Source of the DNA: Acidobacteriota bacterium
GTDB lineage: Bacteria > Acidobacteriota > Terriglobia > Terriglobales > Acidobacteriaceae
NCBI GenBank assembly: GCA_021792795.1
Contig: JAJYUB010000005.1
Span: forward strand, 28,673-92,672
Direction: 5' to 3'
DNA: 64,000 nucleotides
Within the stretch, counting starts at the first letter, position 1. Every line of letters begins with the position of its first letter. The notes below the pieces were generated by a model that worked only from the letters and a program-made list of their open reading frames with translations, was not told the DNA's origin and did not search any database. Below are positions 1 to 64,000 of the stretch, in pieces. The translations under genes and the position numbers were made by a program.

Positions 1-1177
1 AGATCAGCTTGTAAAGCTTGTATTGTTCATCGCTTAAATAACGCTTGATCTCATCGGGCGCCAGTTCCACGTTGGTCGGGCGAATCGCTTCATGCGCGTC
101 CTGCGCGTCTTTCTTGCCCTTGAAGGCATTCGGACTCGCCGGCAAATATTTCTGTCCCAATTTTTTCCCGATATAGGCGCGCGCGTCTTGTATGGCATCC
201 GGCGAAACTCGAACAGAATCGGTCCGCATGTAGGTGATCAAGCCGACAGTCCCCTGACTGCCAACTTCGACGCCTTCATACAAACGCTGCGCCACACCCA
301 TCGTCCGCCGAACATTGAAGCCGAGCTTGCGCGAAGCGTCCTGCTGCAGCTTGCTGGTGATAAACGGAGCTGTCGGATTCTGCCGACGCTCTTTCTTTTC
401 GACCGAGCGAACGTTCCAATCAGCCGTCTTCAGTGCTGCAACAATGGCATCGGTCTCCGCCTGGTTCGGCAGCGAGGGCGCATTCACGGTCTCGACGGTG
501 GCCCGCTTGCCGTCGATGCCCATAAAGCGCGCGGTAAACTCCTGGCCCTCTTTACCGCCACCCAAAACTGGCGTCAGTTGCGCATCCAGCGTCCAATACT
601 CCACCGGCTGAAAGGCCTTGATCAGCCGCTCGCGCTCGACAATCAACCGCACTGCGACCGTCTGCACGCGGCCCGCGGACAGACCGCGCCGCACCTTGTC
701 CCACAACAGCGGAGAGATCTGGTAGCCGACGATCCGGTCCAGCACGCGCCGCGTTTGCTGCGCATCGACCAGGCGCGCGTCCACCTGGCCGGCATGTTGA
801 AACGCCGCCTTCACCGCCTTCTGCGTGATCTCGTTAAACGTGACCCGCTGAATTGTCGCCTTGTTGCGAAGCTGCGGCTTCAGTTGCATCTCAAGATGCC
901 ACGCGATGGCCTCGCCTTCGCGGTCGGGATCGGGCGCCAGATACACCGCATCGGCAGTCGACGCCAGCTTCTTCAGCCGATCGACGACCTTCTCTTTGCC
1001 GGGCATCACAATCAGCTCCGGCTCAAACGTGCCGTGTTCCAGTTCCACGCCAATCTTGCTCTTCGGCAGGTCCATAATGTGGCCCAGCGAGGCCTCCACG
1101 ATGAAATCTTTGCCGAGATATTTGTTGATCGTCTTCGCCTTTGCGGGCGATTCGACGATGACCAATGACTTTGCCAT
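1..1177 (-). CDS. topA: DNA topoisomerase I, N-terminal ~392 codons (3' end lies beyond the window start)
   Basis: Own translation of the minus strand from the ATG at complement 1175-1177 gives MAKSLVIVESPAKAKTINKYLGKDFIVEASLGHIMDLP...YLAPDPDREGEAIAWH...QQTRRVLDRIVGYQISPLLW...GRVQTVAVRLIVERE, which are TOPRIM and type IA topoisomerase motifs. It is absent from the ORF track because it is open at the window edge. The 92..1168(+) ORF is its antisense shadow. It lies directly downstream of dprA, a common synteny. Confidence 0.9.
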   Translation of the reverse strand, partial: MAKSLVIVESPAKAKTINKYLGKDFIVEASLGHIMDLPKSKIGVELEHGTFEPELIVMPGKEKVVDRLKKLASTADAVYLAPDPDREGEAIAWHLEMQLKPQLRNKATIQRVTFNEITQKAVKAAFQHAGQVDARLVDAQQTRRVLDRIVGYQISPLLWDKVRRGLSAGRVQTVAVRLIVERERLIKAFQPVEYWTLDAQLTPVLGGGKEGQEFTARFMGIDGKRATVETVNAPSLPNQAETDAIVAALKTADWNVRSVEKKERRQNPTAPFITSKLQQDASRKLGFNVRRTMGVAQRLYEGVEVGSQGTVGLITYMRTDSVRVSPDAIQDARAYIGKKLGQKYLPASPNAFKGKKDAQDAHEAIRPTNVELAPDEIKRYLSDEQYKLYKLI

Positions 1178-1397
1178 GCAGTTACGCTTTCCTTTTCACG
1201 TACAAACTTGCTTTGCGGGCTGTTCAAGTGACGCGTTCATCGAAATTAGGTAACAAGTGCGAAACTACCACGGTTTCGCCGCGCGACACCAGTTACCCCC
1301 CGTCGCGCAATCGATTTCATCCGCCCAACGAGAGGGGCCAAATCAATCCAAATGCAGATGAAAAGTGGGTCAGCCGCCGGCCACAAAATTGGCTCTT

Positions 1398-2618
1398 CTA
1401 AAATGTCCTCACGTAATTTTTGCCCGGCATGGCGCGCACGCGTCCTGCCAGTTCCAATTCAAAAAGCGCCGTAAAAATCTCCGATGAACTCAACTTGCCT
1501 TCCAGCTTTTCGACCAGTTCATCCAATTGCAATGCCTGGTCTTGGCGGAGTGCATCGAACACGTGCGCCTGGTCTTCCGGCAGATCGGGCAAATTCGGCT
1601 TGCTGAATAACGATGCAGCAGACCCGTCGGAGGATGCAATTCCCTGTCGCTCCTCCACCTCCAACCGGACCTGCGTCGGCAGTTCTTCCCACACATCTTC
1701 CCAGGTGGCCACCAGCTTCGCGCCCTGTTTAATCAATGTGTTCGGCCCCCAGGAATTCTTTGACGTCACATTGCCGGGAACCGCGAACACCTCGCGATTT
1801 TGTTCCAGCGCGCAACGTGCGGTGATGCGCGTGCCGCTGTTCTCGCCGGCCTCAATCACCAGCACGCCGACGCTCATGCCACTCAAAATTCGATTGCGAA
1901 TGGGAAAATTCTGCGGCGCAGGAAACGTTCCCATGGGATATTCGCTGATGATCGCTCCCCCGGCTTCCAGAATCTGCTCCGCCAGACGCTTGTTCTCCTT
2001 GGGATAAATCACGTCGATTCCTGTCCCCCACACTGCCACGGTTTTCGCTCGCGCGTCCAGCGCTCCGCGATGGGCGGCTGTGTCGACACCCCGCGCCATG
2101 CCGCTTAAAACAATCAGCCCGTGCGCCGCCAGATCGCGCGCCAGCATCTCCGCCATTCCCGTTCCATACGGAGTAGGATGCCGCGTCCCGACAATCGCAA
2201 TCCCCGGCTGCGCCAGCAGTGCCTTCTCGCCGCGCAACCACAATAACGTTGGCGGATCGAAAATCTCTCGCAGCCGCTCCGGATACTCCTCGTCCGCCGG
2301 GGTGACCAACATTCCCCCGCCTTGTTGCACGAGACTCCACTCCTTTTCCGCTTCCGCCAGCGACTTGCCAGAGAAAATTTGCTGCGCGGACGCGGCGGGC
2401 AGGCGCAACCCCTCCAACCGTGTCAGCGGCAGCCCCAAAACACCTTGCGCGGTGCCGGTGGCGTTTACGGCCCGCCAAATGCGCGTGGGGCCCAGTCCGC
2501 TGGTCATGGTCAGCGCCAGCCACGCCAGCCGCTCGCCTTCCAGGGTTTGCGGCGGAGCGACCGGCGCGGCAACCGATTGCGAACTTTCAATAGATTGGTC
2601 GGGAATTTTCATCGTCAA
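1398..2618 (-). CDS. dprA: DNA-processing protein DprA (Smf)
   Basis: 406-aa ORF with GLGPTRIWRAV..., IAIVGTRHPTPYG, LSGMARGVDTAAHRGAL and SGTRITARCALEQNREVFAVPG, the DprA Rossmann-like core, plus a C-terminal winged-helix-like tail. Confidence 0.9.
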   Translation of the reverse strand: MTMKIPDQSIESSQSVAAPVAPPQTLEGERLAWLALTMTSGLGPTRIWRAVNATGTAQGVLGLPLTRLEGLRLPAASAQQIFSGKSLAEAEKEWSLVQQGGGMLVTPADEEYPERLREIFDPPTLLWLRGEKALLAQPGIAIVGTRHPTPYGTGMAEMLARDLAAHGLIVLSGMARGVDTAAHRGALDARAKTVAVWGTGIDVIYPKENKRLAEQILEAGGAIISEYPMGTFPAPQNFPIRNRILSGMSVGVLVIEAGENSGTRITARCALEQNREVFAVPGNVTSKNSWGPNTLIKQGAKLVATWEDVWEELPTQVRLEVEERQGIASSDGSAASLFSKPNLPDLPEDQAHVFDALRQDQALQLDELVEKLEGKLSSSEIFTALFELELAGRVRAMPGKNYVRTF

Positions 2619-2865
2619 CTTTATGTATATGAGTCAACATTTCCGCCGAGCAAACGGCTCCGCGGAAAAATTGGCTCGATGTTGCGAGAGCGTATCCGTG
2701 GCCGACTCGAATGTCAAGCCACGTTCCCGCACAATCGCCGTCGAAGCCCTCCGCTCGAGTCGCAAAGTCAACCTGTTGCACATCTTGGATTCCTGCCTGC
2801 ACGATTCACCAATTATTCATCGCGGGCTCATCATGCTCTCTCTACAAATGCTGCATAACTAGGGC

Positions 2866-3675
2866 ATGATTGGGGCGACGTACGACACGCTGATTCTGTC
2901 GGACATCCACCTGGGGTCTGAAGTGAGCCGGGCACAGGACGCGCTGGACGTGCTGCAGACGTACAGCTATCGCCGGCTGGTATTGCTGGGCGATATATTT
3001 TCCGATCTGAACTTTCGCCGCCTTACCAGCGAACACTGGAAGTTCCTCTCCTATATCCGCAAGCTTTCCAATCCCAAGCGCCAGGTGGAAGTGGTTTGGG
3101 TCGAAGGCAACCACGATACCGGCCTGGCCAACCTGATGTCGCACCTGGTCGGCGTGCCCGTATACCAGCGCTACGTTTGGGAGTACGAGGGCAAGCGGCA
3201 CCTGGCGATGCACGGCCATCAATTCGACGGCTTCGTCAAAAAGAACCTGTGGATCGGTCGATTGGGCGAGTGGATCTTTTTGCAAATTCAAAAAGTCGAT
3301 TCGCGGACCAAATGTCTCTCTCGGTTTCTGGACCGCATGAATACGCGCTGGCTGCTGCTGTCGGACAAAGTGGCGCGCGGGGCGGTCCGCGATGCTCAAA
3401 CCGGAAAATGCGAGCGCGTATTTTGCGGACATACTCACGTTGCCTTGTCCCTGCTCTGCGACGGCGTCGAGTATTACAACTCCGGCTCGTGGGTCGACGA
3501 GCGGGCCACTTTCCTCACCATCAACCAGCAAGGCGTGGAGATACAGACCTATGCCGGCGGAACTCACCATCGTTGTCCCAGCACGGAACGAGAACCAGTC
3601 GCTGCCGAAGCTGCTGACCTCTTTGAATCTGCAGGACTACCTGCACTTGCCGGATACCAGAGTGTTCGTTGCTGA
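2866..3675 (+). CDS. Calcineurin-like metallophosphoesterase (UDP-2,3-diacylglucosamine hydrolase-like fold)
   Basis: Signature blocks LILSDIHLG, LLGDIF, VEGNHD, MHGHQFD and FCGHTH. The last ~40 codons overlap the next gene and look non-conserved. Confidence 0.75.
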   Translation: MIGATYDTLILSDIHLGSEVSRAQDALDVLQTYSYRRLVLLGDIFSDLNFRRLTSEHWKFLSYIRKLSNPKRQVEVVWVEGNHDTGLANLMSHLVGVPVYQRYVWEYEGKRHLAMHGHQFDGFVKKNLWIGRLGEWIFLQIQKVDSRTKCLSRFLDRMNTRWLLLSDKVARGAVRDAQTGKCERVFCGHTHVALSLLCDGVEYYNSGSWVDERATFLTINQQGVEIQTYAGGTHHRCPSTEREPVAAEAADLFESAGLPALAGYQSVRC

Positions 3676-4267
3676 TGCCAACTCCACCGACGGCACAGCG
3701 GAGATGGCGCGTTCGTTTCCCGCGAAATTCCCCATCGAAGTACTCCCCGGAGGTCTGCCTGCTGTGGGTCGCAACGCAGGCGCGCATCGCGCTACCACAC
3801 CTTATGTGCTTTTTCTTGACGCGGATGTAGAACTGCGAGACCCAACCTTGCTACGCCGTTCCGTCTGCGCCATGCAGCGCCGCCAACTCCACTGCCTCAC
3901 CACCAACATTCGTTGCATCGACGGGAATGCGGCCGATCGGCTGCTGTTCGGCGGCAGCAATATCGTCCAAAAACTTTCCCGCTGGGCCGCTCCCTTTGCC
4001 ACCGGCATGTTCATGATGTTCGATCGCCAGGAATTTCAAAGGCTCGGCGGCTTCAATGAGCAGGCCCTCTATGCCGAAGACTACCTCCTAAGCAAGCAGG
4101 TGGCGCGAAAGCGATTTGCCGTCATCCCCGGCGCAGTGACGACGTCGAATCGCCGTTTTCGCAAGATGGGTCACTTGCGGATTGCCGGAATGTTTTTTCT
4201 GACCGCGCTCAACTCCGGCAACAAGACCTACTTCCTGCGCGACCAGGGCTACTGGGAAGAGTCCTAG
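3551..4267 (+). CDS. Family 2 glycosyltransferase (GT-A fold)
   Basis: The in-frame ATG at 3551 gives MPAELTIVVPARNENQSLPKLL, a canonical GT2 N-terminus. STDGT and the DxD-like FLDADV motif are also present. The longer ORF from 3392 has an implausible S/T/P-rich leader. Confidence 0.75.
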   Translation: MPAELTIVVPARNENQSLPKLLTSLNLQDYLHLPDTRVFVADANSTDGTAEMARSFPAKFPIEVLPGGLPAVGRNAGAHRATTPYVLFLDADVELRDPTLLRRSVCAMQRRQLHCLTTNIRCIDGNAADRLLFGGSNIVQKLSRWAAPFATGMFMMFDRQEFQRLGGFNEQALYAEDYLLSKQVARKRFAVIPGAVTTSNRRFRKMGHLRIAGMFFLTALNSGNKTYFLRDQGYWEES

Positions 4268-4303
4268 CGGCCAACGCAGCTTCTTCCCGCGGCCGATTGA
4301 AGA

Positions 4304-5476
4304 TTACGCAGTCAACTTCACCGGTTTGCCCTCGGCGCAGGATTTGTAAATCGCCGTAATGATGCGCTGATCTTTCAATCCTTCTTCGCCTCCGGTCTTC
4401 GGCCCGCGGTCCTGCAGAATGCAATCCGAAAAATAATCCGCCTCGGCGGCAAACTGTCGCGGCGACGGATTATTGAAGGCGACATTCAGCGGCGGTTTGC
4501 CCTGTGCCTTCCCCGTCAATTGCAATCCCTGATAGCCAAACGCCGGATTCAGTTCCAGCATGCCTTCCGAGCCAATGGCGCGCGCCGAGCCGCCGAGAAA
4601 ATTGGTGCCATAACTGGTCGCGCAATGCGCCAGCACGCCGCTGGGAAAGCGGAAGGTCCATACCAGGTTCTCCTCCACTTCGTTGAAGCGGCCATCTTGA
4701 TCGATGACAGAAGAGTAGGCATCGACAACCGTGGGTTCCTCGCCGGTAAGGTATCGCGCCGCCTGGATCGAATAAATGCCGACATCGACCAACGGACCGC
4801 CGCCCGCCATTTTTTTGTTCAGGCGCCATTCTCCCGGATGAATATTGAAGCCGTTCGAGCTGGTGACGACTTGGAGTTTCCCCGCGTAGCCCTGGCGCAG
4901 CAACTCGATCGCCTTCAAATTGGTCGGCTCATACTGGCAGCGATACGCGATCATCAGCTTGCGGTCGGCCTGCTTGCAGGCGGCGATCATCTGTTCGCAC
5001 TCCTTGACGGAATTCGCCATGGGCTTCTCGCACAGCACATGCTTGCCGGCTTTGGCGGCGCGGATGGTGTACTCAGCGTGCATGCCGTTGGGCAGAGCAA
5101 TGTACACGGCTTCGATGGCGGGATTGTCGCGGATCGATTCGTAGTTCCGATAGTTGTAAATCGCGTTGTGCGGGACGTCATACTCGTCGGCGATGCGTTC
5201 TGCCTTGTCGCGGTGGCCGCTGACCAGCGCCACAATCTTCGAGTCCTTCGAAATCTTCACGCCGGGCATGAATTGGCCCATGGAAATGCGACCCAGCCCG
5301 ACAATGCAGTAGCCAATTTTCTTGCCGCCGGCCAACGGCGAACTTGTCTGGTCCGTTTCACTCTGAGGCGTCGATGCTTCCGCGATCGCTGCGCCGGGAA
5401 AGGCCCCGCCGGCAAAAGCGCCGAGCGCGACTGCGGTACCTGCCTGTTTCAGAAAACTACGTCGGCTGGGACCCAT
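4304..5476 (-). CDS. Gfo/Idh/MocA-family oxidoreductase with twin-arginine signal peptide
   Basis: The ATG at 5476 gives MGPSRRSFLKQAGTAVALGAFAGG (Tat motif), followed by the Rossmann segment IGYCIVGLGRISMGQ and the LCEKPMA motif. The upstream part of the 471-aa ORF is R/G-rich and unlikely to be translated. Confidence 0.8.
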   Translation of the reverse strand: MGPSRRSFLKQAGTAVALGAFAGGAFPGAAIAEASTPQSETDQTSSPLAGGKKIGYCIVGLGRISMGQFMPGVKISKDSKIVALVSGHRDKAERIADEYDVPHNAIYNYRNYESIRDNPAIEAVYIALPNGMHAEYTIRAAKAGKHVLCEKPMANSVKECEQMIAACKQADRKLMIAYRCQYEPTNLKAIELLRQGYAGKLQVVTSSNGFNIHPGEWRLNKKMAGGGPLVDVGIYSIQAARYLTGEEPTVVDAYSSVIDQDGRFNEVEENLVWTFRFPSGVLAHCATSYGTNFLGGSARAIGSEGMLELNPAFGYQGLQLTGKAQGKPPLNVAFNNPSPRQFAAEADYFSDCILQDRGPKTGGEEGLKDQRIITAIYKSCAEGKPVKLTA

Positions 5477-5550
5477 GATTCTCCTCACAAACAAAAGTTC
5501 ATTCCGCGTACGCGTGCAGGGATGCAATCCACGCACCTGCTGGAAGCAGT

Positions 5551-6414
5551 TTATCCGAGCCAGCGCAGCGGCGGCGCTTGCGGCAGCACCCCGGTTTCCG
5601 CGGCATAACGGAAGAAAAGTTCCATTCCCGCCAGGCACGCTTCGTCCAGCACATAGTGAATGTGTTCCGTAAGGTAATTGCGAATGGTCGCGGCAGGGAC
5701 CGCGATGCGGGGCGACCATTCTCGGACCAGGTCCTCAACGTGTGCCATGCCGCGATCGCGGGAACGAAGGAAGTCTTCGGCGACCTGCGACGCGGTCAGC
5801 TTCGCCGCCTTAATCGCTTCGGGACGCACTGCCCATACCGCCGACACCCACGGCACGCCGGTATGCTGCTTCCATAGATGGGCGAGATCGAGGTATTCCA
5901 GGCGCTCGCCGGTGCGCGCCAACCGCGCCGCCCGATCTTCCAGTGCCAGCAGCGCGGGATCGCCAATCAAAATGGCGGCGTCGCAGTCCTGCAGCATGGC
6001 GTCGAGGTTCGGCGCATGGGAAATGAACTCCGGGTCAACGTGAAGAAATTTGCGGAAAACAATCTGCGCGTAGGCATTGGACGTGCGAGAGCCGGTGTCC
6101 GCCGCGACGCGACGCACCGCTCCGATTCCGTCGGGATGCTTCACGACCATGAGGATGGAACGCACCCGATCCAGCGAAGCAATGGTGCAGCCGCGAAGAA
6201 TCCGCAACCCCGGGGTAGTTGCGTAGGCGGCAATCGGAATCAAGCCGATGTCGGCAGTTTCCTCCGCCAACTCGGCCGCGCATTGCGACGGCATGGCGCT
6301 GTGGATCGCGTAGCGCTCCGCCAGCTTTTCCATCTCCGGTGGATGTTCAAAGTCCCACATCAGCGGGGCAGGATTCAGAAAGCGAATGGCGGATATACGA
6401 AGGCGCTGCGTCAC
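5551..6414 (-). CDS. mqnA: Chorismate dehydratase MqnA (futalosine route to menaquinone)
   Basis: 287-aa ORF. LRISAIRFLNPAPL, DIGLIPIAAY, TSNAYAQIVF and AAILIGDPALL match my recollection of the MqnA periplasmic-binding-protein-like family. Confidence 0.75.
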   Translation of the reverse strand: MTQRLRISAIRFLNPAPLMWDFEHPPEMEKLAERYAIHSAMPSQCAAELAEETADIGLIPIAAYATTPGLRILRGCTIASLDRVRSILMVVKHPDGIGAVRRVAADTGSRTSNAYAQIVFRKFLHVDPEFISHAPNLDAMLQDCDAAILIGDPALLALEDRAARLARTGERLEYLDLAHLWKQHTGVPWVSAVWAVRPEAIKAAKLTASQVAEDFLRSRDRGMAHVEDLVREWSPRIAVPAATIRNYLTEHIHYVLDEACLAGMELFFRYAAETGVLPQAPPLRWLG

Positions 6415-6548
6415 CGATCAGTGTAGCAATCCATCCACGCAACAGCGGACCGGCGACGCGAAGAACCGCAGGTCGCGTCAAGACGTAAGATAACAACCAA
6501 AGCTCTCACAGCACCTCTCGTGCGCATGCCTGGAAACCGCGGGAAGAG

Positions 6549-6612
6549 ATACTGAAGTTTTCACTTGACTATCTTGACGTCCCGCGCAATACTGAAGCTG
6601 CCACTTAACTAT
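6549..6612. repeat. Two 24-nt imperfect direct repeats (20/24 identical) spaced exactly 40 nt apart, upstream of the SRPBCC/ArsR pair
   Basis: 6549-6572 is ATACTGAAGTTTTCACTTGACTAT and 6589-6612 is ATACTGAAGCTGCCACTTAACTAT. Read directly from the sequence. Confidence 0.6.
6565..6593 (+). promoter_or_regulatory. Candidate sigma70-type promoter (TTGACT, 17-nt spacer, AATACT) for the SRPBCC/ArsR genes
   Basis: The -35 TTGACT is at 6565-6570, followed by a 17-nt spacer and the -10 AATACT at 6588-6593, about 37 nt upstream of the ATG at 6630. Pattern match only. Confidence 0.25.
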
Positions 6613-6629
6613 TGGCAGAAAGGAACACC

Positions 6630-7112
6630 ATGAAAGCTCAACAAGACCCAGCCGTCATCCACAGCACCTTTGTCCTGGAGCGCAGCTATCCCAAGCCGCC
6701 CGAGCGCGTCTTCTCCGCCTTTGCCAACGCTCCACAAAAACGCCGCTGGTTTTTCAGCGGAAGAAGTTCCGACCTCGAGAAGTATGAATTGGACTTTCGC
6801 GAGGGAGGAAGCGAGCACGCCTACATGCGTTTCAACAATAACTCCCGTTTCCCCGGAGTCCCCATGATCACCGATACAACGTATTTGGACATCACACCCA
6901 ATCGGCGAATCGTCGCCTGCTCCACCATGACCATTGGAGAAAACCGTGTTTCCGTCGCGCTGGTTACGTTTGAGCTTCTTCCCACCGACCAAGGAACTGA
7001 CCTGATCTGCACCCACCAGGGAGCGTTCTTTGAAGGCTCCGGCGGCCCGGAAATGCGGGAGGAAGGCTGGCGCAAGATCTTTGAGAATTTGGACACGGAA
7101 ATGGCGAGCTGA
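6630..7112 (+). CDS. SRPBCC-fold protein (Aha1/activator of Hsp90 ATPase homolog-like)
   Basis: The ATG at 6630 is preceded by AAAGGAA. The translation runs VIHSTFVLERSYPKPPERVFSAF...EGGSEHAYMRF...GWRKIFENL. This family is typically paired with ArsR-type regulators. Confidence 0.8.
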   Translation: MKAQQDPAVIHSTFVLERSYPKPPERVFSAFANAPQKRRWFFSGRSSDLEKYELDFREGGSEHAYMRFNNNSRFPGVPMITDTTYLDITPNRRIVACSTMTIGENRVSVALVTFELLPTDQGTDLICTHQGAFFEGSGGPEMREEGWRKIFENLDTEMAS

Positions 7113-7243
7113 AGTGATGGCCACTCGCCTATGTCCCTTCCGTTCGACCCTGCTGCCACGGCTATGCACAGAAGGATGCACGGCTCTCAAACATGCCGGC
7201 AGACGATCCGCGTTTGCCGGCAAAATCGGAAAGGGTCCCGACT

Positions 7244-7576
7244 ATGTCGCGTCCAAAGATCAATATTGACGGGCTGTTCCACGCACTCGGAGATCCAACG
7301 CGTCGAGCCATCCTGGACAAGCTGTGCCATGGACCTCTTTCCGTTTCCCGCCTGGCTCAGCCACTCGGCGTCACCGTCACCGCCGTGATGCAGCATCTGC
7401 AAATTTTGGAAGAAAGCAGCTTGGTGCGCACGGAAAAGATCGGAAGAACTCGCACCTGCCGCATCGAAACAGCAGGCTTTACAGCGTTACAACAGTGGAT
7501 TGACGATCACCGCACTCTTTGGCAACAGCGCCTCGATAGCCTCGGCGAATTCCTTAACATTGACGACGAGGAATGA
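7244..7576 (+). CDS. ArsR/SmtB-family transcriptional regulator
   Basis: The ATG at 7244 gives MSRPKINIDGLFHALGDPTRRAILDKLCHGPLSVSRLAQPLGVTVTAVMQHLQILEESSLV, a winged HTH of ArsR type. Confidence 0.85.
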   Translation: MSRPKINIDGLFHALGDPTRRAILDKLCHGPLSVSRLAQPLGVTVTAVMQHLQILEESSLVRTEKIGRTRTCRIETAGFTALQQWIDDHRTLWQQRLDSLGEFLNIDDEE

Positions 7577-7736
7577 CAACGCGCCCGCTAAATTTCCCAG
7601 CGCAACAAACAGGTGCCGACGGTATACCCGGCTCCCACAGACGCCAGCAGCTTCCCCAATTCTCGCCTTTTTTGTCAACTACCGGTCACCAGATTGGATC
7701 TCAGCCCCTAAATCTAGGGACGTGCTCCACCAGATG

Positions 7737-7949
7737 CTAAGCCCGACGGCGCTTGGGCTGCGTCTCAATCCATTGCCGCAAAGCCGTGTCCACTCGCGTC
7801 TGCCATCCGGGGCCAGTGGCACGAAGCCGCTCCACCACAGACTCCTGGCGGCCCGAGTCTGAAGTCCATTCAAAATTCGATGCATGGAAACGATTCGAAC
7901 AGGAGCACTCAAGGGCTGAAGCCATCTGTTTTTGAGCCAGGTACGGCAC
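7737..7949 (-). pseudogene. BrnA/DUF4415-like antitoxin remnant (C-terminal motif only)
   Basis: The C-terminus SVVERLRATGPGWQTRVDTALRQWI resembles the BrnA consensus (..DVLEWFRAQG.GYQTRINAALREY.). The preceding ribbon-helix-helix strand appears shortened, and I found no BrnT-like ORF in 7950-8138. Confidence 0.35.
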
Positions 7950-8138
7950 CCTTCGGCTGCGCTTAGGGCAGGCCAGAGAGGTTCTCTTTCAGATATAAAC
8001 CAAAGCCACCGCCCTCAAACCGCCATTTCCCCAAGAAATGGCAGCAATGTAGAACCTTAAAATGGACACGAGAGAAGGAGGACCGCTGCTAGAAGCCGTG
8101 CCCCGATACAAGACCTGAAATTATTTTTTTTCACAAAT

Positions 8139-8591
8139 TTACGATTCAGGACAAGAGCGATGGTTTGCAGCGGCTTTGGTTTCGGACTCGCGACCCTTGA
8201 GCCGATCATAGAGGTAAAGATCGCTGACGGTGCCCAGGGCCAGGTTGTAGTAGTCGGGAGTTCCAATGGCTGCGCACAGTTCTTCGTCGAATGCGTGCAG
8301 GGCGTGCAGGTGCGCGGCCGTGGCGGCGACTTCAAGCCGGCTGGCGCGCAGGAATTTCTGATAGCCGCGGTCGACCAGCGTGGAAATCTCGCCGCCAATC
8401 AGGCAGCCGGGCCGGACGACGTAGGCAGCGCCGCCGTTTGGCGTTTTGGCCAGGACCGCGCCGCAGCAGTATTTGCGGACCTGGACCCGATTTGCTGCGC
8501 CGGGAGTGTCCACGACATCAAACCCATGAGAACGAAAATATGTCATGGCGCTATCGAAGGTCTTGGCTGGAGGGTTTGATTTTTTGCTCAT
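8139..8591 (-). CDS. Hypothetical protein (150 aa), family not recognised
   Basis: The ORF from the ATG at 8591 (MSKKSNPPAKTFDSAMTYFRSHGFDVVD...) has a protein-like composition, whereas the overlapping plus-strand ORF 8160..8579 looks like an antisense shadow. Confidence 0.45.
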   Translation of the reverse strand: MSKKSNPPAKTFDSAMTYFRSHGFDVVDTPGAANRVQVRKYCCGAVLAKTPNGGAAYVVRPGCLIGGEISTLVDRGYQKFLRASRLEVAATAAHLHALHAFDEELCAAIGTPDYYNLALGTVSDLYLYDRLKGRESETKAAANHRSCPES

Positions 8592-8784
8592 GAAATTGTC
8601 GATTGCTCTCCAGGTTTCGGAAACGGCGCGAAATCTGCGTGTGCCGCGCACCCGATTGCGACCGTTCGCAAGCTGCCGCTACACTTTCAGTATAGCGTGC
8701 GGGGATTCACCTCCGACGCTTCAAATGTTTCGCCGGAATCGATGAATATCTGAGTGAACGGTTTTGGGGGCGGGTAAAATCACG

Positions 8785-9267
8785 ATGCTGCGCATGGGCC
8801 AGATGCAATTCGATCGGATTCGCCGACATGGAGAAGAGACTTATCCGAACGAGTGCTGCGGGGTCTTGCTGGGTTACGTGGGAACGGACGGCAACAGAGT
8901 GATCGACGCGGTGTCGGCTGAGAATACGCGATCTGACTCGGCTCACAATCGTTACGAGATTGCGCCGCGTGAGCTGGTCCGCATCCAGCAGCAGGCGCGG
9001 CATCGAGGGCTGGACATTGTCGGCTTCTATCATTCGCATCCTGACCATCCTGCAGAGTGGTCAAAGACCGATTTAGAAGAAGCGCACTGGCTGGGATGTT
9101 CGTATGTCATCACCAGTGTGGCGGGAAATGCTGCCGGTGGCGGCGCTGGCACCGGGCGCTGTCTGGCCAAAGAGACAAGCTCCTTTCTGTTGACTGGAAC
9201 GGACGAGGAAGACAAGCGGCTGGAGCGCGAACCCATCGAAGTTACAGCCGGTGTCGATGCACGGTAG
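8785..9267 (+). CDS. JAMM/MPN+ metalloprotease (Mec-like deubiquitinase-type isopeptidase)
   Basis: PNECCGVLLG and GFYHSHPDHPAEWSKTD form the E...HxH...S..D JAMM motif. The start is taken at ATG 8785 rather than TTG 8764. Confidence 0.8.
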   Translation: MLRMGQMQFDRIRRHGEETYPNECCGVLLGYVGTDGNRVIDAVSAENTRSDSAHNRYEIAPRELVRIQQQARHRGLDIVGFYHSHPDHPAEWSKTDLEEAHWLGCSYVITSVAGNAAGGGAGTGRCLAKETSSFLLTGTDEEDKRLEREPIEVTAGVDAR

Positions 9268-9429
9268 CGCGATCGGCGCGATCATGCAGTCGATGCGGAA
9301 CCATTGGTCCGGGCCCGATTGGAATGAACCAAATTTTTCCCACCCTAGCCGCAAAAGACGCGGCGAGGATGGGGCGCCCGAATGCAATACTTTCAGGCCG
9401 GACCAATAGAACCATGCGAAGATTGCATT

Positions 9430-10605
9430 ATGCAGATTGATATTCCCACTCTATCCGCAGCGTTGACGCCGGAAGAGATGTTGCGGTACGCGCGACATTT
9501 GATTCTGCCCGAGGTAGGGGAGGCGGGCCAGATGAAGCTGAAGGCTGCGCGGGTGCTGTGTGTCGGCGCTGGAGGGCTGGGCGCGCCGCTGATTATGTAC
9601 CTGGCGGCGGCTGGCGTGGGTACGCTGGGCCTCGTGGACTTTGACGTGGTTGAGGCCAGCAATCTGCATCGTCAGGTGATTCACGGGACCAACGACATTG
9701 GCCGGCCGAAGCTCGACTCCGCGGAAGACTCGCTGAGGGCCATCAATCCCAACGTGAACGTCGTAAAATTTCCAACCCGGCTGAGCAGCGAGAACGCGAT
9801 GGAAATTTTCAAGGATTTCGACATTATTGCGGACGGCACCGACAATTTTCCAACGCGCTACCTGGTGAACGATGCCTGCATCCTCTCTGGAAAGCCGAAC
9901 GTATACGCCTCGATCTTCCGCTTTGAAGGGCAGGCCAGCGTGTTTGGCGCGAAAGACGGCCCTTGCTATCGCTGCCTGTATCCGGAGCCGCCGCCGCCGG
10001 GAATGGTCCCTTCCTGCGCAGAGGGAGGCGTGCTGGGGATTCTGCCGGGGCTGCTGGGGACCATCCAGGCGACGGAGGTCATCAAGCTGATTCTGGGCAC
10101 GGGTGGGCCGCTGGCGGGCCGGCTATTGCTGGTCGATGCGCTGGCCATGCGTTTCCGCGAATTGAAACTCCACAAAAACCCTGAATGCCCGGTGTGCGGG
10201 ACGCATGCTTCGATCAACAAGTTAATTGACTATGAACAATTCTGCGGGCCGCCTTCCAATTCCGCCGCGCTAGCCACGATGGTCAATGGCATTCCACAGA
10301 TGCAGGTGGAGGAACTGAAACGACGCCTCGATGCGGGCGAGGACTTATTTGTGCTGGACGTGCGCGAGCCCTATGAATTCGCCATTGCGGAGATGGGCGG
10401 GCGCTTGATTCCGTTGAATGACCTGCCTCAGCGAGTGAGAGAACTCGATCCGAAGCGGGAAATTGTGGTGCAGTGCAAAGCGGGCGGACGCAGCCAGAAA
10501 GCCGCGGAATTTTTGTCGCAGAACGGATTCAAGAAGATCCACAACCTTGCGGGTGGCATCAACGCGTGGTCGGAGAAGGTGGACCCGAAGGTGCCGAAAT
10601 ATTAG
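9430..10605 (+). CDS. moeZ: E1-like adenylyltransferase/sulfurtransferase MoeZ/MoeB-type with C-terminal rhodanese domain
   Basis: RYARHLILPEVG, CVGAGGLGAP (ATP loop) and CYRCLYP...CPVCG (Zn site) are present, followed by a rhodanese domain with the active-site loop QCKAGGRS. Confidence 0.85.
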   Translation: MQIDIPTLSAALTPEEMLRYARHLILPEVGEAGQMKLKAARVLCVGAGGLGAPLIMYLAAAGVGTLGLVDFDVVEASNLHRQVIHGTNDIGRPKLDSAEDSLRAINPNVNVVKFPTRLSSENAMEIFKDFDIIADGTDNFPTRYLVNDACILSGKPNVYASIFRFEGQASVFGAKDGPCYRCLYPEPPPPGMVPSCAEGGVLGILPGLLGTIQATEVIKLILGTGGPLAGRLLLVDALAMRFRELKLHKNPECPVCGTHASINKLIDYEQFCGPPSNSAALATMVNGIPQMQVEELKRRLDAGEDLFVLDVREPYEFAIAEMGGRLIPLNDLPQRVRELDPKREIVVQCKAGGRSQKAAEFLSQNGFKKIHNLAGGINAWSEKVDPKVPKY

Positions 10606-10649
10606 CGAACTGGGCGTCATACCCCTTGTAGTTCGGCATTCGGGCGCCG

Positions 10650-11891
10650 TTATAGCTCCCAATCCGTTTTCCAACGCACGCGGTCGCGCAGTTTCCAGGT
10701 GGCGGCAATCAAGGCTAGTAACAGACAGAAACTGACGATGACGACGGCGGGCCAGAACTCCCAGCGCCGGATGTGAAGCAGCCGCTCGCCGTACCAGAAA
10801 TAAGCAATCAACCCCAGCAGCCAATTGCGCGCGGCGCTGCTCTCCGCCTTTAACGCGACGGCAAGGGGAAACATCAGGAAAAGAAAATCGTAGATCTGGT
10901 GCTTGAAGCAGAGCAGACAGGCGGTCGTGAGGCAGGCCATCAGTACGCGGCCGTCGACGTGTTGGCCTCGCGCGAAGAAATACAACGCAATTCCGATGGC
11001 CAGTGCGATCCCGCAGAGGTAGGGAAGTACCACCATCCATCCGGTTACAGGTGAGAGGTAAAAAGCATCGGGCACGGGCTGAAACAACGGCGGATGCCGC
11101 ATCGCGATTTCGCTAACGGCCATGATGTTCGCCAAGCCGGGGGAGACATTATTCGTAGAGGCGCGTAAGGGTTCCCAGAGCAATGTCCAGAAGGGCGGGC
11201 GCAGCCAACCATAGATGAACAAAAATCCGAGCGCGGGCGGCAGCAGCGAATAGAGCAGCAAGCGCCAGCGACGCCGCAGCAATAAATACGCGGCCAGAAC
11301 GGGCGGCACGCTGTATTTGGCCCAGGCAACTCCAAGGAGTAGGCCGCGTGCCTGGGAAGACCTCGCCACAGCCCACAGCGCCAGCGATGCAACTACCAGT
11401 GCGGTCACCTGGCCGTTCCCGATGGTGACGCGGGCGGGCGTGCTGGTCAGCGCCAGCAGAGTGAGCAGCCATGCTTTGCGGCCGTTCAATTCGTACATTC
11501 GCGCGACAAGCGAACAACTCAACAGCACCAGCGCCACGTTGATGCTCGCCCAGACGATTTTGGCCGGCATCAGTGGCAGATAGCCGAAGGGCAGCATCGC
11601 GACGTAGAGCTCATGCAGATCGTTGGGGACCTGATTCAGCAGGATGCGATGGCCGGGGTCGCCGGCAAGGTAAGTGGCCCAGGGGTCGATGTGCTGCGTG
11701 AGCAAACGCGCGGGGCTCCATTGAAAATCGAGCGAGTGGAGGATGCTGTTGCGAATTCCATCCGCAATGGAAACGAGCGCGAGGATTGTCCCCATCCAAA
11801 GAGCCGGTAGCGATAGAAGCCAATCCAGCCAGCGGTCGGGTCGCTTGCCAGACTCGACGGCGGACGGCGTCCGATTTTCAGATGGGTCCAT
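10650..11891 (-). CDS. Polytopic membrane protein, DUF2029/GT87-like putative glycosyltransferase
   Basis: The ATG at 11891 (MDPSENRT...) lies 44 nt after the radical SAM stop. About 10 predicted TM segments; the composition and loop pattern recall GT-C-type DUF2029 proteins. Family assignment is from memory and not verified. Confidence 0.6.
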   Translation of the reverse strand: MDPSENRTPSAVESGKRPDRWLDWLLSLPALWMGTILALVSIADGIRNSILHSLDFQWSPARLLTQHIDPWATYLAGDPGHRILLNQVPNDLHELYVAMLPFGYLPLMPAKIVWASINVALVLLSCSLVARMYELNGRKAWLLTLLALTSTPARVTIGNGQVTALVVASLALWAVARSSQARGLLLGVAWAKYSVPPVLAAYLLLRRRWRLLLYSLLPPALGFLFIYGWLRPPFWTLLWEPLRASTNNVSPGLANIMAVSEIAMRHPPLFQPVPDAFYLSPVTGWMVVLPYLCGIALAIGIALYFFARGQHVDGRVLMACLTTACLLCFKHQIYDFLFLMFPLAVALKAESSAARNWLLGLIAYFWYGERLLHIRRWEFWPAVVIVSFCLLLALIAATWKLRDRVRWKTDWEL

Positions 11892-11935
11892 GGATGCGCA
11901 GCGCCCTTGTTGGGAGTGTACTGAAGGGCAATGGA

Positions 11936-12997
11936 TTAGGAGAGCTGAATGTGGACCAGTTCCTGGTCCTGCACGGGTCTTGTCGGGTGCATGCCGGGGG
12001 AAATCTTTGAAGTCTGCGGGGCCCGCCAGTGGTCGATATACGAAACCTGGTGGACGCAGGAGATGGTGCAGTTGGGGGCACAGGTTTTCTCGGTCAGGAA
12101 TTCTCGCTGGACGTCCTGGCGGCGATACTCCGACAGCGGCGTTCCAGGCCAGCCGCGCTGTTGCGAGCAGTAATGCACCAGGCCGTTTTCGCAAATGTAG
12201 ATATACCGCGCGCCAGCGCGGCATCGCCAATCGTTGGGCTCGCCTTTGACAATGGCTTCCTGAAAATGATTGAAGCGCGAATAATGCTTTTTGCCGAGGC
12301 CCTTTACCTCGCAGTAAATCCGGCGCTCCTCATCCCGCAAAGGCTTCAACTGGCCGTCGCCGTCGTGAATGATGCCGATGGTGGAGGTGAATCCCAACTC
12401 CAATGCGCGACGCGCAATGGTCAGTGCGTCCTGCGGATATTTGATGCCGCCGCCGACAACGGAATTGATGTTGACATGGAAATCGGCGTGCTCGGCCAGC
12501 ATCTGCAGTTTCTTGTCGAGCACCTTGAGGCTCTTTTTGGAGACTTCGTCGGGCTGCACGTTGTCAATGGAAATCTGCATGTGGTCGAGACCGGCGCGAT
12601 TGAGGCGTTGGATGCGATCGGGCATCAATAGATAGCCATTGGTGATCATGCCGGCGATGCGGCCATGATGCCGGATGCGGGCGACGATCCGCTCCAGCTC
12701 CGGATGCAGCAATGGCTCGCCGCCGGAGATGGTGATCACACTGGTGCCGAGGCGGGCAAGGTCGTCGATGCGGCGCAGCATTTCCGGCACTGGGACCGGC
12801 TCGGAGACATCGTCAAACTCATTGCAATAGGTGCAGGAGAGGTTACAGCGCCGCATGGGCACGATGTGCGCCATGTAGGGATGGCTGGTCGATGCCACGG
12901 CATGGGCAATGGAGGCGAGTTCGCGAACCCGTCGGGTCGCGGCCTTGATGCGGCGGGAGAGCGACCGGCGGGCCAAAGTGGAGGAGCGTTCCGTCAT
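11936..12997 (-). CDS. Radical SAM protein (MoaA/PqqE-like core) with Cys-rich C-terminal SPASM/twitch-like region
   Basis: CNLSCTYCNE is the CX3CX2C cluster motif, and ISGGEPLL is the SAM-binding GGE motif. The C-terminus has CRAGARYIYICENGLVHYC and CAPNCTISC. Confidence 0.85.
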   Translation of the reverse strand: MTERSSTLARRSLSRRIKAATRRVRELASIAHAVASTSHPYMAHIVPMRRCNLSCTYCNEFDDVSEPVPVPEMLRRIDDLARLGTSVITISGGEPLLHPELERIVARIRHHGRIAGMITNGYLLMPDRIQRLNRAGLDHMQISIDNVQPDEVSKKSLKVLDKKLQMLAEHADFHVNINSVVGGGIKYPQDALTIARRALELGFTSTIGIIHDGDGQLKPLRDEERRIYCEVKGLGKKHYSRFNHFQEAIVKGEPNDWRCRAGARYIYICENGLVHYCSQQRGWPGTPLSEYRRQDVQREFLTEKTCAPNCTISCVHQVSYIDHWRAPQTSKISPGMHPTRPVQDQELVHIQLS

Positions 12998-13049
12998 CTC
13001 TATTCATTGAATCACAGTGGGATGGGAAGCGAACAGAGGGGCCTTCCTT

Positions 13050-14810
13050 TCACGAGGATGGGGAAACATCGCCATCGCCTTCATGCATCGAGGCGGGCAC
13101 GCCTCTCGCGCTTTGTCCCAGGCGTACCAGCCGGGGGACCGACAGCAGGGTGACGGCATATAGAAAGATGGATGCGGCGGTGAATCCAAGGTGGCCGTGG
13201 CGCATGTCTTCAAACAGCAGTTTCGACGCGACAAATACCAATACTCCATAGGCCAGCCATCCCAATTCCTTCCGCTGCCAGCGGGAGCCGCTATAGGCAA
13301 GGACAAGCGCCATCGCGCAAGCGGTCAGCGTCCGGATGACCGCAATATGAGAGGCCCCGGGAGCGATGCCGAACGCCATGAGCCGCGCCAGCGCCCATAC
13401 CAGCAGCGCCGCCGTGGCGCAGGCCGCCAAAGACGCTGACAGGACATAAAGAAGCCGATGCTTCCATTGCTCTGCCTGAGAACGTCTTTCCAGTGCATAG
13501 CAAAGAACAATGCCGGCGCTGACCAGCCAGAGAAGCCAAGCGGGCGACGGTGGAAAGGTCCCGGCAATCGCGTGGAAGATATACGCCGTTAGCCCGGAGG
13601 AAAATGCAGCCGCCCACAGAAACAGCAACCCGTGGAATTCCAGCGTCAGGCGCGCTGACCGTACCCCTGCAATCGTGGCCGCAATCGCAGCGGCGCTTAG
13701 GGACAGAACCAGCCACACCGGAGGGAGACATAAGTGACCGCCGGCCAGAAAGAGGGCCAGGCTCCCAGTAGCATACACATGGTAGTTGCGCCGCTCAGCA
13801 GCGGCGCCGAAGCGGGCAAAGGCAATGGCATAGCCGACTGCGGAAGCGAAGAAGCAAAGCGCCCCAAGTACAACCGCGCCCACGCCCGACCAGAACGAAA
13901 GCACGCTCCAGGAGGCCAGCAGGAACGCAACCAGTGTCTGCGCTACTTCAAAGAAGGCGATCCTCCGCCCCCGCAGCATCGTCTGCGCCGTGGCGCTTGC
14001 CCCGTAAATCAGCAGCAGAATGGGGGCGAGCGCCAGCAGCAGCGGTCGGCTGACTGCCGCGTACTCCATGCCGGCCCTTTCCGGTCTGGAGCCGATATAG
14101 ACCAGGGCCCATAGGGCAATGTCCGCGGATGCCGCCACCAGCGGCCTGACGGTCAGCTCGCGATTGCAGGCCGCCGCGTACTCGCCGGCAATGGTCATTA
14201 TTAGAAGCGCCACGATGAATGGGGCCAAGTCGTGTGTCGCGATCGCCATGATGAGAGCGGCAGTGCTGCCGGCGGCAGCCGTCACCCAGGCAATGGCGGT
14301 GAAATGGCGTTTCCACGCCAAGGCGAAGGACGCAACGGCAAACGTGGCGAGGACACTGGACGCCATCGCGGGCGGAAAGACCCTGAACCGCAACGTAAGC
14401 TCCCACAGCATGGGAACAAGAATCAGGACGGACGTGGCGGCATAGGCAACGCTGGCAAACCATGCCTCGGGCTTGACCCTCGTCGCCGCAACCAGCCACA
14501 TGGCAGCGTAGACAATTGCAATCGCGATCACCGCCGCCCGTGGGAATGTGGTCGATTCCGCCAGCGCCCGGAGCAGGTAGGCCCCCGCGATGCCGAGCAT
14601 CGCTTTGCCGACCACGGAAAACGCTCCGCCAGCCTGCGTGGAGGGGAGTGCCGGGGAAGTATGCGCCGTCGCTGCTTGGGTGTCAGCTTGTACGAGGGCC
14701 GGCGGCTGCATCTGGGATGGATGTTCGAGAGCGTAGACACGGCGCTCCAGAGCCTCCAGATTCGTGGTCAGTCGTGCCAGAGTGCCGGGAAGATCGTCCA
14801 TCGTCTCCAC
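13050..14810 (-). CDS. Large polytopic membrane protein (~18 TM) with N-terminal coiled coil, DUF2339-like
   Basis: 586 aa. The N-terminus LPGTLARLTTNLEALERRVYALE is followed by continuous hydrophobic helices rich in A/L/V. Confidence 0.65.
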   Translation of the reverse strand: METMDDLPGTLARLTTNLEALERRVYALEHPSQMQPPALVQADTQAATAHTSPALPSTQAGGAFSVVGKAMLGIAGAYLLRALAESTTFPRAAVIAIAIVYAAMWLVAATRVKPEAWFASVAYAATSVLILVPMLWELTLRFRVFPPAMASSVLATFAVASFALAWKRHFTAIAWVTAAAGSTAALIMAIATHDLAPFIVALLIMTIAGEYAAACNRELTVRPLVAASADIALWALVYIGSRPERAGMEYAAVSRPLLLALAPILLLIYGASATAQTMLRGRRIAFFEVAQTLVAFLLASWSVLSFWSGVGAVVLGALCFFASAVGYAIAFARFGAAAERRNYHVYATGSLALFLAGGHLCLPPVWLVLSLSAAAIAATIAGVRSARLTLEFHGLLFLWAAAFSSGLTAYIFHAIAGTFPPSPAWLLWLVSAGIVLCYALERRSQAEQWKHRLLYVLSASLAACATAALLVWALARLMAFGIAPGASHIAVIRTLTACAMALVLAYSGSRWQRKELGWLAYGVLVFVASKLLFEDMRHGHLGFTAASIFLYAVTLLSVPRLVRLGQSARGVPASMHEGDGDVSPSS

Positions 14811-14843
14811 CGCGTTTCGAGACCCTCTACAATGGGCGCGGCG

Positions 14844-16043
14844 TCAATTCGCAGCGGTAGTCGCGGGAATCTCAGCCTGAACTTTCTCCGGCCAGGGAGG
14901 CAGCAGCTTCACCAACACCCATAAAATAAACAATGGCAGGAGGGTCAATGCAATGGACATGAGCAACCCCTCCCGCGTGGCCAATGCCATCTTGTAGGTC
15001 GTGTAGCCAAGGAAGCTCTTGGAAAACAACTGGCCTCCAATCACAACGTTCCAACGCATGGCGAAGATGCCGATCAGGGTCAGACATCCAGCGACGGTAT
15101 AGATACGCTTCCGCGCAATTTCGGGGAGCTTCAGCACCTGGGTCAAGGCCAGCAATAGGATCGGAGTCAGGGTCCCCACAAAAATCTGGAGGACGATCTG
15201 GGAAAAGTAGAGTTTGGTGTGGACCATGAAATTCAGCGTGCGAAAGGACTCGTCCGCCTCGTAAATCCGATGGACCAGGTCGAGCATTTCCAGGCTGAAA
15301 TCGACAATGAATATATAGAACAGATAACGGGCGATCGTATCCACGCACAGCATGTCGATCTTCTCTCGACGGAGCCGCATGATCAGCATATACAGCAGCA
15401 TCACGGCGGCAATCCCCGATACCATGGCGGAGAAAATAAACACCACAGGCATCAACGGCGACGACCACCAGGGATTTGCCTTGATGGAGCCGAAGATGAA
15501 CCCGACATACCCATGCAAGAGAAAAGCGGAAGGAATGCCTATCAAGGTGATCAGCCATCCCACCCGTTCGTCGATGGCAAGCGCGCGCTCATTGATGTTG
15601 TTCGAGCCCAGCGTCAACACCCGATAGATCCAGCGCTTCAGGCCGCTGGAAGACTGGGCCATCACGACGATATCGCGACGGTAGTCGAGCCAGATTTCGA
15701 CGGTCAGGACCGCCATCAAGTACCACAAGTACACGAACCCGAACATGGCCATGGCCGATGTGCGATGGGGAGTGAAATACATTTCCAGCGAGCGTTCCGG
15801 ATGTCCCAGGTGCAACTGCAATGGCAAAGGCGCCACCAGCAGGAAGGCCAACGCGGTCAGCAACGCCAGCCGGTAGGTGGGCTTCACCGCATCGACCCGG
15901 AAGACACGCTCCAGCGACGCCAGAATGAATGCCCCGGCCACCAGTCCCGTAATGTAGGGGTATAGGACGATCAGCACGCTCCAATAGAGGGTGATCTCGT
16001 TGGGATACATGTAGCCTTCCACGCCAGTCGTCATATTTGCCAA
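14844..16043 (-). CDS. NrfD/PsrC-family quinone-interacting integral membrane subunit
   Basis: 399 aa. YWSVLIVLYPYITGLVAGAFILASL and multiple TM helices are typical of the NrfD/polysulfide reductase membrane subunit. Confidence 0.85.
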   Translation of the reverse strand: MANMTTGVEGYMYPNEITLYWSVLIVLYPYITGLVAGAFILASLERVFRVDAVKPTYRLALLTALAFLLVAPLPLQLHLGHPERSLEMYFTPHRTSAMAMFGFVYLWYLMAVLTVEIWLDYRRDIVVMAQSSSGLKRWIYRVLTLGSNNINERALAIDERVGWLITLIGIPSAFLLHGYVGFIFGSIKANPWWSSPLMPVVFIFSAMVSGIAAVMLLYMLIMRLRREKIDMLCVDTIARYLFYIFIVDFSLEMLDLVHRIYEADESFRTLNFMVHTKLYFSQIVLQIFVGTLTPILLLALTQVLKLPEIARKRIYTVAGCLTLIGIFAMRWNVVIGGQLFSKSFLGYTTYKMALATREGLLMSIALTLLPLFILWVLVKLLPPWPEKVQAEIPATTAAN

Positions 16044-16077
16044 TCTCCTTCAATGCACCCACGGGCGCAACCGGCGC

Positions 16078-16812
16078 TTATCGCACCGAGCCGTCCAAAT
16101 CGTTATAGAAGACCTTCGCCCCCGTGGCCATTTGCGGCTTCAAGATCTGCACGTCGTGGGTCCGCAGAAACTCGTGGATCGGGTCCTTGGGATTTTTTAA
16201 ATCGGCCAGTTGGCGCGCCCCGGTCGGACATGCCTCGCAACATGCGGTCGTGAGTCCCTTGGTGATCCGGTGGTAGCAAAGGGTACACTTGTCCGCGACT
16301 TTTTTCTGGGGATGAATGTAGCGGCAGCCGTAGGGGCAGGCTTGTACGCAGTAGGCGCAACCCAGGCAGTATTTTTGGTCCACCAGCACAACCCCATCCG
16401 GGCTGATGAAAGTCGCTCCCACGGGACAGACCTGGGTGCATGGCGAATCCGCGCACTGGTTGCAGAGTTTGGGGACGAAAAAATATTTCCCGTTGTCGTC
16501 CGCTGCGACAGAGGGAAATCCCTTCTTGCCGCCGTCCGGCGAGATGACCTCAGGGTTCTCAAGGTGCCAGTCCGTCACGTGGTAGCGTTCCACCCAGGTG
16601 CGAAAGAACCCGTCCGGCACATCGTTTTCGGCCTGGCAGGCCCGGACACAGTTGCCGCAACCGATGCATTTGGAAATGTCGATCAGCATGCTCCACCAAT
16701 GCTCGGTCATCTTATAGTTGGGGGAAGATTCCGGGGTCCCAGCCAACACAGATTCCCATGCGACGGCCGCCGCAGGCAGCAGGATCAGCATTTGACGCCG
16801 GGTGATGTTCAT
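16078..16812 (-). CDS. Tat-exported 4Fe-4S ferredoxin-type subunit (NrfC/HybA/DmsB-like, four cluster motifs)
   Basis: MNITRRQMLILLPAAAVAW is a twin-arginine signal. Cluster motifs are CIGCGNCVRAC, CNQCADSPCTQVCP, CLGCAYCVQACP and CTLCYHR...CCEACP. Confidence 0.9.
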   Translation of the reverse strand: MNITRRQMLILLPAAAVAWESVLAGTPESSPNYKMTEHWWSMLIDISKCIGCGNCVRACQAENDVPDGFFRTWVERYHVTDWHLENPEVISPDGGKKGFPSVAADDNGKYFFVPKLCNQCADSPCTQVCPVGATFISPDGVVLVDQKYCLGCAYCVQACPYGCRYIHPQKKVADKCTLCYHRITKGLTTACCEACPTGARQLADLKNPKDPIHEFLRTHDVQILKPQMATGAKVFYNDLDGSVR

Positions 16813-17279
16813 TTCGCGCCTCCTGCGCCGATGGCCGGGTTGTGCGGCTGGTGACAGGTCTCACAGGGAAGGCCATTGGAGTGGTCGACCGCCGCCACTT
16901 GCGGGAAACCCTTCGGCCTGGCGGCGCTCGCCGCGTGACAGCGGACACATAACACCGCAGTGTCCAGTTTGGCGGGCTGGATGGAAGGGTCGTCGGCATG
17001 CTTTGCCAGCGGGCCATGGCAGGCTTCGCAATTCACCTGCGCGTGCATGCCGCTCCTCTTCATTTCCTGGACGTCGGCGTGGCAGGTCTCGCAAGCCTGA
17101 TGGCCGGCGTAGTGGACCGGATGGGCGGCAATCTCCGCGATGGCAGCCCCGCGGTAGTGTCCATATTGCCCAAAGCTTCGCGGAACAAAAAAGGCGCGTA
17201 TCCCCAAAAATGTCAATGTGCCGACTGCATAGAGCGCGGCCAATCGGAAAAGATGCCCTGAATCCTTAAAGACGCTCAT
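16809..17279 (-). CDS. Membrane-anchored tetraheme cytochrome c (cytochrome c3/NrfH-like)
   Basis: The ATG at 17279 gives a 156-aa protein with one N-terminal TM helix and four CxxCH sites (CETCH, CEACH, CVRCH, CETCH). It overlaps the next gene by 4 nt (ATGA). The 348-aa ORF extension upstream is R/G/P-rich junk. Confidence 0.85.
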   Translation of the reverse strand: MSVFKDSGHLFRLAALYAVGTLTFLGIRAFFVPRSFGQYGHYRGAAIAEIAAHPVHYAGHQACETCHADVQEMKRSGMHAQVNCEACHGPLAKHADDPSIQPAKLDTAVLCVRCHAASAARPKGFPQVAAVDHSNGLPCETCHQPHNPAIGAGGAK

Positions 17280-17429
17280 GGAACCATGTCCCCTCCACGC
17301 AACTGCGCGGCGTTTTTTCGCAATAAATCCTGAAAACTTTACTATCCATAAATCCACGTAAGGTTGTATGTGCTCCACATCACCTTCTTTGGAATTCGCG
17401 CCGCACTCGCGGAGTTGTGGGCGTCCAGG

Positions 17430-17820
17430 AACCTGTCCCTGCTTTTTCCGCCGCCACTGCACGATTGGCCCCCTGACAATCGCCGGGGCCGTTTTCTGGC
17501 GGACGCGGTTTGCGCTCGGTCTGGAAGCGGTCCACTCGTCTTTACGGCGAGAAGGACGGTCGTGGCATGTCGGCCTATGCTCCGGCGATGATGGCGCGGG
17601 TGCTGCTTTACGGCCAGGCGGGCGGAGTTTACATCTCGCGCAGGATCCAGGCCAGGACCTGCGACGATGTGGCGCTTCGCTGCCTCTCTGCCGACGAAAA
17701 GCGCCCGCAGCCTGAACGAAGAGGCCGCCCATCAAGCCGGAAGACCGCCTGTCGCCACCCTGAAGACGGTGGAGTTGGAAGTGGAACTGACTTCGCAGTT
17801 GGCCAGCATGGCCAGCCAGC
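17430..17820 (+). mobile_element. Decayed IS1182/IS5-type transposase N-terminal fragment (DUF772-like region) with multiple frameshifts and no DDE domain
   Basis: Pieces lie in three frames: LSLLFPPPLHDWPPDNRRGRFLADAV, then YGEKDGRGMSAYAPAMMARVLLYGQAGGVYISRRIQARTCDDVALRCLSADEKRP, then ATLKTVELEVEL. These match the consensus LLP..LDDWLPEDH.ARF....V / GRPAY.P.MMLKVLLY.Y..G..SSR.IE.....DVAFR.L....PD as I recall it. Confidence 0.55.
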
Positions 17821-18062
17821 GGATTCTGCCGCAAACCAGCTTCGCTCCTCCGCAACCAACTCCGCCAACTTTACAGATGGACCTCCTGCCCGGCTGCCAG
17901 GCCGCTAAATTCCGAGGAAACTCCAAATAGAAGACCCATTGACGAGCAGAGGGCCGTTACGCATACGGTGCAGGCGGTATGCTGAATGATGTGCTTGAAC
18001 GGCATTGGGGGGGTGAAATCGCCTTCTGCCGTTCGACTGCGCGCTAGATACCGCATTGAGCC

Positions 18063-19316
18063 ATGGCTGCCGCCAACACGCATAGTTCGTCCTTTGCCCG
18101 CACCCTTGCCAGCGCCAAAAGAACCATGGTGCTGAGCGAGATCCTCTCTCTTGCCTTCGATAGCTTTCGCAACAACAAAGTGCGCTTTGCGCTGACCGCT
18201 CTGGGCATGGTCATGGGTTCGGCGTCGGTGATCCTGGTGGTCACCATTGGACTGACAGGCAAGCAATACGCAATCAACCTGATTCAGGGCATCGGCGCCA
18301 ACATGGTTGTCGCGGACTGCCAGTGTGGAGGGATGAATCCAGACTCTCTCACTAACGACGACCTGATTGCGGTCGACGAACAGGTCCCCGGCATCCTCTG
18401 GTCTTCGCCCATGCTGGAGATGCAGGTCCCGATTAGCTTCGGAGACGGAAAAGTGAAAGACATCCTGGTCCTGGGCGTTTCTCCGGAGTATAAAGATGTT
18501 CGAAACCTGGTGGTCCTTTCCGGGCGTTTCTTCGATGAAGAGGACACCGTCAGCCACGCTAAAGTGGCTGTGGTCACGGTCCCGTTTGCCGAAAGCCTGT
18601 TTGGCAGCGCGGACCGGGCCATGAACAAGACCTTTACGGTCCGAGGGATTCCCTTCACCATCATCGGAACATTCAGAGAAAAAGTCCCTACGTTTGGAAT
18701 GTCGGAGATTGCGAGACAGACGATCTTGATTCCTTACCCGGTGGGGCGTTATTTCACCGGAACCAACGCAGTGAAGCAACTGTTCTTCTCTGTCCGGAAT
18801 TTCAGGGACACGCCGCGGGCACGGAATGAGATTGCCAAGATCATCCAGTCCAGGCACCGGCCCGGCTCAGTATATGACGTCGTCGAATACACGGCACTGG
18901 TGGACACCGCGGCACACATCGCGGACATTATGACTCTGGTGTTGCTGTTGGTCTCTGCCGTCACCCTGGCAGTCAGCGGGGTGGGCATTATGAACATCAT
19001 GCTGGCAACGGTGCGATCTCGGATCCGGGAAATCGGCATTCGAAAGGCCGTGGGCGCCACCTATCGAGAGATCCAACTGCAATTTCTGGCGGAAGCAATC
19101 CTCATTTCGCTTAGCGGCGGCATTATCGGCACGCTGCTCGGCTTGGCGCTCCCCCTTTCTGTCCGCTTTATCTTGCCCGCATATATAATTCCCATTTCGC
19201 CGTGGTCGGTTGTTATTTCGCTATCTACAGCAATGGTCGTTGGAATTCTATTTGGTACCTTGCCAGCCACGCGCGCTGCCCAGATGGATCCCGTGGAGTC
19301 TCTCAAGTACGAGTAA
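18063..19316 (+). CDS. ABC transporter permease, MacB/FtsX family (MacB periplasmic domain plus FtsX 4-TM domain)
   Basis: 417 aa. N-terminal LSLAFDSFRNNKVRFALTALGMVMGSASVI, C-terminal IREIGIRKAVGATYREIQLQFLAEA...DPVESLKYE. An alternative start lies at 18126. Confidence 0.85.
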   Translation: MAAANTHSSSFARTLASAKRTMVLSEILSLAFDSFRNNKVRFALTALGMVMGSASVILVVTIGLTGKQYAINLIQGIGANMVVADCQCGGMNPDSLTNDDLIAVDEQVPGILWSSPMLEMQVPISFGDGKVKDILVLGVSPEYKDVRNLVVLSGRFFDEEDTVSHAKVAVVTVPFAESLFGSADRAMNKTFTVRGIPFTIIGTFREKVPTFGMSEIARQTILIPYPVGRYFTGTNAVKQLFFSVRNFRDTPRARNEIAKIIQSRHRPGSVYDVVEYTALVDTAAHIADIMTLVLLLVSAVTLAVSGVGIMNIMLATVRSRIREIGIRKAVGATYREIQLQFLAEAILISLSGGIIGTLLGLALPLSVRFILPAYIIPISPWSVVISLSTAMVVGILFGTLPATRAAQMDPVESLKYE

Positions 19317-19371
19317 TGTGGCGGCTGCGATGCCGCATGTTCGCTGCACCCGGCTGCAAGCCGTAGCTCCG

Positions 19372-20880
19372 TTATGCAGCAACCAAACTTGCCGCCAGTT
19401 CGCGCGCAGCCGTTCTGCCGGAATGGACCAGATCGGGCAATCCCACGCCTCGATAAGCATTGCCGATGAGCCGAAGGTTCGGAAGCCGGGCAACTCGAAC
19501 ATCCAGCTCCGCCATGCGCTCCATGTGGCCGACTGCGTAGAGTGGGAGAGAATTCGGCCAGCGTCGAGCGAGCGCGATCGATGGTTCCGGCAGCTTCCCT
19601 AAGAAACGACCCAGCTCCGCGCGTGCCAAATAAATCAACGTGGCATCATCCTGCTGCAGAAGACTTGGAACAGCCGGACCGCCGAAAAATGCGCGCAGCA
19701 AGACTGCGCCCTCAGGTGCTGCATGCGGAAACTTTTGATCGAGAAAAGTACACGCCAGCAGCGCTCGTCGCGCGGCGACATCTCCGGCTTCATCGCCAAA
19801 GCCTTCTTCGCCGAGAAGAACTTCGCCGGCCGGCGGGTTCCGCTGCGGAACCAGAAATCCGAATCCGCGAGGGATGCGCATCGCTTGGGCCTGGTCCGCC
19901 GCAAACCCCAGCGCTACCACAATGGCGGACGAGGACTGCTGCGGCAACAGCTCCCCGATGCGGCTGTCGAGGGGCTCGAAAAGTTTTGCGGCAGTTGCTG
20001 CTGGAGTCGCAACCAAAACTCCGTCGAAGCTTTCTCCTGCTGGATGGGGTCCTCCAGCAACGGACGTTGCGTGGACCTGCCAGCCGCCGCCGCTCCGTTC
20101 GATGGACTCGACGGCAAACCCGCGCTGAAGGCTGCGCTCCGGAATGCGAGATTCCATCCCTGTGATCAGCGCTTCCAATCCGCTCTTCAGCGATGTGAAA
20201 ATGGGCGCGGATGACTTCCCCGCCCCCATCCGCTGCTGCAATCCCAGGATGAGACTGCCGTGCTCTCGCTCCAATGCAACGAGGGCCGGCAGCACGGCAC
20301 GCGCACTCAACGTCGCGATGTCTCCGCCAAACACCCCAGCCATTAACGGCGCTGCAATTGTGTCCGCCACTTCGTCGCCAAAATGCCGTACTACAAAATC
20401 GTGCATGGATTCGTCGCCCGCGGAATTAGAACCGTCGAGCGCCCATGCCTTAAGCTGCCCAGCAAATTTTGGCTCGCGCAGGTACGCAAGTTTCGCCTGC
20501 CAACTGATGAGCGGCGAATTCAGGACACTGGCCCATTGCGTCGGCACCATCATACGCATACCCTCTGGCATCGCGATCAGCGTGTGGCCTTCAGCGACAT
20601 ATGTTTTGCGCCTGCTGTCGTTGGAGAGAACAAGCTCGCTCTCCAAGCCAAGTTCGATCGCCAGATCCCGTGCCCAGGGCTTTTCCGTCACCCAACTGTC
20701 GGGCCCGCATTCAATGACGAAGTCGTCGTCGCTGCGAACAGTTTCGACAATGCCGCCCAGGCGAGAAGCTGCTTCGAACAAGACAAACTCAATCGGTTCG
20801 CCGGCCCGCTGCCGCAGAGCTAGTTCATAGGCGGCCGAAACCCCGGCGATGCCTCCGCCAACGATGGCAATCCGCTTCAT
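19372..20880 (-). CDS. hemY: Protoporphyrinogen/coproporphyrinogen III oxidase (HemY/CgoX type, FAD)
   Basis: The ATG at 20880 gives MKRIAIVGGGIAGVSAAYEL, an FAD dinucleotide fold. It overlaps the hemH stop by 4 nt. The longer 614-aa ORF would run through hemH. Confidence 0.85.
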   Translation of the reverse strand: MKRIAIVGGGIAGVSAAYELALRQRAGEPIEFVLFEAASRLGGIVETVRSDDDFVIECGPDSWVTEKPWARDLAIELGLESELVLSNDSRRKTYVAEGHTLIAMPEGMRMMVPTQWASVLNSPLISWQAKLAYLREPKFAGQLKAWALDGSNSAGDESMHDFVVRHFGDEVADTIAAPLMAGVFGGDIATLSARAVLPALVALEREHGSLILGLQQRMGAGKSSAPIFTSLKSGLEALITGMESRIPERSLQRGFAVESIERSGGGWQVHATSVAGGPHPAGESFDGVLVATPAATAAKLFEPLDSRIGELLPQQSSSAIVVALGFAADQAQAMRIPRGFGFLVPQRNPPAGEVLLGEEGFGDEAGDVAARRALLACTFLDQKFPHAAPEGAVLLRAFFGGPAVPSLLQQDDATLIYLARAELGRFLGKLPEPSIALARRWPNSLPLYAVGHMERMAELDVRVARLPNLRLIGNAYRGVGLPDLVHSGRTAARELAASLVAA

Positions 20881-22040
20881 TCTTGTTTGGATAGTTCGAG
20901 GGCCGATGGATGTTCCAACGGCGCTGCGCCAAGCTGCAAAAGCCCCTGCGATGCCAGGTCCGCCAGCGCGGCAATCAACAGAGGGGACGCGTTCAGCGAC
21001 TCCGGTCGAAACAGTTGCAAACCGAGCTTGCGCGCCAACCCCTGGAACGCAATGTCGATGTCGTACAAAACTTCCACGTGATCGCACAGAAAACCGATGG
21101 GCTGCAATACCACGCCGCTGTGGCCTTCTCGATAGAGGCATTCGAGCGTCTCCTCGACGGTTGGGCCAATCCATGGGCCACCCGACATTCCCTGGCTTTG
21201 AAATGCGAAATACCAATCGCGCGGAGTCAGCCCGTCGGCGGCGAGCCGTTCCGCAACCAGGCCCGCAGTGTGTTTTGTCTCAATGGCGTATGGATCGGGT
21301 CCGCTGGATGCACCCGGCGGAAGGGCATAGGAGCGCTCCTCCACCGTGGGGCGAACCGGGCCCGAAGCTGTTGTCGCCGCCGGGGCCTTCGCTCTGCCTG
21401 TCGATTGCGACGCTGGGCCCGCGTGCGTCTCGGTCGGCTGGCCCGAGGCTGCTGCAACCTGGATTGTTCGGCACGGTACGCTGTGGGCAGTGAACAACAC
21501 GGGAACTTTTGTTCCTATGACGCGACAAGCTTCTTGCCAGGCCGGCCGCAAGCGTTCAGCGAATGCATCCGCTAGACAAGGATGGTCTGCCCACGCATCG
21601 ATAAAGTGAAATCGAAGCGCATTGCCGGCTTCGGCATACGCAGCCCGTCGATAGAGTCCCACGCTGGTGCGGGAATTTTGCGGGGCGAGGCAGATCGCGA
21701 CCGCATCCGTCACCCCATCTGCCCGCATCCGGCGCACAGTGTCCCCTATATAAGGTCTCCAATTCCGCATGCCAACATACACAGGCAATCCAATTTTCCG
21801 CTGCAGCAACGCTGCCTGTTGCAGTGTCCATTCCGTTAGCGGACTCGTGCCAATTTGCGAGTAGCGGCTTTGAATCTCTTCCACAACATGCGGAGGCATG
21901 GCGCGGCCGCTGACTACGTTCTTCAGATATTCAGGGACTTCTTCGACCGTCTCCGGAGTGCCGTGGGCCAGCAGCAGCACGGCAAACTTGCGCTCCGACA
22001 TGGCCGGACCGGACGTCCCAGACCGGTTGGCAGCCGTCAT
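20877..22040 (-). CDS. hemH: Ferrochelatase (possibly coproporphyrin ferrochelatase CpfC) with internal low-complexity insertion
   Basis: FAVLLLAHGTPE, YVGMRNWRPYI, FTAHSVP and GFLCDHVEVLYDIDI are present. The start overlaps the hemE stop by 4 nt. Confidence 0.85.
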   Translation of the reverse strand: MTAANRSGTSGPAMSERKFAVLLLAHGTPETVEEVPEYLKNVVSGRAMPPHVVEEIQSRYSQIGTSPLTEWTLQQAALLQRKIGLPVYVGMRNWRPYIGDTVRRMRADGVTDAVAICLAPQNSRTSVGLYRRAAYAEAGNALRFHFIDAWADHPCLADAFAERLRPAWQEACRVIGTKVPVLFTAHSVPCRTIQVAAASGQPTETHAGPASQSTGRAKAPAATTASGPVRPTVEERSYALPPGASSGPDPYAIETKHTAGLVAERLAADGLTPRDWYFAFQSQGMSGGPWIGPTVEETLECLYREGHSGVVLQPIGFLCDHVEVLYDIDIAFQGLARKLGLQLFRPESLNASPLLIAALADLASQGLLQLGAAPLEHPSALELSKQE

Positions 22041-23182
22041 GCCGGCCTCAATGGGGATGATTGTTGCTCGCCCATGCGTTCATCTTTCATTTGTGCGCAA
22101 ATCTCACGCACCCAGCGGACCACGCGCTGAACATTTTCTACTGGCGTGCCCGGCACAATCCCGTGGCCAACATTGAAAATATGCCCAGGCATTCCTCCCG
22201 CCTGACGCAACACTTCTTCCACGCGAGCGCGCAACAATGCTTCCGGAGCGAACAATGCGATGGGATCAAGGTTTCCCTGCACCGCACATTGCGGCCCCAC
22301 CGCCTGCCGTCCAACATCCAGCGGGATTCGCCAGTCGAGCCCGATCACGTCCGCGCCGGTCTCGCGCATGCTGGGCAGCAAGGTCGCGGTATCGACGCCG
22401 AAATAAATGACGGGCACTCCACGGGCCTGTACCTGCCGCACCAGCGACTGCGTCACCGGCAATACATACTCCCGATAATCCGCGACGGAGAGCGCGCCGG
22501 CCCAGCTGTCGAAAATCTGGATGACGTCCGCGCCCGCCTTCACTTGCTGTCCTGCGTACTCGACCAGCACAGTTGTCAGCTTTTGCATCAACGCTTGCCA
22601 TGCAGCGGGGTCTGCGTACATCAGGCGCTTGGTTTCAATGTAATTTCTGGACCCCCCGCCCTCGATCATGTAACTGGCCAGCGTGAACGGCGCCCCGCAA
22701 AAGCCGATCATCCCCAAGCGGTCGCCGAAGTGCGCGACGACACGGTTGATCGCCTCCGCTACATAACCGAGATCGGCGGTGCGGTCCGTCCGCAACACGG
22801 CGATGTCCGCTGCGCTGCGAATCGGACGGTGGACTTTGGGTCCCTCCCCAGCCTGGAATTCGAAATCAAGACCCATCGGTTCCAGCGGCAACAAAAGATC
22901 GGCAAAAATAATTGCCGCGTCGACGTCCAGCTTTTCCGCAGCGGCAATCGTCACCTCCGCGGCTAGCTCCGGCCGTTTGCAAATCTCGATCAAGGAGTGG
23001 GCCCGGCGGACTGCCTGATACTCCGGCATGTAGCGGCCCGCCTGCCGCAGGAACCAAACCGGCGCGCAGTCGACGGGCTGCCGCAAACATGCGCGCAAAA
23101 AGCGGCTGCCGCCTGACACTGCCCCGTTGGTTGACGTCACTTCTTTTCGCGATGTTTTATTCTTTATATCCTGCGATCTCAT
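22037..23182 (-). CDS. hemE: Uroporphyrinogen decarboxylase
   Basis: RFLRACLRQPVDCAPVWFLRQAGRYMPEY, IIFADLLLPLEPMG and FNVGHGIVPGTP are present. Confidence 0.9.
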   Translation of the reverse strand: MRSQDIKNKTSRKEVTSTNGAVSGGSRFLRACLRQPVDCAPVWFLRQAGRYMPEYQAVRRAHSLIEICKRPELAAEVTIAAAEKLDVDAAIIFADLLLPLEPMGLDFEFQAGEGPKVHRPIRSAADIAVLRTDRTADLGYVAEAINRVVAHFGDRLGMIGFCGAPFTLASYMIEGGGSRNYIETKRLMYADPAAWQALMQKLTTVLVEYAGQQVKAGADVIQIFDSWAGALSVADYREYVLPVTQSLVRQVQARGVPVIYFGVDTATLLPSMRETGADVIGLDWRIPLDVGRQAVGPQCAVQGNLDPIALFAPEALLRARVEEVLRQAGGMPGHIFNVGHGIVPGTPVENVQRVVRWVREICAQMKDERMGEQQSSPLRPA

Positions 23183-23405
23183 GTGTTTCTATTATCCCCT
23201 GTCCGGTGAAACAGGTTGGCGTTGACAGGTAGCTTGCCGTCTCTCCGGGGGGAAACCCACACTTGCGACCCAGCATCGTTTGCGATCGAGTCCTTCGACC
23301 GATAAATGCAGCGAAAACTGTTTTCGTATTGAAAGGACCGCCCGTCGCACTGCTGTAAGATGAAGAGCGTTGCGCCGCGGCGCCGCTATAGGAATTGAAG
23401 TCCTC

Positions 23406-23627
23406 ATGCGAATCTCTCTGTCTATCACGTGCTACAACGACACACTGTATCCAGAGATAGGGATTGCCGCGGTCCGCATGCTGCGGCGGCCGGGCCACAC
23501 CATCGATTTTCCATACGCGCAAACCTGTTGCGGCCAGGTGCATTACAACACTGGATTTCAATCCGAAGCATTCCCGCGCGTGCGCCGATTCGTCGAAACG
23601 TTCCGCGACAGCGAGGTTGTCCTTTGA
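23406..23627 (+). pseudogene. lutA: Truncated lutA-like (Fe-S)-binding CCG-domain gene, N-terminal ~73 codons only
   Basis: MRISLSITCYNDTLYPEIGIAAVRMLRRPGHTIDFPYAQTCCGQVHYNTGFQSEAFPRVRRFVETFRDSEVV matches the LutA/GlcF N-terminus and then hits a stop. No continuation (PSGSC...) appears in any frame downstream. Confidence 0.65.
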
Positions 23628-23703
23628 GGCGTTCACTGAAAGGGTCTTCCGAAGGATTTTTCGTCCAAAATGTTTTTGTAAGCTGAAAAATTTCTCTGCA
23701 CAG

Positions 23704-24822
23704 GTGACAGCGTTGGCCAAGGCGTCTCCCAAGCGTCTCTATCTCATCCCGGTACTATCCAAGGCGCTCGACGTGTTGGAAATCCTGCAGCGCGAGGGCA
23801 AACCGATGTCGCTGGAGGCCCTGTATCGGCGGACAAAAATATCGAAGACCACGGTGTACCGCATCCTGAAGACCCTGACGCATCGAGGATATCTGGCGCA
23901 GTCGCAAGACGGCCTGTACCGCCCGATCAGCAACCCCAGCAAGAAGAGATTCGGCTTCGGCTGCCAATCCGCCGAGATGCCTTTTTCCGAAGCGGTCACG
24001 AAGAGCCTGCAAGCCGCCGCCGCCGATACAGGGATTGATCTGCTGGTGCTCGACAACCACTACGACCCAACCGTCGCCGTACGCAACGCGGACAATTTCG
24101 TGCGCGAGCGCGTGGATCTTGTCATCGAGTTTCAGGTGGACCAGGACGTGGCCGCCATCATTGGCGACAAGATTGCCGGTGCTGGGATTCCGCTGATTGC
24201 CGTCGATATTCCGCATCCTCACGCGGTCTTTTTTGGGGTCGACAATTTTCGCGTCGGGTTTGAAGCGGGACAATTGCTCGCCCGTCACGCCCAGCAAAAC
24301 TGGCCAGGAAGAACCTCCTGGGTACTGGGCCTCGATCTGGCGGAAGCGGGCCCGCTGGTGCAGAGCCGGATGACAGGAGCGTTTGAAGGGGTCCGCTCGC
24401 GCATCCCGGACATTCCCGTCGAATCTTTTGTCCGCATGGATGGCCGCGGATTGCGCGACATTAGCTACCATTTGGTCCTCGACTTTCTGCATCGGCACCC
24501 CAAAGACCGAGGCATCCTGATTGCCGCCGCAACCGATACCAGCGCGCTGGGAGCGGTGCAGGCGGCTCGGGAGCTGAAGCGCGAGCGTCACATCGCTGTG
24601 GTTGGGCAGGACTGTATTGAGGAGGCGCTGAAAGAAATCTCTTCTCCTCGCAGCGCGTTGATTGGCTCCGTCTCGCACGAAGCCGACACCTACGGCGCGC
24701 GCCTCATCCAGCTTGGGCTTTCCATGCTTGCCGGACAGAATGTCCCGCCGTACAACTACGCAGAACACAAGGTCGTCGAACGGCAGGGGCCGCTGCCGGG
24801 GCCCGCAAAACCGCGAAGATGA
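23704..24822 (+). CDS. Chimeric transcriptional regulator with an IclR-type winged HTH fused to a LacI/periplasmic sugar-binding (PBP1) domain; candidate rhamnose-locus regulator
   Basis: The N-terminus VLSKALDVLEILQREGKPMSLEALYRRTKISKTTVYRILKTLTHRGYL is an IclR-type HTH. The remainder (FGFGCQS...LLVLDNHYDP...VDLVIEF...GIPLIAVD...FFGVDNFRVGFEAG) is PBP type 1. No ATG is available, so I chose the in-frame GTG at 23704. The start is uncertain. Confidence 0.7.
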   Translation: MTALAKASPKRLYLIPVLSKALDVLEILQREGKPMSLEALYRRTKISKTTVYRILKTLTHRGYLAQSQDGLYRPISNPSKKRFGFGCQSAEMPFSEAVTKSLQAAAADTGIDLLVLDNHYDPTVAVRNADNFVRERVDLVIEFQVDQDVAAIIGDKIAGAGIPLIAVDIPHPHAVFFGVDNFRVGFEAGQLLARHAQQNWPGRTSWVLGLDLAEAGPLVQSRMTGAFEGVRSRIPDIPVESFVRMDGRGLRDISYHLVLDFLHRHPKDRGILIAAATDTSALGAVQAARELKRERHIAVVGQDCIEEALKEISSPRSALIGSVSHEADTYGARLIQLGLSMLAGQNVPPYNYAEHKVVERQGPLPGPAKPRR

Positions 24823-24854
24823 GGGCCGGATTTTCCACATCTGAAACAGTTTCC

Positions 24855-24868
24855 CTATTGTACGATAG
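24855..24868. promoter_or_regulatory. Near-perfect 14-bp palindrome CTATTGTACGATAG between the regulator gene and rhaEW (candidate operator)
   Basis: Read directly: 6 of 7 arm positions pair around a central GTAC-type core. It lies 33 nt after the regulator stop and ~190 nt upstream of the rhaEW ATG. Confidence 0.2.
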
Positions 24869-25060
24869 TGAATGTTGCGGCGAACGGCCCCCAAGCCTGA
24901 GCGGCTAGACTGTCAATGTCGGAAGCCAGTTGTCCGTTGCCTTCTCTGGATCCAGCCTGCTTGACGCCCACTGGCAATTCAGCGAATCCGTTGCACTCCA
25001 TATTGGGCCAGGAGGAAACAAGGGCAACCTTCCTTGTCCGTGACCGCTGGAAAGGGCATC

Positions 25061-27268
25061 ATGCAGAATCGTTACCTGGAAAATCGCTGGGACAAGAAAA
25101 TTGCCGCAACGTTGAACGAACCTGGACTTCTCCGCTATCGCTCCAACCTGCTTGGCTCCGATCTGCGCATCACCAATTACGGCGGCGGAAACACTAGCGC
25201 CAAAGTGACCCAGCCCGACCCCCTCGATGGAAACCCCAGGAAAGTGCTCTGGGTCAAAGGCAGTGGCGGCGATCTTGGCACCATCGAGACCAGCGGATTC
25301 GCCACTCTTTACCTCGAAAAATTCTACGATCTCACCGGGGTCTATCGCGGAGTCGCGCATGAAGACGACATGGTTGCCTTGTATCCGCTGTGCGCGTTTG
25401 GCCGAAACACTGTGGCCGCATCGATCGATACACCGCTGCACGCGTTCCTCCCTGCCCTGCATGTTGACCATTTGCATCCCGACTGGGGAATCGCACTGGC
25501 CGCGGCAGCGAATGGCGAAGAACGCATGCAGGAATTCAATCGTCGCTTTAACCGCCAACTGGTTTGGCTCCCCTGGCAAAGGCCAGGTTTTGAGCTGGGC
25601 TTGATGCTCAAGCGCGCGGTCGAGTCGAACCCGAAATGCGACGGAATCGTGCTCGGCGGGCACGGATTGTTTTCCTGGGGCGAAACATCGGAATCCTGCT
25701 ACCGCAACACCCTTGAACTCATCGATCGACTCGGTCAGTTCGTGCAGGAGCACGTTGACGCAGTCGGCGACAAAATTTTCGGAGGCGCGCTCTGTTCCAC
25801 CCGCGAAGACCATGGGGCCATCGCCATCGATTCGCTGCCCTTCCTGCGCGGCCGGCTTTCAACGGCACTGCGAGTCATTGGCAACTACTCTGCCCTGCCC
25901 GAAGTGCAGCGATTCGTGAATTCCAAAGACGCAGAAAAACTCGCCTGGCTGGGCACCAGTTGCCCCGATCATTTCGTTCGGACCAAGGTCCGGCCCCTCT
26001 TTGTCCGCTGGGACCCATCGCAGAACTTGCCGCAGTTGCGCACTGCTTTCGACCAGGGGTTGGAACAATACCGTCGTGATTATGCCGCCTACTATCAGGC
26101 CCACGCGCTTCCAGATTCGCCGGCCATGCGCCCTGCGAATCCAGCGGTGGTGCTGGTCCCAGGAGTCGGCATGTTCAGCTTTGCCAAGAGCCGGACCGAG
26201 GCCCGCCTTGCCTCCGAGTTCTACGTGAATGCCATCCATGTGATGGAAGGGGCCACCGCCCTCGCCGATTCAAACGCAGGCGAGAAGGAGACGGTGGAAT
26301 GCCCCCAGGCTGGCCCCGCGGCTCCTTCGTCGGCGTTTCAGTGTCATTCCAACTACGTCGCGCTGCCCACGCGGGAGGCGTTTCGAATCGAGTACTGGGC
26401 GCTCGAAGAAGCCAAGATTCGCCGTCAGCCGCCGGAGAAATCGATGAGCCGCCGCATCGCCATGGTCGTCGGCGGCGGCAGCGGCATCGGGCGCGAGGTC
26501 GCGCTGTTGGCGGGCGCCGGCGGCGCGACTGTCGCCGTTGCCGATCGCAATGTTCCTGCCGCCGAAGCCGTCGCCACAGAACTCCGCAAACGCCATGGCG
26601 CTGATTCTGCCCAAGCGATCGAGATCGACATCACAAAAGAAAGTTCCATCCAGGCTGCGCTGCGGTCGGTCATCTCCCTTTGCGGAGGTCTCGACCTGCT
26701 CATCAACACGGCAGCCCTTTTTCCAACATCGGCAGACAATACAACTTCCCCGACGCAATGGGGAAAGACGCTTGAGATCAACGTGACCGCCAATTATTTT
26801 CTTGCCGAGCAGGCGGCGCGCATTTTCCGCGAACAGGGCCTGGACGCGAGCATCGTGCTGACCAGTTCCGCCAACGCGGTGGTCCCGAAGCGCGGCAGCG
26901 AAGCGTATGACGTCAGCAAGGCCGCCGTCAGCCATTTGGTCCGCGAGCTTGCCGTTTCACTGGCGCCGCTGGTCCGCGTCAATGGCATCAGCCCAGCCAC
27001 GGTCATTCGAGGCTCGACAATGTTTCCGCGTGAACGTGTCATCGCGTCGCTGAAGAAGTACGACATCCGCTTCGACGCCGCAGCGAGCGACGATGACCTC
27101 CGCAATCTTCTGGCGGACTTTTATGCCCAGCGCACTCTTACCCATCAGCCAATCGATCCTGTCGACTGTGCTCACGCGATCCTGTTCCTCGCTGGCCCGG
27201 AGGCGCGCTGCACCACCGGCCACATCCTTCCTGTCGATGGTGGACTGACGGAGGCATTTCTGCGGTGA
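25061..27268 (+). CDS. rhaEW: Bifunctional rhamnulose-1-phosphate aldolase / short-chain (lactaldehyde) dehydrogenase
   Basis: The N-terminus MQNRYLENRWDKKIA...LLRYRSNLLGSDLRITNYGGGNTSAK...VLWVKGSGGDLG is a class II aldolase domain. The C-terminal SDR domain has MVVGGGSGIGRE and YDVSKAA. Confidence 0.85.
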   Translation: MQNRYLENRWDKKIAATLNEPGLLRYRSNLLGSDLRITNYGGGNTSAKVTQPDPLDGNPRKVLWVKGSGGDLGTIETSGFATLYLEKFYDLTGVYRGVAHEDDMVALYPLCAFGRNTVAASIDTPLHAFLPALHVDHLHPDWGIALAAAANGEERMQEFNRRFNRQLVWLPWQRPGFELGLMLKRAVESNPKCDGIVLGGHGLFSWGETSESCYRNTLELIDRLGQFVQEHVDAVGDKIFGGALCSTREDHGAIAIDSLPFLRGRLSTALRVIGNYSALPEVQRFVNSKDAEKLAWLGTSCPDHFVRTKVRPLFVRWDPSQNLPQLRTAFDQGLEQYRRDYAAYYQAHALPDSPAMRPANPAVVLVPGVGMFSFAKSRTEARLASEFYVNAIHVMEGATALADSNAGEKETVECPQAGPAAPSSAFQCHSNYVALPTREAFRIEYWALEEAKIRRQPPEKSMSRRIAMVVGGGSGIGREVALLAGAGGATVAVADRNVPAAEAVATELRKRHGADSAQAIEIDITKESSIQAALRSVISLCGGLDLLINTAALFPTSADNTTSPTQWGKTLEINVTANYFLAEQAARIFREQGLDASIVLTSSANAVVPKRGSEAYDVSKAAVSHLVRELAVSLAPLVRVNGISPATVIRGSTMFPRERVIASLKKYDIRFDAAASDDDLRNLLADFYAQRTLTHQPIDPVDCAHAILFLAGPEARCTTGHILPVDGGLTEAFLR

Positions 27269-28818
27269 ACACTCCGGCTGATCGGCGGGCAGCAGTTGCA
27301 GTTGACTTGGGCGCCCAGAGTTGCCGTGTGTCGCTGCTTCGCTGGCTCTCAGAAAGTCCCAGCATTCAACTTGTCCATCGAGTGACAAACGCCCCCGTTT
27401 TCAGCGCGGGCCATCTGCGCTGGAATCTTTCTCTGCTCTGCGCGGCCGCGGACGAAGGCATGCGCCGTTGCGCGGCGATCGCAACGGAAGGCATTGCGTC
27501 TGTGGGCGTCACCGGGTGGGCGGTGGATTATGTGCGGCTCAACTCTGGCGACGCCGCCATATCCTCCTGTTCCACGCGCCTGACGCCGATCGCCGATCCA
27601 TTCTGTTATCGAGATCCACGCACTGGACCCGCGATGGAAGCGCTGCATGCGCAGATTCCAGCCGACCGACTCTACGCGCTCACCGGAATCCAGGTCCTTC
27701 CTCTGAATACGCTGTACCAGTTGTATGCGGACGGCATGGCAGGCATTTCAAGCGATCTTCCCTGGCTCAATCTGCCGGAATATCTGCTCTATCGCTGGGG
27801 CGCGAAGCCGGTTGCCGAGTATACGAATGCCACCCACACCGGCATGGTCTCTCTGGGCAAGCAGCATTGGTCGGAAGAGATTTTTAAGGCCGCCGGCTTG
27901 AACATTTCCGCGGCCCCAGAGATCGTCCCGCCCGGTTCCATCGTCGGCCGCCTGCAAGGCCCGCTGGCCGAATTGGATGCCTTTCGCGACACCCTGCTGA
28001 TTGCGCCCGCCTGTCACGACACCGCGTCTGCCATCGCGGGCATTCACGCGCAAGGCGACGACTGGGCCTATATCAGCTCAGGAACATGGTCGCTGGTCGG
28101 TACCTTGCTCGATCGACCGTGTGCCGGCCTGGAATCCGCCCGGCTGAACTTCACCAATGAGGGCGGGGTCGGCGGGAAAATCAACTTTCTGCGCAACGTC
28201 AACGGTCTGTGGCTCCAGGACCAATGCATTGAAACCTGGAAGTCGGACGGCGAACTGCGCACAGCCGAACAACTGATCGCAACAGCCGCTGCTCTACCCT
28301 CTCCGCAGGCATTGCTCGATGTGGACGACCCGCAATTGCTTGCGCCAGGGCGAATGCCGGAGCGTATCGCCGCGCAGTTGAAACAAAATGGCGTCGATGC
28401 GAATGCCTTCCTCTCGTCGCCCGCAGCCACGATCAATCTCATTCTTCACAGTCTCGCGGCGCGTTATACGGCCGTGCTACATCAGGTCGAATCGCTGACC
28501 GCAAAACATTTTCAACGTCTTTACGTCGTCGGCGGCGGCAGCAGAAATACCTTACTGAACCAACTCACCCAGCAGGCCACTGGCCTCCAACTAATTTGTG
28601 GAGCGCAAGAGAGCTCCACTCTGGGCAATTTTTCTATTCAACTCGCAGCCCTGGAAAGAATGCACGGTCACAGAGCAGGCGAGTATCGTGGGGGGGTGGA
28701 GCAGAATGGCGTCGATTGCGAGGCTGTCTCTCTCTGGGCAGGAATGCTTGCGGATCCACGAGTGCAGGCGCAATCGACCAATGAATCCAACCGTTCCCCC
28801 GCATCACAGGCACGATAG
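27265..28818 (+). CDS. rhaB: Rhamnulokinase (FGGY carbohydrate kinase)
   Basis: AVAVDLGAQSCRVSLL, GVTGWAVDYV, CYRDPRT, GIQVLPLNTLYQL and YVVGGGSRN are present. The GTG start overlaps the rhaEW stop (GTGA). Confidence 0.8.
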   Translation: MNTPADRRAAVAVDLGAQSCRVSLLRWLSESPSIQLVHRVTNAPVFSAGHLRWNLSLLCAAADEGMRRCAAIATEGIASVGVTGWAVDYVRLNSGDAAISSCSTRLTPIADPFCYRDPRTGPAMEALHAQIPADRLYALTGIQVLPLNTLYQLYADGMAGISSDLPWLNLPEYLLYRWGAKPVAEYTNATHTGMVSLGKQHWSEEIFKAAGLNISAAPEIVPPGSIVGRLQGPLAELDAFRDTLLIAPACHDTASAIAGIHAQGDDWAYISSGTWSLVGTLLDRPCAGLESARLNFTNEGGVGGKINFLRNVNGLWLQDQCIETWKSDGELRTAEQLIATAAALPSPQALLDVDDPQLLAPGRMPERIAAQLKQNGVDANAFLSSPAATINLILHSLAARYTAVLHQVESLTAKHFQRLYVVGGGSRNTLLNQLTQQATGLQLICGAQESSTLGNFSIQLAALERMHGHRAGEYRGGVEQNGVDCEAVSLWAGMLADPRVQAQSTNESNRSPASQAR

Positions 28819-28839
28819 CGCCCATCGAGGAAATCGTCT

Positions 28840-30057
28840 ATGACTACGCTTGGCCCATCCGATTCAAACGCAGCGAACATTGCCGACCATCTGTCGAAAC
28901 ATCTGGACCGCTTTGCGATTGAGGTCCCATCGTGGGGCTTCGCCAACACCGGCACCCGCTTCGGAAAATTTGTGCAGCCGTCGGCCGCCCACACCCTGGA
29001 AGAGAAATTCGCGGATGCCGCCCAGGTCCATCAATTGTCCGGCGCCAGCCCCAGCATGGCGATGCACGTTTTGTGGGATTTCCCCAATGGCATCCGCGAT
29101 GTCGCCAAAGTTTGCGACCTAAGCCGGCACTATGGCATCCGCGCGGGGGCTATCAACCCAAATCTTTTTGAGAGCCAGAACTACAAGTTCGGCTCGTTCG
29201 GCAATCCTGACGCTGCCATTCGCCAGCAGGCGCTCGACCACGTGCTGGAATCCGTTGCCATCGCCCGCGAGATGAACAACGCCGATCTTTCTCTCTGGTT
29301 CGCCGACGGATCCAACTATCCCGGCACGCAAAACATTCGCCACCGCATCGACTGGTTTCAAGAGGGTCTGTCCAAAACTCATGCCGCGCTCGCGCCCGGC
29401 CAACGCATGCTGGTGGAATACAAACCGTTTGAGCCGGCGTTTTACCACACGGACATCGCCGACTGGGGCATGGCGCTGTTGTTCGCTCGCGCCGCCGGCC
29501 CGCAGGCATTCGTCCTCGTCGACACCGGCCATCACTATCAGGCGCAAAATATCGAACAGGTCCTCGCCTGGCTGCAACATGAAAAAATGCTCGGCGGTTT
29601 CCACTTTAACGATCGCCGCTATGCCGATGACGATCTCACCCTCGGCTCCATCGATCCCTATCAGGTCTTCCGCTTGTTCCATGAAATCTTGTCGTACCAC
29701 TCGGAGCATCCCGAGGCTGCCGCGCCGGCCTACGTCGTCGACCAAAGCCACAACCTGAAAAACAAAGTGAAAGCCATGCTGCAGACGGTGCTGACCGCGC
29801 AGGAACTGTATGCGAAAGCCTGCCTGGTCGATCACGCCCAACTGGCAAAGATGCAAAGCGAATGTCGCCTGGTCGAGGCCGAGGAATGTTTGCGGTCTGC
29901 CTTCTGGACCGACGTGCGGCCCGCGCTGCGGCAATGGCGACGCGAACGCGGCCTCGCCGAAGATCCGCTTCAGGCGCTCCGCGACAGCGGCTATATCGAA
30001 CGCGTTGCCGCGGAGCGCGGCAGCAAGAACAAGAACGCCGTTTCCAGTTACGCGTGA
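28840..30057 (+). CDS. rhaI: L-rhamnose isomerase (RhaI, actinobacterial/Pseudomonas stutzeri type TIM barrel)
   Basis: FAIEVPSWGFANTGTRFGKF...EEKFADAAQVHQLSG...MHVLWD...FGNPD...WFADGSNYPG is present. Confidence 0.85.
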   Translation: MTTLGPSDSNAANIADHLSKHLDRFAIEVPSWGFANTGTRFGKFVQPSAAHTLEEKFADAAQVHQLSGASPSMAMHVLWDFPNGIRDVAKVCDLSRHYGIRAGAINPNLFESQNYKFGSFGNPDAAIRQQALDHVLESVAIAREMNNADLSLWFADGSNYPGTQNIRHRIDWFQEGLSKTHAALAPGQRMLVEYKPFEPAFYHTDIADWGMALLFARAAGPQAFVLVDTGHHYQAQNIEQVLAWLQHEKMLGGFHFNDRRYADDDLTLGSIDPYQVFRLFHEILSYHSEHPEAAAPAYVVDQSHNLKNKVKAMLQTVLTAQELYAKACLVDHAQLAKMQSECRLVEAEECLRSAFWTDVRPALRQWRRERGLAEDPLQALRDSGYIERVAAERGSKNKNAVSSYA

Positions 30058-30096
30058 GCAAGCCACGGCGCATCGACCCGCGTTACACTGGAGAAC

Positions 30097-31236
30097 ATGA
30101 AAAAAATCACCCGGCGTACATGTATGGTGGGGCTTGCGAGTCTTCCGATTGCCAGCCAGTTGTCCTGGTCGGCCAACCCGCGCGTGAAACGAATTTACAT
30201 TGGCGCCTACACCAAGAAAAGTAGCCATGGTATCTACGTCTATCGTTGGATGCCCGAGTCAGGCGAGATGGCGGAGATCGGTCTCGCCGCCAAGACGCCC
30301 AACCCGAGTTTCCTGACCCTGACTCCAAACCATAACGATTTGTACGCGGTGAATGAGCAGGACAATGCTACCGGCAACGTCTCTGCGTTTGCGATCGACC
30401 AAGCGACCGGCAAGCTGTTGCCAAAAAACGTCGTTCCATCCGGCGGCTCCGCTCCTTGCAATCTGACCACAGATCACACGGGCCAGGCCCTGTTCGTGGC
30501 GAATTACAGCAGCGGCAGCGTGTCCAGCTATCGGATTCTTCCCGGCGGAAGTCTCAGTCAACCTGTTTCCAACATTTTTTTCAAGGGCCACAGCATTGAC
30601 CCTGAACGCCAGAAAGAGGCGCACACGCACTGCACGACTGTGTCCCCTGAAAACAAATACATGCTGGTGAACGATCTCGGGCTGGACCGCATCATGGTGT
30701 TTCACTTCGGTCCGAAGACCGCGAAATTGGTCCCCAACGACCCACCGTATTACAGCGCCACTCCTGGCTCCGGTCCGCGAAATCTTGCGTTCCATCCCAA
30801 CGGAAAATGGGCCTATTCCATCGCCGAAATGGGCAGCATCGTGGAGTGCATGAACTGGGACGGCGCCAAGGGAACGCTCACTCGCTTCCAGGTCATCTCA
30901 TCGCTCCCCAAGCAGCACATATCGCCCACCTATGCGGCCACCGTTCAGGTCCACCCCAACGGACGTTTCCTGTATGGATCCAATCGCGGTGACGACAGCA
31001 TCACGGCTTTTTCGATCGACCCCTCGAATGGCCACCTCACATTGATCCAACGAATTTCCTGCGAGGGCAAGAGTCCGCGCCATTTTGCCGTGGCACCCGG
31101 CGGCAAATGGCTGGTGATTGGAAATCAGGACTCTGCGAACATCGTCGTCTTGAAGTGCGACCCCCAGACCGGGAAGCTGGCGTCGGCCGGCAGGCAGTAT
31201 GCGCTCGACTCTCCAGTCTGCGTCGTCTTCGACTAA
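30097..31236 (+). CDS. Secreted 7-bladed beta-propeller lactonase-family protein (6-phosphogluconolactonase/3-carboxymuconate cyclase-like)
   Basis: Signal-like N-terminus MKKITRRTCMVGLASLPIASQL. Repeats such as LYAVNEQDN..VSAFAI, LFVANYSSGSVSSYRI, MLVNDLGLDRIMVFHF and LYGSNRGDDSITAFSI are present. Confidence 0.75.
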   Translation: MKKITRRTCMVGLASLPIASQLSWSANPRVKRIYIGAYTKKSSHGIYVYRWMPESGEMAEIGLAAKTPNPSFLTLTPNHNDLYAVNEQDNATGNVSAFAIDQATGKLLPKNVVPSGGSAPCNLTTDHTGQALFVANYSSGSVSSYRILPGGSLSQPVSNIFFKGHSIDPERQKEAHTHCTTVSPENKYMLVNDLGLDRIMVFHFGPKTAKLVPNDPPYYSATPGSGPRNLAFHPNGKWAYSIAEMGSIVECMNWDGAKGTLTRFQVISSLPKQHISPTYAATVQVHPNGRFLYGSNRGDDSITAFSIDPSNGHLTLIQRISCEGKSPRHFAVAPGGKWLVIGNQDSANIVVLKCDPQTGKLASAGRQYALDSPVCVVFD

Positions 31237-31256
31237 ATAAAGAGAAGAGAATCTGT

Positions 31257-32216
31257 ATGCGAGTTGGAGTCTTCACCCCGCTGCTGGCACAGCTACCGCT
31301 GCAAGACGTACTGACGAAACTGAAGACGCTTCATATTTCCACCGTCGAACTCGGCACAGGAAATTATATCGGCGACGCACATTGCAAATTGTCCATGCTT
31401 GAAGACAGCGAACAGCTTGCCGAGTTCAAGGGAATACTCGCGGACCGAGGCTGCGGCATCAGCGCCCTTAGCTGCCACGGAAACCCGCTGCATCCCAACC
31501 AGGCACGCGCGCAACTGGCCCGAGAGACCAGCCGAAAAACGATCCTGCTCGCAGAAAAATTAGGCGTCCCGGTTGTCGTCGACTTTTCAGGCTGTCCCGG
31601 CGACTCGCCGCAATCAACCGCGCCCAATTGGGTCACCTGCCCCTGGCCGCCGGATTATCTCGACGTTCTCGATTGGCAGTGGAACGAAGTCGTCGCACCC
31701 TACTGGATCGAGCAGGGCGCGTTCGCGGCGCAGCACAATGTGAAGATCGCAATCGAGATGCATCCCGGTTTTGTCGTATACAGCCCGGAGACCATGCTGC
31801 GGCTGCGCTCGATCGCCGGGCCTGCGGTTGGATGCAATTACGATCCCAGCCACATGTTCTGGCAAGGCATCGACCCCATCGCCGCCATCCGCGTGCTGGG
31901 AGACGCCATCTTTCACGCGCATGCCAAAGACACTCAACTGTATCCTGCAAATCTGCCACGGACTGGGGTGCTGGATACAAAGCCCTACATCGACGAGCGA
32001 AATCGCGGTTGGATTTTTCGTACCTGCGGCTATGGCCACGGAGCGGAATGGTGGAAAGAATTCGTCTCCACATTGCGGATGTTCGGCTACGACGGCGTGC
32101 TCTCCATCGAGCACGAAGATAGCCTAATGTCTCCCGAAGAGGGGCTGACCAAGGCGGCACAGTTTCTGCGCGAACTTGTCATTGAACGACAGCCCACCGC
32201 TCCCTGGTGGGCCTGA
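31257..32216 (+). CDS. Sugar phosphate isomerase/epimerase (xylose isomerase-like TIM barrel)
   Basis: The ATG at 31257 gives MRVGVFTPLL... with KIAIEMHPG, NYDPSHMFWQG and LSIEHED. Confidence 0.8.
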   Translation: MRVGVFTPLLAQLPLQDVLTKLKTLHISTVELGTGNYIGDAHCKLSMLEDSEQLAEFKGILADRGCGISALSCHGNPLHPNQARAQLARETSRKTILLAEKLGVPVVVDFSGCPGDSPQSTAPNWVTCPWPPDYLDVLDWQWNEVVAPYWIEQGAFAAQHNVKIAIEMHPGFVVYSPETMLRLRSIAGPAVGCNYDPSHMFWQGIDPIAAIRVLGDAIFHAHAKDTQLYPANLPRTGVLDTKPYIDERNRGWIFRTCGYGHGAEWWKEFVSTLRMFGYDGVLSIEHEDSLMSPEEGLTKAAQFLRELVIERQPTAPWWA

Positions 32217-32275
32217 TCGGTTTCACGCATTTTGCAGCCGGCGACCGCAGGCAAACCGTCGCCTAAGGAGCGGAG

Positions 32276-33433
32276 TTGAAGCGAATTCGGACAGCAATTT
32301 TTGGAACGGGATTCATGGGCCGCGTGCATCTGGAAGCGCTTCGCCGCGTCGAGGGTGTCGACGTCGTTGCCATCGCAGGACGAGAGCTGGCCTCGGCGCA
32401 GCGGCTTGGCGCGGGCTACGGCATCGAGAAATTCGAGTCGGACTATCGCAAGATATTGAGCGATCCCAGCATCGATGCGGTCCACATCTGCACCCCGAAC
32501 GCTCTTCACTTCTCGATGACGAAGGACGCCCTGCTGGCCGGTAAACACATTCTCTGCGAGAAGCCGCTTTCCACATCGATTGAAACCGCGGAAGAACTCG
32601 TCAACCTCGCCAACAACCGGCATCTGCGAAATTGCGTATGCCACAACCTCCGCTATTACCCAATGGTGCAGCAAATGCGCCGCATGCGCGAGGATGGCGA
32701 TCTTGGCCGAATTCTGATGGTCCAGGGCAACTACCTGCAGGATTGGCTCCTGGATGAGGCCGCCTGGAACTGGCGCATCGATTCCGACGCAGGCGGACAG
32801 TTGCGGACCATGGGCGATATTGGCACCCACTGGTTCGATATGGCCGAGCACGTCACAGGGCTGCGAGTTCGCTCCCTTTGCGCGGACCTCGAAACGTTTT
32901 ACCCGACGCGCCAGCGGCCCGCAAAGAACGTTCAGGCTTCCATTGCGCAGCTAGCGGCGGCTCCTGCCGCCGCCGGCGAACACGTCACAGTCGCCACGGA
33001 GGATTTTGGAGCTGTCGTCTTCCAAATGGACGCGGGAGCGCGCGGCACAATGACAGCGTGTCAAATGGCCGCTGGACGCAAGAATCAACTGCGAATGGAA
33101 ATTTTTGGGACCAAAGCATCGGTCGGTTGGAACCAGGAGCGTCCGGACGAACTATGGGTTGGACATCGCGACAGCGCGAACAACATCTACATCAAGGACC
33201 CTGGACTGATGAAGGAGAAAGCACGCAGCTATGCGGACCTTCCCTGCGGACATAGCGAAGGCTACGACGACACGTTCAAGCAAGTCTTTCGCCGATTTTA
33301 TGCATCGATCGGGCAGCCGGGTTCCCCGGCTGAATATCCCCAACTGGTAGACGGGTTGCGGCACATGCTCCTGATGGATGCCCAGTTGAAGAGCCATCGC
33401 ACGCGGCAGTGGGTCGATGTCAAAGCCCTCTAG
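32276..33433 (+). CDS. Gfo/Idh/MocA-family oxidoreductase
   Basis: The TTG start is preceded by GGAGCGGAG. IRTAIFGTGFMGRVH, VHICTPNALH and LCEKPLS are present. Confidence 0.85.
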   Translation: MKRIRTAIFGTGFMGRVHLEALRRVEGVDVVAIAGRELASAQRLGAGYGIEKFESDYRKILSDPSIDAVHICTPNALHFSMTKDALLAGKHILCEKPLSTSIETAEELVNLANNRHLRNCVCHNLRYYPMVQQMRRMREDGDLGRILMVQGNYLQDWLLDEAAWNWRIDSDAGGQLRTMGDIGTHWFDMAEHVTGLRVRSLCADLETFYPTRQRPAKNVQASIAQLAAAPAAAGEHVTVATEDFGAVVFQMDAGARGTMTACQMAAGRKNQLRMEIFGTKASVGWNQERPDELWVGHRDSANNIYIKDPGLMKEKARSYADLPCGHSEGYDDTFKQVFRRFYASIGQPGSPAEYPQLVDGLRHMLLMDAQLKSHRTRQWVDVKAL

Positions 33434-33562
33434 CGTCGAATGCCAGACTCCCCGGTTTGAAGCGCGCCGCGCAATGACCGGATTGATTCTTTGTAAGTTC
33501 GAGGCCCGATTGCCTTCGCAACCCACATGTGTCGGCTTCCGCCAGATGGGGATGACATAAGG

Positions 33563-34495
33563 ATGGAAAATTTTCGGCTCAAGGTATTTCGAATCGTTGC
33601 TCAACACCTGAACTTCAGCCGCGCCGCGGAAGAGCTGTCCCTGTCCCAACCTGCCGTCACCCAGCAAATCAAGACCCTTGAAGATGAGTATGGTATTCCC
33701 CTGTTCGATCGAAGCGGCGGGCGCATTGCGCTCACGCCTGCCGGTATGGCCCTTCTGCCTTACGCGAATCGATTGAAGGCAATCTCGGATGAAGCCTATG
33801 AGATCGTGACCGGTACAGGCGGCGACCACGCGGGAAAACTCGCGCTCGGCGCGTCACAAACCATCGGGCAATACCTTCTGCCCCGGCTTGTTGCTGCGTT
33901 CCTCCGCGAGAATCCACGGACCGCGATCACTGCCATGAGCGGCAACACCGACGAAATGCTGGCAGCTCTCACCACCGGCAGGATCCAGTTGGCGATGATT
34001 GAAGGCCCTGGATTACGCAAAGATGTTCATCTTGAACCGTTCATGGAAGAGCAGATGGTCCTCGTTGTCCCCGCCAGCCACGAGTGGGCCGATCAAGAAA
34101 TCGATGTGGATGCGCTGAAGCAAGAGCATTTGCTGATGCGCGAGTTCGGCTCGGGATCGCGCCGGGTAGTCGAAGGGGCATTAGCGAAAGCCGGCCTGAA
34201 AAAGAAGGACCTCAAGACCACCATGGAACTCGATTCGACGGAAGCGCTGCTGAGTGCCGTGGAAGCAGGCCTCGGGGTCACTTTCGTGTCCCCCTGGGCA
34301 GTGCGGAACCAACTGACTCTGGGTACCCTTCGGCTCGCGCGAGTGAAAAAACTTCGACTCGCTCGCATGTTCTCTCTGGCCTATCCAGTAGGCCCGGAGC
34401 CCAGTGGAAATGCAGGGGCCTTTCGGCGCTTCATCCTGCACCGTTCCGCCGAACTCGTTCCGCGGGTGACCGGAAAGGCCCGGAGCAAGGCCTGA
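33563..34495 (+). CDS. LysR-family transcriptional regulator
   Basis: The ATG at 33563 gives MENFRLKVFRIVAQHLNFSRAAEELSLSQPAVTQQIKTLEDEYGIPLFDR. Confidence 0.9.
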   Translation: MENFRLKVFRIVAQHLNFSRAAEELSLSQPAVTQQIKTLEDEYGIPLFDRSGGRIALTPAGMALLPYANRLKAISDEAYEIVTGTGGDHAGKLALGASQTIGQYLLPRLVAAFLRENPRTAITAMSGNTDEMLAALTTGRIQLAMIEGPGLRKDVHLEPFMEEQMVLVVPASHEWADQEIDVDALKQEHLLMREFGSGSRRVVEGALAKAGLKKKDLKTTMELDSTEALLSAVEAGLGVTFVSPWAVRNQLTLGTLRLARVKKLRLARMFSLAYPVGPEPSGNAGAFRRFILHRSAELVPRVTGKARSKA

Positions 34496-34555
34496 AATCC
34501 GTCGGAACATAGTGGCTTTTCACCCTCCTTTTTGATCGGCAGCCCTCTTGACCGC

Positions 34556-34580
34556 CTCACAAGTTTGCAACACTTGTGAG
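34556..34580. promoter_or_regulatory. Perfect 9-bp inverted repeat CTCACAAGT-N7-ACTTGTGAG between lysR and the GH36 gene (operator or terminator-like hairpin without a U tract)
   Basis: Read directly. It lies 61 nt after the lysR stop and 320 nt before the GH36 ATG. Confidence 0.3.
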
Positions 34581-34899
34581 CGTTTCCGCGCCAGCCAGTC
34601 CCATGTTAGCGTGATATCGGACAAAAATGCGAAGGAAAAGATTCTTTATGAGCACTCGAAGGGTATAATTCGTAATCAATCGGGTTATACTCGCAATGCG
34701 ATCGCAGGATTTCTTCGGGCCTGTCAAACGTTTCTCAATGATTTGCACAACTTGCCCCTTCGCCTTCATGCTCTCCGAAGGATTTCTCAGGTTCGACGCC
34801 GCCGAATGGTCCCCCCTCCATTGGCGATACAAAACGAGACGTATCCGGCACGGACCGACCGTTGAATGCAGGTCGCCAGATCTAATGACCTTTTTTCGA

Positions 34900-37413
34900 A
34901 TGAAAGGAATGAAAACTGTGACGAGCAGTTGGATGGGGCGGGGCGGGACCATTTCCGCTGCCTGCCTGACTTGCGGACTTCTCTCAATTTCATGGCTGAG
35001 TATTCCGGCGATGGCCCATGGCCAATCGGAAGCGCTCCAGGTGCGGACCGATCCTGCCGATGGAAGTTACAGAATCAGCGCCCCTGGCTCGGGTGGGCCG
35101 GTCCTGCACGCGGGCGTCGCGGCTGAGTTGGACGGTCGCTGGTTGCAATCCAAAGAGTATCCCAAGCATTCGGTGGCAAACTCCAAGGTTTCAGATGACC
35201 TGGGCGAGGCAAATCAGTGGACTGTCACCTTTTCCGGCCTGTTGGGCCAGCCTGATCTTGTCTATCGTCTGCGCGCCTACCCCGACAAGGCATTCGCTGA
35301 CGTACAAGTGTTCGTTCGAAATACGACGACCAAGCCGATCAACGTAGAGTCGATTCGCCCCGTGGCTGCGCTGGGAAATTCGGTCCTCGATCTGAATGGT
35401 GCTCCCGCGGAAGATCGAGTGCTTTCCGACAGCTTCAGTGAGGACCGGCCGAACATTACAATTCACGATCTTGGCGACGCCGAAATGTATCGCGGCGTGG
35501 GCAGCCAGTTGATCTACAACCGGCAGAGCCATGAAAGTTTTTTTGCCGGGGCGCTGACCTCCGATCGTTTTCTGACCATTCTTCGCCTTCATCTGGACGG
35601 GAAAAGCGGCCGAAAGCAGATCGCGACCTACGAGGTGGATTCCACCGGAACAACGGAGATGGAAACCGATGAGTGGGGGTCGCTGCACGATGCCAAGCCG
35701 GAAGATGAAATAAAGTTGCAGACCCCACTGGCGCCGGGCGCTGAATTGGCCTCAGAAAGGTTGCTGTTGAGCGTGGATACGGACTATCACCGGCAACTGG
35801 AAACCTATGGGACCTTGATCCGCCAACTTCACCACGCGCGCGTGGAAGCGCCAACGCCAATGGGGTGGTGGAGCTGGACGGCCTATTATTTTGGCCTGAA
35901 CTCGGGGACCGCGCTCACCAATGCGGAATGGGAAGCGCAGCACCTGAAGTCGCTGGGATATGATTTCTTCCACATCGACGAGGGCTACCAATACGCGCGC
36001 GGAGAATACAGCACGCCGAATGCGACCCTGTTCCCCAACGGACTGGCGCGTATGGAACAAAAGGCCACAAACCTGGGGCTTGTTCCGGGAATTTGGACCG
36101 CTCCGTTCGAGGTTTCTGAGCGTTCGTGGGTCTATCGGAACCATCCCGATTGGCTGGTCCACAATGCAAAGGGCGGACCCATCCATATCGGATGGGTGAC
36201 GGACCATAACGACCGCCTCTACGTGTTGGACAGCACCAATCCCGGCGCGCAGCAGTATTTGCGCAAGACCTACCAGACCCTCGTCCATCGATGGGGCATT
36301 CGCTACATCAAGATGGACTTTATGGACGACACCGCCATTGAGGGCGATTACTATCGGCCCCACACCTCCGCCCTGCAGGCACAGCGGATGGGTCTAGGCG
36401 TCATTCGCCAGGCGGTTGGCGAAGGGGTTTTGCTGGACAAAGATGGCAGCGTGATGCTCAACCCGGTCGGCTACGTGGATTTCGGCCGAATCTCCCAGGA
36501 TACCGGCCACACGTTCGAAGCCAGCAGCGAAGCTGCCTCCGGCATGGCCGCCCGATATTTTATGAACCGCAATTACTTTGTCGCCGACCCCGACGCATTT
36601 AGCGTCTCCAGGCAAACCGTCGACGATCAGTCGTGGCACAACTCAACACACCCGCTGTCGCTGGGCGAAGCTGAGGTTTCCATTGCTCTTGCCGCGGTGT
36701 CGGGAGGCATGTATGAGATTGGCGACGACTTGCCGACCCTAGGGTCGGAACCGCATCGCCTCGAACTGGTACAAAATCGGGACTTGATCGATATGGTTCG
36801 GCTTGGTCGTTCCTCCACTCCTTTAGACCTGATGTCGTATCTGCCCGAAGATCGCCAGCCAAGTATCTTCTTCCTTAAAGAGAGCTCCAGACAAAGTATA
36901 TTGACGATTTTCAACTGGACGGATAAGCCGCGAACTCACGCCGTCACGCTGGCCAGCCTCGGCCTGGACGCGACCGGGTCGTATACGGTCGCTGGAGAGT
37001 TCGATACGCAGCAGGGTTCAGTCTCGGTCTCCGAGCCGCTCGTCGTGACGCAGCCGCCTCATTCCGTTCGAGTGCTAAAGCTGATCGACACGTCTGTCCC
37101 CGCGCTAGCTCCGGTTGTGCGTGCAAGCCACCCGGCCTCGGGAAAAGCCGGCGAAACGCTCTCCTTTTCCGCCATACCGGCCAATCCCAGCGAGCCGGTC
37201 GTTTCCTATCAGTGGGACTTCGGCGATGGAGTGTCTCTCAAAGGCGCGCATGTGACCCACGCATACACGCATGAGGGCAGCTATTCCGTGAAGCTCACCG
37301 CACTTGGCGTGGACGGCCTTGCAGGGGTAGACAGCTTTCAATTCCCGGTGACTGGCGCGATCTCTACCAAGTTCGCGCCCAAAGAAAACCGGAGGTACCC
37401 ATCAGTTCCTTAA
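34900..37413 (+). CDS. Secreted alpha-galactosidase-like glycoside hydrolase (GH36/GH27 clan D) with C-terminal PKD domain
   Basis: Signal peptide MKGMKTV...SIPAMAHG. Catalytic region PMGWWSWTAYYF...FFHIDEGYQ...GIWTAPFEV...YIKMDFM. C-terminal YQWDFGDGVSLKGAHVTHAYTHEGSYSVKLTA is a PKD domain. Confidence 0.75.
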   Translation: MKGMKTVTSSWMGRGGTISAACLTCGLLSISWLSIPAMAHGQSEALQVRTDPADGSYRISAPGSGGPVLHAGVAAELDGRWLQSKEYPKHSVANSKVSDDLGEANQWTVTFSGLLGQPDLVYRLRAYPDKAFADVQVFVRNTTTKPINVESIRPVAALGNSVLDLNGAPAEDRVLSDSFSEDRPNITIHDLGDAEMYRGVGSQLIYNRQSHESFFAGALTSDRFLTILRLHLDGKSGRKQIATYEVDSTGTTEMETDEWGSLHDAKPEDEIKLQTPLAPGAELASERLLLSVDTDYHRQLETYGTLIRQLHHARVEAPTPMGWWSWTAYYFGLNSGTALTNAEWEAQHLKSLGYDFFHIDEGYQYARGEYSTPNATLFPNGLARMEQKATNLGLVPGIWTAPFEVSERSWVYRNHPDWLVHNAKGGPIHIGWVTDHNDRLYVLDSTNPGAQQYLRKTYQTLVHRWGIRYIKMDFMDDTAIEGDYYRPHTSALQAQRMGLGVIRQAVGEGVLLDKDGSVMLNPVGYVDFGRISQDTGHTFEASSEAASGMAARYFMNRNYFVADPDAFSVSRQTVDDQSWHNSTHPLSLGEAEVSIALAAVSGGMYEIGDDLPTLGSEPHRLELVQNRDLIDMVRLGRSSTPLDLMSYLPEDRQPSIFFLKESSRQSILTIFNWTDKPRTHAVTLASLGLDATGSYTVAGEFDTQQGSVSVSEPLVVTQPPHSVRVLKLIDTSVPALAPVVRASHPASGKAGETLSFSAIPANPSEPVVSYQWDFGDGVSLKGAHVTHAYTHEGSYSVKLTALGVDGLAGVDSFQFPVTGAISTKFAPKENRRYPSVP

Positions 37414-37520
37414 AAGGAAGATGCAGGTGCCGGTATCTCTGGATCCAACTGCCTGGGGCCTGTGAAAAGACGGTGAGCGTTATGGCAGGCCCACCATTTA
37501 GTATCCATTGAAACAAAAGG

Positions 37521-37537
37521 AAGTCGATTTTCGACTT
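37521..37537. promoter_or_regulatory. Perfect palindrome AAGTCGA-TTT-TCGACTT abutting a TTGACA -35-like hexamer upstream of the TonB-dependent receptor gene
   Basis: Read directly. The TTGACA hexamer is at 37536-37541. Confidence 0.3.
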
Positions 37538-37626
37538 GACAATCCGGGCAATAAAGAACTAAACAGAATTGTACGTAATGACACGATAATTTCGTTTTCT
37601 ATTCTTTATTTGGGAGGGGTATTGCG

Positions 37627-40600
37627 ATGAGGGCAGGTCGGTTCGTCATTCTTCTTGGATTCGTGCTTGGGGTCGGTTGTCTTTCGTCTATCGTCCTGGC
37701 GCAGTCGATTAACCAGACGCAAATCAGCGGTACGATCACCGACCCTTCTGGGGCCGTTGTCCAAGGGGCAAAAGTCACCATCACCGATGTTGGTACGAAT
37801 ATCTCCCAAACGACCACATCTAATGGCCGCGGCAGCTATGCATTCACGGCCTTACGCCCCTCGAACTATAAGTTGCTGGTTGAATCCACTGCGTTCGGTT
37901 CGGTTGAAAAAGATGGCATCACTCTTACCGTCAATCAGCAAACCCTGCTGAACGTCACCCTTAAACCAGCCAGCCAACAAGCAACTGTGACGGTCGAGGC
38001 AATACCCGTGCTGCTGGACTCCGCCGACGCCACGCTTGGGACAGACATACCCAGCAAATATCTGACGCAGGTGCCTCTCGAAAACCGCGATCCTTTCGGC
38101 GTGACTTTTCTGGCTGCCGGCGTAACGGAAACTGCCGGGGTTGGCATTCAGGACTCATATCCCGGTGGGACGGAATTTGTCTCCAATGGCCAGAGAAATG
38201 CGACCGCCAATATATGGCTGGATGGCGTCCTGATTACCGCGCCGGAGCAGGGCGCGGGAGGGGAATCCGGTACCTACTATCAAGCTACCGTGGAAGGTTT
38301 GCAGGAGGTGAAAGTCCAGAACAACAGCTTCACGGCAGAGTATGGCGGCGGGACAAACATCGATGAAATCTTGAAGTCCGGCACCAATCGGTTGCACGGC
38401 AGCGCCTATTGGTTTAACCAGGACGCGGTCTTCGATGCCAGAGATTTCTTCAATAACGGTCCCAGGCCAGGACATGTGCAAAACCAGGACGGGTTCTCTT
38501 TGGGCGGTCCATTTGTCAAAAACAAAACATTTTTCTTTGGCGATTTGGAATCCATCATTGCAAGCAATCCGGTCAACATTGAGGCGACAGTCCCCACTGC
38601 GGCCCAAATCAATGGGGACTTCTCGAAATCGATGACATACGATCAGAATGGGAATCCAGTCCTGAACCAGATTTTCGACCCGTTTCTGATAGACCCTGTC
38701 GCATATTCGCGCCCTGCATACCCTAACAATGTGATTCCAGCAAACGAAATCGACCCGGTAGGACAGGCGATCCTGAAGTTGTATCCAAAGCCAAACCTTC
38801 CCGGCGACCCAGTTTCAGGCGCAAATAATTTTCAGGACGTGATTCTCAGCTCATCGAACACACTTCAAATCGATTTCAAAGTAGACCAGCAATTCACTCC
38901 TAAATCGACGTTGTCCGTGCGATATAGCAGTATTTTCGGCAGCGGCTCCACGCCAACCGTATTTGGCGATGGGGAATTCAACGATGGTACTGCGTTTACC
39001 GAGCACATATTCAACGACGGCATAAATTATTCATATACACCTACCGCAAATACGCTATGGACCACCACTATTGGTTTGGATCGAGTTTCCCAGCCATCCT
39101 TCAGCAATTACCCCAGTCCCACTTCCGTTGGATTTCCGAGTTATCTGGAACAGAATGGCGTTACGCGGATGCCTTCGATCATTATGAATAATTCGCCGTG
39201 GACTTCAATCTACGACCAATGCTGTGTAGACACTAAATTCGCCCATACATTGGTAAACTATACTTCTTCCTTTTCATGGACGAGAGGGCAGCATACCATC
39301 AAGTTTGGCGGACAGCAGCAATTGTTTTACAACAACTTCTTCCAACCCAACTACCCGGATGGATATTTCACTTTTGCGCAGCATATTACATCTCAGATAC
39401 CTTACAACACTGACAATGGAATACAAGGAAACGACTTTGCCGGATTGCTGATTGGGTGGGCCACGAATAGCAGCGGCATCAACGTTGGATCGTCTGTCGC
39501 GGATAAATCCAAGGAAACGGCGTTTTATATACAGGACGACTGGAGAGCGACCAGTAAACTGACTCTCAACCTGGGTCTGCGCTATCAGTGGGACACACCC
39601 TATACGGAACGTCATAACAATACCCAGTTCAGCGATTTGACCGGAGATAGCGGAATTTCCGTTGCCGGTTATCCGGGCACACTGAAAGGCACCACCATCT
39701 TTGCCTCTTCCAAGAAGAGGAACCTTCCGACGGATTACAGCAATATCGATCCGCGTTTCGGTTTTGCGTATATGGAAAATGACAAGCTCGTGATTCGCGG
39801 CGGGGCTGGAATTTACACTGGATATGGGGTTGCTACAAACTGGCAGTACCCTGGGGCAGCTTATACGTCCAGCCCTGAAGCATTCTTTACCTTGAACGGC
39901 GAACTCACACGCAATGCGACGCTTGAAAATCCATTCCCGGGTGGAATACCGCCTGCTCAAGGACAAGAATATGGAAAGCTGGCGCTGTGGGGACTGCCAG
40001 ATACCAATAATATTGGTACGGCGACGGCAAAGAACGCAAAGATTTATCAGTGGAACCTGGGAATTCAGCAAGCGCTTCCGTCCGATATAGTGGTCGGAAT
40101 TAACTATTCTGCGAACCGTAGCACATACCTGCCATGGGCAGGAACGCGCAATCGCAATTTCATCGCTTCCAATATAAGAGTCAATTACACAAGCCAGCAA
40201 TTGAATGGATTGGCCAACAACCCATTTCAAAGCTTGTTCTCCGGCCCAGGCGCGATCTTCAATGTGCCGTCGTCCCGCTATGGAGATGCCCAGATCCCGC
40301 TGCTCAACCTGCTTCGCCCGTATCCGCAGTTCGACGGGAATTTCAATGCTTACAAGATAATCGGCGCATCTTCCTGGTACAACGCGCTCCAGCTTGTCTT
40401 TCAAAAAAGGGCCGGACACGATCTGAGCTTTGAGGGCAACTATACATGGTCAAAAAGCACGGATGACTCCTCGGCGGGAACGAACGCTTTTCTGGGGACT
40501 TTGGCGGATGGTTATCCCCAGGAACTTGACCACTTGAAACGAGAGTGGACTGTGAGCGCGAACGATGCAACGAACCGGCTCGCTGTTGCTGCGATATGGC

Positions 40601-41142
40601 AACTGCCTGTCGGGAGGGGTCACCGGGTAGGCGCAAACATGAATCGCGTGCTGGATGTTATCATCGGCGGCTGGCAACTGAACACCATGACGACATATCA
40701 GACTGGACAGCCGCTAGACATTTTTATGGCTACCAATAGAATCGCGGACGGCACGCAACGCCCGAATGTTGTCTGCCCAAGCAGTAATTCCTTAGAAACA
40801 GGGACCAGCCGGACCGCCTCCGCTCGCTTCGCACTGCCTACCCTAAACGTAAACTGCTTCTCCGATCCAGGCGATCAGCAACCAGGAAATGCTCCACGAT
40901 ATTTTTCCCGCTTGCGATCGGATGGTATCCATGAAACCGATCTCACTTTAGAGAAAATATACGACTTCGGCGGACGCAAGGGGCAGCTTCAATTTCAGGG
41001 AGACTGCTTTAACTGCACCAATACACCCCGCTTTGGATTGCCGGATACAGGCTATGGAGACTCGACATTTGGGGTGATTTCCGCCAGTGCCGGCGGAGCG
41101 TTACCCCGGAACATGCAACTCGGGGTACGGTATCAGTTTTAG
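37627..41142 (+). CDS. TonB-dependent outer-membrane receptor with carboxypeptidase-regulatory-like N-terminal domain
   Basis: 1171 aa. Signal peptide, then ISGTITDPSGAVVQGAKVTITDVGTNISQTTTSNGRGSYAFTALRPSNYKL (CarboxypepD_reg-like), a plug region, a long beta-barrel rich in N/Y/T/G, and a C-terminal ...LGVRYQF aromatic terminus. RBS is GGGAGGGG. Confidence 0.85.
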   Translation: MRAGRFVILLGFVLGVGCLSSIVLAQSINQTQISGTITDPSGAVVQGAKVTITDVGTNISQTTTSNGRGSYAFTALRPSNYKLLVESTAFGSVEKDGITLTVNQQTLLNVTLKPASQQATVTVEAIPVLLDSADATLGTDIPSKYLTQVPLENRDPFGVTFLAAGVTETAGVGIQDSYPGGTEFVSNGQRNATANIWLDGVLITAPEQGAGGESGTYYQATVEGLQEVKVQNNSFTAEYGGGTNIDEILKSGTNRLHGSAYWFNQDAVFDARDFFNNGPRPGHVQNQDGFSLGGPFVKNKTFFFGDLESIIASNPVNIEATVPTAAQINGDFSKSMTYDQNGNPVLNQIFDPFLIDPVAYSRPAYPNNVIPANEIDPVGQAILKLYPKPNLPGDPVSGANNFQDVILSSSNTLQIDFKVDQQFTPKSTLSVRYSSIFGSGSTPTVFGDGEFNDGTAFTEHIFNDGINYSYTPTANTLWTTTIGLDRVSQPSFSNYPSPTSVGFPSYLEQNGVTRMPSIIMNNSPWTSIYDQCCVDTKFAHTLVNYTSSFSWTRGQHTIKFGGQQQLFYNNFFQPNYPDGYFTFAQHITSQIPYNTDNGIQGNDFAGLLIGWATNSSGINVGSSVADKSKETAFYIQDDWRATSKLTLNLGLRYQWDTPYTERHNNTQFSDLTGDSGISVAGYPGTLKGTTIFASSKKRNLPTDYSNIDPRFGFAYMENDKLVIRGGAGIYTGYGVATNWQYPGAAYTSSPEAFFTLNGELTRNATLENPFPGGIPPAQGQEYGKLALWGLPDTNNIGTATAKNAKIYQWNLGIQQALPSDIVVGINYSANRSTYLPWAGTRNRNFIASNIRVNYTSQQLNGLANNPFQSLFSGPGAIFNVPSSRYGDAQIPLLNLLRPYPQFDGNFNAYKIIGASSWYNALQLVFQKRAGHDLSFEGNYTWSKSTDDSSAGTNAFLGTLADGYPQELDHLKREWTVSANDATNRLAVAAIWQLPVGRGHRVGANMNRVLDVIIGGWQLNTMTTYQTGQPLDIFMATNRIADGTQRPNVVCPSSNSLETGTSRTASARFALPTLNVNCFSDPGDQQPGNAPRYFSRLRSDGIHETDLTLEKIYDFGGRKGQLQFQGDCFNCTNTPRFGLPDTGYGDSTFGVISASAGGALPRNMQLGVRYQF

Positions 41143-41203
41143 CGGACCTGGTGCGCACCTCGGGAAACCTTCGACCCAGCCGGTGCCCCTCCGAACTTCA
41201 CCT

Positions 41204-41235
41204 GGATGGCCCACTTCTAAAAAAGTGCGCCATCC
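41204..41235 (+). terminator. Stem-loop (11-bp stem with 1 mismatch, A-rich 10-nt loop) between the receptor gene and the downstream gene; possible attenuator or processing site
   Basis: GGATGGCCCAC-TTCTAAAAAA-GTGCGCCATCC, read directly. There is no 3' U tract. Confidence 0.2.
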
Positions 41236-41251
41236 GGATTGGAGCTAGTTC

Positions 41252-43189
41252 ATGCCGAAACAGCCCCGTTTTGGGTCGATAGTAACTGTAGCGTTTGTAG
41301 CTACAATTCTGTTGCCTGCGCCTCCCATCCTAGCGCAGTTCCCCGCGAAAAACCCGCGCGCATGGATGAACGACGTTCGCATCGGCGCGTATGGACTTAC
41401 CGGTTCGAACGCCGCGCAAATCGTTCGGCAGGCAACGAACAGCGGAGTCTACGGCATCGAAGTCGATAACGACATCCCTGGCCGGTATGAGAGCTTCGTC
41501 GATCCTACCGCCAAACTTCAGGCCATTCGTCAGGTTGCAGCGCTCGCTCACGAACATGGCAACCACGCTTTTGTCTACATCGCTGGACTGGAGTGCATTA
41601 CAGCCAACGCGGCGGACTCTCCCCACTCCATGGCCAAGGACCATCCCGGCTGGCTGCAGCGCAAGCGTTCGGGCGAGCCGGCAATGTTCACCGCGAAAGC
41701 GGCGTTCTGGATTCGAAAAGGCGACGAAGACGTCTGGGTCACGCCCTATGCGCCGGAATGGCGCAAGATTTACATGCAGCGTGTCCGCCAGATCGCAGCC
41801 ACCGGCATCGACGGCATCTACGTTGACATTCCTTACTGGATGACGCATTTCACGGGATGGGAAAATAGCTGGGCCAGTTTTGACGACTATACGGTCAACG
41901 CATTCCATGACCGCACCGGCTTGAATGCCCGGACGGACATCAAGCTCGGCGACTTCAATGATCCAGGCTTTCGTAAATGGATCGATTTCCGCATCCAGAC
42001 AATCACGGATTTCCTGGCTGAGATCCGCAGGAACGCGACCTCGGTGAACCCGAACATTGCAGTCATTCCAGAGATTTATCCCGGCATCGAAGAGTCTGCG
42101 GTCCGCGTCGGCGCAGATGTGTATCGGCTCTATCCAGTTGTCGACGCGGTCTCGCACGAATATGAATTCGGCGATGGAGAGGACCATACCGCCGCCAGCC
42201 GCGGCCAATACGACTGGTTCATGTACCAGATCGGGATGCAATCGTTTCGCGCGTTCGCGGAAAACAAACCCACCTGGATGCTGAATTATTCCTGGGACGG
42301 CAACCCGCAAGTCACTCCCAGCGATGCGATGAAGAACCTGGCCATGTCGGAGTTGATGGCAGGAGCAAACTTCTGGGACGCCCCAGGCCACACCATGGCT
42401 GGCTCAAACGACATGGCCACGCGAACCCAAATATTCCATTGGATCGCGACGAATCAGTCGACTTTCAGTTCGCCTAGAATCCCGGTCGGCAAGGTTGGCG
42501 TATATTTTTCCGACAGGACGCGCAATTACTTCCCCGATGAGTTTCTTCGTTCATATCAGGGGGCCCTCCTGCTGCTATTGCGCAGCCACATCCAATTTCA
42601 AATCGTCACTCCAAGAACATTGGCATCCTTCCACGGCAGCACTCTGGTTTTGCCTGATGTGCGCGTTCTCAGTTCAGAAGAGCTAGCCCAGTTACAGAAT
42701 ATTTCTAGCAGTTGCAAAATCATCTCTACTGGAAAGGTCGATGACCGTTTAAATACACTTCACAATCTAGTTCATCTGCAAGACGATCCAGGCAGCACAT
42801 ATCTGGCGCTGGCGCAAAAGGATTTCGACGGCGCTCCTCTGGACACCCAATCGCGGTTCTTGCAGTCCATCAATAACGCCGCTGATTTTTCCGTCCAGGC
42901 ATCCCCCGATATCGCCGTCTACGTTGCGACGGTACAACATCGGACACATTGGTACTTTGCAAACTTCAAAGGGTTGCAGAAAGGCGCCGCCACCGTGCCC
43001 GTGCCTGAGCGGAACATCGTTCTCGAGGCCCCCCTGCGCGGCGGAACAAACCTACATCTTCTGCCGTTTCTTGGCACAGCGATCACTTTGCACGGGACGG
43101 TTTCGGACGATCGCGTGAAATTCAATATTCCGCGAATAGATCGCGGGGCCGTCGCCTGGACCGACCATGATGGCTCGACGCCGCAGTGA
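41252..43189 (+). CDS. Secreted hypothetical protein, putative TIM-barrel glycoside hydrolase-like (family not recognised)
   Basis: 645 aa with a signal peptide (FVATILLPAPPILAQ). Segments such as GIYGIEVDND, FVYIAGLEC, GIDGIYVDIPYW and AVIPEIYPG suggest alternating beta-strand/acidic-residue patterns of a (beta/alpha)8 hydrolase. This is inference only. Confidence 0.5.
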   Translation: MPKQPRFGSIVTVAFVATILLPAPPILAQFPAKNPRAWMNDVRIGAYGLTGSNAAQIVRQATNSGVYGIEVDNDIPGRYESFVDPTAKLQAIRQVAALAHEHGNHAFVYIAGLECITANAADSPHSMAKDHPGWLQRKRSGEPAMFTAKAAFWIRKGDEDVWVTPYAPEWRKIYMQRVRQIAATGIDGIYVDIPYWMTHFTGWENSWASFDDYTVNAFHDRTGLNARTDIKLGDFNDPGFRKWIDFRIQTITDFLAEIRRNATSVNPNIAVIPEIYPGIEESAVRVGADVYRLYPVVDAVSHEYEFGDGEDHTAASRGQYDWFMYQIGMQSFRAFAENKPTWMLNYSWDGNPQVTPSDAMKNLAMSELMAGANFWDAPGHTMAGSNDMATRTQIFHWIATNQSTFSSPRIPVGKVGVYFSDRTRNYFPDEFLRSYQGALLLLLRSHIQFQIVTPRTLASFHGSTLVLPDVRVLSSEELAQLQNISSSCKIISTGKVDDRLNTLHNLVHLQDDPGSTYLALAQKDFDGAPLDTQSRFLQSINNAADFSVQASPDIAVYVATVQHRTHWYFANFKGLQKGAATVPVPERNIVLEAPLRGGTNLHLLPFLGTAITLHGTVSDDRVKFNIPRIDRGAVAWTDHDGSTPQ

Positions 43190-43230
43190 CCGCCGCAGTG
43201 TAACAATTGGGTCCGACGCCAAAATCTTAC

Positions 43231-43306
43231 TGGTGGGCCCGGAGGGATTTGAACCCCCAACCAAAGGATTATGAGTCCTCTGCTCTAACCGTTGAGCTAC
43301 AGGCCC
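43231..43306 (-). tRNA. tRNA with anticodon CAT (elongator Met or Ile2/lysidine type; not initiator), CCA encoded
   Basis: The reverse complement folds as GGGCCUG-UA-GCUC-AACGGUUA-GAGC-A-GAGGA-CUCAUAA-UCCUU-UGGUU-GGGGG-UUCAAAU-CCCUC-CGGGCCC-A-CCA. This gives a 7-bp acceptor stem (one G-U), a 4-bp D stem, 5-bp anticodon and T stems, and a TTCAAAT T-loop. Confidence 0.9.
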
Positions 43307-43339
43307 CTTATATAAGGTAAGCGATTGGAAGAGAAAGGC

Positions 43340-43890
43340 TTAGTTGGGTCTTGTCTCTTCAGCATCAGAGGGCACTTCAGGGCTGGCGCCGGTTCTGGTG
43401 CCGGTTGCTTCTCTAGTCTCGCATGGCCGTTCCACAGCCGCCAGTTCATGCGATTGAGAAAGGTGAGTATACCCCACCGCCATCTGCAGGGTCTTGTGTC
43501 CCAGGAGTTATTGTAACGTTCTCGGGTCCACTCCCGCCATGATGCACCGGCTGGCAAATGTATGGGTCGTGGTAGGGACAGCTCTTTCGATCTGCCCCCA
43601 CACGGATCCGTACGCGCGGCTTTCCCGCATACGGTTCTTACTTTGGGTGTTTGGCGTAGAAGCGTTCGTTGGGACATGGATGCAGGATTCGGGGAATAGG
43701 AATCCAACGGTCGGACAGAGGGCCGAACCGCTCCCAGTTCAACCGGGAGCAATTTCCAGCATTTTATGCGCGCAGCAAAAAGGGCTGACGTCCACTCGAT
43801 GCAAACGATCGCATGTGGCAGTTGAACGCGATGCCCGATCAGGATGCGACGCACGGACATGGCGCCTTGGCGGATGCGGCACACAGCATC
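43340..43890 (-). pseudogene. Tyrosine recombinase (phage-type integrase) remnant with in-frame stop and frameshifts
   Basis: Own minus-strand translation: ...THTFASRCIMAGVDPRTLQ*LLGHKTLQMAVGYTHLSQSHELAAVERP... This matches the integrase C-terminal consensus HDLRHTFAS.L..AGVD.RT.QELLGH....MT.RY.HL with the catalytic Tyr region. TAA replaces the expected Glu codon at complement 43508-43510, and another stop and frame changes lie further upstream. The upstream extent is approximate. Confidence 0.6.
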
Positions 43891-44114
43891 CGGCCAAACT
43901 GTCGATCGCCGTTTCTGAAAACGACCATTTGGTCAACCCGGCTCCTGGCCTTACGTGGGCCACAGCGGCCCATGCTTAAAACTTTCCTGCCCATAGGGAC
44001 TGTGGCCATCGCATCTTTGCATGTGGCGGAGGACTGACCCGGCAAGTGCAGAGATTTCTAGCTCAACCTTGAAAATCAAGGGTACGCCTGTATGGAAAAG
44101 TTCATTGGCCTGCT

Positions 44115-44876
44115 TTACGCAGCAGTCCATCCGCCATCGATCGGCAATACTGCGCCATTGATGAATTCGGCCTCCGCGGAGCAAAGATAACGTACAAGAG
44201 AAGCCACGTCTTCCGGCGTGCCGAGCCTCCCGATGGGTTGCCGCGCAATCAGTTCAGCACGCACCTTGTCTTTTTCATGGGCATGGTATTTTTCCAGATA
44301 GCCCTCTACAAATGGAGTGTCTACTGTTCCGGGCGCAATACAGTTCACGCGCAACTCCTTCGGATAATCGACAGCAAGCTGGCGCGTCATGGCGATTACT
44401 GCACCTTTACTGGCGCAGTAGGCAAACCGCTGCTTCACGCCGACGTAGCCTGCAACCGAACCGATGTTTACGATGCTGCCTCGACTGGCCAGAAGCAAAG
44501 GGAGCGCCGCGCGAGTCACTAGATATACGGACCGTACGTTGACATTCATGATGCGGTCGAAATCTTCTTCATTCGTTTTTGCAATGTCGCCGACCAGGCC
44601 GACGCCCGCATTGTTCACGAGGATGTCCAGGCACTCCAGTTTGGACACCACGGCTTGAATGGAAGCATTGTCGGTCACGTCCATTGGGACCGCAACTGAA
44701 AGAGCGAGCGTCGATGCAAGCTGTTCGGCGGCATCAAGGTGAATGTCCGCAATCAAGACCCTCGCGCCCGCGACATGCAGTGCGCGGCAGGTTGCAGCGC
44801 CGATTCCGCTCGCTCCACCGGTGACGAGGGCCACTTTTCCATCTAAACGATAAGGGCTTGGTTTCTCTTGGTCCAT
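44115..44876 (-). CDS. Short-chain dehydrogenase/reductase (classical SDR)
   Basis: The ATG at 44876 gives MDQEKPSPYRLDGKVALVTGGASGIGAA (TGxxxGxG), with NNAG and YCASKGAV (YxxxK). Confidence 0.9.
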   Translation of the reverse strand: MDQEKPSPYRLDGKVALVTGGASGIGAATCRALHVAGARVLIADIHLDAAEQLASTLALSVAVPMDVTDNASIQAVVSKLECLDILVNNAGVGLVGDIAKTNEEDFDRIMNVNVRSVYLVTRAALPLLLASRGSIVNIGSVAGYVGVKQRFAYCASKGAVIAMTRQLAVDYPKELRVNCIAPGTVDTPFVEGYLEKYHAHEKDKVRAELIARQPIGRLGTPEDVASLVRYLCSAEAEFINGAVLPIDGGWTAA

Positions 44877-45687
44877 TTGAAATACTCCTCTCTTAACTTG
44901 TCTGTTCTCTGTACGATTTCTTCGCCGCCGCGTTCGTTGGAACGATAGGAAGCTTCGACAATGCGCATCGTCTGGATGGCGTCTGCCGCTCCCGTAGGCA
45001 ATTTCTGCGATAGTCCACCGACATAAGCCTGCAACGACCCCATCGAACCGGCAAATCCGTCGGGAACCAGTTACCAGCAATGGGAATGCTTGTGGGGCCC
45101 AGTCCGTGCTCGGCAAGTATCGGCGAATCGGGCTTTCCGGTGGGACAATTCAGGATTGCGCCCATGCGAGCCTGCAAGGCAGCTTCAGTCACTTCCCACT
45201 GCAGATAACTGCGTTGCAAGATAGGGCCGAAATCGTGGCTGTGGTTGGTGGCAATGTAGGCGCGGATCGGCTCCCCGCAGTCTAGAACGATGACCCTTCT
45301 GGTTGCGGCAAGGTCAGGCGTTCTGGGGCTGCGAACGGTCTTCGCGTATACGCTTCTCGGTCCGCCCAGCCACGCGCGGACAAGATCGCTGTAATGAATG
45401 CTGAGGTAAAGGATTTCCAATCTTGGCGCTGCGGCCAGAAAATTCCATAGTTCCCATGGAGTATGCACGTTGACTTGCACCTCCATATCATGGACCGGCC
45501 CAAGAGCGTCTGTCTCGCGAAGAGAGGCAGCAGCCAACATATTCGGCGCCCAGCGCAATTGGAAATTGGCGGCGGCGACCAGTCCCTTCTTGCGGCAAAA
45601 CATCGCGTCTATTGTTCTGCGGGTGGTTCTTCTCGAATCACAAGCGCGTTGTCGTGCCGCAATTGGTTCAATCCCAGCCAGGAGCAT
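44843..45687 (-). pseudogene. Gfo/Idh/MocA oxidoreductase pseudogene, lacking the N-terminal Rossmann domain and carrying a 1-nt frameshift
   Basis: ORF 44893..45687 ends ...IPIAGNWFPTDLPV, and ORF 44843..45043 continues in another frame as MGSLQAYVGGLSQKLPTGAADAIQTMRIVEASYRS. Restoring one base near 45060-45066 gives WFPDGFAGSMGSLQ, the conserved C-terminal domain. No GxGxxG/EKP region exists upstream because the neighbouring gene ends at 45668. Confidence 0.6.
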
Positions 45688-47293
45688 TTGCGCCCTTCAG
45701 CCGTACGGGAAACGAACCGTCCGCGTTGAGCCGCTGTTCGCAAGCCCACTGTACCGGACGCCGGACATTCGCCTTGGTTTCCAGATGGGCAGTCAATTTC
45801 AATTCCACAGCGCCAAGTCCGGGCGGAAGGACCAGAGAAGCCTGCCGCACCTTGCCGGCATAGGGATGCCCTGGGTCCAACGTTCCACTTACGCGGATGG
45901 AACCATCGGCGTTTTCCAGGGTAAGGCGAAGCACGCCGGGTATTCCAGCCACCCCGCGATTGGCCACGCCGACGATGATTTCTTCTGTGCCCCACCGTTT
46001 TCTCTGCCAGATCCAGGCGGGCCGGATGCGATATCCCATCTGTGCCTCGAGTGCTCGAAACCCGTTTGGGAAACGCCGATTGTACTGGGCCAGGTTCTCC
46101 GCTTCCGTCCAGAGCGACCAGTAATTCGCGCCGATATCCAGAACATGCATCATCGCATTTTCACGAAGATTGACGCCGTCGCGGTCCACTGGGATTTGCG
46201 CCATATCGTATGCCCGGTAGGCGCCGTCCTCCATGATCGCCGCCAACCATGGCGGGCGATTGCCCAGTTGCTCAATCTGTATGGGTTCCTCGTCGATAAT
46301 GCTGTCCGATCGAAGCCAGCATCCGGAGCGCATCGCCAGATCCAGCACCTCAGAGTTCCCCACGTGGCTGATGTCCGGCTGTGTATTGACCGCCAACTGC
46401 GTCTTCTTCCAGGTGTCCAACTGGACCTGCGTCATGTGGAGAAACGTCTTCTCGCCGGTCAGAAAGTCTGGGAAGGGACTCGGCAGGTTTTCCGTATGGC
46501 CTTCGCCCCAAAAACCGTACATCATCATGTCCATCCACTCCACTTGTGGATCGCCGTCAAAGCGGGCTGCCAAAAGCTGGTTCAACTCAAGAAACGCGCT
46601 TTGAAATGCTGGGTGGTCGTAGCGCGGCTCAAGAAAGTCGACGTCCTTTCCTCCGTGGAAATTCTTGCGACCGATGCGCACGAGCGGAATTTTATTGTGC
46701 AAGAAATCCGGCAGCGCAAGCCTAGCAGGTTCAAATTCCGGATTTGAAAGCTGAATGCGGAACGCAACCTTCAGACCATGCCGCCGGGCCGCGTCGAGGG
46801 TCAGGTCCCACACCGGACTCAGGTCCAGACGTCCAGCCATCGATTGGACATCGCGCCAGTCGCAGCGAATATACAGCACATCGACGAACGGCAAGCTGGC
46901 CATCTGTTCGACCGACTGTTCGAGGGTCTCCAGGCCCTTGCGTACCCGCAGGGATGGACCGTTCTCCTCCCACGTGTAGCCAACCAATCCCAATCCGAAA
47001 TTCTTGATGTGGGTTTTCGATGGTGTCGTGACGGCAATCGTCTGCTCTCCCTGGTCCTGCGCGATAAAAAACGGCCCTTGATCGAGCCGGTCGGCTAGGC
47101 CATGGGGGCCGCAGTAGGGATACGCTATCCGGTCATCCGCTACTTGTTGGCCCTCTGCTGCCGTATCGCCAGGGAAAAAACTGGCGGCTGCTCCGGCCGC
47201 GAGTCCACCGCGCAGGAAGTTCCGCCTGGAGACCGTTCCTCTTCCGGCAGACGTGTTCGGTTCCGAATCCAATCCAGCAGGGGTAGATTTCAT
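45668..47293 (-). CDS. Tat-exported putative glycoside hydrolase (TIM-barrel, DUF4874/DUF4832- or GH42-like)
   Basis: The ATG at 47293 gives MKSTPAGL...SRRNFLRGGLAAGAAA (twin-arginine signal). YIRCDWRDVQ, KVAFRIQL and MMYGFWGEGHT are present. The family name is from memory only. Confidence 0.6.
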   Translation of the reverse strand: MKSTPAGLDSEPNTSAGRGTVSRRNFLRGGLAAGAAASFFPGDTAAEGQQVADDRIAYPYCGPHGLADRLDQGPFFIAQDQGEQTIAVTTPSKTHIKNFGLGLVGYTWEENGPSLRVRKGLETLEQSVEQMASLPFVDVLYIRCDWRDVQSMAGRLDLSPVWDLTLDAARRHGLKVAFRIQLSNPEFEPARLALPDFLHNKIPLVRIGRKNFHGGKDVDFLEPRYDHPAFQSAFLELNQLLAARFDGDPQVEWMDMMMYGFWGEGHTENLPSPFPDFLTGEKTFLHMTQVQLDTWKKTQLAVNTQPDISHVGNSEVLDLAMRSGCWLRSDSIIDEEPIQIEQLGNRPPWLAAIMEDGAYRAYDMAQIPVDRDGVNLRENAMMHVLDIGANYWSLWTEAENLAQYNRRFPNGFRALEAQMGYRIRPAWIWQRKRWGTEEIIVGVANRGVAGIPGVLRLTLENADGSIRVSGTLDPGHPYAGKVRQASLVLPPGLGAVELKLTAHLETKANVRRPVQWACEQRLNADGSFPVRLKGANAPGWD

Positions 47294-47358
47294 GTCATTG
47301 CCGCTTATGTGGTTTTCTTGAAAGTTAAGATAGCAGTGAACCCGAAAGAGATACACAC

Positions 47359-48429
47359 CTAGCGGACACCAGTCTTCACGGAGGCCAACTCTTTTGAGGC
47401 CAGGAGCGGACTGCAGGATTCTCGCTTGATCAGTTGCGTCGGGATGGTCACCACCTGTGGGGCGAGACTTGGCTGCGCAATTCGATTCAGCACCAGCTTG
47501 ACCATTTGCTGACCCAGTTGCTCCGGAAATTCCCGCGTGGTCGTCAACCCCGGATGGAGCCATGTGCTCGCGGTATCGTCGCAGCCCGCGACACTGACGT
47601 CGTCGGGGACCTTCAGTCCGCTGTCGCGCAACCCTTTGAACACGCCGTGCGCGGTCTGGTCGTTGCCCGCAAGGACCGCCGTGCAAGCCTCTCCCTGCGC
47701 CAGAAGCGACTTGGTATTGATGTAGCCCATTTCCGTTTCATCTTCAAACTCAAGACCGCTCCACCGCGGAACAAGTCCGGCCTCAATCATGGCGCTGCTA
47801 TACCCTTCAAAGTGACGGGCAAACCACGGAAGTCGAAGGTTGCCCACAAACCAGATGTTACGGTGGCCAAGGCTGATGAGGTAGCGAGTCATCTCCTGAC
47901 CGCCTTGAATATCGTCAGAAAAAACAACGTCGCCTTTCAGATTTTTCGGCCCTCCTACCACATTGTTTCCCAAAACGGAGTAGGCAATTCCCTTGTGGTC
48001 CAGCAACTCCAGCAGGTTGGCGGAGTTTGCTCCGGCCAGCACGACCGCCCGCACCACGTCATGGCGCTGCACTGCCTTGGGCAAGTGGAGTTCTTTCCAG
48101 GGAACATTCGGCGAATAATGAAAAGACAGGAAGATCATGTCCCAGCCCTGCGCAGCGCAATAGGCCTCCGCTCCCAGCAGAATCCTGGAATGGAACGAAT
48201 GCAACATGGCCCGGTTGCTCAGCAGGAAGGCCAGGGCCTTGGTCTTGTTTCGTTGAGAAAGATCGACATTCAGCTTGGCGGCCGCATCCCGTACAACATC
48301 TCGGATGGCCGGATCAACATGGCTGTTCCCATTCAATACTCGGGAAACGGTGGCCACGCTGACATCCGCTTCGGCTGCAATTTCCCGCAGTCCTATCTTG
48401 GGTCTCTTGGGATCCGGTTTATGCTTCAT
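47359..48429 (-). CDS. LacI-family transcriptional regulator
   Basis: The ATG at 48429 gives MKHKPDPKRPKIGLREIAAEADVSVATVSRVLNGNSHV, followed by a PBP1 effector domain. Confidence 0.9.
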   Translation of the reverse strand: MKHKPDPKRPKIGLREIAAEADVSVATVSRVLNGNSHVDPAIRDVVRDAAAKLNVDLSQRNKTKALAFLLSNRAMLHSFHSRILLGAEAYCAAQGWDMIFLSFHYSPNVPWKELHLPKAVQRHDVVRAVVLAGANSANLLELLDHKGIAYSVLGNNVVGGPKNLKGDVVFSDDIQGGQEMTRYLISLGHRNIWFVGNLRLPWFARHFEGYSSAMIEAGLVPRWSGLEFEDETEMGYINTKSLLAQGEACTAVLAGNDQTAHGVFKGLRDSGLKVPDDVSVAGCDDTASTWLHPGLTTTREFPEQLGQQMVKLVLNRIAQPSLAPQVVTIPTQLIKRESCSPLLASKELASVKTGVR

Positions 48430-49026
48430 GCGTGCCTTATGACCCCGCCTTTTCAGGGAGTAGACATCGAAATATTCTCTGCGCGGAACAACGGCAAAGT
48501 CCAACACCCTTCAATCATCCCTCTGGATAGTTTCTGTTCGACCACGCCAGTTTATTAAAGATGACGCCATGCAGAAAGGTGCTTGCATCGGATCTGTTTC
48601 CCAATCCAAATGACATCATTATAGGAAAATTTTCACATTACGCAAAGAATACTTTTCATGTTTCTTGATTTCTCGCTCGTGCAATACATGTGTTTATGCA
48701 CGTCTATTTCGAGTGACTGGGCTAGCGGTGACGATTCTCCTATCTGAATCCGACATGGAAAACATCGATTTCGGTGCCTGAATTGTTTTGGCCGGTAAAG
48801 CAGCAAAGACTTGTTGAGATCCGCAACCTGGGCTGACCGGGAGGAGGGCCAGCCTTTCGGATCGCGCTATTCAGAAAGATGTGGAAACCCAAATAGTTAT
48901 TACAAGCGCTGCAGCCTGGAAACAGGTCGGACCCGGCAGAGTGGCGCCTCAAGATGCGATGCAAGCCTTTATGAATCAGAATATTGGCGTATAAGAAAAA
49001 ATGCCTCACTTTATTATAAAAATTGC

Positions 49027-49055
49027 TTGACAATGGGAAATGTATTCAATATCGT
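49027..49055 (+). promoter_or_regulatory. Candidate sigma70-type promoter (TTGACA, 17-nt spacer, TATCGT) upstream of the second TonB-dependent receptor gene
   Basis: CTTGACAAT is shared with the upstream region of the first receptor gene (37535-37543). Pattern match only. Confidence 0.3.
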
Positions 49056-49114
49056 GCCTATATATTTACGGAGAGCCCCCCTTCTATTCATGAAATACGT
49101 AACCGAGGAGTGAA

Positions 49115-52100
49115 ATGAAAAAATATTCAAACGCTATAATCGGAATCTGTTTCTGTCTGCTACTGACCTGCGCGGCAGTTGTTGCCCAGACGATTACAGG
49201 GTCGGTACGCGGTACAGTGACCGACCCAAGCGGCGAGGTTGTCGCTGGAGCAAAGGTCACCGCCACGAACGTGGCCACCGGCGTGACCACAAGCACGGTT
49301 ACGGATCGTAGCGGTCTTTACAACATACAGTTCTTGACGATCGGGCAGTACAAGATCACCGCAACCGCATCTGGCTTCAATACCACATCGATTGGTCCAT
49401 TCCGTTTGCAGATCGACCAGATTGCCAAGATCGACGCGAAGCTGCAGGTTGGCGCGGCCGCCACCACAGTCAGTGTCGCAGCGAGCACGGCCCCGATCCT
49501 GAACACGGAAAATGCCACGCTTGGCACCACCATCAGTTCCAACACCCTGCAAAACATGCCGCTGAATGGTCAGAACGTCAATTTCGCGACCATGTTTGTA
49601 CCTGGGGCCGTCGACCCTACCGTTGGGGCCATGGGCAGTCTGCAAGGCTCGGAGCGCGATACCAGCATCGGTGGCGGCGGCCAGGGCGCGCAGGCGGTCC
49701 CGTCTTTCAGCGGCAATCGCCAGCAAGCGAACAACTACGTTTTGGACGGCATCGAAATCAACGAGACGCTGAACAACTTGATCGGCTACAATCCCTCTCC
49801 TTATTCAATCCAGGAGATGCGCGTGATCACAGGCAATGCCGATGCCGAGTACGGAAACGTAAACGGCGGCGAAGTCGTGATGGTCACCAAGAGCGGGACC
49901 AACCATTTCCACGGCAACGCTTATGAGTACTTTGAAAACCAGAGTCTGACGGCCAACTCATGGCAAAATAATTTTTTCCATGTGGCAAAAGGCAAATATA
50001 CCCAAAACCAGTTTGGCGGTGCGGTGGGCGGCCCTATTTTCAAGAACAAACTGTTCTTCTTCGCCGACTATGCCGGGATGCACTACAACGTTCCGACCAG
50101 TCAGGGAGTTGCGAGCGTTCCTGACGCGAAGATGCGCGCGGGAGATTTCTCGGAATTGTTGACCACCCCGGGGTATGGTATCCAGTTGTACGACAATTCC
50201 AACGGAACAGCGAGTGCCACCCCTTACACGAACGACCAGATCCCCATCAACAATCCGGTGGCCAAGTACCTCTTCGGCAACATAGCGGCCCTGCCGATGC
50301 CCAATCAGGCCCCTGTTTCCGGCAGCATCTCGTCGGGCAACTACATTGGGAAAGTCAGTTCCTTCAACGCCAACCAGCAGGGCGATCTGCGCATCGACTA
50401 CACCATCAGTCCCAAAGATTCGTTGATGGGCAAATACACCGATGGCGATGCCTACGATCAGACCACGCAGGCCGTTCTGCCAGTGTATTTCCCGCTTGGA
50501 GACGACTACCCCTTCAAGATGGCCATGGTCAACTGGGTACACACGTTTTCGCCTTCGCTGGTCAATGAGGCCCGTGGCGGATATTCGCGTATTGTCTGGC
50601 ACCAGGCGCTTCCGTCGGACCCATCGGGCCTGTTCGGATTGAATGGCGAGCATGTGGTGGGAATTCCGTTCCTCAACCAACCGATCGTGGGATTCAGTTT
50701 CATGGCCATCTCCAATTGTTCCCTCAGCAACGATTGGAGCTGCTATGGCACCAGCACCAACGCGGACAACTTCCTTGCCGACGACAACCTCGACTTTGGG
50801 GACGATTTGACTTGGGAGCACGGGAACCACGTCACCAAAGCCGGCGCCCAGTTCCTGCAGTATCGGCAGGACTTCTTCACCCCGGGGAACCTGGGTGGCG
50901 CGCTGGGCGCATTTGGATACAACGGCACTTTCACGTCCGGCCCGAGCGGCAGTTATCCATTTGCAGACTTCGCCGTGAATGATGCCAGCCAGGCCCAACT
51001 CAGCGGCGTAAGTGCCCCGTTTGCACAACGGCAATGGCGCCAAGCGTACTACGTCCAGGACGACTGGAAAGTGCTTCCGAGCCTGACTTTGAACCTGGGC
51101 CTGCGCTACGCCTATGACCAGCCCATCTATGAGGTCAACAACCGAATGTCCAGCATCAACCTGAAGACTGCCGCTTTTGCGCCTTTCTCTCAGTATGCGG
51201 AGAACATGCCGGCCGGGGTCAACCCGCCATGGTTTGAGTTGGCCGGGCAAAATGGCAACAGCCGCGCGCTGTACAACCCGGTTTACAACGAGTTGATGCC
51301 ACGCTTCGGCTTTGCCTGGCAGATGAATCCCAAGGTGGTGCTGCGCGGTGGATACGGAATCACCGACTATCAGGAAGGCACGGGCACTGGCCTGCGCATG
51401 ACGCAGAACCCGCCTTTTCAGGCATCTTTCAGCGAGGGGGCGCAGAAGGTAAGCGCAACCTCCGGTGGAACACCCTTTCAAACGCAAAATGGCTTTACTC
51501 AAGTGGCGAGTCACGGGAACCAGAATGCAGCCATCGCCCAGGGTTCTCAGTTCGATGTCTGGGACCCGAACTTTCGTCCAGCCATGGTCCAGCAGTTCAA
51601 CCTGACAACGCAGTTTCTCATCAATGACCAGACCTCCGTTTCGATCGGTTACGCTGGAGAGATCGGTCAGCGTCTGGCCGTTCCCAATGGCGTCAACCAG
51701 TACACCAACCTTGTTCCCGCCACCTGTGCGACCCCCGGCCCCAATGGTGGCTGCGCGCATCTCGTAGACCCATACGACAGCGTGGTGGGACCGAGCGGCT
51801 TCATCATCGATACGCAAGCGGAGGGCATTGAAAACTACAATGCCATGCAGGTGGTCCTCCAGCGCCAGCAAACCAATGGTCTGGAGTATCAACTCAACTA
51901 CACATGGTCGAGATCCATGACAGACAACCCCGGATATTTTGGGATGAATGGAAGCGATGAGGGAGACTCATTGCCGCAAAATGCGTACGATCTCATGGGA
52001 GACTACGGCCCTTCCGGCTCCGATACTCGACAGAACCTGTCGGGCACATTGGTGTACCAACTGCCGTTCGGCCGCCAGAAGAAGTTTGGCGCGAATTGGA

Positions 52101-52651
52101 ACCGACTGACAGACGAGACGCTGGGCGGATGGGAGCTTTCTGGCGATGCCATGCTCTACTCTGGCCTCCCGGTCACCATCACAACCTTCAATACCACTGG
52201 CAGTACCAACAGCGCACAGGAGAATGATGACGGCGTGGAGCGCGCCAACCAGTACATTCCGATGAAGATCGTGCATCGGACAACACAGAACTGGTTCGGC
52301 ACCGATCCATCCGCATTGCCTTGCCGGCAGCAGCAAACCGTGACCAACAGCCTGGGTGCGGCTTGCGCGTATGGCCAGCCAGGAGGACCCACTCTGGCGG
52401 ACCAGTTTGGCAACGACCGCGTCGGCACCGAGCGCGCCCCAGGGTATCGGCAGATTGACCTGTCGGCTTTCAAGGAGTTCCGGACTGTCGGAAAACAATG
52501 GGTCAAGCTACGCGTAGACGCATTCAACGCTTTTAACTTGGCGAGCTATATGCCTCCTAGAGAAGACATCGATAGCAAGCAGTTCGGTCAGATCCACGGT
52601 ACCTTGTCTCCGCCGCGGCAGATCCAGTTGTCTGTGGTCTATCAGTTCTAG
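49115..52651 (+). CDS. TonB-dependent outer-membrane receptor with carboxypeptidase-regulatory-like N-terminal domain
   Basis: 1178 aa. ITGSVRGTVTDPSGEVVAGAKVTATNVATGVTTSTVTDRSGLYNIQFLTIGQYKI, then plug and barrel, with the C-terminus ...LSVVYQF. It is a paralogue of 37627..41142. Confidence 0.85.
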   Translation: MKKYSNAIIGICFCLLLTCAAVVAQTITGSVRGTVTDPSGEVVAGAKVTATNVATGVTTSTVTDRSGLYNIQFLTIGQYKITATASGFNTTSIGPFRLQIDQIAKIDAKLQVGAAATTVSVAASTAPILNTENATLGTTISSNTLQNMPLNGQNVNFATMFVPGAVDPTVGAMGSLQGSERDTSIGGGGQGAQAVPSFSGNRQQANNYVLDGIEINETLNNLIGYNPSPYSIQEMRVITGNADAEYGNVNGGEVVMVTKSGTNHFHGNAYEYFENQSLTANSWQNNFFHVAKGKYTQNQFGGAVGGPIFKNKLFFFADYAGMHYNVPTSQGVASVPDAKMRAGDFSELLTTPGYGIQLYDNSNGTASATPYTNDQIPINNPVAKYLFGNIAALPMPNQAPVSGSISSGNYIGKVSSFNANQQGDLRIDYTISPKDSLMGKYTDGDAYDQTTQAVLPVYFPLGDDYPFKMAMVNWVHTFSPSLVNEARGGYSRIVWHQALPSDPSGLFGLNGEHVVGIPFLNQPIVGFSFMAISNCSLSNDWSCYGTSTNADNFLADDNLDFGDDLTWEHGNHVTKAGAQFLQYRQDFFTPGNLGGALGAFGYNGTFTSGPSGSYPFADFAVNDASQAQLSGVSAPFAQRQWRQAYYVQDDWKVLPSLTLNLGLRYAYDQPIYEVNNRMSSINLKTAAFAPFSQYAENMPAGVNPPWFELAGQNGNSRALYNPVYNELMPRFGFAWQMNPKVVLRGGYGITDYQEGTGTGLRMTQNPPFQASFSEGAQKVSATSGGTPFQTQNGFTQVASHGNQNAAIAQGSQFDVWDPNFRPAMVQQFNLTTQFLINDQTSVSIGYAGEIGQRLAVPNGVNQYTNLVPATCATPGPNGGCAHLVDPYDSVVGPSGFIIDTQAEGIENYNAMQVVLQRQQTNGLEYQLNYTWSRSMTDNPGYFGMNGSDEGDSLPQNAYDLMGDYGPSGSDTRQNLSGTLVYQLPFGRQKKFGANWNRLTDETLGGWELSGDAMLYSGLPVTITTFNTTGSTNSAQENDDGVERANQYIPMKIVHRTTQNWFGTDPSALPCRQQQTVTNSLGAACAYGQPGGPTLADQFGNDRVGTERAPGYRQIDLSAFKEFRTVGKQWVKLRVDAFNAFNLASYMPPREDIDSKQFGQIHGTLSPPRQIQLSVVYQF

Positions 52652-52679
52652 CTGTAATAGTTTTCGCACTTAGGCTCCT

Positions 52680-52709
52680 CCGATGAATGCCGATCATCGC
52701 TTTCATCGG
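52680..52709 (+). terminator. Hairpin (8-bp stem CCGATGAA/TTCATCGG, 14-nt loop) 29 nt after the receptor stop codon
   Basis: Read directly. There is no U tract and the loop is long, so this is a weak call. Confidence 0.15.
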
Positions 52710-52912
52710 AAGGGCGGCCTGTGGAAAGTTTTGTGTCGGCAAAGATTGGCGGGAGGGACCGATCTCCGTTTTGAATGACTCACATTTTAGGCGAGCATCC
52801 CCACCAGGAAACCCGCCTTGCGCGTGTTGTTCTGACAGAGAGAGCAGGGTTCCGCCAGCCAAATGCTTATAGTTACCCGGAACAGTGCTCCAGCGACGAC
52901 AAAAGGGCCTGA

Positions 52913-55420
52913 TTATTTTTGCATCTGCAAGACAAGTTGATACTGGGGGACAAGTTTTACAGCTTTAAGGTCGATGAGTTGGTCCTTGGCGCCAGGTGGG
53001 CGAACGCCAGAGTCTTCAATATGCATGGGGTAGCGAGTTGGAAGTGGAAGAATAGATAGCCGCAGCGCATCTCCCGGATGTCGATCGCCGATCTCCTTCA
53101 GGCCGAGCTGCCATACACGGCCGTTCCAGAAATTGTCGTCGAGAAGGCGGCGGCCGCTATAGAGCCGCGCCACATCCCCGCGATAATCTATCTGGAGCAA
53201 TATGTTGCTGAGTTCGTCGGGCCAGTGCGTCGGCACTTCAATCCGCCACAAGGCGGCCTGCCGAAAGTCAGTGCCGTCTGGGGCGAGTGGCACGGATTGC
53301 TTGCCCCATTTCACAGCGGGGCCATACTGCAATGGCTTTCTCTTCGAGACCTTTTGTATCTGCACTGGGACCGTATGGAAGGAGACTGGCGCGAGATGGG
53401 CCTGGTATTCGGTGAAGAGGCCGCTCTGCCGCCGTTGCAGCGGCACCTTTGCCTGGATTCTCCCCTGTTCCTTTCCGAAAATCGAGAAGGCGAAGTCGGG
53501 ATTTCTATCCGAGCGCAAATACAAACGGTCCCGGTCGGAGAAGAATTGGGCGCCGGTGAGCAATAAACGGTCCGATCCATCTATGTTCCACAAGTCCTCA
53601 GCTTGGGAGCGCGGCATCACAATCAAGCGAACACGATGCGCCGTTCCCTCCAGCGCGATCTGTTGTAGATGGGTCGTGTCGGTCACTTTATAGTAGGTCA
53701 CGCCATCGCGCGCCCGCGTGGAGATGCCCTTGCTTATGGACTGTGGCGGCTGTGTTGTATTCAGAGCGAATTCGGTCGCGATCCCTGGAATTTCGAAAAA
53801 GAAGTAATAGGAGTCGCCATCTTTCTTGAAGGACTTAAAGATCTGCGCGGTACTGTAGATGAGCTTGTACTCGCCGAGGTCTAGGTTGACAGGCCAAATG
53901 CCATAAGCGCCAGCAGGTATGTCGATGGGGCCGCTAGGGACATTCAAGGCTTCGCGGCGCAGTTTCAGGTGGACCTGAAAGCTTTTGCGGGCCGGCATGG
54001 TTGAATTTCGAACATAGTTGTTGAAGAAGATAAAGGCATGCTCGCCGTCACCCCGCGCGGAGACCCTGGGGACGGAAAAATCGGATGGACAGGATGGCCG
54101 CTCGTTGGGCGGGTAGACCTGCATGGGAGCCAGCAAGCTGCCGAAGTCCTGGAGAAAATAATCGACCAACTTAATTCGCTTGAAAGATTCGCGTTCTTCG
54201 CCGAACTCTCCAAGCGGCGCCTGAAAGTCATACGATTCAACCGGTACGTCGGTGGGATAGCCAGTGCGCTGAGATTCTTCAAGTGTGCTGAGAAGCCCGG
54301 TGGGATTGCGCCCACCATGAAACATATAGAAGCCGAGCAGATTGGCGCCGGAACCCAGCATCACAGGAGCTATGGCGGCAGCATCGTCAGGCTCGATTAC
54401 GGGACGCCGGAAATAGGTGTCTTCGATGCCCGCGCCAAGTTCCGCTGTCAAGAATGGGGTGCCACGATAGGCTTCTGCGGAATTCTGGCCGCGACCGCCG
54501 ATGGCCCCCATGTTCCCGGAGACACGATTTTCAAAGCGGAATGTATAGACCTCGCTGGGGGACGACTGGCCGGCAGTTCTGCTCCACGGAGCGGCGGGAT
54601 AGCCGCTAAAGACCGGCAGGACTGCATCGAGAGGCACGGCGGCCCCGTCCCAGCCGGTGACCGTGTAGAGTGGGACATCCATACCGTCGGCAATTGCGAG
54701 TTGCTTCAATTTTTCGAGGTGCGCAGCGCCGGTACCTGGCCCCGATTCCCGGTATTCATTTTCCAACTGGATCCCAATTACCGGGCCGCCGTCTTTCCAA
54801 AGAAGACCTTTGAGCTGCATGCCGATTTGCGAGTAGAACGTCTGAACTTCGGCGAGATATGTTGGATCGTTACGGCGTGTTGGGCCTCGCTCCACGACCC
54901 AGTCTGGAAGGCCACCGTTGCGGACTTCTCCGTGCGCCCAAGGTCCGATTCTCGGATAGACGTAGAGTCCATGCTTTGCGCACAGTTCGACGAAGCGGCG
55001 CAAATCGCGTTGGCCCCTCCAGTCGAACTGGCCTTCGATTTCTTCATGATGTATCCAGAAGACATAGGTAGAAACGATTTCGACCCCGGCGGCCTTCATT
55101 TTTAAAAGTTCCGGCTCCCACTCCCGCTGCGGATAGCGCGAGTAGTGGAATTCACCCATCACTGGGAGCCAGGGCTTGCCGTTCAATACCAAATATTGAG
55201 AATTTACGGTAAGCGTCTCGCCGTCGGGCCGCCGCGAGGCCCCCAGGGCTGCCTTTGCGGGCTGGGGTACGGCCACAGGCGCGCTGGCGTCGATCGAAAC
55301 GGAGGAAGCGTTCTGTCCGTACAAGGGGTTCAGCCAGAATGCCATGCTTGTCAAGAGCGGCAGGCATGCGGTGAAACGGAATCGGCGCAAACGAGAAGGA
55401 GGATACAAGGACCACCTCAT
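52913..55420 (-). CDS. Beta-galactosidase, glycoside hydrolase family 35
   Basis: GEFHYSRYPQREWEPELLKMKAAGVEIVSTYVFWIHHE, YVYPRIGPWAHGEVRNGGLPDW and IGIQLENEY (acid/base Glu) are present, with an N-terminal signal peptide. Confidence 0.85.
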   Translation of the reverse strand: MRWSLYPPSRLRRFRFTACLPLLTSMAFWLNPLYGQNASSVSIDASAPVAVPQPAKAALGASRRPDGETLTVNSQYLVLNGKPWLPVMGEFHYSRYPQREWEPELLKMKAAGVEIVSTYVFWIHHEEIEGQFDWRGQRDLRRFVELCAKHGLYVYPRIGPWAHGEVRNGGLPDWVVERGPTRRNDPTYLAEVQTFYSQIGMQLKGLLWKDGGPVIGIQLENEYRESGPGTGAAHLEKLKQLAIADGMDVPLYTVTGWDGAAVPLDAVLPVFSGYPAAPWSRTAGQSSPSEVYTFRFENRVSGNMGAIGGRGQNSAEAYRGTPFLTAELGAGIEDTYFRRPVIEPDDAAAIAPVMLGSGANLLGFYMFHGGRNPTGLLSTLEESQRTGYPTDVPVESYDFQAPLGEFGEERESFKRIKLVDYFLQDFGSLLAPMQVYPPNERPSCPSDFSVPRVSARGDGEHAFIFFNNYVRNSTMPARKSFQVHLKLRREALNVPSGPIDIPAGAYGIWPVNLDLGEYKLIYSTAQIFKSFKKDGDSYYFFFEIPGIATEFALNTTQPPQSISKGISTRARDGVTYYKVTDTTHLQQIALEGTAHRVRLIVMPRSQAEDLWNIDGSDRLLLTGAQFFSDRDRLYLRSDRNPDFAFSIFGKEQGRIQAKVPLQRRQSGLFTEYQAHLAPVSFHTVPVQIQKVSKRKPLQYGPAVKWGKQSVPLAPDGTDFRQAALWRIEVPTHWPDELSNILLQIDYRGDVARLYSGRRLLDDNFWNGRVWQLGLKEIGDRHPGDALRLSILPLPTRYPMHIEDSGVRPPGAKDQLIDLKAVKLVPQYQLVLQMQK

Positions 55421-55502
55421 GGACGATGGAAATATTTTGAGGTTCTAGTGGTGGTGAATAGATGGTCGGACGTTGCGCGGACCTCGACACCTTGCTCGAT
55501 AA

Positions 55503-56567
55503 CTAATGCCGTGCAAACGGGTCGAACACATCGATCGCGGGAAGGACATTGCCGTTGGCATCGAAGAAGCCGCGCGCTGCCAGTGGCCCGCTTACCGCAG
55601 GCTCCCACCAGAAGATGCCCTTGCCATGTCCATTGGGCGTGGCCATCACAACACGGTTCAATTCGTCGAGAAAGCCACGTTGCCCCTGCGGCGTTTCTGG
55701 AAACGGCCCAGGATGCTGAATATAGTTGCCGGGCTTCCAGTTATAGGCCGTTTCGACGACGTAAATGTCCTTGTCGTAGGTGCTGGCCATGAATTCCAGA
55801 TTGGCGCGCAGATCGTTGAGGCTGCCCTGCCACCACGGGTAATAGGACTGGCCGATAACATCGAAGCGGATTTTGTAACTCTCCAGCTTATCGAAGAAAT
55901 ACTTCGTTCCGGCAATATCCCCTCCGCGGTCGATATGCACCATAATGAGAGGACGCGCCAGATTTCCTCGGCCAGCATCCACGCCGTTGATGCCTGCCTG
56001 TAGAAGGCCGGCAAAGTTGTCCCAGTTCGCCGGCAATCTTCCATCGGGCCAAAGCATCCCGTGGGTTATTTCATTGCCGATCTGCACCATGTCCGGCAGA
56101 ACGCCCGCATTGCGGAAGGCCGCGATCGTGTCCCGCGTATACGTGAACACGGCATCGACAAGCTGCGCGTGGGTGAGGGCCTGCCATGCCAGGGGAGTCG
56201 GCTGCTGGTGGGGATCGGCCCAACTATCGGAGTAGTGAAAATCGAGCAGCACCTTAAAGCCCATGGCCTTGGCCCGCTTGGCGGCGGCGATGGTGTATTC
56301 CAGGTCATTTGGCAGCGTGGTCGGGGCGTGAAAGATGCGAAGACGGATCCAGTTATAGCTGTGATCGTGAAGGATTTCCAGCGCGGGCCGGACGACCCCG
56401 TTCTCCTTGAAGATCGTGCCCTGTTGCTCAGCCTGCGGCAAAAAGGAAATGTCCGCTCCGATGGCGTATTGCGACGATCCACCGACGGCCGCTTGTTGGC
56501 CGTGGGCCAACAAGCAAAAAAACAGCATGGGGATCGAAGCAATCCTGGGCAAGTTCGAGAGACGCAA
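55503..56567 (-). CDS. Arabinogalactan endo-beta-1,4-galactanase, glycoside hydrolase family 53
   Basis: GADISFLPQAEQQG, YNWIRLRIF, KVLLDFHYSDSWADP, MVQIGNEITHGMLWP and YVVETAY are present, with a signal peptide. Confidence 0.9.
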   Translation of the reverse strand: MRLSNLPRIASIPMLFFCLLAHGQQAAVGGSSQYAIGADISFLPQAEQQGTIFKENGVVRPALEILHDHSYNWIRLRIFHAPTTLPNDLEYTIAAAKRAKAMGFKVLLDFHYSDSWADPHQQPTPLAWQALTHAQLVDAVFTYTRDTIAAFRNAGVLPDMVQIGNEITHGMLWPDGRLPANWDNFAGLLQAGINGVDAGRGNLARPLIMVHIDRGGDIAGTKYFFDKLESYKIRFDVIGQSYYPWWQGSLNDLRANLEFMASTYDKDIYVVETAYNWKPGNYIQHPGPFPETPQGQRGFLDELNRVVMATPNGHGKGIFWWEPAVSGPLAARGFFDANGNVLPAIDVFDPFARH

Positions 56568-56750
56568 TGGTCACCTCATCGCAGTCGAGATTACCGACAG
56601 GGCGATTCAAAAAGCGCTCTGTCTGGCCATTCGTAACTATAGGCAGTAAGACATCGGCGCGAATCAGCCCAAAGTAGGAGTGGGGCCATCTTTTTGCCTT
56701 GAATCCGAAAGGTCGCCCCCTCAAAACCATGAAACCGGTGGAGGCGCCCC

Positions 56751-59700
56751 TTATTTCTTCAGCACGGCCTTTGCGGACGCAGTCGTCAGATGAAAGCGTC
56801 CCAGCCGGACCAGAACGGTCGTCCCTTTTCCCACAGTGCTCGTCAGTTCCATCTGTCCATGGAGGTATTCGATGCGCTCGCGCATTCCAGCCAGACCGTA
56901 GTGCTGGTTCTCGTCTTTCTCCGGGGTCAGAGGATCGAAGCCTGTCCCATCGTCGGCGATCGCGAGAGACATTTCATCGTGGCCGTAGACAAGAGTGACT
57001 ACCACGCAGCGGGGGTCCGCGTGCAGGGCTGCATTGTAGAGCGCCTCGCGCACCACCATCAGCAACTCCCGCGCGATCGACCCCTGGATTGGGAGCGCTC
57101 GTCCTGTGGTCACACAGTCTACCCGCACGCCAAATTCCTTGCGGATATGTTCGGCAATGACTGCAATGGAGTTGGCAAAGTCGTGGATGGGTTCGTCATC
57201 GTGGCGCAGGTTCCAGACGGCCTGGCGTGCTTCGTCGATTGTGGTCCGCACCTGGGTGCGCGCATAGTCCAACAGGCCGGCCTGTAGACCATGGTTTTCT
57301 TCCTGCAAGCTGGAGACTGCCTCCAGCAGCGCGGAGACGCTGGTGCAGCCCTGGATCACGGTGTCGTGCATCTCGCGCGCCAGACGGCTGCGCTCTTCCA
57401 GCACCACGTTGAAGCGCAAGCGTACCATGCGCATACGAGATCGATAGATGCCGGCCGCCAAAAGAGATAAGGCCACGAGACAAAGACTGAGGAACCACCA
57501 CGTGCGGTAATAATACGGGCGCTTTGCGATGTCCAAGGAGACCTGAGAGGTAAGCTCGGGATGGTTCACCTCAAAGGCGACGACCTGGAACCTGTAGTTT
57601 CCAGCGGGCAAATTGGTATAGGTTGCCTCGCGGTTTGTACGCGCATATGTCCAACCGGGGTCGAAATTCTCCAGGCGGTAGCGGAAGCGTATGCCTTCCT
57701 GCGGTCGAAGCATTAGGGGAGCAAAAGCGATCTCCAGGCGAGAAGCGTCCGCCGGAAGCGTAAGGGGTGGGCCGAACGGGACCTCGCGTCCGTCGGAAAC
57801 GGCGCTGGTGATCAAGAGCCGGGGCGCTGCATAGGTTGGCCGGTGCGTTGGCATTATGTGGACCGCGCCCTTGTTGCTGGGGAACCAGACCCCACCGTCG
57901 GACCCAAGACAGCCTGAGGGCTGGCGCCCGCCATACATCTGCGCGCCGTCCGCGCTGTAAGGCATTTCGTAGACCGTGACTCCGAGGAAAGGCGTTGGCT
58001 GGTAGGACCCGGCATTGATGCGAGAAAGGCGAAACGAGGAGATGGTGTTCGGCCCGCTCAACCATAGATTCCCCTGCCGGTCCTCCAATATCTGGTAAAT
58101 GTTGTTGCTGGCCAGTCCTTGCGCTGCGGTGTACTGTGTCAGTTTGCCCGAGCTGTAGCGAAACAAACCGTGGTCGCGCGTGCCAAACCAGATGTCGCCG
58201 TTGTGGTCCTGGAGGATTGACCACACTTTCTCCTTGCGCAAAGCTTCCGTAACCGCATCGCGCAGAAAGGAGCCGGCGCGCCAGTGGCTAAGGCCATGGT
58301 CCGTCCCGATCCAGATGCCGCCATCGCGGTCTTCCATCAATGCGCGCGTGCTGAAGTAGGCCAGGCCATCGCGAACATGCAAGTTCTGGACACCTTCCCC
58401 AGCAATGCGGCTCACCCCCTCATCGGTCGCAATCCACATGGTCCCATCCCGCGCTTGCAGAAAGGCGCGGACAAAATTGTTTACAAGAAGGCGTGGGGCG
58501 GAGTAATGGACGGCGCCCGCAGCCGTCAGATGGTATGCGCCGCTTCCATCGGTGCCGATCCACAACGTTCCAGAACGGTCCCGAAAAACATTGCGCACCG
58601 GAACGTCCGGCACTCCGGCGAATCTGTACGGGCGCGCTACGCCGTTCCGGATGGCGTAGACGCTGGAGGCCACCGTCCATATCGTTCCGTCGGGATCGTG
58701 AGAGATGGTCTCATAATCGGGATCGGAGCCGCCAGGAAGCGGCGTCACGCTGACGGGTGTCTTGCTCAGTCGCACCAGACCGTCCTGGGTCCCGATCCAA
58801 ACCTGCTGTTCGCTATCTTCAAAGATGCTCAGCACGGTTTTACTAGGTAACAGGTCTTTGCCGTTCATCCGAACAAAAACGCCGTTCTTATAAGTAAACA
58901 GTCCATGTCCGATGGTGCCGATCCAAAGCGTCCCGTCCGTCGTCTGTCTCAGCGTGCGCACGGTGCCGGCGATCTCCGCGATCGCGTGGAAGCGAGAATC
59001 CACCAACCGGTCCAAGCCGCCTACCGTACCTACCCACATGGTCCCATCGCTGGTTTGATAGATACTCTTGACGCGGTTCTGGCTAAAGGCCCCCGGCAGC
59101 TTATATTGCCGGATGCTTTCTGTACCGCCGCCCGCGGGATTAAAGACGAGTAGTTTGGAGCCGCCCACCCAGACGCGGCGTTCCCGGTCCTCGAAGATTG
59201 CGTGTACGGCCATGGGCGTGAATGGGGCCCGGTCCACCGCTTCAACCTTTCCTCGGACCACGCGAAACAGGCCGTTATCGGTGCCGACCCAGATGCGGCC
59301 CCAACTGTCTTCGGCGATGCTGCGCACAAACCCGTCTGTGATTCCCTGGGCAGCGGTATAGGAGTGGAAGGTCCCATTTTGGAAATGCAGGAGTCCTTCG
59401 CCTTCGGTGCCCAGCCACAGGCTGCCATCGTGGGCGATTAAGATGCAGAACGTGCTGTCATCGGTAAGCGCTTCGCGGTGCTGTGGCTGCAGGAAATGTA
59501 CGAAGTGGTTGCCATCGAAGCGTACCAGGCCGTCCGTGGTGCCGATCCAGAGATAACCGTCGCGGGATTGCTGGATGGCCTGCACGGTCTCTTCCGGCAG
59601 ACCATCCTGAATGTGCCAGGTGCGCCGCGTATACTGCGGCTGGAGCGTCGTTTGAGCGCAAGCGCCATGTTGCGCGAGCAACAGAAGAGTGGCCGCATGA

Positions 59701-59846
59701 CCTAGAAATGCTGCTCCTCGCAACCATCGGGCCTGTGAGCGCCGTGACGCCGTTTTTGGGGGAGTTGCGTGGAGTGCAGCCGGTAAGGCGAGGCGGGAAA
59801 GATGCATTTTGACACTACCGACCTTCAAGTGCATGAAGTGTACCAC
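56751..59846 (-). CDS. Sensor histidine kinase with periplasmic two-component-regulator propeller repeats, a Y_Y_Y domain, a TM helix, HisKA_3 and HATPase
   Basis: More than ten W[IV]GT..GL repeats are present. FRYRLENFDPGWTYARTNREATYTNLPAGNYRFQV is a Y_Y_Y domain, WWFLSLCLVALSLLAAGIY is a TM helix, and ERSRLAREMHDTVIQG is a HisKA_3 H-box, followed by a C-terminal ATPase. The start may instead be at 59807. Confidence 0.85.
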   Translation of the reverse strand: MVHFMHLKVGSVKMHLSRLALPAALHATPPKTASRRSQARWLRGAAFLGHAATLLLLAQHGACAQTTLQPQYTRRTWHIQDGLPEETVQAIQQSRDGYLWIGTTDGLVRFDGNHFVHFLQPQHREALTDDSTFCILIAHDGSLWLGTEGEGLLHFQNGTFHSYTAAQGITDGFVRSIAEDSWGRIWVGTDNGLFRVVRGKVEAVDRAPFTPMAVHAIFEDRERRVWVGGSKLLVFNPAGGGTESIRQYKLPGAFSQNRVKSIYQTSDGTMWVGTVGGLDRLVDSRFHAIAEIAGTVRTLRQTTDGTLWIGTIGHGLFTYKNGVFVRMNGKDLLPSKTVLSIFEDSEQQVWIGTQDGLVRLSKTPVSVTPLPGGSDPDYETISHDPDGTIWTVASSVYAIRNGVARPYRFAGVPDVPVRNVFRDRSGTLWIGTDGSGAYHLTAAGAVHYSAPRLLVNNFVRAFLQARDGTMWIATDEGVSRIAGEGVQNLHVRDGLAYFSTRALMEDRDGGIWIGTDHGLSHWRAGSFLRDAVTEALRKEKVWSILQDHNGDIWFGTRDHGLFRYSSGKLTQYTAAQGLASNNIYQILEDRQGNLWLSGPNTISSFRLSRINAGSYQPTPFLGVTVYEMPYSADGAQMYGGRQPSGCLGSDGGVWFPSNKGAVHIMPTHRPTYAAPRLLITSAVSDGREVPFGPPLTLPADASRLEIAFAPLMLRPQEGIRFRYRLENFDPGWTYARTNREATYTNLPAGNYRFQVVAFEVNHPELTSQVSLDIAKRPYYYRTWWFLSLCLVALSLLAAGIYRSRMRMVRLRFNVVLEERSRLAREMHDTVIQGCTSVSALLEAVSSLQEENHGLQAGLLDYARTQVRTTIDEARQAVWNLRHDDEPIHDFANSIAVIAEHIRKEFGVRVDCVTTGRALPIQGSIARELLMVVREALYNAALHADPRCVVVTLVYGHDEMSLAIADDGTGFDPLTPEKDENQHYGLAGMRERIEYLHGQMELTSTVGKGTTVLVRLGRFHLTTASAKAVLKK

Positions 59847-59964
59847 TCTACTGGATACCGCTTGTGGCTGCCGCTGGCATAGAAAACCCCAACCCGGAGC
59901 TTCTTGTTAGGCAGCGAAGGTCCTTGCGTCCAGTCCATCTTTCATCGGGTGGCAACTCCCTATC

Positions 59965-60372
59965 TTACGCTCGCGTGGCGATCGTCAGGCTGTCCGCGCG
60001 CAAGGTGGAAGATGAAGCCGATATCCTTATCTGGCCGGCCCGGGCGGTGGATTGAACGATCGCCAGGCACAACCCATTGAAAACCTTTCGACGATTTGTC
60101 TTGTAGCTCGCGTGACTCTGTGGATGTCCATTGTCCACGCCGATCAGCTTGCCTTCTCCTTGAATGTCGAATGTTATCTCGTTTTCCGCAATCGGCACCA
60201 TGCGCCCCTGCTCGTCCTGGATTTCGGCCACGATACGTGCAACATCGCGGCGGTCCGCAGCGATGTTTTTGCGGTCCGCCGATAGAACTATCCAGGACGG
60301 TCCTCCCGTTGTCGAGACTTCCACCGTATCGACGATATTTCCGTCTTTGGTCGCGACGGCCCGGAGCGCCAT
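59965..60372 (-). pseudogene. C-terminal fragment of a GH2-type beta-galactosidase (Ig-like/DUF4982-type end domain only)
   Basis: ALRAVATKDGNIVDTVEVSTTGGPSWIVLSADRKNIAADRRDVARIVAEIQDEQGRMVP...IGVDNGHPQSHASYKTNRRKVFNGLCLAIVQSTARAGQIRISASS matches the extreme C-terminus of GH2 beta-galactosidases as I recall it. No catalytic domain is found upstream in any frame. Confidence 0.55.
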
Positions 60373-60667
60373 TCCGCCAGTGAAGCACTACCGGATGCTG
60401 TGCTACAGTAACTGTCGCCCAGGCCGGGCACAAGATGAATATCAAACAGCCTTTCGACCGCAACAATACCGAATACACGCATAATTCGCTCCCTCTGCAT
60501 TTGCCCCGCCGTTGCTGTCGATCGGACACGCGCATATACATCCGAACACCGGCAGGCATAGACTGGATTCGGCCTACGATGCACAGATTCGATGGGCCGC
60601 AGCTCCAGGATCGCAATTTCAATGGGTCTGCCGACAACACGGGACCTCCGGCTGGGGACATAAGGCC

Positions 60668-61297
60668 ATGGAAGGCGTGAAAAAAGTCAAGGTGCTGGTC
60701 GTCGACGATCATCCGCTCATGCGCGTGGGCATCGCGGCCATTATCGATGCGCGTCCGGACATGACTGCGGTCGCACAGACAGGCAGCGGGGAGGAAGCTG
60801 TAAAGCTATTTGAGCAGCATCGTCCAGATATCACGCTAATGGATCTCCGTTTGCCCGGAATGAGCGGGGTGAATGCCATCCGCACAATTAGGAGCAGGCA
60901 TGCGCAAGCGCGCTTTGTCGTGCTCACCACCTATGAGGGAGATGAAGACATTTATCAGGCACTCGCAGCCGGGGCGCAAGGGTACATGATTAAAGGCATG
61001 CCGCACGAGGCCCTGATCGATGCTCTTCGCCGCGTCCATGCCGGCGGACGGTTTCTTCCGCCGCCGGTAAAACTCGCTCTGGCTTCGCGGACCCCTGACG
61101 CCGACCTGAGTTCCAGGGAGCGACAGGTACTGGCGCTCCTTGTCCGCGGTAAAAGCAATAACAAGATCGCCGTGGAACTGGGCATTACCGAAGCAACCGT
61201 CAAATGCCATGTCAGCGTGATCCTGCGGCGGCTGAACGTGAGCGACCGCACCCAGGCAGTCGTCGTCGCGCTGCAACGGGGCCTGCTGCACCTATAG
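60668..61297 (+). CDS. NarL/FixJ-family response regulator (REC plus LuxR-type HTH)
   Basis: The ATG at 60668 gives MEGVKKVKVLVVDDHPLMRVGIA...ITLMDLRLPGMSG...LSSRERQVLALLVRGKSNNKIAVELGITEATVKCHV. Confidence 0.9.
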   Translation: MEGVKKVKVLVVDDHPLMRVGIAAIIDARPDMTAVAQTGSGEEAVKLFEQHRPDITLMDLRLPGMSGVNAIRTIRSRHAQARFVVLTTYEGDEDIYQALAAGAQGYMIKGMPHEALIDALRRVHAGGRFLPPPVKLALASRTPDADLSSRERQVLALLVRGKSNNKIAVELGITEATVKCHVSVILRRLNVSDRTQAVVVALQRGLLHL

Positions 61298-61508
61298 TTA
61301 GTATCGCCAACAGTGTCGTTCCGGGGCCCTCGGCCCCTCACAACTCCAACCTGCAGAAAACCTTCCAACTCCGACTTTTGTCGGATTTCAATCTCATGAC
61401 GGCCGGCATATAGTTTCCGTGCAATATGAATGCGGCGGTCCATGCGCATGGAACGCCCGCAATCCAATCTACAGCTTCGGGGTGCTCCAGCAGAGAGGGA
61501 AATTCCCT

Positions 61509-63635
61509 ATGAGATTTTGTTTGGCTCTTGTCGCACTTATACTTTCCGTTGCCGGAAGTGGCCGCGCGGGTCAGGCGCAGACAACCAGCGGCATGGCGCC
61601 ATTCACCATGGACCATCGCCGCGCCGCCTTGTCCCATTCGCCGGTGGATGTGTCGTTCCTGCTGGACGCTCCGGCTGGCAAGCATGGATTTGTCCAGGTC
61701 AAAGATGGCCACCTGGCGACCGGAGAGGGCAAGCGCATTCGCTTGTGGGGAGTCAATATCACGGACTGGAGCAAAGGCTCGCGACAAATCCCATCCAAAC
61801 CGGATGCGCCGTTCTGGGCGGCGACCCTGGCCCGTTTTGGCGTGAACTGCGTGCGCTTTCAATTTCTCGACCTGGAGACGCCTCGCGGTCTTATCGATGG
61901 CCATCGCCAGGACACCCGCGGGCTTGATGTGGAGCAACTGGATCGAGAAGATTTCTTTATTTATCAGCTTGAAAAGCGCGGCATCTATGTCGATTTCAAC
62001 CTGCTGGTGGGCCGTCCATTCAAGACTGCGGACGGCGTGCAGGATGCGCAACTTCTGCGGCAAGGCGCCAAGGGGACCTCTCTCTTCGATCTGCGCATGA
62101 TCGAACTGCAGAAGGAGTATGCGCGGCAGCTTCTGGCCCACAGGAACCCGTATACCAAGCTCAAGTACACCGACGATCCAGCCGTGGCGATTGTCGAGAT
62201 CAACAATGAAAATGCGTTGGATATCGGGTATCGCGCTCCATCGCCGTTCTACCGGCAAGAACTAACGGGAATGTATAACCGGTGGCTTGCCAGGCATCGA
62301 ACAGATGAACAAATCGCAGAGCTGCGCAGCATCGCCGGTGTAGATGCGAATGCGTCAGTGCCCCTTATTGCCTGGCAAGGACAGGCAGCAACCGCGCCGC
62401 CAGAACGTTTCTATGCGGAAGCTGAGTTCTACAACGACGTGCAACGCGATTATTTTACCGGCATGGAAAATTATCTAAAACGCACCCTCGGAGACAAATC
62501 GCTCGCGATTGCGACTGCCGATCATAGTCATGCGAACAGCGGTTACCCCATGCTGCTGGCGACTTCATCGCTTGATGTAATCGATGGGCACACCTACTGG
62601 GAACACCCCGGAATGTATGTCCGCAAATCTCCCATGGTCGACGATCCATTCAACTCCACCGTGGTTGAGCTTTCACGCTCTGCCATCGCAGGCAAGCCGT
62701 ACATCGTAAGTGAGGTCGACAATCCATTCCCAAACGACTATGACGGAGAAGGCATTCCGATTCTTGCCGCCTATGGCGCACTCCAGGACTGGGACGGGAT
62801 CTTCTGGTACACCTTTGAACCTAAGGTCGATCCTGCATGGCAGCCTTACGTGGGCGATCCATTCGATATCTCCCTCGATCCGGTCAAGATGCCGGAATTG
62901 GCTGCTGGCGCCCTGATGTTTCTTCGCGGCGACGTCGAAAAAGCCCGCAATGTGGCGGAACGGTCCTACACGGAGAAGCAGGTCTTTGACAGCATGCTTC
63001 TTCCGTCAGCGGAGCGTCCTTACTTTACGCCAGGCTTCCCGCTCTATCTGCCACTTGAACATGAGGTGCGCATCTCGTCGCTGAATGGCCCTCCGACACA
63101 GTCTTTTCCCAAAGCAACCGCGCCAGGTCCCATCCTCTCCGACACACGGCAACTTACCTGGTACACATCGCCCGAGAAGTCTGGGATGGTAGCCATCGAT
63201 ACTCCCCGTACACAGGCCCTGATCGGCTTTGTCCGGTCGAACGGAAAAGCCGTCAGCGGTCTTTCGGTGTCCGTCGCTAACACCTTTTGTACAATCCTGC
63301 TTAGCTCCATGGACGATAAACCTATCTCCCAGTCCTCCAAGCTGCTCTTGGTCGCCGGCGGGCGCGTTGAAAACACCGGCCAACAATGGAACATCGCCGG
63401 AACAAATGTGACGAATTGGGGAGTTTCACCGACACTCATCGAGCAGGTGACGGGAACGCTCACGCTTCACCGTCTTCAGGGCGCCCGCGTGGTCCATCTT
63501 CAGCCGATCGACGGTGCCGGACAGCCCTTAGGCGCCTCCATTGAAGCAGAAAAGGTCCCCGGAGATAACTGGAAGGTTGCGTTGGGGAAGCGCGCCACCA
63601 CCACCTGGTATGAGGTCACAGTGGAACGCCGATGA
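61509..63635 (+). CDS. Secreted clan GH-A (GH5-like) glycoside hydrolase, specificity unknown
   Basis: The ATG at 61509 gives MRFCLALVALILSVAGSGRAGQA (signal peptide). RLWGVNITDW, GVNCVRFQFLD and AIVEINNENAL (NE acid/base motif of clan GH-A) are present. Confidence 0.6.
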   Translation: MRFCLALVALILSVAGSGRAGQAQTTSGMAPFTMDHRRAALSHSPVDVSFLLDAPAGKHGFVQVKDGHLATGEGKRIRLWGVNITDWSKGSRQIPSKPDAPFWAATLARFGVNCVRFQFLDLETPRGLIDGHRQDTRGLDVEQLDREDFFIYQLEKRGIYVDFNLLVGRPFKTADGVQDAQLLRQGAKGTSLFDLRMIELQKEYARQLLAHRNPYTKLKYTDDPAVAIVEINNENALDIGYRAPSPFYRQELTGMYNRWLARHRTDEQIAELRSIAGVDANASVPLIAWQGQAATAPPERFYAEAEFYNDVQRDYFTGMENYLKRTLGDKSLAIATADHSHANSGYPMLLATSSLDVIDGHTYWEHPGMYVRKSPMVDDPFNSTVVELSRSAIAGKPYIVSEVDNPFPNDYDGEGIPILAAYGALQDWDGIFWYTFEPKVDPAWQPYVGDPFDISLDPVKMPELAAGALMFLRGDVEKARNVAERSYTEKQVFDSMLLPSAERPYFTPGFPLYLPLEHEVRISSLNGPPTQSFPKATAPGPILSDTRQLTWYTSPEKSGMVAIDTPRTQALIGFVRSNGKAVSGLSVSVANTFCTILLSSMDDKPISQSSKLLLVAGGRVENTGQQWNIAGTNVTNWGVSPTLIEQVTGTLTLHRLQGARVVHLQPIDGAGQPLGASIEAEKVPGDNWKVALGKRATTTWYEVTVERR

Positions 63636-63722
63636 AACTATCGACCATTTGTGAGCTTAGTGGGCGGCATACAAGCCATGGCCCTGAAAAAGAACACCGC
63701 GCATGCAGGTCAGCCAGGGGTG

Positions 63723-64000
63723 CTATTTTTGTTGCTGGTCGTCCGTGGGAGTGGAACGCGCGTTCATTTCCCGATATAGGCTTTTGACCCGGTCCTTAGT
63801 TTTCTTGATTTCCTGGAACAGGCGAAGCTGCTGCTGTTCTTCGTCTTTCAAATTCAGCGCTCTGCATACCGTGGCCAGTCGATAATGCGCCTCCGCGTTC
63901 AAAGGGTCGGACATCACAACGGCGCGCAGGTATTTCATGGCGTCTTGCGGCTTATTCTCCTCCATCAGCAACTTGGCAAGCCCCATCTGCGCATCTTCAT
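63723..64000 (-). CDS. TPR-repeat protein, C-terminal end (5' part lies beyond the window end)
   Basis: The frame stays open to the window edge (...EDAQMGLAKLLMEENKPQDAMKYLRAVVMSDPLNAEAHYRLATVCRALN), which looks like TPR repeats. Confidence 0.6.
   Translation of the reverse strand, partial: EDAQMGLAKLLMEENKPQDAMKYLRAVVMSDPLNAEAHYRLATVCRALNLKDEEQQQLRLFQEIKKTKDRVKSLYREMNARSTPTDDQQQK

Follow-up and report, generated by a model that had tools for sequence, protein, structure and literature searches.

Electron-transfer modules that combine a cytochrome c, an iron-sulfur (FeS) protein and an NrfD-type membrane subunit and have no catalytic subunit are published as Cbc4, as SirCD and DsrJOP, and as Nhc and Qrc. 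Cbc4 of Geobacter sulfurreducens (CbcS/CbcT/CbcU, GSU0068-0070) has been proposed as a menaquinol:cytochrome c oxidoreductase. In Desulfovibrio, the complexes NhcABCD and QrcABCD each unite a multiheme cytochrome c of the periplasm, an FeS protein of the NrfC type, an NrfD-like subunit with 10 helices, and a fourth subunit. Neither complex has a catalytic site that converts a substrate, and in both, electrons pass between menaquinone and the cytochromes of the periplasm. In NrfABCD of E. coli and SirCD of Shewanella, electrons from quinol move through an NrfC/NrfD-type pair, whose acceptor is NrfB, a small multiheme cytochrome of the periplasm, or a set of several reductases. Alternative complex III (ActABCDEF) contains FeS clusters, a multiheme cytochrome with a membrane anchor, a quinol site like that of NrfD, and the polytopic subunits ActD and ActF, which are cofactor-less and thought to serve ion translocation or structure. 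Among membrane proteins, the DUF2339 protein Arc3A of Pseudomonas aeruginosa (PA5114) is very densely polytopic; its loops are minimal, and no residues stand out as catalytic.

Layout of the region and comparison with described systems

Six open reading frames, all on the minus strand, were recomputed within 10650-17279 of the window, the whole stretch of 64,000 nucleotides that was analyzed (Table 1). Their successive junctions measured -4, 34, 33, 52, and 44 nt. The gene coordinates and spacings of an earlier sequence-only reading were reproduced, and its domain calls for all six proteins were confirmed by motifs and profile matches. It had also reported that a catalytic partner is absent, and indeed no molybdopterin, NrfA or other catalytic subunit was found in the cluster, beside it, or in any related locus. 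The region probably represents independent units placed side by side and not one six-gene system. Unit 1 would be a self-contained four-gene cassette (13050-17279), while the radical SAM (rSAM) gene and the GT87-like gene would form Units 2 and 3, a division that we also hold to be probable.

Table 1. Features of the region in the window, with the basis of each assignment
Feature	Position	Strand	Basis
Cassette gene 1, membrane-anchored tetraheme cytochrome c	16809..17279	-	Motifs, collinearity with genes 2-4
Cassette gene 2, Tat-exported NrfC/PsrB-type ferredoxin, 244 aa	16078..16812	-	Motifs and profiles
Cassette gene 3, NrfD/PsrC-family quinone-interacting membrane subunit, 399 aa	14844..16043	-	PF03916
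Cassette gene 4 (TM18), polytopic membrane protein, 586 aa	13050..14810	-	Synteny, AlphaFold2 model
Conserved 5' block of the rSAM gene, outside the cassette	12998..13065	-	Alignment of 9 loci
Uncharacterised radical SAM enzyme, 353 aa, probably a separate unit	11936..12997	-	Motifs and synteny
GT87 (formerly DUF2029)-like polytopic glycosyltransferase-family protein, 413 aa, probably a separate unit	10650..11891	-	PF09594

The cytochrome c/FeS/NrfD set without a catalytic subunit has precedents in Cbc4 (CbcSTU), SirCD, and NhcABCD. The likeness to Cbc4, drawn by description, includes the missing catalytic subunit. However, Cbc4 is a three-gene cluster of another phylum for which a TM18-like fourth gene is unreported, and CbcU was drawn as a b-type cytochrome in one paper, whereas the NrfD found here is cofactor-less. 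While the Nhc and Qrc complexes share the general composition of the cassette, they contain 9 or 6 hemes compared to 4 here, QrcB is a molybdopterin-like protein without cofactor, and their extra subunits are unrelated to the ~19-helix, weakly DUF2339-like TM18 protein. The NrfC/NrfD-type pair is shared with NrfABCD and SirCD, but this locus encodes neither NrfA nor another reductase in the vicinity. Alternative complex III differs by ActB, a large fusion with a molybdopterin-like domain, by the pentaheme ActA, and by ActF, which is NrfD-like while TM18 is not. TM18 resembles Arc3A in its dense packing, but Arc3A has about 35 helices, a partner lipoprotein (Arc3B) and a role in defence against phospholipase toxins; a link of DUF2339 to a respiratory module was not found in the Arc3A study.

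The four cassette proteins and their co-inheritance

The cytochrome c carries a single N-terminal hydrophobic anchor, four CxxCH motifs (residues 63, 84, 111, and 139) and additional His residues sufficient for bis-His ligation. Its identity ranged from 59 to 81% among the looked-up loci. The FeS gene, whose start overlaps the cytochrome c gene by 4 nt, encodes a protein that begins with a twin-arginine leader (ITRRQML), holds Cys in four groups for four [4Fe-4S] clusters, and matched Pfam Fer4_11 at 2e-23. The top NCBIfam models for this protein were TtrB, DsrO, and NrfC, all of them below cut-off with scores of 195 (cut-off 416), 154 (cut-off 200) and 132 (far below the equivalog cut-off of 378), respectively, and QrcC scored 99 bits against a cut-off of 400. 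The closest solved relative was PsrB (2vpw_B, 2e-42), while the FeS chains of alternative complex III matched weakly at about 4e-15. NrfD matched PF03916 (4e-38), stayed far below the NrfD equivalog cut-off (52 vs 348), and showed about 9-10 hydrophobic segments, no conserved cofactor ligands and 75-94% identity over the cassette loci. No solved structure for it was detectable by sequence search.

TM18 is built from a conserved N-terminal helix (LxxRVxxLE), a Pro/Ala/Gln linker and ~19 packed helices. The AlphaFold2 model (pLDDT 81.8) placed the helix at residues 7-34, showed the linker behind it as disordered, and packed the remainder tightly into about 19 helices. The window protein itself matched no Pfam or NCBIfam model, DUF2339 included, while 12 of 28 homologues weakly matched DUF2339 (best 1.9e-5). 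TM18 is described here as weakly DUF2339/Arc3A-like. As no His or Cys was invariant in a divergent alignment, TM18 is read as cofactor-less; conserved His/Cys pairs were likewise absent. The conserved intramembrane charges were R81, E137, E210, K530, and D535. Across the metagenome loci, median identity was 52% for TM18 compared to 82-83% for NrfD and the FeS protein. A core subunit in tight packing would not usually diverge so fast, which counts against a subunit model.

Among metagenome relatives of TM18 with 44-73% identity, 59 of 60 loci had NrfD immediately upstream in the same orientation. The full trio was present in 51 of 52 metagenome loci, with the cytochrome c gene collinear with genes 2-4. 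The same gene order occurred in 10 of 11 informative look-ups of TM18 relatives (32-63% identity), and the flanking genes were unrelated in each looked-up cassette locus. Any other neighbor appeared in at most 16 of 88 loci. The unit is taken as four genes because TM18 travels with the redox trio, while rSAM or GT87 genes were found in only 2 of 58 cassette loci. The link between the large polytopic protein and the cytochrome c/FeS/NrfD genes, already proposed from sequence, therefore stands on strong ground. One TM18 relative (L091, 35% identity) lacks the trio and has a cytochrome of the NapC/NirT type as its neighbor, so there is at least one exception to the partnership.

Proposed role of the cassette

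The products of genes 1-3 would form a periplasm-facing, quinone-linked electron-transfer module of the type of Cbc4, SirCD, and Nhc. At NrfD, electrons and protons would be exchanged with the pool of menaquinone; the four [4Fe-4S] clusters of the Tat-exported FeS protein would serve as the wire, and the anchored tetraheme cytochrome would donate electrons to, or accept them from, a periplasmic or extracellular partner encoded elsewhere. By analogy, TM18 most likely acts as an additional integral-membrane subunit with a role like that of NhcD or of ActD/ActF, for which alternative complex III offers the best analogy. Its function could be to stabilise the complex, or its conserved charges could provide a further path for ions, quinone or lipid. 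Gene order suggests a physical association of TM18 with NrfD. The quinol-oxidising direction, i.e., a quinol:cytochrome c dehydrogenase, is favored here as a guess.

The opposite direction would make the cassette a periplasmic-donor:menaquinone reductase that takes electrons from periplasmic cytochromes or hydrogenase and is possibly electrogenic. Qrc and Nhc, with their cytochrome c, FeS protein, NrfD and extra subunit, run this way, and electron input would fit one locus (L086), where the cassette is followed after 178 nt by an operon for a [NiFe] hydrogenase, with genes for its small and large subunits, a cytochrome b and a maturation protease. However, this adjacency is a single case and the operon has its own cytochrome b, no periplasmic donor was conserved among the neighbors of the 88 loci, and the best relatives of the FeS protein (TtrB, DsrO, NrfC, and PsrB) come mostly from quinol-oxidising complexes, all of which renders the reductase direction unlikely.

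Even less probable is a TM18 that stands outside the redox complex as an Arc3A-type protein against lysophospholipid or membrane damage and is merely co-expressed with the module, e.g., so that the membrane is protected when the module is in use. The weak DUF2339 matches of the homologues, a divergence far faster than that of the three redox proteins, and the relative without the trio agree with such a role, as does the finding that Pseudomonas DUF2339/Arc3A proteins work alone against phospholipase toxins. The near-obligate adjacency with short spacers, kept down to 32% identity, argues against mere co-expression since it exceeds what co-regulation usually gives. Furthermore, the DUF2339 relation is absent for the window protein, Arc3A is about twice as large as TM18, and no gene resembling Arc3B turned up.

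The radical SAM gene and its neighbors

The rSAM protein has a CxxxCxxC motif (residues 51-58) and, in its C-terminal part, six invariant Cys (259, 269, 277, 306, 310, and 314). It has no hydrophobic segment and is predicted to be cytoplasmic. Its best profile matches, MoaA and PqqE, were both sub-threshold, and, in line with the sequence-only reading, it fell into no characterised family. Across Acidobacteriaceae its identity was 73-95%. In a sample of 80 Acidobacteriaceae genomes, the usual neighbors were an ECF sigma factor, an anti-sigma factor and a double-PDZ (2xPDZ) protein (54-55 loci), while redox genes lay beside it in only six close relatives (L001-L004, L007, and L027). Relatives with 91-93% identical rSAM proteins include some without the redox module, and the difference is a precise 5.3 kb indel that stretches from a Na+/H+ exchanger gene to ~60 nt upstream of the rSAM ATG (L001, L004, and L027 compared to L005). 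In L007, TM18 and rSAM are separated by a 2.5 kb outer-membrane-protein gene on the opposite strand.

Homology of loci with and without the cassette restarts about 60 nt before the rSAM ATG. The 5' block found there (~60 nt) aligns among 9 loci whichever of four genes lies upstream, is present in one copy in the window, and includes the TM18 stop codon (13050-13052). It holds TGTGATTCAAT at 13006-13016, a motif 8 nt ahead of the ATG that can be read as an extended -10 element and occurs in 36 of the 80 loci. The rSAM gene is thus likely a separate unit that carries a conserved leader or promoter-like element of its own. The GT87-like protein matched PF09594 at 2e-16, and its gene was downstream of rSAM in only 11-12 of the 80 loci. 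No terminator-like site was found at the 52 nt TM18-rSAM gap or at the rSAM/GT87 junction; read-through from TM18 into rSAM may therefore occur in this lineage.

The sequence-only reading had suggested a single six-gene system, with the quinone module feeding or draining electrons for an rSAM-dependent modification of a membrane or envelope substrate. TM18 and the GT87-like protein would then handle this substrate. Despite the common strand, the short junctions without terminator-like sites downstream of TM18 and the arrangement kept in six relatives, this appears highly improbable and largely refuted by synteny: it is rejected because rSAM orthologues adjoin the redox module in so few genomes, the adjacency is limited to one shallow clade and polymorphic there by a clean indel, rSAM and GT87 are mostly not syntenic with the redox module while TM18 is, rSAM has other usual neighbors and its own leader, and the rSAM protein is predicted to be cytoplasmic whereas the redox centers are periplasmic (RR leader, anchored cytochrome). 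The four-gene cassette, so far found solely in Acidobacteriota, appears to be a conserved, uncharacterised unit of soil Acidobacteriota.

Six open reading frames and the redox proteins among them

The six open reading frames were confirmed on the minus strand (table), and their junctions were recomputed as -4, 34, 33, 52 and 44 nt, in agreement with the sequence-only reading. Its domain calls were likewise borne out by Pfam and NCBIfam profiles and by motif inspection. The cytochrome c protein is anchored by a single hydrophobic segment at its N-terminus and has four CxxCH motifs. It gave a weak NrfH-type match in the NCBIfam/Pfam profiles (E 0.007) and no NapC/NirT match in Pfam. The FeS protein matched Fer4_11 (2e-23) and PsrB (2vpw_B, 2e-42), and has a twin-arginine leader (ITRRQML) and four cysteine groups at residues 49-59, 117-129, 149-163 and 176-195. 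By these features it classes as an NrfC/PsrB-type 4 x [4Fe-4S] ferredoxin with predicted Tat export. NrfD scored 132 bits against PF03916 (cut-off 25.8, residues 18-340, 4e-38), which assigns it by profile to the NrfD/PsrC family. Its hydrophobic segments number about 9-10, and few of its His or Cys residues are conserved. Solved NrfD relatives were found by sequence neither with the single protein nor with a 10-sequence profile, so that a structure-based classification of NrfD was impossible. As had been claimed, no catalytic partner is encoded beside these genes.

Positions of the features in the window and in three comparison loci
Sequence	Feature	Position	Strand	Length (aa)
Window	ORF without Pfam match	8139-8651	-	170
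Window	JAMM/MPN (Prok-JAB) and ThiF-rhodanese (MoeZ/MoeB-like) genes	8764-10605	+
Window	GT87-like gene (GT87)	10650-11891	-	413
Window	Radical SAM gene (rSAM)	11936-12997	-	353
Window	5' block before the rSAM ATG	12998-13065	-
Window	Core motif of the 5' block, single copy in the window	13006-13016
Window	Polytopic membrane protein gene (TM18)	13050-14810	-	586
Window	NrfD gene	14844-16043	-	399
Window	FeS gene	16078-16812	-	244
Window	Cytochrome c gene	16809-17279	-	156
Window	Region where collinearity with relatives stops	17280-18062
Window	DUF772-like ORF, transposase fragment	17510-17908	+
Window	Segment of reduced GC content (0.50)	38-40 kb
Window	DNA corresponding to that upstream of the cassette in L001, L003, L004 and L027	40854-43306
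L001	Split GT87 orthologue	11107-12349
L086	[NiFe] hydrogenase operon	9906-14018
L091	TM18 relative without the trio, with the nearby cytochrome genes	228-9731

Synteny of the cassette and of the radical SAM gene

The TM18 searches recovered 1,128 clusters of relatives at 90% identity and 1,678 at 50% identity, full length down to 32% identity. All named relatives are annotated as hypothetical proteins, and their organisms all belong to Acidobacteriota lineages, as judged from few named records and high NrfD identity. Among relatives of 32-63% identity, 10 of the 11 informative look-ups kept the order cytochrome c, FeS, NrfD and TM18, or NrfD directly upstream on short contigs. The flanks of this cassette varied with each look-up and included a TPP enzyme, GH20, BlaI/M56, a [NiFe] hydrogenase operon, YdjM and peptidase M19. 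The exception (L091) encodes a TM18 relative without the cytochrome c-FeS-NrfD trio, divergent from a 488-aa NapC/NirT-type multiheme cytochrome.

A scan with the TM18 alignment A1 added 80 further metagenome loci, of which only those with enough sequence were counted. NrfD lies directly upstream of TM18 in 59 of 60 loci with enough upstream sequence, and the whole trio accompanies TM18 in 51 of 52. rSAM or GT87 occurred anywhere in the locus in 2 of 58 cassette loci. Because the trio travels with TM18 and rSAM and GT87 do not, the real unit, as judged from gene order, is one of four genes. The earlier association of large polytopic proteins with the redox module thus stands for TM18 and falls for GT87. 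In the cassette loci (L081-L174), median identity to the window proteins was 52% for TM18, 68% for the cytochrome and 82-83% for NrfD and FeS; by this sequence measure, TM18 evolves far more quickly than the trio.

A fifth cassette gene was also sought. The top neighbours, FolD, CoaE and an HDOD protein, reached at most 16 of the 88 loci; they seem to reflect common descent and housekeeping roles.

On the rSAM side, 80 genome loci around orthologues were sampled, all from Acidobacteriaceae or Terriglobales. The protein is unusually conserved over the family, with 73-95% identity. Cassette genes adjoin rSAM in six of these loci only (L001-L004, L007 and L027). In L005, L006, L008 and L009, rSAM is 90-93% identical and the downstream GT87, ThiF-rhodanese and JAMM genes are kept, while the four upstream genes are absent. 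Comparison of L001, L004 and L027 with L005 showed that a segment of about 5.3 kb is present in the first three and missing from L005, with precise boundaries. It holds a thiazole-kinase gene and the four cassette genes; on one side it borders a Na+/H+ exchanger gene, and on the other it ends roughly 60 nt before the rSAM ATG. In L007, TM18 and rSAM are separated by an outer-membrane-protein gene of 2.5 kb on the opposite strand. The six genes are thus not collinear across relatives, from either side of the comparison. Their proposed operation as one system, in which a redox module would serve radical SAM modification of a membrane or envelope substrate, is very unlikely in view of the mostly separate occurrence of rSAM and cassette, the indel and the L007 insertion, and coupling of the cassette to radical SAM chemistry is not supported by gene order.

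The region upstream of the cassette also appears to be rearranged. Collinearity with relatives stops 0-125 nt upstream of the cytochrome gene. Since the DNA upstream of the cassette in four relatives corresponds to a segment more than 20 kb away in the window (table), about 23-26 kb appear to be inserted or rearranged in the window genome. The breakpoint region contains a transposase fragment, the DUF772-like ORF, with E 1.9e-4 and below the gathering score. GC content falls to 0.50 farther into the window.

The radical SAM gene, its 5' block and its neighbours

The 353-aa protein scored 81.6 bits against PF04055 (cut-off 29.5), and its CxxxCxxC motif reads CNLSCTYC (residues 51-58), followed by six invariant C-terminal cysteines; by profile and motif it is a member of the radical SAM superfamily. 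Its scores against the NCBIfam equivalogs MoaA (72, cut-off 284), PqqE (65, 381), Tes (46, 450) and HpnH (44, 225) covered the N-terminal core only, and no assignment to MoaA, PqqE, NirJ, Tes, HpnH or other characterised families resulted. Sequence matches in the PDB were also confined to the core. The AlphaFold2 model had a pLDDT of 63 overall and of less than 50 in the C-terminal Cys-rich part, and its Foldseek matches (TM-score at most 0.5) were the generic cores of AbmM, MoaA, HydE, BlsE and viperin, giving no family assignment. With matches that are core-only, below cut-off and generic, the enzyme stays uncharacterised. The outcome named earlier as refuting the six-gene system, a clean fall into a characterised family with an unrelated role, did not arise, every curated cut-off being far from reached.

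The GT87 protein matched PF09594 (formerly DUF2029) over residues 97-327 with 60.8 bits (cut-off 25, 2e-16), which places it by profile in GT87; its score against the mannosyltransferase equivalog was 22 (cut-off 413). It is found downstream of rSAM in only 11-12 of 80 loci and is a lineage-restricted neighbour. In L001, several ORFs (one of 247 aa, and fragments) take the place of an intact GT87 orthologue; this could be a frameshifted pseudogene or a MAG assembly error. The JAMM and ThiF-rhodanese genes converge on GT87 in the window and are syntenic with rSAM-GT87 in the close clade; their pairing suggests a sulfur-carrier or ubiquitin-like activation pair. Between the JAMM gene and ArsR-type regulator/AHSA1-like genes lies the ORF without Pfam match, whose DNA is about 82% identical in L004 and L027.

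The 60-70 nt preceding the rSAM ATG are alignable in nine loci with four different upstream genes. In 36 of 80 Acidobacteriaceae loci from several genera, and with any upstream gene, this block has the core CTGTGATTCAATrA at 5-10 nt from the ATG; a TCGC-containing element is located about 20 nt farther upstream. TGn-TTCAAT resembles an extended -10 element, which would make for a nearly leaderless rSAM transcript. The block also contains the TM18 stop codon in the window, so that the TM18 C-terminus is longer there than in homologues. Consensus promoter and terminator scans of window positions 10300-18100 identified nothing at any junction, and were uninformative for promoters as promoter-like sites were fewer than in shuffles. 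As no terminator or promoter was found at the junctions by these scans, read-through transcription into rSAM may occur in the window lineage.

The upstream neighbours of rSAM in 54-55 of 80 loci are genes for an ECF sigma factor, a zf-HC2/HEAT anti-sigma factor and a double-PDZ protein. They were observed 0.2-3.5 kb upstream on the same strand in L009, L010, L017, L018, L023, L075 and about 50 others, and are absent from the 64 kb window. This conserved context suggests that the enzyme is part of a unit linked to envelope stress or regulated proteolysis. Parting the cassette from the neighbouring rSAM halts the spread of a false pathway hypothesis and redirects attention to the sigma factor, anti-sigma factor and PDZ protein.

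The cassette among known quinone modules and the fourth gene

Sets of cytochrome c, FeS and NrfD lacking a catalytic subunit are not unprecedented, with Cbc4, SirCD, Nhc and Qrc as known cases. The trio is of a known kind, in which an NrfCD-type quinone module is combined with a small anchored multiheme cytochrome. This exact cytochrome c/FeS/membrane composition is found in Geobacter Cbc4 (CbcS/T/U), considered a quinol:cytochrome c oxidoreductase whose role is unknown. By its published description, Cbc4 resembles the trio in its anchored tetraheme cytochrome, 4 x [4Fe-4S] protein and membrane subunit, again with no catalytic subunit. Shewanella SirCD is a quinol dehydrogenase able to replace CymA, while Desulfovibrio Nhc and Qrc catalyse the reverse of quinol oxidation.

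Other complexes matched less well. NrfA was found neither in the window region nor in any cassette locus, and scores against NrfC (132, cut-off 378) and NrfD (52, 348) place the proteins outside NrfABCD. A molybdopterin catalytic subunit of the TtrABC or PsrABC type did not flank the cassette in any examined locus, and the TtrB score of 195 remained below its cut-off of 416. DsrMKJOP differs by its DsrMK genes, which have no counterpart here, and by the three hemes of DsrJ compared with four; DsrO and DsrP scored 154 (cut-off 200) and 27 (350). Alternative complex III has a pentaheme ActA, a molybdopterin-like domain in ActB and two NrfD-like subunits, whereas the cassette encodes four hemes, a 244-aa FeS protein without a MopB-like domain and one NrfD, TM18 not being NrfD-like. 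Searches of open-access literature text turned up no account of NrfD in Acidobacteriaceae genera and no described cytochrome/FeS/NrfD/DUF2339 unit. The part without a precedent in that text is the obligate fourth gene, which encodes a weakly DUF2339-like protein strictly paired with the trio in very abundant soil bacteria.

TM18 itself had no match in Pfam or NCBIfam, and its relatives in the homologue searches came without any precomputed Pfam domain. PF10101 (DUF2339) did not match TM18 even at E <= 10 and gave weak matches in 12 of 28 homologues (best 1.9e-5). In the AlphaFold2 model (pLDDT 81.8), a helix at the N-terminus and a disordered linker precede a dense bundle of about 19 helices connected by minimal loops. 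Foldseek against the PDB gave no structural relative, its matches being solely soluble helical-repeat proteins (best E 0.09). The homologue alignment contains no invariant His or Cys, so TM18 probably binds no heme or cluster. Conserved intramembrane charges are R81 and E137 (invariant) and E210, K530 and D535 (nearly invariant), and the N-terminal helix carries a conserved LxxRVxxLE. By eye, Lys and Arg occur in odd and even loops of the model alike, and the positive-inside rule therefore gives no orientation. A CcmF/NrfE-like heme lyase or b-type cytochrome was also considered and rejected, there being no Cytochrom_C_asm match, WWD motif or invariant His.

TM18 is interpreted as a putative additional integral-membrane subunit, its role being likened to that of NhcD or of ActD/ActF in alternative complex III. 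The sole studied distant relative, the DUF2339 protein Arc3A, confers protection from phospholipase toxins on Pseudomonas by an unknown mechanism, and because of this protection a lipid- or quinone-handling role for TM18 is possible. In L091, the TM18 family again neighbours membrane quinol/cytochrome proteins; close by, a partial Ni_hydr_CYTB gene precedes one for a 930-aa multiheme cytochrome whose own match to Ni_hydr_CYTB is faint and below threshold. Tentatively, and with more doubt than confidence, TM18 may be an obligate fourth subunit whose DUF2339/Arc3A-like bundle supplies an ion-translocating, quinone-channelling or lipid-organising function, making the cassette a new Acidobacteriota-specific class of NrfCD-type complex.

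The quinone of Acidobacteriaceae is, as a general taxonomic trait, menaquinone-8. With a Tat leader on the FeS protein and an anchor on the cytochrome, both would lie on the periplasmic face, and electrons could pass between the menaquinone pool, NrfD, the four [4Fe-4S] clusters, the four hemes and an unlinked periplasmic or extracellular partner. NrfD-family subunits are cofactor-free, with a quinone site beside the FeS subunit. Quinol oxidation is the direction weakly favoured, because the nearest FeS relatives are TtrB, DsrO, NrfC and PsrB and no conserved donor is located nearby. In the opposite direction, electrons from a donor would enter the quinone pool. This would fit L086, where a [NiFe] hydrogenase operon (small subunit, large subunit, cytochrome b and HycI protease) begins 178 nt after the cassette, an arrangement that may reflect H2-linked electron flow or coincidence.

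As a quinone-linked periplasmic electron wire without a terminal enzyme, the cassette would call for a redox partner still to be discovered, or for electron exchange with the cell exterior. The strict pairing of TM18 with a redox module is a testable clue to the function of dense, distantly Arc3A-like polytopic proteins, and TM18, if a fourth subunit, would give the large, opaque DUF2339 superfamily its first mechanistic context, through quinone redox chemistry. Terriglobia and Acidobacteriaceae rank with the most abundant bacteria of soil, and little is understood of how flexibly they respire. A four-subunit complex would, if real, point to a way of releasing or taking up electrons that has gone unrecognised in these abundant and supposedly aerobic soil Acidobacteriaceae, such as the reduction of metals or humics, or input linked to H2.
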